The notes under the pieces are model-generated. The model was not told the origin of the DNA. It saw only the letters and a list, made by a program, of their open reading frames with translations, and ran no database searches. DNA of 64,000 bases from Massalongia carnosa (taxonomy: Eukaryota). The position numbers and the translations under genes are program-made. The DNA lies in contig OZ287067.1 in assembly GCA_965645245.1 (NCBI GenBank), forward strand, positions 372,001 through 436,000. Reading direction: 5' to 3'. This document shows positions 1-64,000 of the stretch, one piece after another; the first letter of the stretch is position 1, and the number at the start of each line of letters is the position of its first letter.

Positions 1-614
1 CAAAGATCAGTTACAGACATCCTAAATGTCTAACAAGGACGCAAGCACTCTCCGCGTGTACCTAGTGCGGCATGGTGAGTATATATATACTCCCTCGCGA
101 CGTCTTTGATTGTTCGTTTTTCGAATCCGCTAAACTTCGTTTCTCGGTTACCGGCATCATAACGTGGCCAAGCCGGCGTTTCTGTTTTCCGAGGGAGCAA
201 AGCAGCCATCAATGAGGAGTGTTATGATATAACACGGGAGAATATTAATCTGCAAAGAGCTATTTACTCCCACAGCCCCCCATGTCTTCGCCGGCCAACC
301 TGGAGTACTTGATCTCTCACAAAAAGGTTTAGCAAAAGAATATCTGAAACACGGGGCTCCGTTTCTGGACGAAGCTACTCTGGCTTTAAGCTATGCGATT
401 GTGCTCGTAGGAGACTCCTCGAGGAGACCCACATAAGAAATCTAAGAAAGAGGTTGGAACTGGCATTCGAGCATAACTTACCACCACGCCACGCAGGTGA
501 ATTTGATGCTTAAGGTACAGAGTCAAGATAGCCTTGCTAATTATAATGACTGTTGTATAGGAAGGACCTTTACGCAACGGGGACAGCCAATCATGTGACA
601 CTGCGCCACGGAAG

Positions 615-2520
615 CTAAGGCACTTGAGATTTAGTCTTTTTCGCTTTCTTTCTCTCTTCTTCTTGCCAAGTAACATCTGTTGCCTTCCAAATTGCTTCGG
701 GATCGGGAATAGGAATAAGATGCTCGGAGGAAATAGCAAGATCTTGTTTTGAAAGCTCTTTAATTTGTCGTAAACGATTTCTTTCTTGCTTTCGAGCAAT
801 CACTCCTTCGGCATATTTGGCGTCTCTTCCAATACGCCAAATCTTCATCCATGTCTGATGCTGCTTCTTTGCTTCTGTTTCTTTAGCTTGTTTTTCCTTT
901 GCTGCAATCATCTCCTCAGCATTCTCTTTAGTAAGCCCTAATCCTGAACCTAAGGTTCGTAATCGCTTCGAGAGGTAGATTTCTGTTTTAAGTCATCTTC
1001 TCTTCTTTTCTGATATATAGATAATTGAATATCATTAAACGTAGCTCGTGTACAAACGGTTTTTGTATTATTAACAAACGACTCAAATTGCTCTGAGCGA
1101 GCCGGATCACTCCACAACATTCCTTGTTGAATTTTCTTCTGCCATGTTTGAAGTCCTATTTCAACATCCATTGAGGATGTTGGCTGAATATGAGACAAGA
1201 TTGGAAGAGTAGGCTCTTTTTCTTTATTGTGTAGCTTTTCTTGAGCATCAAGCGGCTTGAAAGTTTTAAGCAATGAGATGCAGTTTTTAGCATTAACAGG
1301 CCACATTCCTGATTTCTCAAAAGTACTTCGAATAGTACATTTCTTGAAAGTATTATCACGTATCTTAGTAAGATCCGCAAGAAATCGCTGTAATGTATAC
1401 TCAACATTGAATTCCAGTAGAGCATCTTGAATTGCCATATCATGCCAGTGTTTATAAGGTTGAAATACTCCAACATCAAGCGGCTGCATACAGTGTGTAA
1501 GATGCGGTGTAAGCGGATAAGGACGAATGTGACTTATATTAGCAAGAGCTCTGAACTCAGGAGTACAATGACTGCCATGATTATCCATGAGCATTATTTT
1601 CCAGTCTGCTTCTGGTCCAGAGTCTGAATGATCAATATATGCTGAAGAAACACCTGTGCTATCTTGTCAGAGGTAAATCCGTTTCCTGAAGGTATAATTC
1701 GAGCTCCCTTTGGCAGCTCTTTTGAAAACCAGTCCATCATGATTTCATGTCCTTGTATAAGAATTAAAGGTGGTGGAGGATAGTCGCACGCTGCATTGAT
1801 GCATTCAAATATCGTGATAGATTTACGATTTTCAGGACTTATCGCATAGAACTAAAATATATATTTAACTTGCTGAATAAATTGAATAAGAATATAGAAT
1901 CTAACTTCTAATACGTCTGTGGGTGCCAGAATTTGATGCCCTTTCATACACCCAACACGAAAGCCTGCCTCATCGAAATTGACAATATTCTTCTTTGTTT
2001 TGATCTGTAACGTCTTTAAAGCTTGTCTATAATCTACAAACCATGCTTGTATATCCTCCTCTTGTGCAGCGGTGAATCGTATCATTGCTAATGGCTTAGT
2101 CTTGATCTTGTGTAGGTTATTCTTTTTCCACCATGTTCTGAACTAGCGTAGAGTAGGTCCACTCGACTCAGGATTTTGCCCGCGTTTTAAACTGACAATT
2201 GCATTGAATACAACTCCGTGCGATGGTTGAATACCCTGTGCAAGTAAGGATCGAATAAAGTGATGAATCGCTTATACTTGATGCTCCTCAAGTATCTTGT
2301 TTTGTCCACCTCTTGCACTTTTTGCACTGGAAGAAGATTTCTTGTTAGAAGAAGATTTCATATCAGAAAAAGAAGATTTATAATCAGTCGCAATAGAGCT
2401 GTACAACGTTGTAGGCCGAATTTTGAATATCTGAGCTGCGCATGCAGTTCGTTCGTCAGGATTTTCCAACAAGAATGTTTTAGCATCACTAATACGTGTT
2501 TGTAAGGATACAGAATCCAT
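615..2520 (-). pseudogene. pogo/Fot1 DDE transposase, disabled, one 54-nt intron (1852-1905)
   Basis: In-frame stops at 2272-2274 and 2143-2145 and frameshifts near 1640 and 960. Splicing GTTAGA...TTTTAG restores DVLE^FYAISPENRK, collinear with copy B. Confidence 0.88.
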
Positions 2521-2685
2521 TGTAGATATAGATAGCAATTATTTATGATGAGATAATAATATAATAATGTGATAGTAAATGTGATAGTAATTTAAATGAT
2601 GCGGTGGTGCTTTAGTGATGTGGTGGTGGTTTAACGTTGCGAGCCTACGAAGCTTCGCTTTCCTACGAAGTTTGCTTTCCCCGAC

Positions 2686-5600
2686 TAATCGTCGGCTAGT
2701 CTCTCGCTTACCTCGGCCGACTCGAGGCGTTCGCCTCTAGTCGGGGAAAGCAAAGTTCGGCGGAAAGCAAAGTTCGTCTTTTCAACTTATACACGCAAAA
2801 AATCAATCAAATAACGATGGTAATTTTTTTCTGCAAAGATCAAGCATGAAAAATGTTATAATAGTAGTTATACTAATAATAACCCAACTGCTTCTGAACA
2901 TCATCCTCGTCGCTGTCGTCGACATCGTCGCCTACTTCCTCTTCTATTTCAAAGGCAACGAAGTCTTTTTGTAGATGAATAGAATCACCTTCACCTATTA
3001 ATCGTAGGTTTTGATCTCCTACAGTATCCATCATAAAGATAGTTTCTGTCTCTTCCTCTTCATCATTGAATATATGAGTATCTTTTACTCCTTTCTTCGT
3101 CTTTTTTTTGGTCTCTTCCGTCTGCCAAGTAATGTCGCTCGCCTTCCAAATGGCCTCAGGATCACCAATGGGATTCAACATTTCATCGGATATGCTAACT
3201 CCCTGTTTGCGAGGTCTTTAACATGTTTAATTCTGATATTTTCATTCTTTCGAGCGATAACACCTTCCGCGTGTACACTATCTCTTTTTATTCGCCATGT
3301 TCTCATGAAGTTGTTGTGTTCTCGTTTCTTTTCTATCTGCTCATCTTTTGCTATCTTTCAGCAATTGCTCGTTGCGCATCCTCCTTCGTGAGTCCTAATC
3401 CTCCGTCTGTCGAGTAATTAGGTCTTAATCGCTTGCGAGAAGCTGCTCTTTGTAGTAATTCATTGCTTCTTCGCTCATGATGAAGTGATAATTCGAAGTT
3501 CGTAAGCGTCGATTTGGCAACAACTTCCTTCGTATTACTCACGAATTCCTCCAACTCCTGTTCCCGGACTGGATCACTCTATTGTGTATTATCGCGAATT
3601 TTGGGTAGCCATTCAAGTAATCCTCTTTCAACATCATCAAACGTTTTAGGTTGAATTCGTGGCAATGTTGGAAGAGATAATGTTGAAAAAGAAGAAGAAT
3701 TATTCTTACTTTGCGAAGGTACAAACCTCTTTAGCTGTTCAGTGCATTTCTTCTCATTAATAGGCCACATTCCAGGATCTTTCAAAGGCAGAATGAATAG
3801 TGGATTTCTTGAATGTGTTATCTCGTATTTTTGCGGGAGCTCGTAGACAGAGATGGGTGGCCAAGCTGACAGCTGAAGTATCAACAAAGAGAAAGCCCAA
3901 ACGCACACCACCATGGGAAAAAGCGGAGAATGCACAAGAGGAAAAACGAGCAGAATATGCCGCACTTCAAAGAGAAAGAGACGGAATCATAGCGAAACGA
4001 TTTAAAGAAAAATGGAAGGACAAATGGATAGCGTATCAATCAATACATACGCTTGATCCAACAATAGCACAGTCGGGTCCATTGCACAAAAACAGGTTGA
4101 ACACGCACAAGCTGCTGAATAAGGCGCAAAGCTCCCTCGCAATTCAAATTAGAACAGAGAAAATCGGGTTAGCGAGTTTTCTATTCAAACGCAAGGTGCC
4201 AGACATTGAGTCCGCGGCCTGCCTGTGCGGAAGCCGCTTTCAAACGGCGAAACATGTGATAATGTTCTGCGGATTGCATAATAGAATCGATATGTTGCGT
4301 GCAGCTGGCTCGCTGGATTATCAAAAACTGATAACAGACCCCAAAGCGATCAAAATAATCACTGCATGGCTTATGCGTACGGGCATACTAACACAGTACA
4401 CCATTGCCGCGCAAATGACGGAGCAATAATGAGAGGAGAATTGGTTTTTTCTTCTACTTATTTTCTTTTCTTCTCTTTTATTCTTGCACTTACTCAGGCG
4501 CATAACGGGTATAGCGGGTTTCCCAAACCGTAGAGATCAACCCGGGGAAAGAGCGAGTCCTCTACAAACCTGGTACGCAGGAGCAGTTTTTTACCCGTTC
4601 GGGTTTTCTGCCTTTATATAGCCTATGTAGTATCTCCCGCATGGGCCAGCTTCAGCTGGTGTCATATCGGCGTAAGAAAAATCAATCAATCAATCTCGTA
4701 TTTTTGGTGAGATCTTGAGAAAATCGAGTTATTGTATACTCTACATTGAACTCCGCAATCGCTTCTTGAATGGCCACATCATGCCAATATTTATAAGGTT
4801 GAAACACTCCTACATCAAGCGGTTGCATACAATGCGTCAAATGTGGTATCTAAGGATAAGGACGAATCCAGTTTTCATTGGCAAGGTTGATGAATTCAGG
4901 AGTAACATGACTACCGTGATTATCCATGAGTATCAACTTCCAATCACTCTCAGATCCTGCATCAGAATTTTCAATGTAATGTTGCAGATATGCAATCGCT
5001 ATTTTATCCGATGTGAATCCATTTTCTGACGAAACAATTCGAGTTCCTTTAGGCAGTTCGTCTGCAAACCAATTGCTCATCATATCATGACCTTGTATGA
5101 CAAGTAAAGGAGGTGGCGGATAATCACCGGCGGCGTTTATATTCTCGAAAATGGTGATAGATTTTCTATTCTCAGGACTAATAGAATAATACTCCTTTAC
5201 GTCTGTTGGAACCAAAATTTCATGTCCCTCCATGCAGCCAACTCGAAAACCAGCCTCATCAAAATTGATGATATTTCGTTTATTCTTGATATTCAGCTCT
5301 CGAAGAACCACCCGATAATCAGCGAACCATGCTACAACGTCCTTTACTTGTCCCGCCGTATAGCGAACGACTGCTAGCGGTTTAGTCTTAATCTTATGTA
5401 AATGGTTGGATTTCCACCATGTTCTAAACTATCGCTTAGTAGGACCTTTATAATCAGCATTCTGACTTCGCTTCAGACTCTTGATCGCGTTGAATATCAG
5501 TTCATGCGTCGGTTGAACACCATATGTAAGTAACGAGCAAATGAACTCATGTATTGCTTTGATCTGATGCTTCTCCAATATCTTATTATGTCCTCATCTC

Positions 5601-5936
5601 TTCTCGACTTCATTTGACGCGGCTGTTTTGAGCAAGTAAACTTTGTAAAGTGGTACGAGGAATATCAAATATGCGAGCAGCGCATATCTTGCTTTCAAGT
5701 GGATTTTCTATTAGAAACTGCTTAGCATCATTCAGACGCGTGACAGTATCATTTCAATTCATGATTATGATGATAATCAATAATGAAATAGTTGATGTAG
5801 TCAAATGCGTCGTGTTGATGGAATGGAAATTAAATTGCGAAAAGACGAACTTTGCTTTCCGCCGAACTTTGCTTTCCCCGACTAGAGGCGAACGCCTCGA
5901 GTCGGCCGAGGTAAGCGAGAGACTAGCCGACGATTA
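2686..5936 (-). mobile_element. Fot1/pogo-family DNA transposon copy B, both ends intact, TA target duplication, disabled transposase
   Basis: Perfect 98-bp inverted repeat including the TA (2686-2783 / 5839-5936) with internal GAAAGCAAAGTTCG direct repeats. Minus-strand transposase fragments (4850-5311 NFDEAGFRVG...LMDNHGSH; 3351-3554; 2873-3181) with multiple stops and frameshifts. Confidence 0.93.
3834..4692 (+). mobile_element. 5'-truncated Tad-like LINE inserted in pogo copy B
   Basis: 14-bp TSD ATCTCGTATTTTTG (3820-3833, 4693-4706). ORF2 C-terminus with zinc-finger-like CLCG...TAKHVIMFC ending at 4429. (ATCA)n tail. Confidence 0.92.
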
Positions 5937-6537
5937 GAAGCGAATGCTTCTTGGAGGGAGAGGATTAAGCGAGCGACTAGCCGACGATTATTATCATAAT
6001 ATGTTTGATTCCTGGACCCAACGGTGGGTGGTAGTTCTGTTTTCTCCAGGTTAAAAAGATAGGCATCGGGATTGGTCAAGTACCGAAGGAGTGGTCGGTC
6101 ACTCCCGGGGCCGGTGGTCACTGGTGACCAAGAGTAATCGAGGTAACCAGTACAGGGCTTAGGGCTGGGCCTGTATACTTAAGGAAGATCATCATTCAGA
6201 TAGATCAGACCTCTAACGGTTAATTCACCAGTCATTCATACGCAGGATATTCAGTCCAGCACCCTGCTCATTACTTGTCTGCCCGGAACTTCTACTGATT
6301 GTAGACGTTACGGCGACACACCGTCTCTTTTGGTTTTTCACCCAGCGTGATTTACATACCATGAGGAATCTTGGTATCTTTTTCGCCCAGCCGGAGACAC
6401 CTAACTAAGCAACTTAATCTAGGACCTTTGGGCCATTAGTTTTCTCGGTGATCTTGGGCCCCTATTTATAGACATTGGTATGCTCCCAGATTCTCGAACA
6501 CGTTCTTAGCAGGTTCACGAAACTGTTCAATTGTATT

Positions 6538-8033
6538 ATGGTAGCTGAAGAGATATTCATTCCTGAAGAGAGAACGGCTTCTACGCATCCATAGACTCGT
6601 CAACGGAGTCGCTGGAATTATCGCGAAAACAATAGTTCAGACGACGGCGACAACGACAACGACGTTGAAAGGCGGCTTATCAGACTTCTTGATGCTTTCT
6701 ATCAATCTTCTAATCACCATTCTGGCTCTGGGAAATACCAAACTATCAGCAACGCTGAAAATGAGGCAGAAAGCCTCTATTTAAAAGAAAAGCGTTTAGT
6801 AAGATTGATTATCTGCGAAACACTAAATAAAAGGAATTCTTCATCTACGTTCCCAAAGGATAATCGGTATTGGACGGGCAAGAATTTGGCCCAAACTAAA
6901 ACTTATCATTTGCAAGACAGCTTAAAGCATGCCACAGTAATTTGTGGGTGTCCTCATCCGGATAGGATACTTTGCGGTTCAGCTAGGACTCTTGCTGGTA
7001 TATTAGACCGAGCAATTGAGGAACTTCACGATAGTATCGCCTTTTGTGCTCGGTTGCTACAATCTCAAGGAACTTCCAGGAACCAAGAAACCTCTAATAT
7101 AACGCTCTCTCTGAGGTAATCAGTGTCATTGCACTCATCAGGTGAAGTCGAAGTTGTTCAATAGCGTTCATTAGTTTGCCAGTTACACGCTGCCAAAAGG
7201 TGTTCTGATGGTTGCCCGCCAAGGCTTCAATCAGATGACTCTACCTTAGGGCCGAATATTATTGGAAGAACCAACAACACGGGCGCTGCTAATTCAAACA
7301 GCATAAGAATGGCGATTCATACTGCCCCCCAAAACCCTCTCGGACAATCTGCACAGCTTAGCGCTCAGAACACAATATCATTTCTTAATCCTTGGGTTAG
7401 GCCGAAACCTGCCAATTGGCAGCTATGAATTCGAACAGGAATTCACTCCAGCTAAACCCAGCCATGGCCTCTGGAAGGGTCTCTCAACTGCCGCTCACTG
7501 ACCACGAACTCAATTGCATCAAAGCCATACTCCTGCAATCATCGGGATAGACGATGTTCCTTTGATCACCTGCTTCCAACAGGAGTCGTGGTGATGTTCC
7601 TTTGATCACCTGCTTCCAACAGGAGTCGTGGTCTTCTAGAATTGATCACGAGCGAAAGTATCTTTCCCGTCAGATAACATCGTGAGACCAGGCTTCGATG
7701 CTTCGATGGATTTCAGCGGCATTTGAGCGCTTTCAGCGCTACCCATCTTCGGAGAGCTCATGATGGCCAGTTGAAGAGCCTCATCTCTCACCATGTACAT
7801 CCGCACAGTATGCGCAACGTAGTCGAGGACAAATCAAAATGTGCTATATTCTTATTATGATGGGAACTTTCACGGTGGTGGGAAGTCTTGCCCCGGCCTT
7901 ATGGCGTTCTGGAAATCGAAACGATATGGCCGGTGGCTTCTCACTGGCTCAGTATCTCCTTGGCTTTGGAATGTTCGTTACTAGATCGGTGTTAGTAATA
8001 CATAGCAGAACGTGCACCTGCTGGAAAGGTTGA
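6538..8033 (+). pseudogene. possible decayed hypothetical gene with C-terminal hydrophobic segments
   Basis: Frame from ATG 6538 is open to 7119 except TAG 6592-6594. The 7839-8033 peptide has two hydrophobic stretches. No recognised family. Confidence 0.25.
7553..7632. repeat. perfect 40-bp tandem duplication
   Basis: GATGTTCCTTTGATCACCTGCTTCCAACAGGAGTCGTGGT at 7553-7592 and 7593-7632. Confidence 0.95.
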
Positions 8034-9550
8034 GCGATTTTGAAACGCTGAAGGGCTCCGCAACAACTACGCTTAGAATCCATCAGTTAAAGTACCAGAA
8101 TGCCAATGCCTTCATATAAGGCTTCCGGACTAGCAGTCTTTTGTGGCTCCGAGAGAAGCATCTATTCAACATCCCAGTACTTTATACCTCTTGAACGCAA
8201 TTTGAGAGATGGTGACCACTTAACGGTGCTATATCTGTCGTAGGTAAAACTGCCACATTTCATGGTTAAATGGAAGCCCCATCCAAAGATCTCAAGACGT
8301 CCAGATGGTATTTGTATTGCTTAACATGATCACGTGATGTCAAAGTCCCTAAAATTCTTTGGGGTAATCACTAAGATCCCACTCAAGACCGTCATAGCTT
8401 TTCAGTCAACACGAATCTACTTATCTGTTGCTCTGCTCCATATCGAGACGTTTTCGGGAACAAAAAAAACGTTTGCTCAATACGACGCTCGAAAGCACTG
8501 CAAATTAGGTTGTTGTTAACCGTTCAAATGTTACGAAGTAGAGCAAGCGTTTCTATCTGTCTTCAGGGCAAATGAACCTTTTTGTTGACCACAGCGCTTT
8601 AGGTTACCCGCAAGATATATTATCGGGCACAACAATACGGCTTAGTTATATCTGACGCAGCATCAATACCTGTTGCATAAATATATGACTATGAGTATAT
8701 GATTATGGTGATAACTAGCAAAGACATACTCATGACCGTGATAAAAACTAGTCTGAGCTTAGTTGCTTAATCCCTCGTAAATAAGATCTATTCTGGGTTT
8801 TTTTTATTTCTTTTCGGATCAAGTGATTATTGAATATCGATGCGTTTAACTCTTTACTGTAAAACGAGATCAAACTACAGCCTGATCTTATTTAGTTCAT
8901 CTTTAGGCTAAGCCTAATCTGGCCAACTACATAATTAACACACTCTTCAGGTCTTACTATGGAGTGTTTCTTCCAAACAAGCCAGATGCCTTGATGCTGT
9001 ATGTAAACATCGCAGATCAATAGACTGACACTGTCAAGTCAGATAGACCATCAGCGAGCATTCTTAGGTGAAACGTGGGAATCTGGAACACAGCGACATT
9101 AAGATAAAGTTGGCGACCTATTTGCGGTCGGCCCCGATGGCAAGATAGCAACAACCGCCACCTGAACGTTCATGCACGTTTCCCAGCTCCCCGACAGGTC
9201 ACAGGCGCATTGAAATGCGGTGAGATATACCCAGGTGCGTTAGACTGATTCGCAGAATGCGCTTAGTCATTGATGGATCAAATTCAATAGGCTACCTGCA
9301 CCTCCTGAACATGCATGCACAGCGTAAATCCGCCTAAGTTTTCTCTTTCCGGCTTCAGATCTGCAAGATGTCATTCTGAACCGCAGCTCGCGAAAGAGAC
9401 GATCTCTAATCAACATTACGCGCTCTAGCCCTGCTAAGTTCCAGGCCCTTTTCCTCGCGTGAGGTTCGAAATGTGGGGTTTCCCAAAATCCCATAACCTT
9501 TTACTTCCTACCCGCTTCAACCTAGACTCCCAGCAAAGCTTTTGATTGCC

Positions 9551-11214
9551 ATGGCAGAGCTCTTCGAACCAAACGTCGCGCATCCCATTGAGGCTGATCC
9601 AGAGGTAATTGTATTATCTTACTTTCATAGGTGCCTGTGCTGATAGTTGCCTTCTAGCTTGGGGACGAGTCTGATTCCACGATAGGCGATGAGGTGTAAG
9701 TCCTATGCTGGACTTGAATCATAGAATCCGCGGACTCAGGATGTTATCAGGTCAAAGTACACTGCCTCTTTAACTAGTAGTATTGAGAGGTATACTATCG
9801 AGAATGGTCGACAGTAAGATATCGCTTCGCCACAAATGCTGCTGTTATGAAATTCTGATTCTCCTGCCCAAATAGATACCATGCGTGAGTGCCTGGCAGG
9901 ATGAATTGTTTTCATTCATCAGTCTAACTACTTTGCATTGGTAGCTACAAAGATGGAGGTATGTAAGTCTATTGGCGCAGAATTATCATCATTGACGAAC
10001 TTTGGTTTAGCCTATATTATGCCCAACGATGATGTGAGATAAGTGTAGCTTATGCTTGGCATATATTGCTGACAGATCTGTTAACAGCACGAAATGGATC
10101 GTCTGGACATGTTCCATCAAATGATTAGGATCGTCATGCGGGAGAGGTTGCACTTTGCTCCACTCGAGAAGAAGCCCATGAGGGTTCTAGATGTTGGCAC
10201 GGGAACAGGCATTTGGGCTATCGAGTTTGGTTAGCATTGTTATCCAGCTCATCTCTGGTCTGATAAAACTTTCAAGCTTAGACGATCGGAATAGGTGACG
10301 ATAATCCTATGGCCGAGGTTATCGGTACTGATCTCAGCCCCACACAATCTACTTGGTGTGTGCAATTTCAAAGAACGAATTTGTACGAGTAACTGACTGG
10401 CTCAGGGTCCCCCCAAATGTCAAGTTCGAGGTAGACGATTGCGAGGAGCCCTGGACCTTTCAGCAGCCATTCGATTTCATTCACTCTCGATACATTATAG
10501 GTGCCATCAATGACTGGCCAAGATTGGTTCAGCAATGCTACCAACACACCAAACCCGGCGGCTGGGTGGAGTTTCAGGACTTTGATGCTCAGTATTATTC
10601 GGAAGATGGAAGTTTGGGCGAGGACTCTGCCGTTGTGTCTTGGGTGAATACCTGGGTCGGTGCAAGCAGAGATGCTGGACGTGATCCTCACCCGGGCCCC
10701 CAAATCGCAGGGTGGATGCGAGATGCAGGATTTCAAAACGTTAAGCAAGAGAAATTCCGTTTGCCGATCGGCCCATGGGCCAAGGATAAGCACCTGGTAA
10801 GCTTATCGTTCCCTGCCATTCTCCATGTCCCTTCTTCCGCTGGTGGTCAGTGACGAACCACCGACACCCAAGTACATAAAAGGTGTTCTCTTTCCGACGG
10901 AATTAAGTGCTTATGCGGCGTTAGAAAACCATCGGTGCCTATAACGTTGTGCAAGTCGAGGAAGGACTGGAGGCGTTCAGCCTCCGTCTCTACACACAAG
11001 TGTTGGGTTGGAAGGCAGAGGAGGTGCAGGTACTTCTTGCCAAGGTTCGGCAGGATCTCGCGAACCCCCGAATGCACATTTTATATGACTAGTGAGTAGA
11101 ATATTCCTGAGGAAAAGCACTTTGGTTGAACCGACTGATGCTTTCCACAGCTATGTTGTTTACGGACAGAAACCTTTCGTAGAGAGTGAAGCGGCTGAAG
11201 AGGCTACTACGTGA
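9551..11214 (+). CDS. SAM-dependent methyltransferase, LaeA-like family, 11 exons
   Basis: Spliced product reads [27 protein letters not shown]...RVLDVGTGTGIWAIEFG...GTDLSP...VPPNVKFEVDD...FDFIHSR...KPGGWVE...YVVYGQKP. Ten GT-AG introns, including 9-nt (9876-9884) and 14-nt (9945-9958) exons. Confidence 0.92.
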
Positions 11215-11894
11215 GCCGACGAACCTTGACGCAAAGACTCAGGAGTGAATCATGGAATCCATGGGCTTCATTAGGGCTTTTGTTTATTTTTCTTTCCTTG
11301 TCGTTTTTGGCCAGATGCGATCCAAGGGTGGTGCTGACGGTAGGATATTCAGGTATTCAGGTATTCAGGCATACATACGGGAGTACACGACTATATAATG
11401 CACAATGATCTTTCGCCTTTCTGATGTTGGTGTTGCTGCCCCGTAGTCCGCACTTTACTCCGTACTCCATACTCTGTACTCTGGATCAGAATGATCACTG
11501 CAGCAACGCTGCAGATAAAACGTCAATGATCTTCCCAGCCCAGATTGAGCCTAATTGAGCCTAGCGCATCGTCATCATATGACTAATCGTAACCCTGAGG
11601 ATGATTTTGCAACAACTTTCTACTACACAGCTGTTGACATCACATTGCCATGATGAAGTAATTATTACTCTGTACCTACGATACAGTGCCTGCTCTATCA
11701 CCACACGTCAAACCTGAGGCCACCCACTCTAGCATCCAGAGTACTCGCTCGGAAAATGCAAGGTGCTCAATAGCTTAACTCCCCCCATCATCACAATTCG
11801 CTATACAGATCCAACGAGCCCGCAATGGAACATCGTTCTTCTCATCCATGAGACGCGAACATCTCTACAGAGTACTCTCACAGTTTTTCAATAG

Positions 11895-13733
<1,839 letters not shown>

Positions 13734-14668
13734 AAGAGAACTTTGGCAGGGTGAGGGGGGTTGTATAAAGTTTGCATGTCAGATGCGTTGCGGAGTGTAT
13801 TATATATATGCAGTGACGGGGCTATCCATCATCGATGCGTGGCATGTCGTGGGCTTGTTTTCGATTACGCTTGCACGCACGGGTATTTGGGCGTTCGACG
13901 GGGATGATATCCACTCTTCGTTTCCCCTCCGACTTCTCCTTCACGGGAAGCTGAGGGTTCGCTACGGTACAAGTACACATAACTGCCTAGGTATCTACCT
14001 AGATAGAAAAGCCCAATGTTTTGGTGACGCGCTTGCTTTTACATAGGTACATACCTAGGTATGCAGGTATGTTATCGTTTAGGGAAAAGAAGGGGGGGGG
14101 GTGTTTGTTTGTAAGAACAGGATGAATGCATGAAGTGGCTCCTTCTTTCTTCGCAAGTCATTCAACCCCCATACCTATCCCCCGTACCTGTCCCCTTCCC
14201 TTCCCATCCCTCCCCTTCCCATCCCTTCCCTTCCCTCCCCCTATAACCTTATGTGGATCAGGGTTATGTATATGGACGTAGATCCGGACATGTGGGCGAA
14301 GTAAACGGTTAGGTGTAATAAATAGGGAGATATGAATAGAAAGACAGAAAGATTGATAAGAAGAAAAGGTATCCCAGACCAGCCAAACCAACCAACCCTC
14401 CGTCTCGAGGTATTTAGCCCCCTTGTCAGAACGCTTTTCTTTTGTTTTTTATTTTAGCGGTCTTGCGGCCCAACTGCTGTAGTAGATATGTAAAACGGGA
14501 GAGTATATCGGGGGAGAGAAGGGGATAGGGAGAAGAGGATTCTTGCGGGGTTATGGAAGAGTTGGTTGGTTGGTTGGTTGGGAGAAGATGGATACAGAAG
14601 GAGAAGCTTTCGATTCCCTTCTTTCCGCCTCTCTCTCTCTCTCGTTGTGCTCAGCTACACAACCCCAA

Positions 14669-16185
14669 CTACGCCTTCCTCGACATCTTCTTTTCCGCCT
14701 TCCTCGTCCCCTTCTCGCGCTCGCGCTCCAGGAACTTCCTCTGCTCCTCGGCGCTCAGGCCCTTGAGCTTGACGTCCCGCGCCTCGCGCTTGCGCCGCTC
14801 GCTCTCTAGCCGGCGCTCCTCGGCCTTTTCGTCCTCATCCGCGCGGCGTAGTTTTCGGGCGGCATCGTCGCGGGTGGCACGCAGCTTGCGCTGGACCTCT
14901 GGGCGGTAGTGCGCGCTTTGGGCGAGGGTATCCGGGAGGCGGAGGAAGTGGGCGAAGAGGGGCAGTGTTTTAGGAGGGGTGGTAGTGGTGGTGAGGCGGA
15001 GGGAGAGGGATAAGCGCTTTCGGGGGGTGGTTTCGTTGAGTCTTCCGAAGAAATATGGGAATTAGCACAAGGACTAGCACCTGAGTGCTGTTTTAGGGCC
15101 TGAGAAAAGGAGCGGACTTACTTCTGAGGCTTGTCTAGAGGTTGGTCGGTAACGATAAGATATTCGAAATCGTCACCGGCCGCCTCGACGGCTTTGATTA
15201 GGTCCGCCGTAAGGAGCGAGTCGGTGATCTCGGCGCTCTCGCTCATGACGGTGGTCCAGACCGGGAGCTTAGCGTGGTCCTTGGTGCTGGTAAGGGAGAG
15301 ATCGTATCGATCCTCCCGCAAGTGGCGCATGCAGTCTTTGTGCACCACAGCCCAGACGAAGCCGTCATACGCCGACTGCGTGGTCCCTCGGAAGCGCGAA
15401 TCTTGCATTTCCTGCTCCTGCTTGGTGCGGAAGGGAACAAGTTCTTTCTCCTTGCCGTCGAAGGCGTACGCAGTGGCTTCCATGCGCTCCATCGGCGGCC
15501 GCGCGCTGTCGAGGAAGAAACTCATGAGCCACTCCAAGAGCAATGTCAGCGGGTTGTAGCGCTTGAATAACAAAAGCTTAATGTCCAAGAAAGCTACATT
15601 TTGCCGCCCTGTCGCGTAGGTGATGAATTCCTGCGCCGTCTTTTCTTTGAGAATGCTGTCAGAGATGACACGCTCGTCGTCCGTAGCGTTTGCGTGTGGT
15701 AGACCTGAACTTTGCATATCATCCGCCGCCGCCATTGACCTCCCTGAAAAGCCTACAACCGCGTATTCCTGCTCCAATACCGGCCCATGGACCTTGAGCC
15801 ATTGCTTCGCGATGCGCCTGTTCTTGCGGCGGCCCCATAGATGGAGCCCAATGACTAGGATGATGATGGGGAGAACAATAGCCTCTTGGTAGAAATCCTT
15901 CGGGCTGCTCCGTTCCCATACTCTATACCATTTGGTGTATGCGATGTTGGGCGGAGAAGTAGGCTGAGCCACCTTTTGATTTGCAGCAACCGTCGTTACT
16001 GGAGAGATGGAGGCTGGTAGAGGATCGGGTGCCCCGGCGAAATCAGCGAAATCTATGGTAGTTAGTACAACCTAGATGTTTGGACGTTCTTATTTTGGGC
16101 AAGGCACACCTGCTTCTTCACTGGCGGGAGATGGTGGAGGAGCCGACTTCCCAAACCCAAAATAATCCTTCAATATTTCCGCCAT
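14669..16185 (-). CDS. DUF1682 / CCDC47 (PAT complex subunit) homolog, 3 exons
   Basis: MAEILKDYFG...^DFADFAGAPDP, one TM helix then WGRRKNRRIAKQW, YATGRQNV, FVWAVVHK. Basic coiled-coil C-terminus ending KMSRKA*. Introns 16053-16109 and about 15043-15121. Confidence 0.88.
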
Positions 16186-16700
16186 AGTGAGTGAAGCGCA
16201 CTCCAATCTTTCTCCTCCCCAATTTTCACGTTCTTGGGATGCTTTCCTTAGGATTAACAAGTCGCTATCACGAATTAATACAACGTATTGATACAAATAT
16301 TACAATCCCGCGTATTTTTCAGCCTCGATTGAAGTTCACGCTAGTACTCTGTATTGATGAAAACAGGAGGCTTCACGAAGAACTCAATGAGCGCATTTCT
16401 CACGTAGTTTAGAAGAAGATTCATTAAAACTAGTAACTACGCCAGCTATGTAAATTTTCATGCCAAACTCCCAATAACTCTAATCACACATAGCCATGTA
16501 GGAAACCGTAGTATCTTGGATTTGCGGAATGGTCAAACAGTCTCCATAAGATTCCCTCTCCCAGAGCTTCGACCAATTTTGCCATCCATGCGAATGCTGT
16601 CTCGAGCGCCGTGCTTGCTTCATCCATGGTCCAAACTTCCCATACGAGGTAGGCTGCGCTTCGTTCATTGCCCGCAAATGCCTTCTTCGATGTCTCGTGT

Positions 16701-17321
16701 CTAATCCTTGCCGAACCAGGTCTTGTGTCCCTATAGAATATGTGAGCTTCTTTTGTTTCGGAGCGTCCGCTCTATATGAGTGGCTTACAAATAGTAGGCG
16801 AGTCATCATATACATTGATCCTTTGAATGAGATTAGTGAAGCGAAATATGGGATCGGAGGAAAGACAGTTTGCTTGCCTGCAAAGCCTCCAAACAGAATT
16901 GTGTAATATGGATACAACATGTACTTGCTGCGGGGTGACTATGTGATAATTTGTCAGCTTGGTTGCGCTTCTTGTTCCTGTGTCCTCAACGTCCTCGTAA
17001 TGCCAAATTGCGATAGTAAGCTCTGCTAGCTGTCCGGCTTCGACGGCTAAATAATGCTCGATGGTTTTCTACTGACCTTATTCCATAGCCGCACCCCATC
17101 GTTCTTTTGATAGAGACGTTGGTAATAAGGTACGCGGTTGTCTCGATTTATAAAGCTAGAACCAAACCAATCCGTTAGCTGCAAGTGAAGGGTAAAAGTA
17201 GAAGGTCTTGAAAATAAGGAAGATTGTGGAATTTGTATCAGCATTCGAGTGGAGGCATGCTATGCAAGAGATCAAGAAGCGTTAACGCATACAAGATGAA
17301 ACCATACACATACCCTGCCAT
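16701..17321 (-). CDS. COX7: cytochrome c oxidase subunit VII (COX7a family), 5 exons, 69 aa
   Basis: Spliced: MAGFINRDNRVPYYQRLYQKNDGVRLWNKSPRSKYMLYPYYTILFGGFAGSMYMMTRLLFGHKTWFGKD. Intron 3 (16821-16877) is GC-AG. Confidence 0.82.
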
Positions 17322-17429
17322 AATGATTTCTGAACGAGTGTGGTCACTGTATCTCAGTCTGGGACCTGTAAGAGTTCTGTAGCTGTTGGTCGCGATGTCA
17401 GTGCTACAGAGTACTTTTCCTCATAGGGC

Positions 17430-18112
17430 TTGCCTCAGTACCTCAGACGTGCGTGGGCTCTAGGAGCCGTCTAAGCCCCTCCGGGTTAGCCTATTTAGCT
17501 AAGCTCCTTCGGATTAGCGTCCCAGCTGACTAACGTGGCTGCGATAGCACGTCTGAGCGCAAAACTAAATATTACGGTCAGATATTCGTAATACATCGTG
17601 TATTATTGCGATTTTTCGACATTTTGACGTCTTGCTTTTTCATTTGACACGGGCTATTTCTTCGAAAGAATTCAAGTAGAATTTGTATAGAAGGTTTTCT
17701 GAAATTCCTATTCGTTGTAAAGTTCATGTGGGGGCAATCTGATTGCACTTCGCATAAAAATCGAGAATCGACTTAACGAAAATAACAAGATGTATGTAAA
17801 ATTGCTCTGCACGTTATAAACATAAATAAAGATTGAAATTTATAACGAAAAAATCAAAAATACATTGATCATGATCATATCAAGCGACGACGACGTTACA
17901 AACATGAAAACAATGAAGTTGTGACGTTGTACTATAAGGTCGAAATCGTTCTTGTCATGATCGTTAAGCCATATCTGACCGTAATCTTGAGTTTTGGGCT
18001 CAGACTTGCTACAGATGTGCTGCGTAGTCAGCCTGTTAACCCGAAGGGGCTTAACGTTCTGTAAGGCTAACCCGAAGGGGCTTAGCCGGGCACGTCTGAG
18101 GTACTGAGGCAA
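17430..18112. mobile_element. 683-bp MITE with 23-bp perfect TIRs and 8-bp TSD (hAT-like by TSD length)
   Basis: TIR TTGCCTCAGTACCTCAGACGTGC 17430-17452 / 18090-18112. TSD CATAGGGC 17422-17429 and 18113-18120. Subterminal TAAGCCCCT(T/C)CGGGTTA-type repeats and AT-rich core. Confidence 0.93.
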
Positions 18113-18249
18113 CATAGGGCTGACACAGTCGTGTCTGATGAGTCAGCAAAATCCCTTGAATTAAGACGAAAGCCTACGAAATCCACTCTGTACTTCTGCT
18201 ATTTCCAACATCGTGGATGGCCGTTAGCAACTTGTAGGTTTCCTTCTGC

Positions 18250-20607
18250 ATGCGATCGATAGTGCAAAGGCTTCCGGCGAGACCTACAACTCTTCGACTT
18301 CTCGGCGCTGCCTCTGGATCACCAAAACTCGCACGACTTAGATTTTTCGCCCCCGGTCACAGAGAAAATTCTGACTTCGCTTTAGTTGTTAGAGACCAGG
18401 ACTGCGACGGACGCTCACAGTACTTTGCGCGGGGGATAAATCACATCTATGAGTCGGCCGGCAGAGAAGCAGAAGCTGAGGTCATCGGGTCGTGGAGAAA
18501 CCACCTCATAACATATGAACAGTGCTACTATGAATCTAATCTAGGCGGCACGTCCAGTAAAGGGATTCGCCTTGTTGACCAGGATGCATTTAGCTCAAAT
18601 TTTGATCTCTGGCTCGAATTGATACGCTTTAGGAGGCGCCATAAAGATGCTGATGGTATCAACGCTATATGGAAAAAGCTTCTCGCTAGAAAGCTTCATT
18701 TGCCAACCCAGGGAGCTACGGCAGACGAGTTATGGGATCAGTTTCTCCGATTCGGGTGGGAGACAGACAGTATTGCGGACATCATCATACCCAATGCCAA
18801 AACTATGAAAGCAGCGACAGGCCTGGCATGGCCAAAGCTCTATACTAGAATTCTAGGCTATTGCTTGAAGAAGAATCCCCAGAATAGCTCCCTCTGGCAC
18901 GATCTTCTACATAAAGACTTTCCGCCCTCCTCGGAACATCTCAAAGAATTATTCAGCCTGGCGGTTTCTAACAGAGACGCCCTTAAAGCCTTCCGATTTC
19001 TTTATATGAGCCTACCGAACCGCGATTTGTACGCAACGATAATCCCGCAGCTGTGCAGTTTGCAGTATTATACGCTTGCGAGTCGGTGGCATAGACTCCT
19101 GATGAAGGTCCAAGATATACCGTCGACATCTACCACTGTGCAGCCATTGCTTGATCATCTAGTGGTCTATGGTAACAAAAATGATCTGGCAGATATGAAT
19201 AAGAAAATGGCGGATGCTGGGGTGTCACTCGTACCGTTCAACGGACAAGATTTCCGTGAAATATTGAATAGGCAACTTGGACAAATTCACCGCATTGCTC
19301 CTAAGGTTCTTAGTGATGAGTTCTGTGCCCGTCTATTTGCAACAGCAATGTTCTCGGTGGACACTATAATCAATGGACTTCTTATGCTTGGGGTCGATGC
19401 CATTGGGCCACTTGCTCTGCGAGAACTTGTATCACGAGAGGGTTCTTCTCCGGTAAATTGTCGCCGTCGACTAGCCCAGTTGAAGCTTGCAGGAATCACG
19501 GTGGGTCATTCAACGTTCTCCAAGTTGGTGTGTAATCTAGCTTCTCAAGATAAGGCGCAGCTTTTGGCCGACGTGGTGAATTGCGAGATGCACCCAGATG
19601 CGTTTGATGACCGAAAGCTTCAGGAGTCATTACTCACCAGGTATCACGAGTATGGCGATGCTCTTAAAGCGAGGAGAACACTTGCCATTCTCGCTGCAAT
19701 GTCTTCACCGGCTAGAGCTACAATCTTGCATTGGAACGTGATGCTTCGCAGCGCTCTGAGACGACAAGATCGAGTAAATGTACACAAGATTCTCGAGGCA
19801 ATGCATGAACACCAAGTGCCGATTAGTGCAAAGTCAAGCAGCCTCGTACGTGTGTATATGATTTCAAGGCGACAAGTTGCACGTCGTCCCGTCACCACGA
19901 GGGAGCTACCACCAATCATCGCCATTTTCCAAAGAATACTTCGAAGCGGAGGAACAGTGCCAGCGTATGATTGGAGAGATATTCTGCGACGCCTTGGGAT
20001 GATGGGTGAGTTGATAGAACTAGAAAAACTTGCCATCTGGCTGGCGGATTGGTATTCCAACCCCACTGCCTGTGCCGCTCAATCCAGCCATTTTCACCCC
20101 CGAAACAAACACATCCCCCGAGACCTCTCGCCCTTGCACCCACAACATCCTCTGCGCATCATTTTCCCTGCCGCCGCCCAATCCGCCATCATAGCCTGGG
20201 GGTTCCAGCACCCAGGCGACATCGAACAGCGTGTCCGGCAACTCCGAAATCGAGGCCTAACGTGGCGCTGGGGGCTGCAGCTCTTGCGCAAACTCCGGGG
20301 TCGCGGCGTGCCCATCGCTCGCGAAACGGTGGCCAGCGCGTGCCGACTGCGCCTGATCGCGCTGTTCCGGCGAGGGCGATCAAATCGACGAATCAACCGG
20401 CGGGCTCGAGCGAGGAACGCACATCCACTCGAGTACTATGCCGAGGAGATTGAGAAAGTATGGGGGAAGGATGTGTTTGGCATCTGTCCTTCGCTGCCGA
20501 GGGGCCATCCGTGGAAGCTGGTGCAGATCAAGGAGATGGTGATGGGCGAACATATGGACGGGGACGCAGATACGCGTGATCCTCATCTTGAGTCGCAAGG
20601 GAGTTGA
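18250..20607 (+). CDS. probable mitochondrial pentatricopeptide-repeat (PPR)-like protein, 785 aa, single exon
   Basis: Long intact ORF with Arg/Ser-rich presequence-like N-terminus and helical repeats (WNVMLRSALRR..., YATIIPQLC). SDEFCARLFAT and GVDAIGPLALRE resemble fungal PPR proteins. Confidence 0.75.
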   Translation: MRSIVQRLPARPTTLRLLGAASGSPKLARLRFFAPGHRENSDFALVVRDQDCDGRSQYFARGINHIYESAGREAEAEVIGSWRNHLITYEQCYYESNLGGTSSKGIRLVDQDAFSSNFDLWLELIRFRRRHKDADGINAIWKKLLARKLHLPTQGATADELWDQFLRFGWETDSIADIIIPNAKTMKAATGLAWPKLYTRILGYCLKKNPQNSSLWHDLLHKDFPPSSEHLKELFSLAVSNRDALKAFRFLYMSLPNRDLYATIIPQLCSLQYYTLASRWHRLLMKVQDIPSTSTTVQPLLDHLVVYGNKNDLADMNKKMADAGVSLVPFNGQDFREILNRQLGQIHRIAPKVLSDEFCARLFATAMFSVDTIINGLLMLGVDAIGPLALRELVSREGSSPVNCRRRLAQLKLAGITVGHSTFSKLVCNLASQDKAQLLADVVNCEMHPDAFDDRKLQESLLTRYHEYGDALKARRTLAILAAMSSPARATILHWNVMLRSALRRQDRVNVHKILEAMHEHQVPISAKSSSLVRVYMISRRQVARRPVTTRELPPIIAIFQRILRSGGTVPAYDWRDILRRLGMMGELIELEKLAIWLADWYSNPTACAAQSSHFHPRNKHIPRDLSPLHPQHPLRIIFPAAAQSAIIAWGFQHPGDIEQRVRQLRNRGLTWRWGLQLLRKLRGRGVPIARETVASACRLRLIALFRRGRSNRRINRRARARNAHPLEYYAEEIEKVWGKDVFGICPSLPRGHPWKLVQIKEMVMGEHMDGDADTRDPHLESQGS

Positions 20608-21775
20608 TGCGGAAAGGAGCTACAGGAGGGCACTAAAGCCTGAACGTGTTTGGAGGGGGTTATATGACTCTCTCATAGGCAATAATTCCATCTTCGTGTC
20701 TACGAAAATGTCTCTTGACGTTTCCAAAGACCATGCTATTCCTGGAACCTGCTTTCACACCGCCCAACCCATCAATAACCACCACCACCGACAAAACTCC
20801 GTCGTTTTGGGCAGCTAGGATAGCTAAACCCTCCATTCTCGCTCTCTAAACCTGTAATTACGAAGCACTGAAAATGTTGTACAGAATCCCTCTCTGTGAT
20901 GTGATATACGCGTTGAACCCCTACAGAGTACAGAGTATTCTATATCTTAATACGTACCTAGAAACGCAGCACGCTAGGAAAAATTCCCCATAGCCCTACA
21001 GCCCTACAGCCCTAGTCCTCAGCCCTACCCGCCAAACACAAAGCAACGCTAACTAAACGCCACGTCCAATCCCTATCCTCATCCTTCCCGCATTTCCCGA
21101 TACGCTAACGCTACTGATCGCAAAAGGTCAACGTTCACGTATAACGCTAACGCTTTTCGTGCAAGCTTCACCACTTATCACAGCCGAAAATAAAGCGTGA
21201 AAGAAAGTCTAACGCAAAGAGGAAGCATGCACCGACCAAATCAATCAGCCCGATCACCCCGTTAACGGTGGAGAGTAAACAAAACAGCGGAGGGTTGAAG
21301 ACGGAGTTAAGGAGGGGGGCGGAAATGGGAAGGGTTTTTCGTGGTGAGTGTTTTTTGCTGCGACAAAGTAGTGCTGAATGACTTTTTTTTTTTTAAAAAT
21401 CTAGGTAGTTGAGATTGAGGGATAACTTTTTTTGATAGAAGGGTTCTCGGTTATCATTTCCTCATCGTTCATCTCTTGTCACTAGTCAATGCCCAGCTGT
21501 CAATCATATCACGGAAACTGTTGTTGGTGTTGTTTCCTGGGTTTCACTGTCGGGATCGCAGAGAGAGAGGATACATAAAGTAAGAGGGAAGGTCTTTTCT
21601 CGACTCTTGACTATTGACTGTTCACGACAGATATACTCTATACATACCTTTTTATCATCTTTCTCTTTTCGCGATCACCCACGATGGATGCATAGCATAT
21701 AGTTAAAACAGAGAACCTGTTTGCTAATATCGCCATTGGTGGCAGGCGAAAGGTTTACTGCGCGCGGTGAGGAGG

Positions 21776-24302
21776 ATGGTCGGGAAGCCGAAGGCGAAGG
21801 TGTATGGGAAGAGGAAGGGGGGAGATGTGGCGGATGCGTTTGGGCAGTTGGCGCTGGGGTCGCCGGGGAAAGGTACGTTGTGGTTATTCAACCTTTCTTG
21901 GTTGCGGTCTTTTTTCTTCCTTTTCAACCTGTGCCATTGCTACCGTCGTCGAGAATTTGTTTCAGGAGATTATAGAACTCACTTCGCTTATAGCCACCAC
22001 TTCGCATCCATCACCCAAGCCACAGCGCGATGCCCTTGGGCTGAGGTCTCATAACGCCGGACAGCTGAAGGAGGGCCGCGGTGGTGACGCAGGGCACAAA
22101 GGCGATCGCTTGCAGGAGAATCGTCCGATCTTGGAGCACAGCCAAATTGAAGAGGTGGAGGCTGATGCTGATGGCGAGGAGCAAGACGAGGACGTTGGCG
22201 AAGGGCTTTCACACCACCGCCCTAGGGCTTTGAGGCGAGTGAGGGAGCGAAATTTGATGCTGGGAGAGCAGCCAGGCGCATTGAGGACTGGAAGCAAGAA
22301 CTTGGGTTTCAGGAGCGTTCCTATAAAGACGGCAGCCGGAGCTCGAAGATTGAGTAAAGACTCCGACGAGGAGCTTGCTACTCCCAAAGGAAAAGCGCGC
22401 CAAGAAGCCACTGTCGAGGATTCGAGCGTTTCCCCAATTGAAACGAAGATCAAGGCTTCCAAGAGACTCGTCAGAGCGAGTGCAGAGAGAGCCCCGAGGC
22501 CGGGACTAGCTGCGACCGAAGAGCTTTCCACATCCAGGACCAAATCACACCACGTCGTCGCTATCCAGGATCTCGGCACATCGGAAACGGGGCCGAAGAA
22601 TAGGCCTAGCACAACTACTGCCAAAGAGAGCATAGGGAAGGACACGAGCCTGAATACTGACGCTAGTGAAAAGCTTGCGATTATCAGGGGAAAGGAGCAC
22701 CGAGACGCCATTGCCGAGGACCTTATTGCTACTACTTCCAGCGAGAGCTCGAAGATTTGCCGTAGAAATGCTGCGCGAGGCCCAAGAGAACAACCTAGTC
22801 GATCTTGCTTGAAGCTAGACAAAGAATTTGCTATGCCTGAAGGCGAGTTGGACGGGCATGGTCTCGAATGGAAAGGAAAGGCCAAGGATGTTGGGGCTCC
22901 AAGTACCACGAAGAAGGGCAAGAAGAAAGCACCAACCTCACAAAGCTCAGCACAATCTCCCCCAACTCTTCTGGAAACGACACACAGAGCGTTACGGCCA
23001 AAAAGAAATGCTGCCAAGGTCGCCTCAACCCACCAGCTAGCGCTCAACAAAAAGACAATAGAGCACCTTAAGCCGCTGACCGACGTCGAAGGCGTCACGC
23101 AGATAAGGGACATCGACCAATGGCACGCGGAGTGGACAAGCCTCTGCACCATGACTAAGATCGCCGAAGGATCCTACGGCAGCGTGTTTCTGATGAGCGA
23201 CAAGAAGGCCACCCAGCGCGCCACCATCGGAAAGCTGATGCCGCTAAGGGCCGCGGCCGGTGTTGGCTCCCGCAAAGTAACCAACACGCGCGTCGCGGAC
23301 GCCGTGAGCGAAGTTCGCTTGCTGGAGCTGATGAACGACGTGCCCGGCTTTGTAGGGTTCCGCGGCGCGGATGTGCTCGTGGGAGCCCTCCCACCAACCC
23401 TGCGGGCCGAGTACGCAGCCTACCAGGCGCGGCAGCCCAAGTCGACCAGCGAATCTTCCAGCAGCGAGGGTGAAACTTGGTACTACCCACGGCAGCAGGC
23501 CTGGGTGTTCATCGAGATGGACGACGCGGGGGTCGAGTTAGACCGGGCTCTCTCCCGCAGATCCGAAGACCCAGGGCTGCTGCTGGTCGGGGATAAGGGG
23601 GTGGCACGGCACCTGCCCGTCCGGCGGACGCGTGACGTGTTCTGGGGCGTGGTGGAGGCACTCGCGCGTGGGGAGGTGATGCACCGGTTCGAGCACCGGG
23701 ACCTGCACACCAGCAACATCTGCGTGCAGCGGCAGGGCGGGGAGGAGGACTCGGGCGACGGGCTTGTTCCCGCGAAGAGCAACCTTGTAGTCACCATCAT
23801 CGACTACACCCTCTCCCGTGCCTCCCTGCCCAGCGCCTCTTTCCCCTCTGCGGCCCTCTTCCACACGATGCTCGACCCATCCCTCTTCATCGGCGAGGGT
23901 GACCCACAGTTCGACATCTACCGGCACATGCGGGAGTTCGTCGGCGCCGTTCCCGACCCGTGCGTGTGGGCCGCCTATGTGCCCCTCACCAACGCCCTTT
24001 GGCTTTCCTTCCTCCTCGGCAAGCTAATGGAGTGGACGCCTCGCCCGGCGCACCACGAGGGGGAGCAGGCGCTATGGGATGCGCTGGTGGAGTTGCAGGG
24101 GGCGCTGCGGCTGGAGGATCGGTGGGGGTGGGATTTTTTGTCGGCGGCGGAGGTAGCACGGTGGATGGAGGTGGGGAGGGAGGCTTTTCTAGCGGAAGTT
24201 AGGGATGGGGAGGAAGACGGAGCGGTGGGTGGGGAAGACGAAGGGCGGGTGATAGGGTTGTTGCGGGGAGCGAGGCGTGAGAAGTTGTTGCAGGAGTTAT
24301 GA
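21776..24302 (+). CDS. haspin-family Ser/Thr kinase, 2 exons
   Basis: KIAEGSYGSVF, FEHRDLHTSNI, IIDYTLSRA (haspin DYT in place of DFG), GEGDPQFDIYRHMR. Exon 1 21776-21872, acceptor probably 21993 (21975 is also in frame). Confidence 0.92.
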
Positions 24303-25728
24303 GGGGAGTACATATATACCCTGGTGCGTGGGTCCGAGTTCTTTTTCCTTTTCTTCATAGCCCAGCGACCACCAGCGGGCGAAGGGGGCGTTTTACTGGC
24401 GCGTTGGTTTCGAGATACCCCTTAGATAGGGTTGCTGGCTGGGCTGGGCTTGGCCAGAAGCACAGAGCGACTAGGCTTCCCAAAAGACATGTGATCCCGG
24501 TCGAGGGTGGTTTTATATTCATGACAGGCTAGTGGTGGTTCTGCTATAAATCCAAACAAAAATAATCAAGTAAATTTGGAAAGGAGGATTGGATTGCCGC
24601 GAGGACGAGATGAGACGCCTCTCAAATATACCCATCACCAAAACTTCCTCTTGTTTGAAAACTCCGCTGCAAGCCAGCATTTTATGCATGGCTATCAAAC
24701 GCCAACAAAACAAACCCCACACAATCCCACACTCGCGCAGTCTCAATCAGTTAGTTAGCCCAAGCCCAAACCGCTCACTAAACCAGTCTGGAAAAGTCAT
24801 GTCTCGACAAGGTCGAATCGAATCTACCATATCCGAAAGAAGGGGGTTTTTGGAAATAAACACCTGGGCAGAAAAGCAGACTTCGCACGCGGACGAGCGA
24901 CTACTCACGCGAATGTTCGAAAACGCAAGGTCCTAACTGTCGCTATTGTGTTTTGTCGTGTTTGTGGCTGATATATGTATGTTGTGGATGGAAGAGCGAT
25001 AGATAGATACCCTGGAACGGGATAAAGGACCTAGGAGCTGGGTTTGGCTAGCCATTGTATTAATTAGCAAACGGGTCAGTACCATGGACGTAGAAGGCGT
25101 TTGTTTTTGTGCTGTCCTCCTACCTTCCTCATCCTTGTATGTACCTAGAGTCTTTGGGGGAACTCGGCGGGCTGTGGGTAGGTGGTTGGAGGGGCAGGCT
25201 GGATAGAGGATTTCCCTTGGTATTTGGGCGTTGTCAGTTGGCTTTTTTATGCATGAAGGAGAGAGCGAGGATTGTAAGTGTAGAATCGACGGGGTTTGGG
25301 ATCTTATAGATACAATATACTTCATGCGATGGGTTGAAGTTGGCCTCACCCAGCTTTTGTCTACTGGCTCGGGTAAGTTCGTACGTGTCAGCTGCTTGGC
25401 CTTGGGTAACTTCAACGGTTTGCTTTGTTTCTTATCTCGCGGAGATTTTGTATCCTTTGCCAGTTTTTCTCAGAACCAAGCTTCCTTTCTCAGTGTGGGA
25501 CGGGAGATAAATCCCCTATCGGCTAATGAAAGATGACTGCCAAACTCCGAATAAAAATGAGGTAAGCACAGCAGCTTATCAAGACTAACGAGAAGAAACG
25601 CAGCGCTGCTGATTAACAGCTTCGATTAATCTTCCGCTTCGTTCATCTCTCTCCCTCACTCCCTCCTCCTCCTTTCTTGCCCCTCAATGCGCCATATTTG
25701 TCGATTATCCACGGTCATATATGGAATA

Positions 25729-27385
25729 CTATCCAAGAGAAAGGGCTCTTTGAGTGTATGACTCCCCATCAGAGCCGAGGGTGTAGTCAGCAATTGTAGT
25801 TCCATTAACCTGAAAGAAGCAGTGATCGCTTTCCAGCCCTTCGCCGTAGTATGCAGCAGCCCGCGTAATATGCGTACCCGGATCGGCCAGCCCAATTGCG
25901 ATAGGCTTGTCGGAGCTAAACTCCGATTTTTCTGCTAATAGCTGAACTGTATGCCTTACCACATTGTTTGACGGATCTTGGAAATAGAGATTACCAGAAC
26001 CATTGAAATCCAATGCTGAGTTGACATGTATCGAGAATTTAGAGACGGGACCTGAGGTCAGGTAAGGATTGAGAGCAATACGAATCTCGGAAGGCGTGAA
26101 GAACGATGAAATAGAGGCGCACCTTTTGTCCAGGCCCCAAGCGGGTGGGATGGCTCAACGCCTTGACCGTTCGAGGATCCAACCATGTCCTTCCACCAAA
26201 GCTCGATCTGATTAGATGGATTGATAGAGAACAAATACATTGTAGAACTGCAGTTACACGCAAGCGCGCCAGTGCCGCTAACATTGTTCAACACAAAGGC
26301 TGGCGTCCAGGATTGATCCCCTATTCTCCACTTAATCAGATGAACAAGATTGTCGAAAGCTCCATAAAAGATACGGAGCTCCATGTTGTTGATATTTGAA
26401 GGGTCATCCAGCTGGCACGCTGTTAACCCGACAGTTGAGCTTTGGGAAACGTAAAATCTAGCATTACCAAGGGGGCCACTATGCCAGCTTTCAGTCAGAT
26501 TGGGTCTGATTAGTTCTTGCAACACGTTAGAAGCATCGACGTAGAAAAGATGAGACTATTAGGAAATACGTAAGTCAAAAACACCTAGATCAATCCAACG
26601 CAGGTGTCTATACCACAAGATTGCTGTTTGCTGTGTAGGAAATAGTTGCAAGCGGAGTCCCGCTCCTTATATTCGAAGCAACTACGGCATCAGAGCTCAG
26701 GCCTCCGGCCCACTCCGTACCGTTTTTCGAGGCGAGCTCTCGTATTTGGCCGGCATCATCCTGAAAATATATGTAAGAATTGTTGCTGAGGTTTTTGTAT
26801 CGCAGGGTTGCTAGCCCAGTGCTGTTGATAGCTCTAGACACGAGCTCGGTACTTTGGACGGAATTGTTGAAAGTGCTAGAAGATGGAGGCGATAGCTGTG
26901 AGGGATTGCTACACCACGATTAATAAGCTTCTCCTGATACACAAATAAAGAGGGATGCTGTACTTGACCCGCTTTCCAGGTTGCCTTAGAATGAGGGGTA
27001 TGGTGATGGCAACGGCCATCAAGATACCAAGGACTGCAATTACTGTTAGGATGAGCTTTTTTTCCCTTCTGAAACATCGCTTGAGATAGGTCTTCACATC
27101 GTGTGATTCATGCATAGCCTCCTTCTCTTCTGTTCCGAGCTGCACTTGAGGGGCAAGGCCGCTACCGAGCTCTAAATAAGCAGACTCTAGCTCAGAAACG
27201 TATCCTATCGTCAAAGATCCATATTTGACAGGGTTGACTTCCAAACCAGAGGTCTCTGCTAATGCTCTCCAGGCGGAAGCCAAGGGGTCAATCTCGAGGT
27301 GCGCTGGGAATTTATTGACCTCGAGACCTTCAGACAAGCTTCCGACTGAGCCATTATACGAACGAGCTGACAATGCATCATCCAT
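25729..27385 (-). CDS. single-pass membrane protein with fungal fucose-specific lectin-like beta-propeller, about 4 exons
   Basis: TM helix LILTVIAVLGILMAVAITIPLIL after a basic stretch. Blade-like repeats YIYFQDDAGQIRE...W, GTPLA, LRIFYGAFDNLVH...W, LYFQDPSNNVV. Exon borders approximate. Confidence 0.68.
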
Positions 27386-28459
27386 TGGATTAGAACAGAG
27401 CGATTGGTTTGAAAGATGGGAATCTCTTAAAGAAAAATTGGAAACTCGGCGGATTATAGCTGAGATTAAGATATTTACAGTCAGAGGAAGCAACGCCGCA
27501 CATATTGTGTACCTGAATCGGGGTAGCACGCATGAGAAAAGACGGCAGCAGCCATACCATAAGAGAACATGCAGTCATCAAGCGGATTATAGAAATTGCA
27601 GCAAAGCCCCTTGCTTATGATCGGAGGCTAGCGTAACAGATATCTTAGAAGCTTTGAGACATTCCATAACATCATAATCTACAGAATCTTTACTTACAAT
27701 CATGTTGATCTGCTAGAAAACATGCGAGAAATATAAGGGCGTTATACCATGAACGAGGGCAGAACGTCCGGTGGGTAAATAAGAGCTTGACAAGCATTTT
27801 GTGTTGTCCGACAGTTATCTCGTAGAGCTAGTATGGGTGCTCAAATTGAAGGAGTCCATCTTTGGTTTCCATTAGATAGAATCGATACGCCAGCACGACG
27901 AGGTTAAGATTGCGATGTCCTGAAAGTATGGGATGGAGCTAAAATAGGCGTGCAAAAAGGCGCAGGGCTTTGATAAATGCTTGGCTCGATCGTCCCTTGG
28001 CCAGTACCTTTCGTCGTCGGTATGCACGTATGTTAAGAAGTCCTTCCAAAACCCTCTCGATCTTGTTCACCAGATAGCCAAGATCTATTCATACCTTTCC
28101 GTAGCTGGAATGATCTGCATGGCAAAGCAGTCTTCTTCAATTCGGGCAGCTTTAGTCTTTAGTAAGATTCCTCTTTCACAGAAACCAAAAGCGAGTAATG
28201 TATAATTCAGTACGTCCACCAACTCGATCCGGGTTGAGTTCGCTGATGCTTCAGCCATGCGTAAGCTCTAGAAGATCTTCCCTAGTTGTACTGCTTCAGT
28301 CTTTAAAATTATTATTTTCAGGCTTCTCAACGTCCTCTAATCCGATCTACTTCGATAGATGGCACTTTGTCATCCAAAGGAGGTTGAAGAACGGCACTGG
28401 CGATTGGACAGTTAGCGCCACCATCAACCCCTTGCGGTTGTGATTAGTTGTAGGTTTGC

Positions 28460-28550
28460 CTACCCGGGTTCGCCTAATTTAGCTAAGCCCTTTAGGTTAA
28501 TCAGCAGAAACCCCTGCGTAGTCACCCGAAGCCCCAAAGTAAGATTATGT
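28460..28550. repeat. degenerate relic related to the 17.4-kb MITE
   Basis: CCGGGTTCGCCTAATTTAGCTAAGCCC resembles 17481-17506, CTGCGTAGTCA matches 18020-18030, and AGCCCCAAAGTAAGATTA resembles the reverse complement of about 17981-18000. Confidence 0.55.
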
Positions 28551-30538
28551 ACTTCGTAGAGAAGTACGGAGTACTATTTTTACCTTGAGTAACCTAAAGT
28601 CAGATACGCTTAGAACCACACGAGAAACGAATCAAGGGGTATCTATCAAGTCTATCAAGGCACGACACGGTCCATAATCGCCCGATTCCCGATGTGAGAG
28701 TGAGGTAGGAAGCTTGAAGGTGCATACGCTAATCTACGTCTAGCTAAACCCCTTGCTCCACACTAACTCATACTGTTACCTCAAGGAAACTTTTATGAGA
28801 AGATGATTGTTTGCTTTAGTCAAAAGACTTTCGGCTGAATGATCGCAGAATCATGTCAGTCAATGAAGCGTTACATCATCGCAGCAGATTCATCCTTTGC
28901 TTGTTGGGCTGACAAGTTCGCGGTGATGCTGACGACGTGCGATAGAATTAGACTCACTTTGATCTTGTTGGTAGGGTACATGTAATTTGATCGCTCACCT
29001 TCTGCAATATGTTGCTAGGTGTCTACTCCTGAAGCTCCTTATCGTTTTGTCTTTTTAAGCACGGTTTCCTTTCCCGGCCGGTCTGTCTATATCAAGTTTT
29101 GACGTTATGGCTCCCACGTCTATTATGTCTTTCGACCTTCCATGGCCGGCCTCGTCTAGAAATACTAAGCCCTTCTCGTGGGCCGCATGATGATACCATC
29201 TACCACGAGAATTTGAAGATATCTTCAAATGCTTCTCCAGTCGTGAGCTAGAAGTCGTGAGCTAGATATGGTTGCTAAATTACTACTCTATGGCTATGCC
29301 ATGCGGCGCGTTGAAAACGGAGTTAATTGATTAAGCGTGGGTGCACCCGCTCCGCCATCTGTGTAACCTTATAGACTGTTGCTTCAAGCTTCTTATCATA
29401 TAAGTAGAAGCTCGGAGTGGCGTGTTGCCTTTTCCTAAAGACAGGTGATACTCGCCTTTCCTGCATTTCTAGAAGCCTTTCGTTTAAATGGGCGTCCGCT
29501 TAGATATCCCCCTGTAAATCTGATCCCCAGCCAACTCTAAAGCTTTTCTCCAACACATGCACGTGCATGTAGGGGTGTGGGCTTACGAGTTTAGGTCGCC
29601 TACCCTACGAGGGACCTTGTTTGATCCCTTGGGAGCTCTGATCCGGCTGCCTGAGAGCCACTTTCAAGTCGTGGCTACTAAGCGCAAAGGTATGCGGGTG
29701 TCATTCGGCACCTTTGGCACTACCTGGAACGAGGTGTGCAAAGCTAAGAACTTTTGGTTTGAAGGTACTGATCTCTTGAAAGGATATTCCGGGAGATATG
29801 CGAAACAATCGGGAAGTGAAGGAGCCTACTGCAGTTAAGATTTGAAAGGCCTCAAATAATGGTGCCCAAGAGTATGAAACATGGCTTTACTTACATGTAT
29901 AACTTTACCCGTCAGGAATCGGCGTCGATCGCAAGCCATAAAGCAATTCAGCACACTATGTCTTGTCAATACTTCGAGGGCTAGCCGAGTTGATTATAAA
30001 CCAATCCTGTACTAGCTGGGTTTTTGAACCTAGAAACATAAACATAGCCATTTTCTCAGTTGCTTGTCTACCCATCTCTTAGTCTAGATATCCACGTGTC
30101 CAGCTACCCACGCGAGTAGGCATTTGACCATTTCGCTACGGTAGTTGTATATGGATAGCTAAAGGACGCAAATGGTATTCAGCAGTGCAGGGTTCAGCAG
30201 TTTGATAACTGCACCGGTAGTTGAGCAAGAATCTCAATCGGTAGTTGGCTAGAATGTTGAATGATGGTTTTAATGGCTATGCGGGTACCTAATCAAGTTT
30301 TTAAAGAAATTACTGAACAAGTACTTGAACTAGTGGTCGGATGGGTATCTGTTTTGGATTTTGGATATTAGATATTCAAAACGTCGACTAGCACAGTTGA
30401 CTCATGGTTGAAAATAGCTAGACATTTCTTGTAAGTTTCTTGCGTACCGTTTTGGTCGTCATATAAGGGGAGGCGCCAAAGATGGAACCGCTAACCAGAA
30501 ACCTTGGCCCTCGGCTTCTTGAAAACTGGTGCTATAGT

Positions 30539-32123
30539 TTAAGAGAGGGCAGAGGTATTCGCTATGGTATCTGTAAACCGTGAGGTAAAAGGTGCCGTCT
30601 CATTTCCGTCTTCATCGTTGCGCGGTGGATTTGATACACAGCTAGTGCTCGACTGTACGTTGAAGACCGCTGGATCAGGAAGCCGGATGAGAACAGAACA
30701 AATCCTTTTAAGATGGGTGGGAGCGAATGATTTGTATACGTTTATCGTGAATTTGTAACTCGTCCATCTCTCTTTTCCTTCCCTATCAGTGATGTAGAAT
30801 TTTGTGATTGGATGACGATAGAAGCTTGCACCATCTCCATCGATTAGGGCGTAATGACCGTAGATTCGCACGGCTTCGTTATCGTGAGAGACAGAGAATG
30901 GTAGGACAGTTCGATGAAGCTCTGCTTGTCATCCAACTCGTCTAAAGAGTTCGACAATGCCTTTCACAGCGACACCTGCGCTATGCATATTCTAGCGATC
31001 AGCAACATTAAGGGCTTTATCGCCACACTTAACCTCACAGGTTAAGAACGGGAAGTACAAGTCTTCTCTGGCCATGACAGAGCATTGATCCATGTATCTG
31101 CTGACGAAAGGTGTAAGCCTGTTAAGTTCATCCTTCGTAAATGCAGATGCCCTAAACCCTACAGAATAATCCGGTTGTGGACGAGTATCCGTGAGAGGAA
31201 GGCATTTCAACCAAGATGAATTAACCTTTTCGATCAAAATTTCAAGCTCGGAAGCTCCATAAGTTGCCAATGTTCCTACGGAAGCCACAAGCAACCAGCC
31301 GATATCTTTGATAACCCTGGCTTCGTTTTCAGTTTAGATCTTCGAGCAGGTTTTAATTGAAGAGATCATCATGGAAAAATGAGTCCGATGGAACGGATTG
31401 TTCATCCTCCAGTAACTGCCGAAAAATAGTCATACAAGCTTCTGTGAGTTTTAAAGGAGGATGGTTCATGAAAGCTCCGGCAGTGGCAAGATAGGTCTCG
31501 TACTGAGCATCCTGGTAAGGAGCACTCTTTGCCTCTCGAGGCAAAGAACTAGATGCTCTCTGGCTAGATTGCAACTCTAGGCTGCGGAGAGATGAAGATC
31601 TCCTCCCTTGTAAGCGGCGAACTCATATTAGATTTACGTTTGAAGTACTCTTTAGGCCAGGTATATTTTTTTCTCCAGTACTCAACTGGATTGACGTCTC
31701 TCGGAAATTCCGAGCTAGAGCTGCTTTGGGAAGCAGAACTTTCGGAGGAGTTTCTCTGTCGATTAGCCTGATGATCTTCCTTATCTTGTTGGGCCACGAC
31801 TTCTTCGGTCTCAGTGCGTTTCCGCTTTGGGTCAATTTTCTGAGGGTTGGGTAAGCGTGACACGTCCTGTATGAGATTTGGCCGGAGTCAGCTTCAATAC
31901 AGCGTGGTAAAGGATGTTAAACGCGCCTCTTTGATTGAAATATTGTTACTCGTAGGGTTCGAATTGGTGAGAGGAACTGATCTTGTTCGGTCAAGAAAGC
32001 TTGAGCTGAAGAGTTTCAGTAAGAGAGATTCTAAGTACTCATAGTTTCTCTACCTTGGCCATTCAATGGCTTCATCGCCCGCTTAAGGTTTGTAACGCCT
32101 GATTTCACTCGCAATGGACCCAT
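30539..32123 (-). pseudogene. disabled member of a widespread fungal hypothetical family (DUF7924-like, nuclease-fold-like motifs)
   Basis: RPQPDYSVGF, YFPFLTCEVKCG...LNVADR*NMHS, FSVSHD...VRIYGHYA. Stops at 30992-30994 (CAG>TAG), 30929-30931 (CGA>TGA) and near 31335, frameshift near 31353. Family name from memory. Confidence 0.75.
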
Positions 32124-32784
32124 AATGATAGGACAACAGGAGCTGTATACAGAATCGTTGCTATCGATCGAGAAAAGTCAGACAAAACGCGTCACGGTAA
32201 GCGCTACCAGGAAGTGTTTAGATATAAGGTGGCACAGCACTACCATATTTCAGGACTTCGCAGGCTCATTTATATCAAAATAGCTCAACTATCACGTAGG
32301 GATTGGAAGAGAAGGGGAAACATACGGTCGATTCAATTAGCCCCCGTTAACCGCCCTTGAGATGGTGTCTCCAGCTGCCGTTTCATGAGATAGTAGACAA
32401 CTAATATTGAATGAGATATGTATACCTATATACAACGTATAGGAATGAAAGATGGCGGATTTACTAAAATAGGCTAAATGTAAAGTAATCGCTGACGCCA
32501 GCGTTTCTTGCAAGCGCCGGTTAGGTTAAATAACATGTTCACTTCGCAACATATTTATGCTTTACTATGTTGGAAGATGAGACACAAGTCTGTTTCGAAG
32601 CTTTCTTAACAGTGCCTCGTCAGCTTTCGATACAAGTCACTACTCAGCTTCTGGTTGCCTTTCACTAAGGAACATTAAGATCCTCTTTGCTATCGTCATT
32701 CTGACAATGAAGTGAGATGGGATGAAAAAGGCCGATGGTTTAATGAACCGTCCTTGCGTAAGGCAAGTCATCGAAAGCATGTGG

Positions 32785-32926
32785 AGAAGTACGAGTATTA
32801 CTTTAAGGAATTATCGAAAAGAAAAATATCTAAGAAGTACGAGTATTACTTTAAGGAATTATCGACAAGAAAAATATCTAAGAAGTACGAGTATTACTTA
32901 AAGGAATTATCGAAATGAAAAATCTC
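32785..32926. repeat. 48-bp minisatellite, about 3 copies
   Basis: AGAAGTACGAGTATTACTTTAAGGAATTATCGAAAAGAAAAATATCTA at 32785, 32833 and 32881 with few substitutions. Confidence 0.95.
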
Positions 32927-35230
32927 TACCTAGCTTTACAATGACCATTATGTCTCTTCTCTACACCTAGAAATCTAAATATTTATTCCAGAAACTGACG
33001 GATTTTGCCTCCAATTCCTCAACGATCAAATAATTCTACTTTCAGCGTTCCGACTTAATACGTTTCAAACCCTACAATCTCTTTCTCTTTAGCGTAAGCA
33101 TAAAAGTGGCGCTAGAATAGCTCTCGTTTAGCTGTCTGACTGCTATTGTGATTCGACGGTCGATATTCAGAGCTTCTGCAGCTGTGTAATGACGCTAACG
33201 GGTAGATCAAGCGTTGGTGGACGACTGACATTGGGTGCGTTGTTAAGGACCCAATCTTTGGGACATTGCCTCCCCCGTGGGGTGAATAGTCACACTTTCT
33301 GAAAGCGGATTTCCGAGACTCATCAAGCTAGCCATTATACAGAAAATCAGGTTATGGGTGGCGGCCCTGTTCGGCAGCCAGTAAAGGCGAACCCATTCTA
33401 GGCATAGAAATCGGAATACCTTCTTTATATCTCAGAGGGTAGCTTAGTGCTGCTATCTTGGTTTGATCATAGTTATCGATAATTTATTAAGCTTAGAACT
33501 CAAAAACCCGCCCTGTAATTTGAGCATGTCGCTACGCTTGGTTGCTTAGAGTGGGCTGCTCCAACAAGGTGTCTGGTTCGGACTCTCTTTGTCAGTATTG
33601 TTTCTAAAAAACCAGCTTTTTTAGGCTATCGTCAAGAACTACGAGTTCTTACATACACCATCCAGACAAGTGGCGTGTCAAACCGCTCGCAATAATGATC
33701 CGGTTGCTTCTCCCAACCTTCATCAACGTTCCTAGGATTCCGGTGAAGGGTACCTTCATGATGCCTCGCTGGGCGCTAATCTCATCGTCGGAAAACATAG
33801 CTGGCTTAACTTAAGGTATTACTCATGAGTTGTGGCAAGTGTGAGTTAGTTACGGCTGGCAAGGCGATTCGATGACATCTTTGCCGGAACAATGCAATAC
33901 GAATTGGCTCGCGCAACCAATGTAATCGAAAAGCCTAGAAATCATAATATCGTGGTGACAGAACAAGGTCTTAAAGCCATTCATTTGCTCGATGCAGGCT
34001 TGATCTAATGGAGTCACCGAGTCTCGACCACAAGCTTGCTGAGATTAATTGCAGAAGTTTTGGGACATAGCGGACCATCAGCTTGTTCCCTTCGGAGAAA
34101 GGCCAATGAAGGAACCATTTCGGCAAGAGATGAGCTGGCAAAATGGAAAGCCGAGAGAATACATATCACATGACAGTTGGTTGAATAGGTTACAGCAAAT
34201 AAGTAGACGAGAGTGCATATAGCATTACATTGCACAGACCCGATCCTCGAGTCGAAATCCTAGCCGCGTCATCATCTAACCAATGTCAGCCCGTCTAATA
34301 CGAGAATTCAGCCGATGAAGAAACCCTCTCCACCATCTATGTACGAAGTACCTAATCAGGTACTCCCAGTCCGGACGCCTCTGCCCCTCCTTCCCCTCCT
34401 TTCGTCGGTAGTAACTCTCTCTTACTTGCGCCCCGGCTACGGAGTACACGGAACCAACGCTCACTCACTCACTTACTAAAATGCCCCGAAAGCTCGCCAT
34501 TGGCGCCCACTTCTTCACCACCCCACTAGTTTCCACCTATGCGCGTTCATATGTATGCAATATGCAATCTGTAGGGATGTTCTCCGTACGGTGACCGATA
34601 GTTAAATCATGCCGAACCGAGCCGTCGGATCTCTCAGCTTTGGCTCCTCCCCCACCAAGCCCCAAATCGCGGGAACCGCGGGACGGACAGCGAAACAGTA
34701 CTCTAGGTACCTAAACCAGAGTTCGTACGGAGTATGTAATCTAATGACGTTAAGCACGAAACCGCTAGTTAATTGGGCAGCCCCCAAATCTCCTCCGCAG
34801 GTCGAGCGGCTAGGCTATCATTTCCCAAGCCATACGGAGTAACTGTCCAACTAACTACCAAGGCTTTCCTCGAGCGGGACTTGCCTTTATTTTCTTCCTT
34901 TTGCAAATGGCATAGGGCGGAGCGCCTAAAAAGGAGCGGCGGGGTGCCGGATGTCATGTTCAAGTGCAGAGTAACAAGTTATTGGAGCGTGTGAGATTTC
35001 AAGGCAAAACTACTAAAGATAGACGACTCTGATGGAGTGATAGATCAGAATGTCTTATTGATTTTCAACTATGAAGCTGAGATGTGCATTGTTGCCAATG
35101 GCTAAGTGATGCTGGCAAGCCAGCCTTTAAGCGAGTTCGGCCAATGGGATAGCCATGGCTTCTAGCTATCAAGGAGCAAGTGCATACGCTTTCAAGGGCG
35201 TCATATCCTTCGTCATCGCAAAGGGCTCTT

Positions 35231-36375
35231 CTACCCACCCCTCTCATAGTTCGCAACTTCTGGCTCTATATCCCTTCCATCCCCATCGCCCGGCGGGAAT
35301 GGCCGCTCAATCTTAAAGCCGATATGATGCCTCATGCGATCAACATACGCGTTGGCCTCGGCCGAGTAAAAGGGTAGTTCTCGCCGCTGGTAACTGGCGG
35401 GGAGATCCTCGTCAACATAGAATGTCCGCACGTCATCCACAAACAATGTCGTAGATCCGTCGGGTCCTAAGCGGCCGAGGGTGCCGACGAGGTTCGAGTA
35501 TTGGGCCCTGTTACGCACTTATGTTAGACCACAAAACCCTGCTAGGAGCTTGCTCAATGCGAAACATACAATGAACAGACAGCGTCCCGATTGCCGAAGC
35601 GGAAATTTGGATCCTCGGCCTTACTCTGGTTGTGGCGGAGATGATGATGCTCCGCGAGGTCTTCGAGAGTCAGGGTCTCGCCGTTCTTGGAAAAGCTCAA
35701 AAGAGATTCGAACAGCGTCATGTTGATATTCACATTTTCTCCCACAGTGCGATCGTTTCGTGTTGGGGCAGTAGGACAATTGATAAGGTGTTGGACTTTA
35801 TCGTCCTAAGAGATAGATGTTTGAGAAAACTCTCATGCCCTGCCATGACTTGACGAAATACGTACATTGAACCAATCAAGATCGATGCGGGTGCTAGGTG
35901 CATGAACTGCAAAGGTAGGCCAAACCACAATCACAATCTATATCATTATCAGCAATCAAGGCTGCAACGGAGCTTCCGTTCGTACGTTGTCGATTCCAAA
36001 GTTGTAGACTTTCGCTACTGCATTAATGATCTCTTCGGCGGTGATCTGTCTGCCCGATCTAGGGAGGTATCCCCGATTAGCCAGAACGTTAATAGCCGGA
36101 CAAGATGACCGCCGGTAAAGTCCATTCTCGGAGCCGTTAACGTGGTGTTCGTAGTAGTGGGTGGTCTCGTTAATATTAAAAGGCAATTTGCCCGGGGAAG
36201 GATGCTGGGGGGTAGGAGTGAATGGGCATTCGCAATTAAGTGCTTTGGGTTCCAGAAGGACCTCTTGAGCAAATGATGCCTCAGCAACTGAAAGACATAG
36301 TGAAAAGAAGACGATAAGAGAGAGGAGAAACGAAAGGCGGAAAGGTAAGGTACGAAGGAGTTGAGATTGGGGCAT
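35231..36375 (-). CDS. heme-thiolate peroxidase (chloroperoxidase/UPO family) homolog with non-canonical active-site motifs, 4 exons
   Basis: Signal-peptide-like N-terminus. RSSCPAINVLANRGYLPRSG (proximal Cys region), N.TLFE.LL, LTLEDLAEHHHLRHNQSKAEDPNF, FYVDEDLPASY. Three GT-AG introns. Confidence 0.85.
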
Positions 36376-39300
36376 CGGTAGCTGATAGGAATGAACTTTG
36401 GTAAATGGGTAGGAGGACAAGCTTGGGGGTCTTGCCAGTGTGTATGTACGAAGTCCGGTAAGATGATCAGCAGCTCAGTGTCTATCTTAAGTGCTGCCTG
36501 CTTCTATCGCCGCCAATATGCTCTGTCCGTTCTCTCGTGTTAGCCAACCAATGGATAGTACGCAGGTACTTAACGCCGGCAGCTATGTTTTCGTCCAAGC
36601 GTACAGAGTACTTCTGAACAGAGTGCTGGATCGCCGATTGCGAGAAATCCGCCCTGCAATGCTGTACTGCCACGTTTGAAGTTGGTGTTGAGAATGGATG
36701 GCCTAGGTCTTCGGCTTTGGAAGTAGCTTTGTTCTGTACTCCGTACAACGACGCTTAAAGCATGCATATGTGTAGGTTCACATGAAGCATAGGTACTGCA
36801 ATGGATCACGTGCCTCGTCACACCGCATTTGACAAGGAACGTATGAAGCGCCTTTTCTTGAACGTATCCCACTCCACGTTACACGACAGTCCCCCGCAGT
36901 GCCAAGAGGGTTTAATCACACCAATCACTTCGCCATTTGTCCCACTCACTCTAACGCTATACGGACTCGTTGATATTTTCCCGTCTTTGGCTGCCTAGGT
37001 ACCCAGCGTTCTTGTCGTCCGTTTTAAAAACGTATTACTTCTTTGTATTTTAAAGTACAGAGGTATGGACTCCTAGTTCAGTAATCCGACGCTGTGAGTC
37101 TTGAATGATTCCTTTTAGAAGAGAACCAGCCAATTTCCCTCCACCTTTCTCACTCCACCTAAATACACCTAAATACAGATTACCTTACTGACTTACGTGC
37201 TTGGACTTTGTACCGTAGGCAAACTGACCCAGCAAGGCCCGTCCCGGAATATCATCAACCTTAATTCGACCGCTAACGCTAGCTAAATCAACGAGTATGT
37301 ATGTACCTGGTGCCAATATAGGTAAATACTTTATCTGCTTATTAAAGAGACAAACTTCAGGCACATGCAAGAATTGTCCCTTCAAACCAAGCTGTAAGGG
37401 ACTCTAATTTTGATGGGCTCACCCATAGTATTCCAGAAGATGACTTTATACCAAGATTGTCCTCTTCCAAACTTCAACGGGTCATGCAGGGGAGCAGTAT
37501 AAGCTTGCTCGACTTTGCTGCGGATATTAGTAATAAAGACATCAATCAATATTCTCATTGAACGAGATCATGTTGGCGAGATCGTCATGCTCAAAGTTCT
37601 GAAGCTCGTTTATCATCCATTCTGCTGAGAGTTCAGAAGATTGCATAGGATTGTGGGCTTCATTAATGTCACCGATATCTCCAGCTACTGACCAGACGCC
37701 TTCAACATCTCCTTGATTGCCTGCAAAAAGAACTCCTTAACATCTTGAACGTCGCTCGAGACAGCTATTGTGTATTGGGCAAGGGGAGCAAGCTTGAATT
37801 TCAGTCGTCATTCGTCAATAGAAACAGCGTGACGGATATAATCTACGGTTCAAGAACGGTGGGTAGATGTGTTTTAGTGGTAAGTGGCATGTCAAAATTG
37901 CGGCGGAGCTGATGGTGTCGAACAACCCTTGAAAATGAACCTTGGCGTTGACTCGGCATAATGTCTTCTTGAAGGTTTGAAACCGTTGTTGAGCTTCTGC
38001 TGTCTTGGAGCCACTGCCTTTCTCATATCTTAATCTAACCTATAGGCAAAAGGCACCATTTCTTCGTTGGCCATTTAAAGTATGCTAATCGTGCTGATCA
38101 TCCAAGTAAGAAGACGAGCTCCTCCCAAAAAGCCGGCGATAAATATCCTGTCCGTCTCAAAATTATATCGCATGACGAAGCGATACCTAGCGATGACGTG
38201 TTGGTTCAAACTTGTGCCAATTGCCTCGCCGATCTTTTCTAATACTCATCACACGAATGTTCTCCAGATTTCGAAATTAAGGGATCCGTCTCCAGTCGTA
38301 TAGGTCCCTAGTGAATCTACGTTTTACGGGAAATATACCAGCATAAACTCAAAGCACAGAAACAGTAAGGCAGGACTTATGCTGGTAGTAGTGGAGTTGA
38401 TCGGGGCTTGCACGATCTAATTTCTGATAGAACTTGACAATACTATTATCGGACACGTCTTCAGCTTCATGATTTCCAGTTCCATCAACTTACGAAACAA
38501 GCATTGATGTTCTCCTACCCAGCGAGCTTTGATTTGAGGCAATGTTCGTAAGATCCACTGCTGAAGCATAGAACTCCTAGTTGAAGTCCTCAACAGTCAA
38601 AGGATAACGGGTGAGCGACAATATGGAAAAGATGACAGCAAATAAGCTTCGAATATAATCTACAATGGCATACATTATAGAAAGCGAACGTAACCAGCTA
38701 TCTACTAGGTAACCCAGATGTACTTAAGACCCCTAATACAAATCGTTGGAAACCAGTCCCGAAAGCGTCAGGGCAACTAACATGTTCTTCTGTCATCATA
38801 AAACATGACTAGTAAGAAAGCTTTCTGGTTGAAATAATGAAACCATTGTATTGACGCCAAAAGTACAGTGTATTCTGCACTAGATATGGTTATTACTGTG
38901 GTACATTTTGCAATCCCACTCTAAAATCGAGTTCTTGGAGTTAGTCTCAATCCTCGCTTGCCTTGACGCCTCGTCTTAGCACATGGTGTGAAAGCCAGTC
39001 AGGTCACCTCCCTTGCACCTATTGTAAACATACCTAACTGTTTTACACATATCATGTGCGCGTTCATGAACCTTCTTGGGCCTTCACTGCATGATTCTTT
39101 GCTGCACGTGGATCCCTCAGTGCAACGAGCTGGCGGGGTATGTATCAATGCTTGAACTTTTCGAGTCTGCAAAGAAGAGAGGACGAACCCCCGTCGTAAC
39201 AATGTGGCTTGTTGAGACAAATTACTGTGTCCAGCCAGGTGTTGAGGTCCTCGTAGAACAATCCAGCCAAATACCCCAATCATATTCTACAGGGCATTTT

Positions 39301-39432
39301 GCCGAGAGACTTCCGATATTTAGGGGAGTCTTTGGGCTGTGTTTAAATAGTGTGCAGCTCCCTCCATTCGTGAAAATCGAGATGTGATAGCTTGTCAGCC
39401 ATATTTTGCTATCGGACCTAATTTCAAGCACC

Positions 39433-42400
39433 ATGGCTCCCAACACTACCAATTATGGGGATGACTCCCTTACGGATCAAAGAGCTCGCGAGACTGGTAT
39501 CTGGGAAGACATCAAGGCACTTGGCCCAGATTCAGGTCCCGAAGTCCTGGCCTTAATGGAAGAACTCCTATCTAAAGGGAAACCCTACGCTGACAGAACT
39601 ATGATGGTACGCGCGATTTGTCCCCCTTGTTCGGCGGATATTTCTAACCTTCCTCGATAATAGGCGGAACGCGTCATTCAACTAACAGCATCTTTGCCTC
39701 GCTCATCCAAATTGCGAGAGAAGCTTTCCACATCTCTAGTCAAAATACATTGGGGTTCTCTTCAGCATCCTCCTCAGTCTTACTATGGTGACGAGTTCCA
39801 GTATCGGACGGCCGATGGTTCTTATAACGTAAGTTTTCTTTAGAAGTCAAGAAAAGTTCTTATCTGATACAGTCATTAGAATGTTATGATCCCTCACCTC
39901 GGGAAGGCTGGCATGCCGTACGCAAAATCAGTGCGGTCTGTTAAGGGGCTTCATGGAGCGAAGCCAGACCCCGGTCTTCTCTTTGATTGTTCGTCTCTCT
40001 GTATTATGTCTCTTACCGTTGTTGCAAGTTAACCCCTTTTGCAGTATTGATGGCAAGACCCGATGGGAAATTCCGGGAAAACGAAGCAGGAATAAATAGC
40101 ATATTATTCTACCATGCTACAGTCATTATACACGGTATTTTCCTCCAATAAGGGTTTTTTATTCCAATCTAAAAATCTGCTAAGACCTTTTTCGAACCAA
40201 CCGCCTGGATTCTAGAATTAGTGACACATCTTCTTATCTGGATCTTTCCCCGCTTTATGGCAAAGATCAGGCCGCGCAAGATACTGTGAGAACCTTTAAA
40301 GATGGGAGACTGAAACCTGATACATTTGCCGAAGAACGACTTTTAGGCCAACCGCCAGGATCATGCGTCATGCTCATCATGTACAGCAGATTCCATAATT
40401 ATGTTGCAGAAAATCTAGCAGCAATAAACGAGGATGGACGGTTCAGTTTACCGCGGCAAGATAGCTCAGCCTTTGAAGCTGGGCTCAAAAAAAGGGACAA
40501 TGATCTTTTTCAAACCGCCAGGCTGTATGTTGGAAATCTGAAGATTTCAAACCTCCATATGGATAAGCTAACGCTATCGCTTGTAGTGTTGTCTGCGGAT
40601 TATACATGAATATTACCTTACACGATTATATTCGTGCAATCATCAACATCCACCATTCAGATTCATCATGGACCATGGATCCACGGGGAGATATTATTAA
40701 TTCGGATGGTTCACGGGCTGTAGAGCGCGGCGTTGGCAATCAAGTTTCAGCAGAGTTCAACTTGCTATATCGATTTCATTCTGCCGTATCTCAAAGGGAT
40801 GCTAAGTGGACCGCAAAATTTTTTGGGGGAATATATGGAGACAAAAGGCCGGAAGACCTCGACATCAACGAATTCATAGCTGGGGTCGCTGCTTTTGAGA
40901 GTAAAATTCCCAGCGAACCGAGTGAACGGGTCTTTGGAGGACTGACCCGAGACCCAAATACCGGCTGCTTCGACGATGGCGCTATGGTACAAATTCTCAA
41001 AGACAGCATGGAAGACCCTGCTGGTATGTCGATCACTGTTGCTTCGGAAGAAGCCCAGGCTCTAACATCATTGGTCTCGTGTTAATGTAGGGGCTTTCGG
41101 TGCGAGAAATGTCCCGAAAAATCTGCGAATAGTCGAGATCCTCGGGATATTGCAATCAAGAAAATGGTGAGGTACCTCTGTGAGCCGTTCCTAAAATGCA
41201 TGTTAACAGCTACGCAGGCAATCGGCAACGTTGAACGAGTTCCGTCAGTTCTTTGGGCTGAAAGTTTATGACAAATTTGAGGAGATCAACCCTGACCCAG
41301 AGATTGCCGATCTACTTCGCAAGCTCTATGATTCTCCAGATATGGTTGAGCTTTATCCTGGATTTTTTGTCGAAGAAAACAAACCACGTATGGACCCTGG
41401 ATCCGGGATTGGAATCAATTTTACCGCGGGTAGGGCCGTCCTTTCTGATGCTGTCGGCTTCATCAGGGGAGACAGGTTCTACACAGTAGTAAGTATCGAT
41501 GCGCGCAAGAGAAAATCTTTCTCGTTTTTGTCAAAACTGTAAGCATACGCTTATACAATTCCAGGACTACACCTCTGCTACATTGACGCCTTGGGGAATG
41601 GCCGAAGTTCAGCAAGATTATGATATTCTTGGAGGCTCCATGCTCTATCGGCTCATTCACCGTGCATTTCCTGGACGTTTTCAGTTCAATAGCATTTACG
41701 TCATGCAACCAATGTACACGCCAGCAACGAATCAAGAAATCGCGAAAAAGTTCGGAACTTTGGATCAATACTCTCTTGCTTCTCCGGTAACAAACCCTAA
41801 GCTTACGATACTCGACACGCAGGCTGCCATCTCTCTTGTTATGAACGATCACAAGAATTTTAAGGCAAGCTACGAGAACAAGCTATCAGACTTACAGTTC
41901 GCCGATTTTCTGCTATGCGGAGACTACTCAACCGATCGAGCAAACCAAACATTTTTGGGCACACGAGTAGCAAATTGCCCTGGAGGACTCAACTTGTTCT
42001 CAAAGAGCATTGAATCTACGATGCGCAAGATCCTTGAAAGAGAGTCGTATAAGCTGAAAGATGTATACCAGGTTGATATGTCAAAAGAGTGAGATAAGAC
42101 TTCCCCAAAATTTCGTTGTTAACTAACCTATTCGGCAGCGTTGCTCGAGTCGTGATGGTCCATGTACATGCCGAGTTCTTGAATCTTCCATTGGCTGCGG
42201 ATCGAGAGGACAAAAATGGGCTTTCTGAAGAGGAAATGTATCGACACTTAGAGACATATGTGAATTATATCTTGATCGATAATGATCCTGCTGAGTCGTG
42301 GAGACTCCGACGTCAAGCGAAAGCAAGTTATGAGAAGCTTAAAGCGGCAACTGAGGGCCTTATTCACAGCACTCAGCGAAGCGACGGGTTTCTAGGCCAT

Positions 42401-43313
42401 GTCTTTGGCGGCGCCGCTGCCCCATCTGGATCGCTAAGGGAGATGGGCCAGAAGCTAACCAAAGATCTCTTACATGCAGGGTATAGTGTGGAGAAAACGG
42501 CAACAACTCTATACAGTATCGCATCGAGTGGAGTTGCGCCCACCGCAAGTTTGGTGAGTTTTACATTGCAAGGATAGTGCATCTTCAGTTTCTTCGTTCA
42601 TCTAACACATTTTAAAGTTCGTGCAAATCCTCGATTGGCTTCTAAGGGCTGAAAATGCGAAACACTGGGCTGCTGTACGGGCTTTGGTTGCAGAAAATAC
42701 AGCGTCATCATACGATAATCTCAAAAAGTACCTTCTCGAAGCCGGGCGATACCAATCATTCTTTTCGGCAAGCCGCGTTTGCATCTCAAATGAAGGTGTA
42801 ACCCTTAAATTGGGAGGTTCTCAAGACGACCATGTGACATTGAAAAAGGGTGACGTTGTTCTAGCCAATTATGTGAGTATGAGTAAATCATCTAGAGAAA
42901 TGGTATCCACATACGCCGCCGTTGACTGATTCACCAATTTTGTGGTTCGCAGTCAGCAGCTACCCAAGACCCCAAAATATATCCAGACCCCAAAGAATTC
43001 AAGCTTGAGCGTCCAATCGATTCTTACCAACTTCTTGGCTGGGAGCCTCATCCCTGCATTGGCCGAGACATCGTTATTGTCGCTCTGGCATCGATGGTCA
43101 AGGTCTCAGCTACGCTCAAGAATCTGAGAAGAGCCCCAGGCCCGCAGGGCCAAGTAAAGTTTGTTCCGGGTCCTCTGGGGAGCAAAAGGTTCCTCTCAGA
43201 TGATTGGTCTCACTTTCAGCCATTTCCTGGCGGTAGGTCCAACTATCGGGACTTCTCGGGTAGCCTTTACTGACGAGTTGATAGCTTGGAAAGTACACTT
43301 TGATAATCTTTAG
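39433..43313 (+). CDS. fatty-acid dioxygenase-cytochrome P450 fusion (Ppo / linoleate diol synthase family), about 13 exons
   Basis: LQHPPQSY, YRTADGSYN, ATVIIHDLF (distal His), SSYLDLSPLYG, EFNLLYRFHS (catalytic Tyr, proximal His), GDRFYT. P450 part: EAGR (ExxR), PKEFKLER, GWEPHPCIG (heme Cys). No lesions seen. Confidence 0.93.
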
Positions 43314-44044
43314 CTTCTGCCACTTTCGCAAGGATTCAAGTGAGATTTTTTGCTATGGTTTGTATGTTGCAGCTTGTTTACCGCACTTTTTAGTCATCTA
43401 TATGGCTTATCAGAGTTACCCTTGTCAATGAAAATTATCCAAATCGATTAACCTTTAGGTATGATTATCACACGATGAAAACAGTCGATACATATGCTAC
43501 TTTTCTTGGATGTTTGTCTCTCACAAAGCCTACCCCTCATGTTGCCAACCCTAGCAATCCCTTGACTTTGTGATCAAGCTCCTCGCTACCGCGGAAGCCT
43601 CGAATGCCGTGACTATCACTGTCTATGCTCCCATTAGAGGTAGCTCTAGCGTGAGAGAAAGAGCGTTGAATTCTTACCTATCGACTACAAATAGCTTGAC
43701 CTTAAAGAAGAGTCCAGCTCGGCCCTCTCCAGTTTTCCTATTTATACGGGAAGAAACCCAGCCTTGATTTCCATTCCATGATAATGTTGGCCCGGACGGT
43801 CGTTGATGCAACCCCACCCCCTTATCCTGAGACACTGTAAGGGAAAGTATCTATGTAGAAATACATCCAACGTTCACTATAAACGAATGAGCGGCTAGAG
43901 CAATTGCACTCAGGTATTGCACAAGCCTCATCAAGGCTGTTACAGAATCTAAGAATACCGGTCTAGCAGACAGTAAGACAATGAAAAAAATCCACAACAT
44001 TTTGTTTATCAATTACCACTGAATAACTAGATGATTGAGTGGAT

Positions 44045-44496
44045 GATGATGTATTCATACTCCGGTATGACACCGGCCGTAGGCCGGCCCATGCGGGCAA
44101 AGCTATCTATGTAAGTTATGTTACATGGAAAACCTTTCATAGGTGTAAAAACCATATCCCTTGATACCCGTCCAATGTGACTACGGGTCGATGTCGGGCG
44201 GGAGACGCAGTGCAAAAGACGTGTGGGAACTGTAATGCCTTGTGAAAAGAGAAGAAAGAAAGAAAGGTTCAACTATTGTTGATTGTACAATAATGTTGAT
44301 GCTAGTGAGAATTGATTCAATAAGCCTGTTTTCATTAGCCAAGCAGTTAGTATCTTCAGAGTTTTTGATGATGCGGTCAGCTGCTGATAGTCGCTCGTGC
44401 CGGCGGCGCGAAACATCTGTTCTCTATTGTCAATAAGTCTGCAGAACATGAGTACATGTTCTGGAGTTTGTCTGTGCCAGCCACATGAGCAGGCCG
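44045..44496 (-). mobile_element. 5'-truncated Tad-like LINE fragment
   Basis: 12-bp TSD GATTGAGTGGAT (44033-44044, 44497-44508). Peptide ACSCGWHRQTPEHVLMFC...LTAWLMKTGLL is homologous to the 3834-4692 LINE. (ATC)n tail. Confidence 0.88.
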
Positions 44497-44563
44497 GATT
44501 GAGTGGATAACTCATGCTGAGTAATTCTTTCAGTGAGTTATTGACTACAGAGTACGAACAGTG

Positions 44564-45033
44564 TATAGTTCCCTGCTAAAAGTCTGCGTCCCGAAGTAGT
44601 TTTACACCAAATTACGTACTTTTTAAGAATTTATTATATAACATACAGTTAAAGAATTTTTTCATCAAGATTCTTTGAACAGTTTTTAACAAAGAATTTA
44701 AAGTATACGATTTCGAATTTATTTTATCTAGGTTTATGATACGCAATGTATCGATGTATTAAACAGAAGTTGAAATTTAAAGATTTCTATACAAAAATAA
44801 GCGAAATTGGTTGAAATTAATATTCTCTTTATGAAACATGAATACAGAACATACGGAGTAGAATAAAGAAGAATTCAAAAATCGTAGTACTACAGATTGA
44901 TTCTTTCAAGAATCTCTTTTATTAAAAACAGAATCTAACAAATTGCTTAACTATGTATGTATAATAAATTTTCAGAAAGTACAGGTTTGGTGTAAAACTG
45001 CCTCAGGACGCAGACTTTTGGCCTAGTACTGTA
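44564..45033. mobile_element. AT-rich Tc1/mariner-type MITE
   Basis: Imperfect inverted repeats GCTAAAAGTCTGCGTCCCGAAGTAGTTTTACACCAAA (44575-44611) / 44986-45022, differing by four transitions. Extends to TA-(C/T)AGT...ACTG-TA ends. Non-coding AT-rich interior. Confidence 0.78.
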
Positions 45034-45242
45034 ACTTTAGCCTGCCCTGCATGAAACGCTTACCTAAGCCTCATCAAGGGTCTTTGGTGACGATGAGGAC
45101 ATGACAATGCATAGAGGATGATCAGGCTCACGTTCCCCTTCCCTAATGATGATAATAATACTCTCGTCATGATGCTTGATTCTATGATTTGATGATTTCA
45201 TAATTCATCCTCATAGTCAAAACCTACCTTGATAGTTCTGCT

Positions 45243-46641
45243 ATGGAGCGCATCCGCAAAGCGCTCAAGCGGCGCGCGTCGGTGTCCTATGAGCCTCTCA
45301 ACGGCAACGCTGAAAATGAGCATATCAGTATCACCCCCAAAAGCTTGCCATTCTCGTGGCTCGAGTACTCCATCTTCCTGCTCCTCGGCATCGCCATGCT
45401 CTGGGCCTGGTAAAATCCCCTCTCCTTCCTCATCCTGTCAACCACGACGCTAACCCCGTGGGAATAGGAACATGTTCCTCGTCGCCTTTCCTTACTTCCA
45501 GTCCCGGTTTGCATCGAACCCTTGGCTTCTGACTCACTTTCCTTCCGCCATACTCTCCACATCTACGGTCACAAACTTCCTAGCCATGATCTTACTTACG
45601 CATCTCCAACGGCACGCCAACTACCCTCAGCGCATCACCCTCTCCCTTCTCCTGAATATCTCCGCCTTTACCCTCTTAGCCCTCTCCACTGTTTTCTTCA
45701 GTACGGTATCCCCCAGAATATACTTCGCATTCATCATGATCGTGGTCTTTACAGCCAGCTTGGCCGCAGCCCTGTGCCAGAATGGCATCTTTGCATATGC
45801 GGGAAGCCTTGGGAAGGGAGAGTACACTCAGGGCATCATGACGGGGCAGGCGGTCGCGGGCGTTCTCCCTTGCATCGCACAAATTGTGTCGGTGCTCTCG
45901 GTTCCGAAAACGGACGCTGGACCTGGCTCAGGGCAGGAAAGCCCTAAATCTGCATTTGCCTATTTCATGACGGCAACGGGCATTTCGTCATTCGCACTGT
46001 TCGCATTCTCGATCCTCATCCGCCGGCATGGCGTTAGCCAAACTAAATCAATTCTCAACGCATCCATCCACGACAACGACGACGAGCCGACAGAGCGGAA
46101 AGTCGTCCGCATGCGCACGCTCTTCTCCAAGCTGCGCTGGCTTGCGTTTGGAGTCAGCATCACCTTCGCGACGACAATGCTCTTCCCCGTCTTCACGCAG
46201 GAGATATTCAGCGTGCGGGCCTCTGACCCTTCCTCTCCGCGCCTCCTCCACAACAACGCCACCTTCATCGCCCTCGCCTTCCTATGCTGGAACACCGGCG
46301 ACCTGACCGGCCGCTTGCTGACGCTCATCCCCAGCCTGGCGGCCCTGACGCGGCGCCCGCGCATGGTGTTTCTTCTGTCCGTCCTACGCGTTGGGTATGT
46401 ACCGCTTTATCTGCTGTGCAACATCCGCGGGCGCGGCGCCGTGGTGGTCAGCGACGCCTTTTACCTGCTCGGCGTGCAGTTCCTGTTCGGCGTGTCGAAC
46501 GGGTATTTGGGCAGCGTGTGCATGATCGGCGCGGGCCTGTGGGTGGACCCTGAGGAGCGCGAGGCGGCCGGCAGTTTCATGGGGCTGATGCTCTGTGGCG
46601 GTCTGACGATGGGGAGTTTGCTCAGTTTTTCTGTGGCGTAA
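45243..46641 (+). CDS. equilibrative nucleoside transporter (FUN26/ENT family), 2 exons
   Basis: FLLLGIAMLWAW^NMFL, YTQGIMTGQAVAGV, FPVFT, WNTGDLTGR, FGVSNGYLGS, EREAAG. Multiple TM helices. Intron 45410-45467. Confidence 0.92.
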
Positions 46642-47736
46642 TGGGTCGGTTCCGAGGGGCTGGTTTCCTAGGTTTCGTGGGGATTTTGGTTGTTTTTTAA
46701 AGGTTGAAAGGTTTGGGGAGGGGGGCGGAGAAAGAGTAGGTAGGATAGCGCGCAAAGGCTAGGTGGGAAGGCTGGGGAAATTCTATACTATTATGTAGGT
46801 AGTATATCTCTCCATCTATATCTCTTCTCTACTCTCCTCTGCTCGCTCGGAAAAAAACAGAAACAAAAAGAAATAATAAACCTTTTCTCTCTCCCACTCC
46901 CCCCCTCATATTTTTCCTTCCTTATTTTGATATCATTTTTTACACAACCCCCCTCCCCCCTTCCCTTCCCAAAAACCGCCCCTAACCACCACCACCCAGA
47001 TCTCACCTTCCCCTCCCAGAGACACATGAAGAATAGTCCTTCCCCACCCCCAAGCAAAGAGCGGAGATTTGCAAAGATATCTATCTCTATCTTTATCTAA
47101 ACCATTCCACCACCGAAAACTCCATCCAGCATAACCCCAAAGCTTCCCAAGCAAGCCAAGCAAACCCGCTCAAGGTAAGCCAAACCAAGGAGGGCGGGGG
47201 CAGGGGTTGAAAAAGAGAAAGATTCTCTCGAAACCTGGAGACTCTGGTCGTCTAATAACGAGAAGATAGAAAATTTTTTAAATGTACATGTATTGATTGC
47301 TTGTTTTACATGCTTGCATGCATGTATGTATGGGATGCGGGAAAAGGAGAAAAAGGCATCAAGAAGCTAGCAAGTTCACGGACGTATGAGCGGAGAAAGA
47401 GAGAGAGAAGGGGGGGGGAATAGGGAGGGGGGTTGGTTTTGGCGAGTCTGGCTTTCTTTGGGGCTTTTTAAAAAAAGAGGGAAAAGTTATACATGAGGTT
47501 GGGTGAATTTTTATTGATTGGTTGATTGATAAGGTATGTGATCTGAAAGAGGAGGGGAATGAGGATCGAAGAGGGCAGGTGTTTTTAGACGCCGCCGCCA
47601 CCCACCGGCTTAATACGGGGGTTTTCTCCAGAATGCTCCGAGCTATGTGTGCATGAGGTCTCAGAGCGCGAGGGGTGGGACGAGTATGGCCTATAAGGAA
47701 GGCCGGTTGAGGATCCACGTGTCCTCGCTGAGAGTT

Positions 47737-50285
47737 TCATTTCCCCGCCTTCCTTGCCGCGTCAGCCCGTAACCTAGAATCAGCCTCCTCATCCACCTCA
47801 TCGTCTTCCTGCTCCAACTCATCGTGGCGAATATCGTCCGGGTCGTCCGTATCCGCCCGGTTCGGCGGGGGCGGCGCCGAGGGTTTTACCGTGGCGATCT
47901 CCCCGCCGCTCATCTGCCACTCCATGAGCTTGGTGAAGGCGCCGGTAGGATTCTTGCTTAGATCGGCATAAGGGCCTTGCTCGGCGACCTGGCCATCGGC
48001 AGAGAGGACGATGATGGTGTCGGAGCGCTTGATCGTGGAGAGCCGGTGCGCAATCGAGATGGTTGTGTTGTTGCCTTTGAGAAGGGCGGAGAGGGCAGAG
48101 TTAACAAGGGTTTCAGACTCGGCGTCGAGAGCAGACGTCGCTGGGTAGGTTTGTTAGCGTGCACGACCAGGGGAAATGTGCGGGGATAAAATCCGCAAAA
48201 CAGAGGCATTACCTTCATCAAGGATCAAGATGTCTGGATTCTTGACTAAAGCTCTGGCGATGGCTATGCGCTGCTTCTGTCCACCAGACAGTTGGGTGCC
48301 ACGTGCGCCGACGGATGTCTCCAGGCCATCGGGAAGGCCGCTGATGAATTGTTGGCAATTCGCCTGTCGGGCAGCAGCGAGGATCTCCGCCCGCGAAGCA
48401 TGGGGCTTTCCGTAGGCAATATTTTCTGCGATCGTGCCTGAAAATAGCACAGGCTCTTGAGCGACGAGGCCTATTCGTCGGCGTAGAGATTTAATGTTCA
48501 TCGTGTTGATATCTACTCCATCGATCTTGATGGCTCCCTGCGTCGGCGTATAGAAACGGAGCAAAAGCGACGAGATAGTCGATTTCCCGCCGCCTGAAGG
48601 CCCAACAATGGCGACATTTGATCCTTGGGGAATCTCAAAGTCGAGGTTGTTGAATATGTTGACCCCCGGTCGAGTGGGATAGCTGAAGGAGAGATTCTCG
48701 AATCTAATAGGTCCACGAGCAGATTTAACTTGCACGCCCACGGTTGGAGATATGGTTGGCTTCCTGTCCTGCATCTCGAATAGCCGGGTAGCAGCCCCAA
48801 CGCCCTTCATTAGCTCGGAGTAAAAATTAGACAGTCCAACCAGGCTACCCCCAGCATACGCCGTGTACATTAAGAAAGATGTCAGTTCCCCGATGGTGAT
48901 TTCCCCCGTTTTGACCATGTTGCCACCGATATAGAGCATAATAAGTATCGTCATATTACCAGCCAGGGTATTCTGCATCACGTCAGTACTGGCACGGAGA
49001 CTGGTTAAAGGCTACTTACAGCACCATAATACGCCGCAGAATAGAGCCCCTCCCGTACACCGAGTCTGAATATCTTTTTGGTTTGTTTGTTGTACCGAGC
49101 AACCTCCAAGATCTCACCAGCAAATGCTTGGCTCGTCCTAACATTCCCCAACCTCTCCTCAGCAATCTTCGTCAAAGTTCCTAGATTCTCCTGAATCTTA
49201 CGGCTAAGGTTTCGTACAACTCTACCGTAGAGCAGTGATCCAATAGCTACTGGAGGTCCAATGATAGCCAGGACGGCTGTAAGCTTAAGGCTGACGTATG
49301 CCATCGCTGCAATGCCTGCCCCTCCACTGACAATAGACCGCAGTCCATCGGAAAGGTTTTGCGTTATACTTTTCCCAACGATGATAGTGTCTGATCCTAG
49401 TCGAGATATGAGGTCTCCAGTCCTGTTTGCATCAAAGAATTCTGCATTCTGAGCATAAGTCTGGCGAAAGAGCTGAGACCGTAACTTGGTAACGATCCGT
49501 TCTCCAACAACACGTAGTGTTATGATACGCCCATATGTCGCCCCAGCTCCGACGATGAATAGCCCGCCCAGGCCAATGTAAAAGGTTGTGAGATCGAAAC
49601 CGAACAGTATCTCCGCCCCCCCGTCCGATTTGGTTGCCAAATCAAGAATCTTCCCGATTGAGAAAGGAATTGAGATTGAGATCACCGATGATACCATCAG
49701 AAAGCCGAAAGCAAGCGTGAGGATTTTAGTTTCCCCTTTGGCAATACTGAGCAGCCTCCACACTTCTCGAAAACCGCCCCATTTGCCTGTAGTTTTTCCT
49801 GCCGTCAGACGTGCGCTAAGGTTAAGCTGCGCAACCTTCTCTGCCTTCTCGGGCGGTCTAAATGCTTGTTCTGCTTCTCTGTGTTCTTGTTCGATGTCCT
49901 TCACCTTAGCCTGAAGCTTGGCTACTTTGTCTTCGGGGGGGACTTGGCCCCTAGAGGTCTCTGGTTTCGAACGGATTTTCAGATCTGGCGTAACTCGTAC
50001 ATTCGTATCATGATTTTTAGATGTAAAAGAGAAGGCTCGAGCCAAGTGTACTGTCGACAATGGCCGGGGGGTGGAGTCGAAGACCCGGGCGCGAATGAAG
50101 TCAATTCTTAGAGAGTCGCCAGAGAAAAAGGCTGAACTGACGCGGGTTACTGAGAATGCATCAAGGTTGCCAGGCGCAAACAACTGAGAGGGGCCATGCC
50201 CATGCAGAGCTGCCGGGCGCGAGCTTGCTATGATGGGAGCGGAAGCTTTGCAAGCACGTTGACAGAGTAGCTTAGACCGCTGCAT
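47737..50285 (-). CDS. MDL1: mitochondrial half-size ABC transporter (Mdl1/Mdl2, ABCB10-like), 3 exons
   Basis: Presequence-like N-terminus and ABC membrane domain (FFDANRTGDLISRL). Walker A GPSGGGKS, signature LSGGQKQRIAIARA, Walker B ILILDE^ATSALD, IAHRLSTI. Confidence 0.9.
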
Positions 50286-51109
50286 AGCTTCGGAATTTGC
50301 GTTCCGGCCACCACGGCTTCCGAAATTGATATAGATTGATTGTATGGAATATCATTGCTATAGAAAAATGAGCACAATGATAGATTTTGATTGAGGAGAA
50401 ATTCCACCAAGGAGCTAGCAGCAACCGGTGATGACGCGCATCATCTCGAAGGAGCCCCCTGCTTGATGCCAGGACCACTCGGCAAATCAGTCATCATTGC
50501 TCTACTCTGTATTCTGTACCAAATAATGTATTGGGTTACTCCTTCAAACAGAACACATAGCTCGAGATCTCAAAGGTCCAAAAATAGCAGTCTTCATTAT
50601 ACCAGCATTACGTTCACCTTAATGGCAACATTTTCTGGCCTTATTACAAGAAAAGGAAGTCAATAATCTACAGAACTACTCCCTGTATTGTGGGATGGTC
50701 GCCCCTGCGCACAATGACTGAAATCTGCAAGTGCTTTAATCCTTGTCTTCGTAGGAGTTTGCTGCCTCGGGCTGAGCAGAATCATGAGTGAGATGGAGTA
50801 AATAACTATGATCAGAACGCACGAGGAAGCAGCATTTATAGCTCATTAGTCTTTCGATCAAGCATTCTCGCGACACGTTATTTACCTCCCTCAATGATTC
50901 AAATTCGCTGACAACCCAACAATTTATTCTGATAGAGACCAAAAATAATCGACGCCTGGAATTCCATTCGGCGTAGAGACGCGGGTTCCTTTGTTACCCT
51001 ACCCTTTTGCCCCAAGCTTCATGGAATTCTAGAAGTGCCGCAAACGGTATTGAATGCCTAATGGGTGACAAGTACGGAGTAATCCTGACGAGCCAAATTT
51101 AAGAAACGT

Positions 51110-52017
51110 CTACTTCTGCATCATGAGCTGGACGAACTCGTTATCTGCTTGACGATTAGATCCCGCACTACGGAAACATCAACATCGACAAGACGTACAG
51201 TCAATTCGGCCATCACCGTCTTGATCGGCCTCTCGGATCATCTCATCAACCTCATCGTCTGTCAACTTCTCCCCAATGGATGTCATCACGTGGCGTAGTT
51301 CCGCGGCCGAGATGAAGCCATTGTTATCGCGATCGAAAACCTTGAATGCTTCTCGAATTTCCTCTTCAGAATCCGTGTCCTTCATTTTGCGGGCCATCAT
51401 GGTCAAGAATTCTTGTTACGCCGAATAGTTAGCCATATATGCTGTGGTGATATTTTAGATCGTAGGTATACGTGCCTGGGAAGTCAATGGTGCCATTGTT
51501 GTCTGAATCTACCTCATTAATCATGTCTTGAAGTTCCGATTCGCTTGGGTTTTGCCCCAGCGAGCGCATCACTGTCCCCAGCTCTTTTGTAGTAATTTGT
51601 CCTGGCCGCGGATTTTAGATCAGTATGGGTTATCGATGTCTCCGGCATACTCGTCAATTGCAGACAGGAGATTCGTTCTCAACGCTTAGAAGTCGCTCAA
51701 TGTAAATGCTTATGAGCCCAAAGGATTTTGCAATTGCTGCTTGAGTATGGCAAGAAAACATGCCAACTCACCATCACCATCTTTATCCTATACGACAATA
51801 TCGTTAGCCTCCAATAGCGAACACTTCAAACCTCTTAGGGGAATCGACTTACGAAAAGAGAAAAGGCTTCTTTGAATTCGGAGATTTGATCTGGAGTCAG
51901 CTGGGTTTCAGTCTAAATAGTTGAAAAGGTCGTGTTAGATTCTCTTCTGAGCATTATGGTGCACCTGGAGACTTGATGGTGGGGTATATCATTGGGCGAC
52001 TGTGCTGCACGTACCAT
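51110..52017 (-). CDS. CMD1: calmodulin, 6 exons
   Basis: ATG-only first exon, then [20 protein letters not shown]^DKDGDG^[41 protein letters not shown]^[12 protein letters not shown]...DGDGRID^[11 protein letters not shown]. Confidence 0.97.
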
Positions 52018-52474
52018 GACGACGAGAGATAATAACCACAAGATATTTCTTCTGTACTAGGTCGAGCGCTGAATGGTAATTTTGTGTTTGTTGTTTGTGT
52101 CAATCTCAGATATAGCAAGGCTACCACAAAGTTGGAGATAGACGTGATTTCTCATGGGAGGAATCTTAGGGCTGAGAATCTAGGCGGGTATGCGGGGCTG
52201 CGAAGGTGTATCTGGGTTAATGCAGACGGCATAATAATGATCCGGTGCAGCACCCGGAGCGACTGTCCGATAGTCCGATAATTGGGGCACATTCCGGCCC
52301 GAAGAGCCCCCGAGGTTCACCTAATATTTCTTAACGACAACATCACTTCCTTGTTCACTTTGAGAACACATTCATTCCTTGTGATCCTTTATGCTAGATA
52401 GCTACCAATTATGCTACCAACTTCTAAGTAACATACCACCGTCGAAGTCAAGGCTTCGGCCTTGGTGAGCAGCG

Positions 52475-53760
52475 ATGTGGAGGGATCGGACGAACCTGTA
52501 TGTGGGGACGTGAAGAACCCGAGCTTCGGGAGCTGACTGGAAATGCTCTTAGTTATATATCTTATCGGCAATCCTATGCTCATCATCCCACAAAGAAAAG
52601 AAAACTAGTGGGGTCTTCTCCGAACGGCTTCTCCAATTATGGCTCCGAATCAGAAGAACGACGAGGCCTTATGTCTACAGGGGCTTTTGAGGATGATGGA
52701 GATGCTGTTATTGAAATGGATCTGCTGCCTCCACGGTGGGCGGACGTTCAAGACGAAGTTACGGAGCTGTTAGGGGAAATAGCCACAAATTCAGCAAATC
52801 TAGACAGACTCCATCAAAAGCATGTTTTACCAGGCTTCGATGATGATGACGTGAAGAAAGAAGAAGAGTTAGCTATTGAACGCTTGACACAAGAAATCAC
52901 AAGAGGCTTTCACAAATGCCAAATATCTATTCAGAAAGTGGAAATGATGGTCAGAGAGGCAAAACAGCGTGGTGGAGTAAGTAAAGGGGATGAGACAATG
53001 GCCCACAACATTCAGATATCCCTTGCCAGCCGAGTACAAGAGGTCAGCGCAGGCTTTCGGAAGAAGCAAAGTAACTATCTGAAAAGTAAAATATCCTGGT
53101 CAGTAGTTATTGTGTTGGGCTGACAAACATTAAGAGCTGCGCACCCTAGGCGGTCTAACCACGACAATTGATCGGATCGCCACGCCCTCGCAGAACCCAT
53201 ACAGTGATCCTTCGATGATAGAGTCCGAGACTGACAAGTATTTCTCCCAATCTACGCTTCAGCAGACGTCGCAAAAGCATTTTCAGACCAATGACGCTGC
53301 CATCTTGCAAAGGGAGCGAGAAATCAATGACATCGCTACAGGTATCATAGAACTTGCAGATATCTTCAAGGAGCTTCAATCCATGGTCATTGATCAAGGG
53401 ACTATGCTTGATAGAATTGATTATAATGTGGAGAAAATGGCTGAGAATGTCAAGGGCGCTGACAAGGAGCTCATAGTGGTAGGTGCTGTAGTGTTTATAG
53501 AAGATTTAGCAAAACTCATACTTGATATACAGGCAACAGGATACCAGCGAAAGACCACGAAACGGAAGATCCTACTTTTCCTTCTCTTGCTAGTAGTGGG
53601 CATGTTCATCCTCTTGCTTGTGAAACCAAAGGGTCACCACAGCCAGTCAGAATCAGCTGCCCCACCGTCTACTGATCATGTCACTGGAAGCAAAGCTGCC
53701 CTAGCAGGGCTTGTTGATGTCGACAAGGTTGGCGGCTCGATAGCCGGAGCTCTATTCTGA
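52475..53760 (+). CDS. TLG2: t-SNARE Tlg2 (syntaxin-16), 4 exons
   Basis: N-peptide MWRDRTNL^YISYRQSY, LPPRW, LHQKHVLPGFDD, SNARE motif REREINDIA...IDQGTMLDRIDYNVE, C-terminal TM. Confidence 0.94.
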
Positions 53761-54263
53761 GCATGTTTGTTGAGGCACCTTAGCGCTGCATGAACCAAGA
53801 CTCATATTTCATATTGTTTGCCTTCCGAAGTGACTGGTGCCCGGATTGGCCTATATACTATAATATACTATATACTTGCGCTTAGTCGTTGCGTATGCTA
53901 TCCCCCGTTTCCCATTGTGGTGCACCTCGACGGCGACTAATATTTAATTGCAGCCACGGTCCCTCGCCCACCTTCCAACCTCCAACCATCACCACGCCCA
54001 CCAAACCTGTCAGTACAATCTAATTTCATCAAGATTCATCAACATCAACATGCTAATGTGAACTCTGTTATAGTCATAACTACAAACACTACCACATCAC
54101 AACAAAGCAACACCACCTCAAAAAACCGTAAGTTCTTCACACCTTCTACCAACACTTTCACATCACTATCCCTTCTTTGTCTCATTCGCTCAACATATAA
54201 CCTTTTATAGCAGACAATAATAACACTGACTTTAGACCAGAGACGCCCGTTGTTGAGACAGCA

Positions 54264-54836
54264 ATGTCTCAACAAGATTCGGAGGTTGGTGTGGCGGCCT
54301 TGGCCGCAGATGTGGTAGATGTGGAGATGGTGGGCGCAGTGGCGCCGGAGGAGAAGGGCGGGGCGGAGGGGGAAGGGGCCGTGGGCGGAGTGGAGGGGGA
54401 GGAGGCCGCCGCCGCGGGCGCACCGGTTGCGGTGCAGGGTCGGGATGTGGCGCCCTCCGGGGCGACAGTCCTGGCCCTGGAGGCGCAACTGGCGTCTAAG
54501 GACGCGGAGATCGCTGCTCTGCAGCGACAGGTGTCTTGGTTGGCGTGGTGGGCGCGGGAGTACCGCCGCTGCACGCACAACCTCCAGTTGTGCGTGGACG
54601 TGGGCGTGTGCGGGGAGTGTGGCGGGCCTGCCGGGGAAGTGGAGGGGTTGTGGGAGGGGAGTGTTGTGGGGGGTCCGCCGAGTGCGGACGAGGAGTGGGA
54701 GGAGGGGATCGCCGTGGGTCGTGGGGCGGGTGAGGAGGAGGAGGAAGGGGGGAGCGAGTGGCGGAATCTGGGGGAGGCGGGGTGGCCAAGTGCGCCCGGG
54801 TGGGGGGATGAGACGTCTGGTGCTGATGCACCATAG
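54264..54836 (+). CDS. hypothetical acidic 190-aa protein with short coiled coil and Cys cluster
   Basis: ATG-initiated ORF with LEAQLASKDAEIAALQRQV coiled coil and C-x5-C-x5-C-x2-C. High GC makes a chance ORF possible. Confidence 0.35.
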   Translation: MSQQDSEVGVAALAADVVDVEMVGAVAPEEKGGAEGEGAVGGVEGEEAAAAGAPVAVQGRDVAPSGATVLALEAQLASKDAEIAALQRQVSWLAWWAREYRRCTHNLQLCVDVGVCGECGGPAGEVEGLWEGSVVGGPPSADEEWEEGIAVGRGAGEEEEEGGSEWRNLGEAGWPSAPGWGDETSGADAP

Positions 54837-55629
54837 GTGCTTTCTTTTCTCCTTCGTGCGTCTCTGCGTCTCTTGACGCGGGATTGCTCTCTTTTCTTCT
54901 GGCTGCCGCTCACCGGAGCTCTTTTTCCTTTTTTTTAAAAGTTTTTTTAGCTATTCACCGGTTCGGTTCTTGTGGTGCTTGTTCGTGGGTCGCCTTCGTG
55001 CTGTGGAGCTCTGCGTCTGGGGAGCAGGTAGACGCAATCATTCCTTTGCTGTTCTTTTGCTCTAAACATCAATTCACGAGTAACTTCTTCCTCACCCATC
55101 TACCCCCTCATTCATTCCTCTATAGCTCTATCTCGCCCCTCTCATCAATCCACCTATCTACCCGTCCACCCACCAGCGGTTCATCTACTCCTCTACCCAT
55201 CCCCCATCTACGCCTCTCTACTCCTCTACTTCTCTACCCCTCAACACATTTATCCCTCATCAACCAATCCGTCCACCCCAGCAGCCCATTCACAGCCTCT
55301 CTTTACTCCTCCACCCCATCCATCCATTTACTCCATCAACCCTACCAACCGCAGCCATCCCCCATACGCAAGACGCGATCCCCACTTACCTACTTACCTA
55401 GCCCGGTTAGTCTACTTTACTCGCGAGACAGCAAGGTGGGGGGCGTTAGGAGTGATGAGTATGTGAAATGCTAGAGTGGCGGAGTGAGTAAGTGACAAGG
55501 AATGAATGACAAAGGACAAGGGAGAGGCGGATAAGTGATGGAGCGACGGAAGGAAGTAGAGTAGAGAGTAGTGATAAAGCAATAAGTGGCGCAGAACAAG
55601 TGGAATGGAATGGAATATCAAGTCCTGAC

Positions 55630-55673
55630 CATACATACATACATACATACATACATACATACATACATACATA
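55630..55673. repeat. (CATA)n microsatellite, about 11 units
   Basis: Direct reading. Confidence 0.97.
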
Positions 55674-56281
55674 GGCAGATAGGTAGCTAGGTAGCTAGGT
55701 AGTAGGTAGACAGAGGGAATACTAAGTTAATGTTCTCACATATGACTAGGTGGATATTTACATGACACGTCAAAGATCCAAAATCCAAAATCAAACACCT
55801 GTGTAGGTGATTATGAAGATATCAATGAATGAACAGAACGTATACAGCCAGATATGAATGTATATACTTAGATACACACTCAAGGTAAGCCAGGCAAGCA
55901 AACCAAACCAACTAAGACATCCAGCCAGCCAGGCACGATGCAGATCGGCAGCGTGCACACATATCGCACACATCACACACACTCACATACACGCAGGCAG
56001 GAAGCGGAAAGGACGATTTCCCCCCCCCTCTTAGCAGAGAGAAGGTGGGGGGGAGGAATGGTCAAGGTGACGAACAAGCAAACAATTCATGTCTTCCTAT
56101 AAGTACTTATGCACACTACACGTAAGCGGAAAGAAGGGGTTACCTATCCATCAAAGCACCCAGCTATCGTTCCAGCCTATTACTTACGTAAAGTAACTCC
56201 TACAAACCAAAGAAGCGACACTCGGCGGATCTTCCCTCTCTCTTTTTACTCCCCTCGCCCCCAGTCTCCATACTTCACTTT

Positions 56282-57719
56282 TCAAAAACCCCCGCTCTCC
56301 GCTCTCAAAAGCTCCGCCACGTCCTCGTCCAAATCCGCCATTGCATCCTCCCCGCCCCCGAAATCCGGAAAGTCGTTCTCTAGCTTGCGTTTCTTGAACG
56401 CGTTGCCGCCCGCGCTGGTTGGGCTGCCGGCGTAATGGCGTACAGGCGGCATGGAGAGGCTGGAGAGGAGGTCGGAGCCTGGCACGGCGGGAATAGGAGC
56501 GGGAAGCTGGGACTGCACGCGTTCCGGGCGCCCGTTCTTGATGTGGGTTGTGCCTGAGGTGGGAGCCGGAGACGTGTCGAAAGTTTCTGGGAGGGGAGAG
56601 CGGACAGGGGTTAATGACTCGATCGGCGGGGGGGTAAGTTCTTCCATTTTTGGTCGCCTGGGGTCGGATAAAGCGCTTTCATGGGCACCGTTATTGCCGT
56701 TGGTGTGATGCGTGGGGTCGGTGGTAAGAGTTGCGTGGGCGGTCGTTGGGGATGACTCGGCGGAGAGGCCTCGCATAATACCATCTTCGACCTCGCGCTT
56801 CTTCGCCTCGATGATTCCCTTCCTGCTGGAAATTTCAACATGCTGCATCTCCTCCCCCGCCAATGCAGTCCTGTTTGTTTCCAGTATCTTCTCCAACCCG
56901 TCTAGCAGCGCACGCCTTGCTTTGATACTTTCCAACACCGCGCCTTCGGCACTCGCAAGGGATTTGAGAAGCGCGCTAAGGCGGGCTGCGTGGACTGGGG
57001 GCGTGGGTACGGGCTTGCTGGGATCGGTGAGCTTGTCGTATTCGATGTCTGCGGTTGCGGTTGCAGTGTTGGCGGTCGCAACGGCTTTTGACACAGATAT
57101 TTGCAAGGGGACAAGCGGTTGGATTTCGGTTGGCGCAGCGGGGCCGGAGGAGTTGGAGAACAGCGACCCGCCAAGCAAGGGCTTTTTGCTCAAGGAGCGG
57201 GACTTGTCAAGTTCTATAAGAGGGTAGTGTTAGGTCTTTATCCTTCAAGGTGTGGTCGAGGGGGGTTGCGTGCCGTCAATACGGGCCTCAATTGCCTCCT
57301 GAATGGCTGGCTCAAAGATTTGCCGCTGCCGCCATACCTCGATGACTCGTCGCAGTTTCTGCTGCACCTCGTTCGTGGCGCCTTTATAAGCAGTCGCGGA
57401 AGCTTCAGCAATGATTGGAGAAAATGCAATCAGAAAGTCGTCCTTTTTCCTTGCCTTTGACTGTTGGGCGACCTCTAAACATTGTCAATTAGCGTGCCGT
57501 CACCTCATAAATGACGGTGCTGAGCATACCATTAGCCAGGTAAATCAGGTTCAGTCGTTTGCTCCCCCCTGCCTCTTTCAGCTTTTGAAGCCATATAGCA
57601 CCCGTGCGGTCAGCATGGCGCCTGTGAAACATGACCCATTGCGCCACGGTGACGATGCTCTCCTGAGTTTCATTTAAAGCCGAGAGCTTTGCTTTTACGG
57701 CATCATCTGTATACGCCAT
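56282..57719 (-). CDS. RTT103: RNA polymerase II CTD-interacting (CID/RPR) domain protein Rtt103, 3 exons
   Basis: MAYTDDAVKAKLSALNETQESIVTVAQWVMFHRRHA...KRLNLIYLAN^EVAQQSK...LRRVIEVWRQRQIF. Intron 2 (57214-57273) is GC-AG. Confidence 0.9.
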
Positions 57720-58071
57720 TACGAGAGAATTTTTGCGAAGGGGAGGGGCGAGCAGTAAGGGAGAAGATCTATGTTTACTCAGGAAGTTACAAGATGGTGG
57801 ATGCAAACACTTCCCAGCCGAAGGGCGGATTGAAAGAAAGGTGTTATTATGTGAAGATATTCTGTACACATACCACGAGTAGTTTATAGTCTGTACTCCA
57901 TATTCTGTACACTGAGGTACGCAAGTACTCTGTACGCAGTAGGGCGTAGATTTCTTCCTAATACACATGACCGTGCCAGATGCTACTAACTTAATGCAGT
58001 CAAGTCGGAGGGAAGTGAAACACTATCCATACTGTGTAGATTTCTGCTTCACATTCACGCGGCTGACAAAA

Positions 58072-59349
58072 TAACCGGGAATCGGCCAAAATTTTACCCC
58101 ACCAAATTCTCCCCCCTATTTACCATTCAACATCTCAACATATGGCTTCACAACGCCCTACCACCCCTAACTTGGAGCTCCGGGCTGCTAAAGCTCATTA
58201 TTCTACTCCTACCAAAGCTGCAGTTCGAAGTGTCATTCATTTCGCTGAGCGAATGAATTTATCCTACTCCCTACAGAAAACAGGACGTTTTCCAAACATT
58301 CAACGTTAGTACAACGCGTGGCTATGAGATGCTTCGAAATAAATCTTATTCTTCTTCTTCTCGTCAATTTCATCATAATCCTGATGAAGAAGAAACTCAA
58401 GGAAGAAAACAGCTTATTTCTTCCGTCAAAATTCGGGAGATGGAACGTATTCTAGAAGAAGAAGGAATTGAAGCTCGCTCCCTGACTTGGCAAAAATCGG
58501 GCTACGAAGTAGGATTGGATTGTAGTGGTCGTACGGTGCAAAGAGCTATGGGGACAATGGATTATCATAAATGCGTGTCTTGCAAGAAGGGCTGGGTCAA
58601 CCTCAAAACTGCTGCTAAAAGAGTTGAATGGTCAGAATTCATGTTGATCAGATATCCTAATTCAGAGGATTGGAATCGTGTACGATTTAGTGATGAGTTG
58701 CACTTTGGTTGGGGCCCACAAAGTAAACTTCGCATCATTCGAAAACCAGGTCAACGATACTGTCAAGATTGCATTCAAGAGGAGCACATGCCAAATAAGA
58801 AGGATAAAAAGCGTCATCATTGCTAGGCAGCAGTTGGGAGTAGTTTCAAATCATTTATACATTTCTACGATGTAGCTGGCAATATCAATGGAAAAATAAG
58901 TCGAAGGCATACATTGATCAAATTCTTGAGCCCGTCGTCAAGCCATGGCTTGATAATGGTCAGAATTTCGTGTTGGAAGAAGATGGAGACTCAGGTCATT
59001 GACCAGGCAAATCAAACGTCGTTCGTACGTGGAAGGAGAAGAATGGACTAGAGCATTATTTCAATTGTGCCTCATCTCCCGATTTATCCCCCATTGAAAA
59101 TTGCTGGCAGCCCGTCAAACAGGAGCTCTACAAGTATCCTCATTGGGACGACGTGACCACCAAGAGCTTGATTTATGAGGGGTGGGAGCACGTGTCTCAG
59201 TCATTTATAGATGAAAAAGTAGCTAGCATGCTAGAAAGGCTAAAAGCGGTCATTGACGGTGAGGGTAAAATGACTGGTTATTGATTGTACGTAGCAATGC
59301 AGAAAGGGATGGTTTTTCGTGGGGTAAATTTTTGGCCGATTCCCGGTTA
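58072..59349 (+). mobile_element. Tc1-like DNA transposon (DD37E spacing), complete ends, disabled transposase
   Basis: 29-bp TIRs ACCGGGAATCGGCCAAAA(T/A)TTTACCCCAC (58074-58102 / 59319-59347) with TA TSD. Transposase 58142-59284 has [13 protein letters not shown] and SPDLSPIEN, plus two stops and frameshifts. Confidence 0.93.
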
Positions 59350-59388
59350 TTTTGATCAGAAATCGCTTACCCGATAGCTCGTCAGCTT

Positions 59389-59758
59389 TGTGACGATTCA
59401 ACCAGGATGTGGAATTGACTATCTACTGGGAAGCTATGCACTAGAAAATATCAAAGATGCAGAAAGGAAACAAGCAAAAGGTGCCCTCTCTAGGAGTCTA
59501 TATAGATAATCGCTTGGCCCGATCCAGCTGCTTGTATCTTCATCAATAAGTGAACAGTTTGGTCAAACAGTCTTTCTGCCCATTGTCCCTTTCATCCATT
59601 TGTGTTTGCTTTAGAAGGTCGTTCCGATGCGTCCCTTTCAGTCCGTTGATTGCCCCTATGATTGCTAAAAGGGTTGAGTAACGGAAGCGGTTTAGTGCGC
59701 TGGCAGATGCCGTACTTTCCTTTGATTGGCCTTGGGTGGATGTGGTTGAACCGTGACA
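59389..59758 (-). repeat. 3' LTR, 370 bp
   Basis: TGTCACG...CGTCACA on the minus strand, directly after the polypurine tract. Expected TSD is AGCTT (59384-59388). Confidence 0.8.
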
Positions 59759-59843
59759 TTACCTTCTTAAGATCGCGAATCTCCTGATCGCGAAAGTTCG
59801 TCAGTTAGTGGAGGTTCATTAGCACCAAAAGTGACTATCATAA

Positions 59844-62800
59844 TCAGGAAATACTCCATCGAGGCTTGTTAGGGTGTCGAAGATAGAAGTCTTCTACTAT
59901 GTCCTTAGCATTTTCGAAGCCAGTTGCGTCGTACCATTGTCTATCTTCATCATGATCCTTCCATTTGACTTTGAATTGGACTTTTCGATAGTACCTCCGA
60001 GCGTCCAGTATGTCATCCACCTCCCATTCTTCCTTGTTGTCTATTACCGGAGGAGGTGGTTCATTTACTTGTCCGGGTAGAGGGTCGTCAGCTGTTTTTC
60101 TCAATAAGCTGGTATGAAAGACGTCATGAAGTTTCATGGAAGCTGGTAGCTTTAATCGGCATGCGGATCCGATGAGTTCTTCCACTCGGTATGGTCCAAC
60201 CATTTTATGGTCCAGCTTTTTGGAGCTTCTCTCGGTTTGGATGTTTTTGGTGGATAACCAGACCATGTCTCCTTCCTCATAAGTGACTTCGTTTCGGTGC
60301 CGGTCCGCGGCGGTCCTTTGTCTTTTCCTGAGCTTTGGTCATGCTGTTTCGGACGAAGTCCCAAACTTTCTCCATGTCCTCGGTGATGTCCTTGGCTGTT
60401 TCGTTGGCGAGTCTTTGACGAGTGGTGTCGGCCGACAAGTCGGTCAAACTAAAACTCATCCTTGGTTCATAACCTCGATTGGCCATAAAAGGTGAAAGGT
60501 GGGTGGTTTCTGATTCCCCGGAGTTCGCCGCAAACTCGGCCATTGGCAATAGTTCAACCCAGTTGTCCTGAAAGTAGTTGGTGAAACTCCGGAGGTGTCG
60601 TTCCATTTCCTGATTGGCTATTTCGCTTTGGCCGTCCGTTTCAGGATGAAATGCGGTGGAAAGCTTTGCGATGATTCCTAGGATTTTACATATGCCCTTC
60701 CAGGTGTCGGAAACGAACTGCGGTCCTCGATCAGAAATCATACTGGTTGGGAGGCCGTGATATCTCCAAACATTCCCAATCAGCAGTTTAGCGGTGGCTT
60801 CAGCGGTTGTTCCCTCGTCCTTGGCCGTGCATGGAATGTAATGCCGTTCCTTTGACAATGGGTCGACTACCATCAAAATTGCATTGTGACCATTTTGGGA
60901 TTCTGGAAGTCCAGTTACATAATCCAACGAAATGTCTGTCCATGGTCTTTCAGGAACTGGCAGGGGTTTCAGTACTCCATTGTATTTGTCCCTGGGTGCT
61001 TTGGCTCGTTTGCACATATGGCAATTTCTGACATAACGCCGAATCGAGTTCAACATGCCTGGCCAGTAGTAGTCCCTGGCGATTGTTCGTTGTGTTTTTG
61101 CCATTCCGGGATGTCCAACTGCTACTTGATCATGAATTTGTCGAATTACATCGAGGATCAAATCATCGTCAGCGGGAACCCATAAGCGTTCGGCTTTATA
61201 GAGGTGGCCTTCCTTGATTACACAATCCTTGATGCTGGGGAGCGGGTCTAGTTCCAGTGATTCTTCATAGTCCTCTTCGGTCAGCTTACTCCTCATTCGG
61301 TTGCAGGTCTCATCTGAAATATTTCTATGTTTGATCTTTTCTGCGAGGGTAAGGTCTTCATCGATGATCTCGATTGGTTGAAGGTCTAGTCTATCCAAGG
61401 TCAACACCGTTTGTAATTGATGCTTTTGTCTTTCATCTTCGTCATCCTGTGGCTTGTCGTTCGGACGACGTGTAAGAGCATCAGATTTTTCATTTTGCTT
61501 GCCCGTCCTATAGGTGATGACAAAGTTGAACTCTGAGAGGAACTCGGACCATCGGGCCTGTCGTCTGGTGAGTTTCTTTGTGGTCATAAAATGTTCCAGG
61601 CTTTTATGGTCGGTGAAGATTTTAACGGGTAACTCGGTGCTTTCCAATTCGGGCCTCCATTGTTCGAAACATCGGATAATGGCCAGCAGCTCCTTGTCAT
61701 AGATTTCATAGTTGCATTCAGCGGCGTTGAGGTTCTTGGAGAAGAAGGCGACTGGGTGCAACTCTCCATCCTCTCCGTTCTGAGACATTATTCCTCCATT
61801 GACGTGGTCTGATGAGTCCGTGTCCAGATAACATTGTTTCTTCGGGTCGAAGTGAGCTAGGACTGGTGCTTCAATAATTCTCTGTTTCAATCCTTGAAAT
61901 GCTTGTTCACAGACTTCATTCCATTCGAATAATTTTCCCTTTTTCGCCAAAGCGTTCAGTGAACCAGCGATCTTGGAAAAGCCTCTTATGAAACGTCGAT
62001 AAAAGTTACAGAATCCTATGAAAGATCGCACTTCACGAAGACAGGTGGGGACTTCCCAAGTGACTATGGCCTGAACCTTGGCTGGATCCATTTTTATTCC
62101 TTCCGTGGTGATGATTAACCCCAAGTACTTGACTTCAATAACATGAAATTCGCACTTGTCTACACCACTTGAAGACCAGCTTCTTGAAGTTTGGCCAACA
62201 CTTTTCGGACATGTTCTTGATGTTCTGTAACATTCTTGCTGTAGATCAAGATGTCGTCCAAGTAGGCCGAGCAGAATTTATCCAGGTACTCGAACAGAAT
62301 GTCATTGATGAAATGCTGCCAGGAAGAAGGTCCGCCGGTCAGTCCGAATGGTAACACCTTGTATTTGTACGCTCCAAAGCGGCAATTGAAGGTGGTAAGG
62401 TCCTCGGATTCCCTGGCCATTCTCAGCTTGTGAAAAGCCTGTCGAATGTTCAGTTTGGAAAACACTTTGGCTTCCTTCAACTGGGCTAGCGTTTCATCAA
62501 TCAAGGGCAATGGATATCTATCTTTCTTACTTAGTTGGTTCAATTTTCTGTAATCAACACAGAAACAGAGTCCTCCACCTGGTTTCTTGGCTAATAGGAT
62601 AGGAGAAGAACATGCGGCATGACTGGCCTCTATGAACCCCTTTCTTAGATTGTCCTCTAGATATTTCTTCACGAACTCCAATTCCATGCGGGACATACTC
62701 CTCAAATAGCTGTGTCCATGATCTTGATCTCCGGTCAACAGGATCCTGTGATCGTATGGGCGATGAGGTGCTAGCTCATCTGGTTCAGCTTTGGAGAATA

Positions 62801-63659
62801 CCTTCAGAAAGTCATGATATTCTTCAGGAACTTTGGTCTTCGGGTCGGTAGGAGTCGAACTTTCCTTGTTTAGTTGATAGTCAATGTCCCTCAGAGAAAT
62901 TGCGAATAGTTGAACGTCTTTCTCCTTGGTCAGTGATTTATAGGCCGCAGCCCCTATGAGGGCGCAGTCTATCGGCTTATCTTCAGCAGATGACTTTTGT
63001 GATATTCTTTCTGATAGTTCTTTTCCGATTTTCTTAAAAGGTACCGACAATGGGGCGGATCGTTCCGTACAGGTCTCTTCCGGTCGGACTAGGATTTGCT
63101 GGACCGTTCGGGTCTGTTCTGGTTTGTTCGAAGCCGACGTTGTCTGCCTCATCATTTTCATCGGCGTTGGCAGTCCAGGGGCGCCAGGATGGGTGCAATG
63201 CTCAGGCCAGAACATGATCTTGTCGTCCTTCATGTCCAGGAGGAGTCTGTGCTTCCTCATCCAAGGTTTTCCTAGAATCATTCCGTGCTGCCCTAGTTTG
63301 GTGATCAGCAATGGTAATAAATTCTCACGATGATCCTGCATCGTCATGGTGGGATAAATGGCATGGGTAATATTAGGGGCCCGTCGTCCATCAAATCCTC
63401 GCACCGGTTTGGGTTTCGTCAGTTTCTGGGGTTCGATTTGAAGTTGTTCACAAATAGTGCGCACCATTGATTCGTCGATAAAAGCATGTCGCGTAGCACC
63501 GGTGTCTAAAAGAGCATCAAGCTTTATCTCATTCCTGTTACCTAACGTACATGCATGAACAAAAGGTTCATCGGTGAACAAATCACCAGGTAATTAGGAA
63601 GAGGAAATCCATAGAGGTTCCTCCTCATCCGCGCCTTCAGATGAGGTTATTCTTTTCCC
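59844..63659 (-). pseudogene. gypsy pol, lightly disabled
   Basis: Stop at 63594-63596 and frameshifts near 62165 and 60330. RT motif reads KLNIR (usual Asp replaced by Asn). Confidence 0.88.
63653..63659 (-). other. -1 ribosomal frameshift heptamer G GGA AAA at the gag-pol junction
   Basis: Matches X XXY YYZ in the gag frame one codon before the gag TAA (63647-63649). The -1 frame GKRITSSEG... is the pol frame. Confidence 0.8.
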
Positions 63660-64000
63660 GTCTCGCCGCTCATTTCGTGGATAGTGGCTTTGGAAGTTTT
63701 GCTGCAGTCTTTTGCCAAATGTCCCTTTTCTTTGCAGTAAAAACACCTACCTTCCTTCGTTAATTGTTCTCATTCCAAACGTGGCGATGTGACAGCAGGT
63801 TCAATAGGGACGGAGTGAGAAGGTAAGGTTGAAGGTTTGGATGCAGGAATGTCCACTCTAGGCTTGAAGGCTGTTGATGCTTTGATGACGTTTTTCCTTC
63901 CTTCGTTCATTCGATCATAGCTCGCTTTTGAACTCTCGACATCTTTCAAAGCTTGAAAAATTCGCTGGCAACGATGAGCATACTCATAAATGTCCGTGGG

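Follow-up and report, generated by a model that had tools for sequence, protein, structure and literature searches.

What could an altered heme-thiolate peroxidase (HTP) and a dioxygenase-cytochrome P450 fusion protein (DOX-P450), encoded head to head in a 64-kb stretch of fungal DNA (the window, analysed at its full length), be doing together? Pairs of a dioxygenase and a converting enzyme are already known, and none was found on the HTP/UPO fold. Our literature search also brought up no paper on the pairing of this HTP variant with a dioxygenase. The ascomycete clades of the HTP superfamily have been described as largely putative (PMC4420034). Sequences without the catalytic motifs were discarded in a motif-filtered UPO survey (PMC6417270), which may be why the subfamily described here was overlooked.

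Results

The locus

The HTP variant and DOX-P450 genes are divergent and separated by 3057 bp (Table 1). Contigs from runs X1 and X2, possibly derived from the source sample itself, covered positions 33500-44090 with 0 differences. The HTP variant gene, modelled from genomic DNA, has four exons with GT-AG ends on all introns and encodes 324 aa without frameshift or stop, and the DOX-P450 reading frame of 1054 aa is likewise unbroken. This confirmed the start codons (36375 and 39433) and the intactness of both genes as given in the initial annotation. Its description of the neighbours as decayed sequence and transposon relics also held, with the broken DUF7924 gene to the left and the high-copy repeat to the right. 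The gap contains a dead DUF2235 gene, indicating that the HTP and DOX genes were originally not immediate neighbours. At loci L015 and L016 a DUF2235 gene occupies the same slot between HTP and DOX in the same orientation, with its reading frame mostly open. No Mn-lipoxygenase (Mn-LOX) was found in this genome, and neither of its two canonical HTPs was near any DOX or LOX match.

Table 1. Features in and around the gene pair (positions in the window)
Feature	Position	Strand	Details
Broken DUF7924 gene copy, left flank	30539..31916	-	Paralogous stretches on other contigs
Heme-thiolate peroxidase (HTP, PF01328) variant gene	35231..36375	-	Predicted exons 36375-35986, 35937-35866, 35805-35570, 35507-35231
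DUF2235 (PF09994) alpha/beta-hydrolase pseudogene	37319..38567 (about)	-	7 frameshifting indels and 6 stops in 930 nt aligned to the L015 copy
Dioxygenase-cytochrome P450 fusion gene	39433..43313	+	13 predicted exons, 1054 aa
Repeat or transposon relic, very high-copy, right flank	44042..45033		Contig depths add up to as much as several hundred-fold single-copy; loose ends at 44042 and 45033

The HTP variant

In an exon-wise Pfam scan Peroxidase_2 was above cut-off on exons 1 and 3 of the HTP variant, and its N terminus carries a hydrophobic signal (score 2.80). The axial Cys92 is retained in an SCP motif (PCP-type). The EHD of MroUPO aligned with Asn163-Cys164-Pro165 (NCP), so that EHD/EGD and the cation site are absent, and Gln235 occupied the position of the acid-base Glu. 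All canonical catalytic residues were missing in the alignment to MroUPO, and with both EHD and the acid-base Glu gone, the earlier claim that this peroxidase lacks its H2O2-activating residues was borne out. Across a family alignment of 39 rows Gln, Asn and Pro were each found in 38 and the axial Cys in 37; the two exceptions for Cys were a deletion pseudogene and a truncated contig, and every complete, unbroken member has it. Glu was present in the Gln column in five of six canonical outgroups. The Gln is thus the aligned counterpart of the UPO acid-base Glu, and at the level of sequence the NCP and Gln changes define an ascomycete HTP subfamily.

Cys231 is a possible disulfide partner of Cys164 in the window protein. 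The family member that was modelled (P0012) has counterparts of neither cysteine. Its predicted fold resembles short UPOs (best E 4e-11, TM 0.64-0.70 by query length), and at E<=0.001 the search with this model returned UPO/CPO structures alone, with no P450 or catalase fold. An ESM Atlas search with the HTP variant gave generic Peroxidase_2 clusters and nothing more specific. A profile run against representatives at 50% identity yielded, besides many exon fragments, one further full-length member, the divergent P0111; two very long matches (P0114, P0145), considered as HTP-dioxygenase fusions, were rejected on inspection as canonical multi-domain HTPs.

Short UPOs and chloroperoxidase (MroUPO 5FUJ, Leptoxyphium CPO; PF01328) share the fold, the axial Cys motif and the secretion signal with the HTP variant at 20-22% identity. 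In the variant, however, EHDAS is replaced by NCPxA, catalytic Glu157 by Gln and Ile153 by Cys, and the acid-base pair (Glu with His or Arg) and cation site are missing. Much closer are AFUA_4G02780 of Aspergillus fumigatus ('toxin biosynthesis peroxidase, putative') and BcPRD6 of Botrytis cinerea, with 61% and 58% identity to the window HTP; both belong to the same subfamily and have the same residue changes, but their neighbours are Mn-lipoxygenases (loxB and BCIN_02g06330, respectively) rather than a DOX-P450. In the portions of the literature available to us, both proteins were mentioned as list entries without a function.

The DOX-P450 fusion

A Pfam scan of seven DOX exons gave An_peroxidase on two of them, and the p450 match was weak. 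The protein has no signal peptide (score 0.37). Its DOX domain contains distal His179 and, in Tyr354-Arg-Phe-His357, the catalytic Tyr in YxF. The substrate-site residues match the 9S-type Ile/Ile/Arg/Leu (9S-DOX Ile390, Ile609, Arg617, Leu620), as compared by eye with published Table 2 of PMC13049297, and the product is probably 9S-hydroperoxy-linoleate. The 9S-DOX-AOS of Fusarium oxysporum (X0CM68) and 9R-DOX-AOS of Aspergillus terreus (Q0CW98) similarly have YxF and a P450 without NQxQ. The signatures of 8R-LDS and 10R-DOX-EAS (PpoA/PpoC) were not found, with YRF in place of YxW and NQxQ absent from SRS4.

The P450 domain keeps ExxR (Glu908/Arg911) and the heme Cys987 in HxC, present as HPC. 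It lacks the usual I-helix Asn, as noticed in the initial annotation, and Pro863 sits in this axial column of the alignment. The view that the missing Asn marks a disabled P450 was not supported, since 9S- and 9R-AOS natively carry Val or Thr at the position (PMC13049297 Table 3) and both ExxR and the heme Cys are kept. Compared with the 9-AOS in the same table, the window P450 lacks the Arg of SRS2 RxxxV/F and the Val/Thr-PxT/G of SRS4, and has HPC rather than HEC. Assigning its SRS4 to the 9S-AOS (V/A)PxT pattern was rejected, as the alignment places Pro rather than Ala in the axial column.

The fusion falls in a lichen-fungus clade (57-68% identity inside, 41-46% to other homologs). Both intact HTP-linked copies, from the window and Circinaria calcarea, have Pro in the axial column, against Asn in 9/10 aligned orthologs of the clade; the two are sister sequences and thus reflect one event. 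In the Circinaria copy the His of HxC is missing as well. The L016 copy, with Leu in the column, was left out of the count because the gene is broken. The P450/DOX terminal-branch ratios were 1.6 and 2.0 in the linked pair versus 0.6-2.6 in seven other lichen orthologs, and faster or relaxed evolution of the P450 domain was not seen in HTP-linked copies relative to unlinked orthologs.

Linkage to dioxygenases across fungi

HTP-variant records were present in 28 species with named genomes, and 18 of these were testable, having a dioxygenase record from the same assembly. In 15 of the 18, which are related by descent, the dioxygenase was the next annotated gene (consecutive tags or accessions), namely a Mn-LOX in 14 and a DOX-P450 in one. 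Two of the remaining species were not adjacent among the records at hand, and one had a common contig size as the sole link. The Mn-LOX-linked species include A. fumigatus (loxB) and Botrytis, and the Mn-lipoxygenase is a secreted one. The HTP variant of Circinaria calcarea adjoins the same DOX-P450 type as in the window, and a metagenome locus (L016) has the same linkage. In metagenomes a partner lay <=10 kb from the HTP variant in 8 of 10 lineages (7 LOX, 1 DOX; divergent in seven), and the two lineages without a partner were on contigs of just 7.2 kb and 1.1 kb. By contrast, at 49 canonical-HTP control loci, not matched by taxonomy, LOX was never found and a DOX fragment once (1/49); among the 18 of these loci of >=6 kb neither was found in any.

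The HTP variant almost invariably adjoins a dioxygenase that forms hydroperoxides, and the pairing is wider than the window locus. It spans Eurotiomycetes, Leotiomycetes and Lecanoromycetes, and its two partner families, Mn-LOX and DOX, are unrelated, yet their product class is identical (fatty-acid hydroperoxides). Unlinked orthologs in other genomes had been named as a refuting condition, and this check did not refute the partner idea, with orthologs linked to DOX-P450 (Circinaria calcarea, L016) and to Mn-LOX (14 species). The DOX-P450 pairing occurs in one lichen-fungus clade, including the window genome, and the Mn-LOX pairing is the common form. As a module, an HTP variant combined with whatever enzyme supplies fatty-acid hydroperoxides is the better description, and the DOX pairing is its minority form. 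The direction of partner change (LOX to DOX) was not settled by the family tree, and in a limited search many Mn-LOX-bearing genera gave no HTP-variant match.

The dioxygenase was the sole constant neighbour. Others recurred in the metagenome lineages (HlyIII/PAQR in 4, DUF829 in 4, thioesterase-like in 3, nitrilase in 2), and the A. fumigatus LOX-type cluster additionally holds a P450 and an MFS gene. None of these extras was found within the 64-kb window.

Joint decay and co-induction

In one metagenome lineage (lineage A) 9/9 HTP copies were disabled by lesions of several kinds, and the DOX was frameshifted in L016 and reduced to its last 41 codons at five loci, while the flanking DUF829, SLATT and most DUF2235 reading frames were still open. 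The window is the reverse, with DUF2235 dead and HTP and DOX intact. DUF2235 was therefore rejected as an obligatory third member.

In published data on A. fumigatus exposed to 5,8-diHODE, the HTP gene had a log2FC of 4.09 at 30 min and 2.34 at 120 min, and loxB, with low counts, 2.47 and 1.94 (PMC7557911). Eight contiguous genes including both had log2FC >1 at 30 min, a cut exceeded by 361 genes genome-wide, in a single treatment of a species other than that of the window in which >4000 genes changed at FDR<0.05 (PMC7557911). Both Botrytis genes are listed in the supplements of PMC6557632, whose rows, as far as available, contain no gene-gene correlation.

Discussion

We consider it likely, with a probability of roughly two in three, that the HTP variant acts on the fatty-acid hydroperoxide from the neighbouring dioxygenase. 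This reading starts from what was observed, namely the linkage, the residue changes and the co-decay of HTP variant and dioxygenase. The initial annotation had cast the peroxidase homolog as a hydroperoxide-converting partner; the linkage supports this part as likely, but the argument from the missing Asn of the P450 is weak.

As judged from its motifs, the DOX domain would probably make 9S-hydroperoxy-linoleate, which would bind at the Cys-ligated heme of the HTP variant. Lacking the Glu/His pair and the cation site, and with Gln235 as a distal amide, this enzyme would not activate H2O2; by analogy with self-sufficient P450s and catalase-related enzymes, it would cleave the O-O bond of the substrate itself. 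The product would be a rearranged oxylipin, such as an epoxy alcohol, allene oxide/ketol, keto-epoxide or lyase fragments. Conversion of fatty-acid hydroperoxides without H2O2 is most likely on this analogy, with intramolecular rearrangement taking about two thirds of the weight inside this explanation and hydroperoxide-driven O-transfer or peroxidase chemistry one third.

In plant AOS, PGIS, LDS and EAS a distal amide (Asn) faces the Cys-ligated heme, and a reductase is unnecessary (PMC13049297). The self-sufficient P450s (CYP74A AOS, prostacyclin synthase, fungal LDS/EAS/AOS) have an unrelated fold, and the amide of the HTP variant is instead a Gln, replacing the UPO Glu, and may be supposed to have a like role. 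In Nostoc, 10S-DOX works together with a catalase-related lyase encoded by a gene of its own (PMC13049297). A similar two-gene logic, in which a dioxygenase is combined with a repurposed H2O2-handling heme enzyme acting on the hydroperoxide, applies to Fg-cat of Fusarium graminearum (PMC11719350, available portion). These partners have a catalase fold, whereas the HTP variant has the HTP fold with predicted thiolate ligation, is secreted by its predicted signal, and occurs beside Mn-LOX as well as DOX. Its linkage to a dioxygenase that forms hydroperoxides is a feature shared with hydroperoxide isomerases (CYP74, catalase-related AOS/HPL). The Fg-cat gene presumably also adjoins a LOX gene.

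Some observations go against the main explanation. The compartments differ in the window, where HTP has a signal and the DOX-P450 none, whereas LoxB is secreted. The window P450 looks maintained and could itself consume the hydroperoxide. Further genes recur in the LOX-type clusters, and hence the HTP variant could instead take a later intermediate as its substrate. The variant might then belong to the same lipid pathway and act on a later or conjugated intermediate of a larger cluster (nitrilase-family hydrolase, DUF829, PAQR, thioesterase, P450), or be a non-catalytic heme- or lipid-binding protein. The recurrent PAQR, DUF829, thioesterase-like and nitrilase neighbours of the metagenome lineages, the eight-gene co-induced block in A. 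fumigatus and the loss of all canonical catalytic residues fit this view. We regard it as unlikely, because HTP and DOX are intact together in a window without the extra genes, the only constant neighbour is the dioxygenase, and the axial Cys is kept in all complete, unbroken members. Even less probable is a protective role, as a hydroperoxide reductase or peroxidase detoxifying the dioxygenase product and making no new signal. Added oxylipin does strongly induce the HTP gene in A. fumigatus, and the hydroperoxide-dependent peroxidase Fg-cat is a precedent (PMC11719350, available portion), but the acid-base pair, crucial for Compound I formation (PMC6417270), is gone, and a scavenger need not be tied to one producer gene nor lost alongside it.

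Inherited gene order without functional coupling is strongly disfavoured: family members have a common ancestry and a DUF2235 gene is carried in the same block, yet the linkage extends over three classes and two unrelated partner families, HTP and DOX were lost jointly beside intact flanks, and co-induction was seen. Compatible with the main explanation is the narrower version of the initial annotation, in which the fused P450 of the window locus is inactive and replaced by the HTP variant. It draws on the Pro of both intact HTP-linked copies, where most orthologs have Asn, and on the lost His in Circinaria. It nevertheless appears doubtful, as 9S-/9R-AOS are active without Asn, the window P450 retains ExxR and HxC, the branch ratios of the linked copies lie within the range of the other lichen orthologs, and the two Pro cases are a single event.

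Conversion of the neighbour's hydroperoxide by the HTP variant allows a broader proposal, which we make tentatively and rate somewhat short of even. In addition to CYP74-type P450s and catalase-related enzymes, the HTP/UPO fold may have become a third scaffold on which fatty-acid hydroperoxides are rearranged without reductase or H2O2, and the variant may be the missing enzyme that follows the secreted Mn-lipoxygenases of Aspergillus, Penicillium, Botrytis and lichen fungi, paired with DOX-P450 in one lichen clade. A role of LoxB in spore germination has been published, with the downstream step not given in the available portion of the paper (PMC5422543). If true, our proposal would identify the enzyme that takes over from secreted Mn-lipoxygenases, A. 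fumigatus LoxB among them, and would imply an undescribed extracellular oxylipin and a defined natural substrate for one HTP subfamily.

Two heme-enzyme genes in a decayed region

The window DNA is fungal, from a genome of 52 Mb. It carries a divergent pair of genes for a variant heme-thiolate peroxidase (HTP) and a dioxygenase-cytochrome P450 fusion (DOX-P450), both open after splicing at GT-AG introns. By Pfam the former is a Peroxidase_2 and the latter an An_peroxidase protein, with a weak p450 match in one exon. Positions 33500-44090 had zero mismatches to public contigs of two sequencing runs (X1 and X2), which may come from the source sample, so that the agreement argues against misassembly and nothing more.

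The initial annotation had described the flanks as decayed, and this was borne out in the window. The 3057-bp gap between the two genes is occupied by a DUF2235 hydrolase pseudogene with 6 stops and 7 frameshifting indels over 930 aligned nt. Over 4.1 kb of coding sequence neither heme gene has a lesion, which makes selection on both of them probable.

Features of the window and of related loci
Feature	Position	Strand	Remarks
HTP variant gene	window 36375-35231	minus	4 exons, 324-aa protein
DOX-P450 gene	window 39433-43313	plus	13 exons, 1054-aa protein
DUF2235 pseudogene	window 37319-38567	minus	Tle1-like phospholipase domain; between DOX and HTP
Tandem repeat	window 32785-32928		48 bp, three copies (94% match), inside decayed left flank
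Gene with weak fungal fucose-lectin match	window 26058-27574	minus	membrane-like segment; between haspin kinase gene and decayed island
LTR retrotransposon	window 59844-63593	minus	long RT/RNaseH/integrase frames
DDE and Tc-type transposase relics	window 950-1666; 58257-58826		
DUF2235 gene, lineage A	L015:7290-8384		
SLATT_fungal domain genes	L015:2680-4191; L018:3712-5562		near HTP in two lineages of the DOX-linked clade
DOX N-terminal fragment	L079:25-345		divergent from canonical EHD-type HTP; short contig; sole such control
LOX gene (L013)	C9:258743-259750		sole LOX match listed in the M. carnosa genome; Ile-terminal non-Mn type, 656-aa open frame

Substituted residues of the HTP variant

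In comparison to the Marasmius rotula UPO, the family profile has NCPAA in place of EHDAS (85-89) and Cys in place of Ile153. The catalytic Glu157 is replaced by Gln235, both when this register is extended and in an alignment with six canonical outgroups, five of which have Glu. In UPO and CPO the pairing of Glu with either His or Arg is described as crucial for Compound I (PMC6417270). Among 39 family rows (the window, 12 loci and 26 proteins), Gln at the Glu157 column and the Asn and Pro of NCP were each found in 38; 37 rows have the axial Cys. The rows that depart from this do so through gaps, one truncation or, in one case, a pseudogene. These changes are not local decay. Cys164 and Cys231 were missing jointly in three rows, by two events, and no ungapped row lacked just one of them; this suggests a disulfide at the former place of His86.

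The predicted structure of one member, P0012 (pLDDT 78), had UPO/CPO structures as its sole matches at E ≤ 0.001. The family (37 matches) occurs in Aspergillus, Penicillium, Botrytis, Monosporascus and lichen fungi. The window protein belongs to the HTP superfamily but lacks the EHD motif and the acid-base pair of canonical UPO/CPO enzymes; it is neither a CYP74 nor a catalase.

Linkage to dioxygenases

The A. fumigatus ortholog, AFUA_4G02780, has the tag directly after loxB (Afu4g02770), which encodes a secreted Mn-lipoxygenase with 13-HPODE as its main product (PMC5422543). Locus tags and accessions were compared across the HTP, DOX and LOX searches, with 120 of 458 LOX matches listed. The HTP variant was recorded in 28 named species, 18 of them with a same-assembly dioxygenase record among the matches listed; the other 10 are outside the adjacency count. 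HTP and Mn-LOX tags were consecutive, which gives order among annotated genes and not a distance, in 14 of the 18: A. fumigatus, A. felis, A. sclerotioniger, A. aculeatus, A. affinis, A. melleus, P. roqueforti, P. freii, B. cinerea, Xylographa bjoerkii, Villophora microphyllina, Gallowayella weberi, G. concinna and Teloschistes hypoglaucus. In Circinaria calcarea the HTP variant is consecutive with the same DOX-P450 (Q9187_002482/002483). The tie in T. flavicans consists only of contigs of equal size, and in A. coremiiformis and Heterodermia the variant was not adjacent to a dioxygenase among the matches listed. Adjacency of orthologs had been proposed as a check in the initial annotation; with a dioxygenase consecutive in 15/18 species (14 Mn-LOX, 1 DOX-P450), the linkage is broader than was seen there.

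In metagenomes, the best 80 of 201 loci comprised 31 family members and 49 canonical HTPs, and 30 of the former (fragment L056 was left out) fell into 10 lineages. A dioxygenase lay within 10 kb of the HTP variant in eight lineages (LOX in seven, DOX in one), and the arrangement was divergent in seven; the two lineages without one are contigs of 7.2 and 1.1 kb. The canonical controls, which are taxonomically unmatched and in many cases short, had LOX in 0/49 and a DOX fragment in 1/49 (L079), and neither enzyme in any of the 18 controls of at least 6 kb. For the two canonical HTPs of the M. carnosa genome, the nearest DOX match on their own contig is 0.29 Mb and >2 Mb away.

The lichen-fungus lineage A (nine loci, L014-L017, L029, L031-L033 and L039, ~95% identical) has the gene order of the window: DOX, DUF2235, HTP. 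The module has been lost in this lineage. All nine HTP copies are disabled by differing lesions, one of which removes the exon stretch with the axial Cys. The DOX gene of L016 carries two frameshifts, five loci have no more than the last 41 codons of DOX, and in the remaining three it lies beyond the range covered. Wherever covered, the ORFs of DUF829 and SLATT are open and so is the downstream gene; DUF2235 is likewise open, apart from L016, where its match is shortened. The window shows the reverse, with DUF2235 dead and HTP and DOX intact. Given these opposite patterns, HTP and DOX are retained or lost jointly, irrespective of the intervening DUF2235; the co-decay is from a single lineage and counts as one event. 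DUF2235 could once have been a source of free fatty acid.

The FastTree phylogeny places the HTPs of the window, Circinaria and lineage A, which are the DOX-linked ones, in a single clade (support 0.88); its sister group contains every LOX-linked HTP (support 0.88). The deepest member is the protein P0111, of no known gene neighbour, so that the tree is compatible with either order of events.

The partner dioxygenase

The nearest relatives of DOX-P450 are lichen-fungus proteins with 57-68% identity, others having 41-46% (matches >900 aa). It carries the YxF motif of 9-DOX and, compared by eye with Table 2 of PMC13049297, is of the 9S type at the residues separating 9S- from 9R-DOX. The P450 domain retains ExxR and HxC. 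The I-helix Asn, reported missing in the initial annotation, is indeed replaced by Pro863, with Pro also in Circinaria and Asn in the other nine of ten aligned lichen orthologs. Taken by itself, the Pro is no proof of an inactive P450: this column holds Val in 9S-AOS and Thr in 9R-AOS, both of them active (PMC13049297), and the P450 domain of the HTP-linked pair has not changed faster relative to its own DOX domain (ratios 1.6 and 2.0, as compared to 0.6-2.6 in seven other lichen orthologs).

The proteins P0077-P0087 form a lichen-specific DOX-P450 clade combining 9-DOX motifs with the axial Asn in most members, a pairing not in the published table (PMC13049297); their product is probably uncharacterised. 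The M. carnosa genome had at least six DOX matches and at least one non-Mn LOX match, and no Mn-LOX was matched in this genome search, the counts of which are lower bounds. The L013 LOX gene is unlinked to any HTP.

Expression in A. fumigatus

Treatment with 5,8-diHODE induced AFUA_4G02780 (log2FC 4.09 at 30 min, 2.34 at 120 min) and loxB (2.47 and 1.94) (PMC7557911). Each of the eight genes AFUA_4G02730-4G02800 had a log2FC >1 at 30 min, a level passed by 361 genes, and the bordering genes had 0.62 and 0.51 (PMC7557911). The data are from one treatment in A. fumigatus, not the window species. The block contains DUF829, nitrilase and HlyIII genes, kinds that recur at metagenome loci; DUF829, nitrilase-family hydrolase, HlyIII/PAQR and thioesterase-like genes recur among the LOX-HTP loci L022, L025, L034, L035, L040 and L042. 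The block and the LOX-HTP loci look like an undescribed oxylipin-responsive cluster, possibly including a lipid receptor. PMC7389560 lists the A. fumigatus HTP, detected by few peptides, among the proteins of mutant conidia that have a signal peptide.

Proposed function

Dioxygenases of the LOX/DOX kind yield fatty-acid hydroperoxides, which can be rearranged without a reductase by thiolate hemes that have an amide on the distal side (PMC13049297). The HTP variant has lost the H2O2-activating residues family-wide with the thiolate retained, and its partners are two unrelated hydroperoxide-forming enzyme families. By analogy, it would take the hydroperoxide from the partner dioxygenase and break the O-O bond of this substrate, with a rearranged oxylipin as the product. 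We consider this conversion likely (probability about 0.68), with intramolecular rearrangement taking about two thirds of that. Against it, the HTP is secreted and the neighbouring DOX has no signal peptide, the fused P450 is apparently maintained, and other cluster genes could supply the true substrate.

For HTP-fold proteins, it has been noted that the distal side varies and that ascomycete clades are putative (PMC4420034). In the available text of PMC7389560 and PMC11959156 the HTP-variant gene names appear in lists only. Our full-text literature search, which covered main texts and few subscription papers, found no description of the subfamily or of its dioxygenase linkage. The two-gene logic has precedents in the Nostoc 10S-DOX with its separate catalase-related lyase (PMC13049297) and in Fg-cat (PMC11719350); what appears to be new is a partner of the HTP fold. 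The HTP-dioxygenase gene pairing is real, and its chemistry, as proposed by analogy, would be the conversion of the partner's hydroperoxide.
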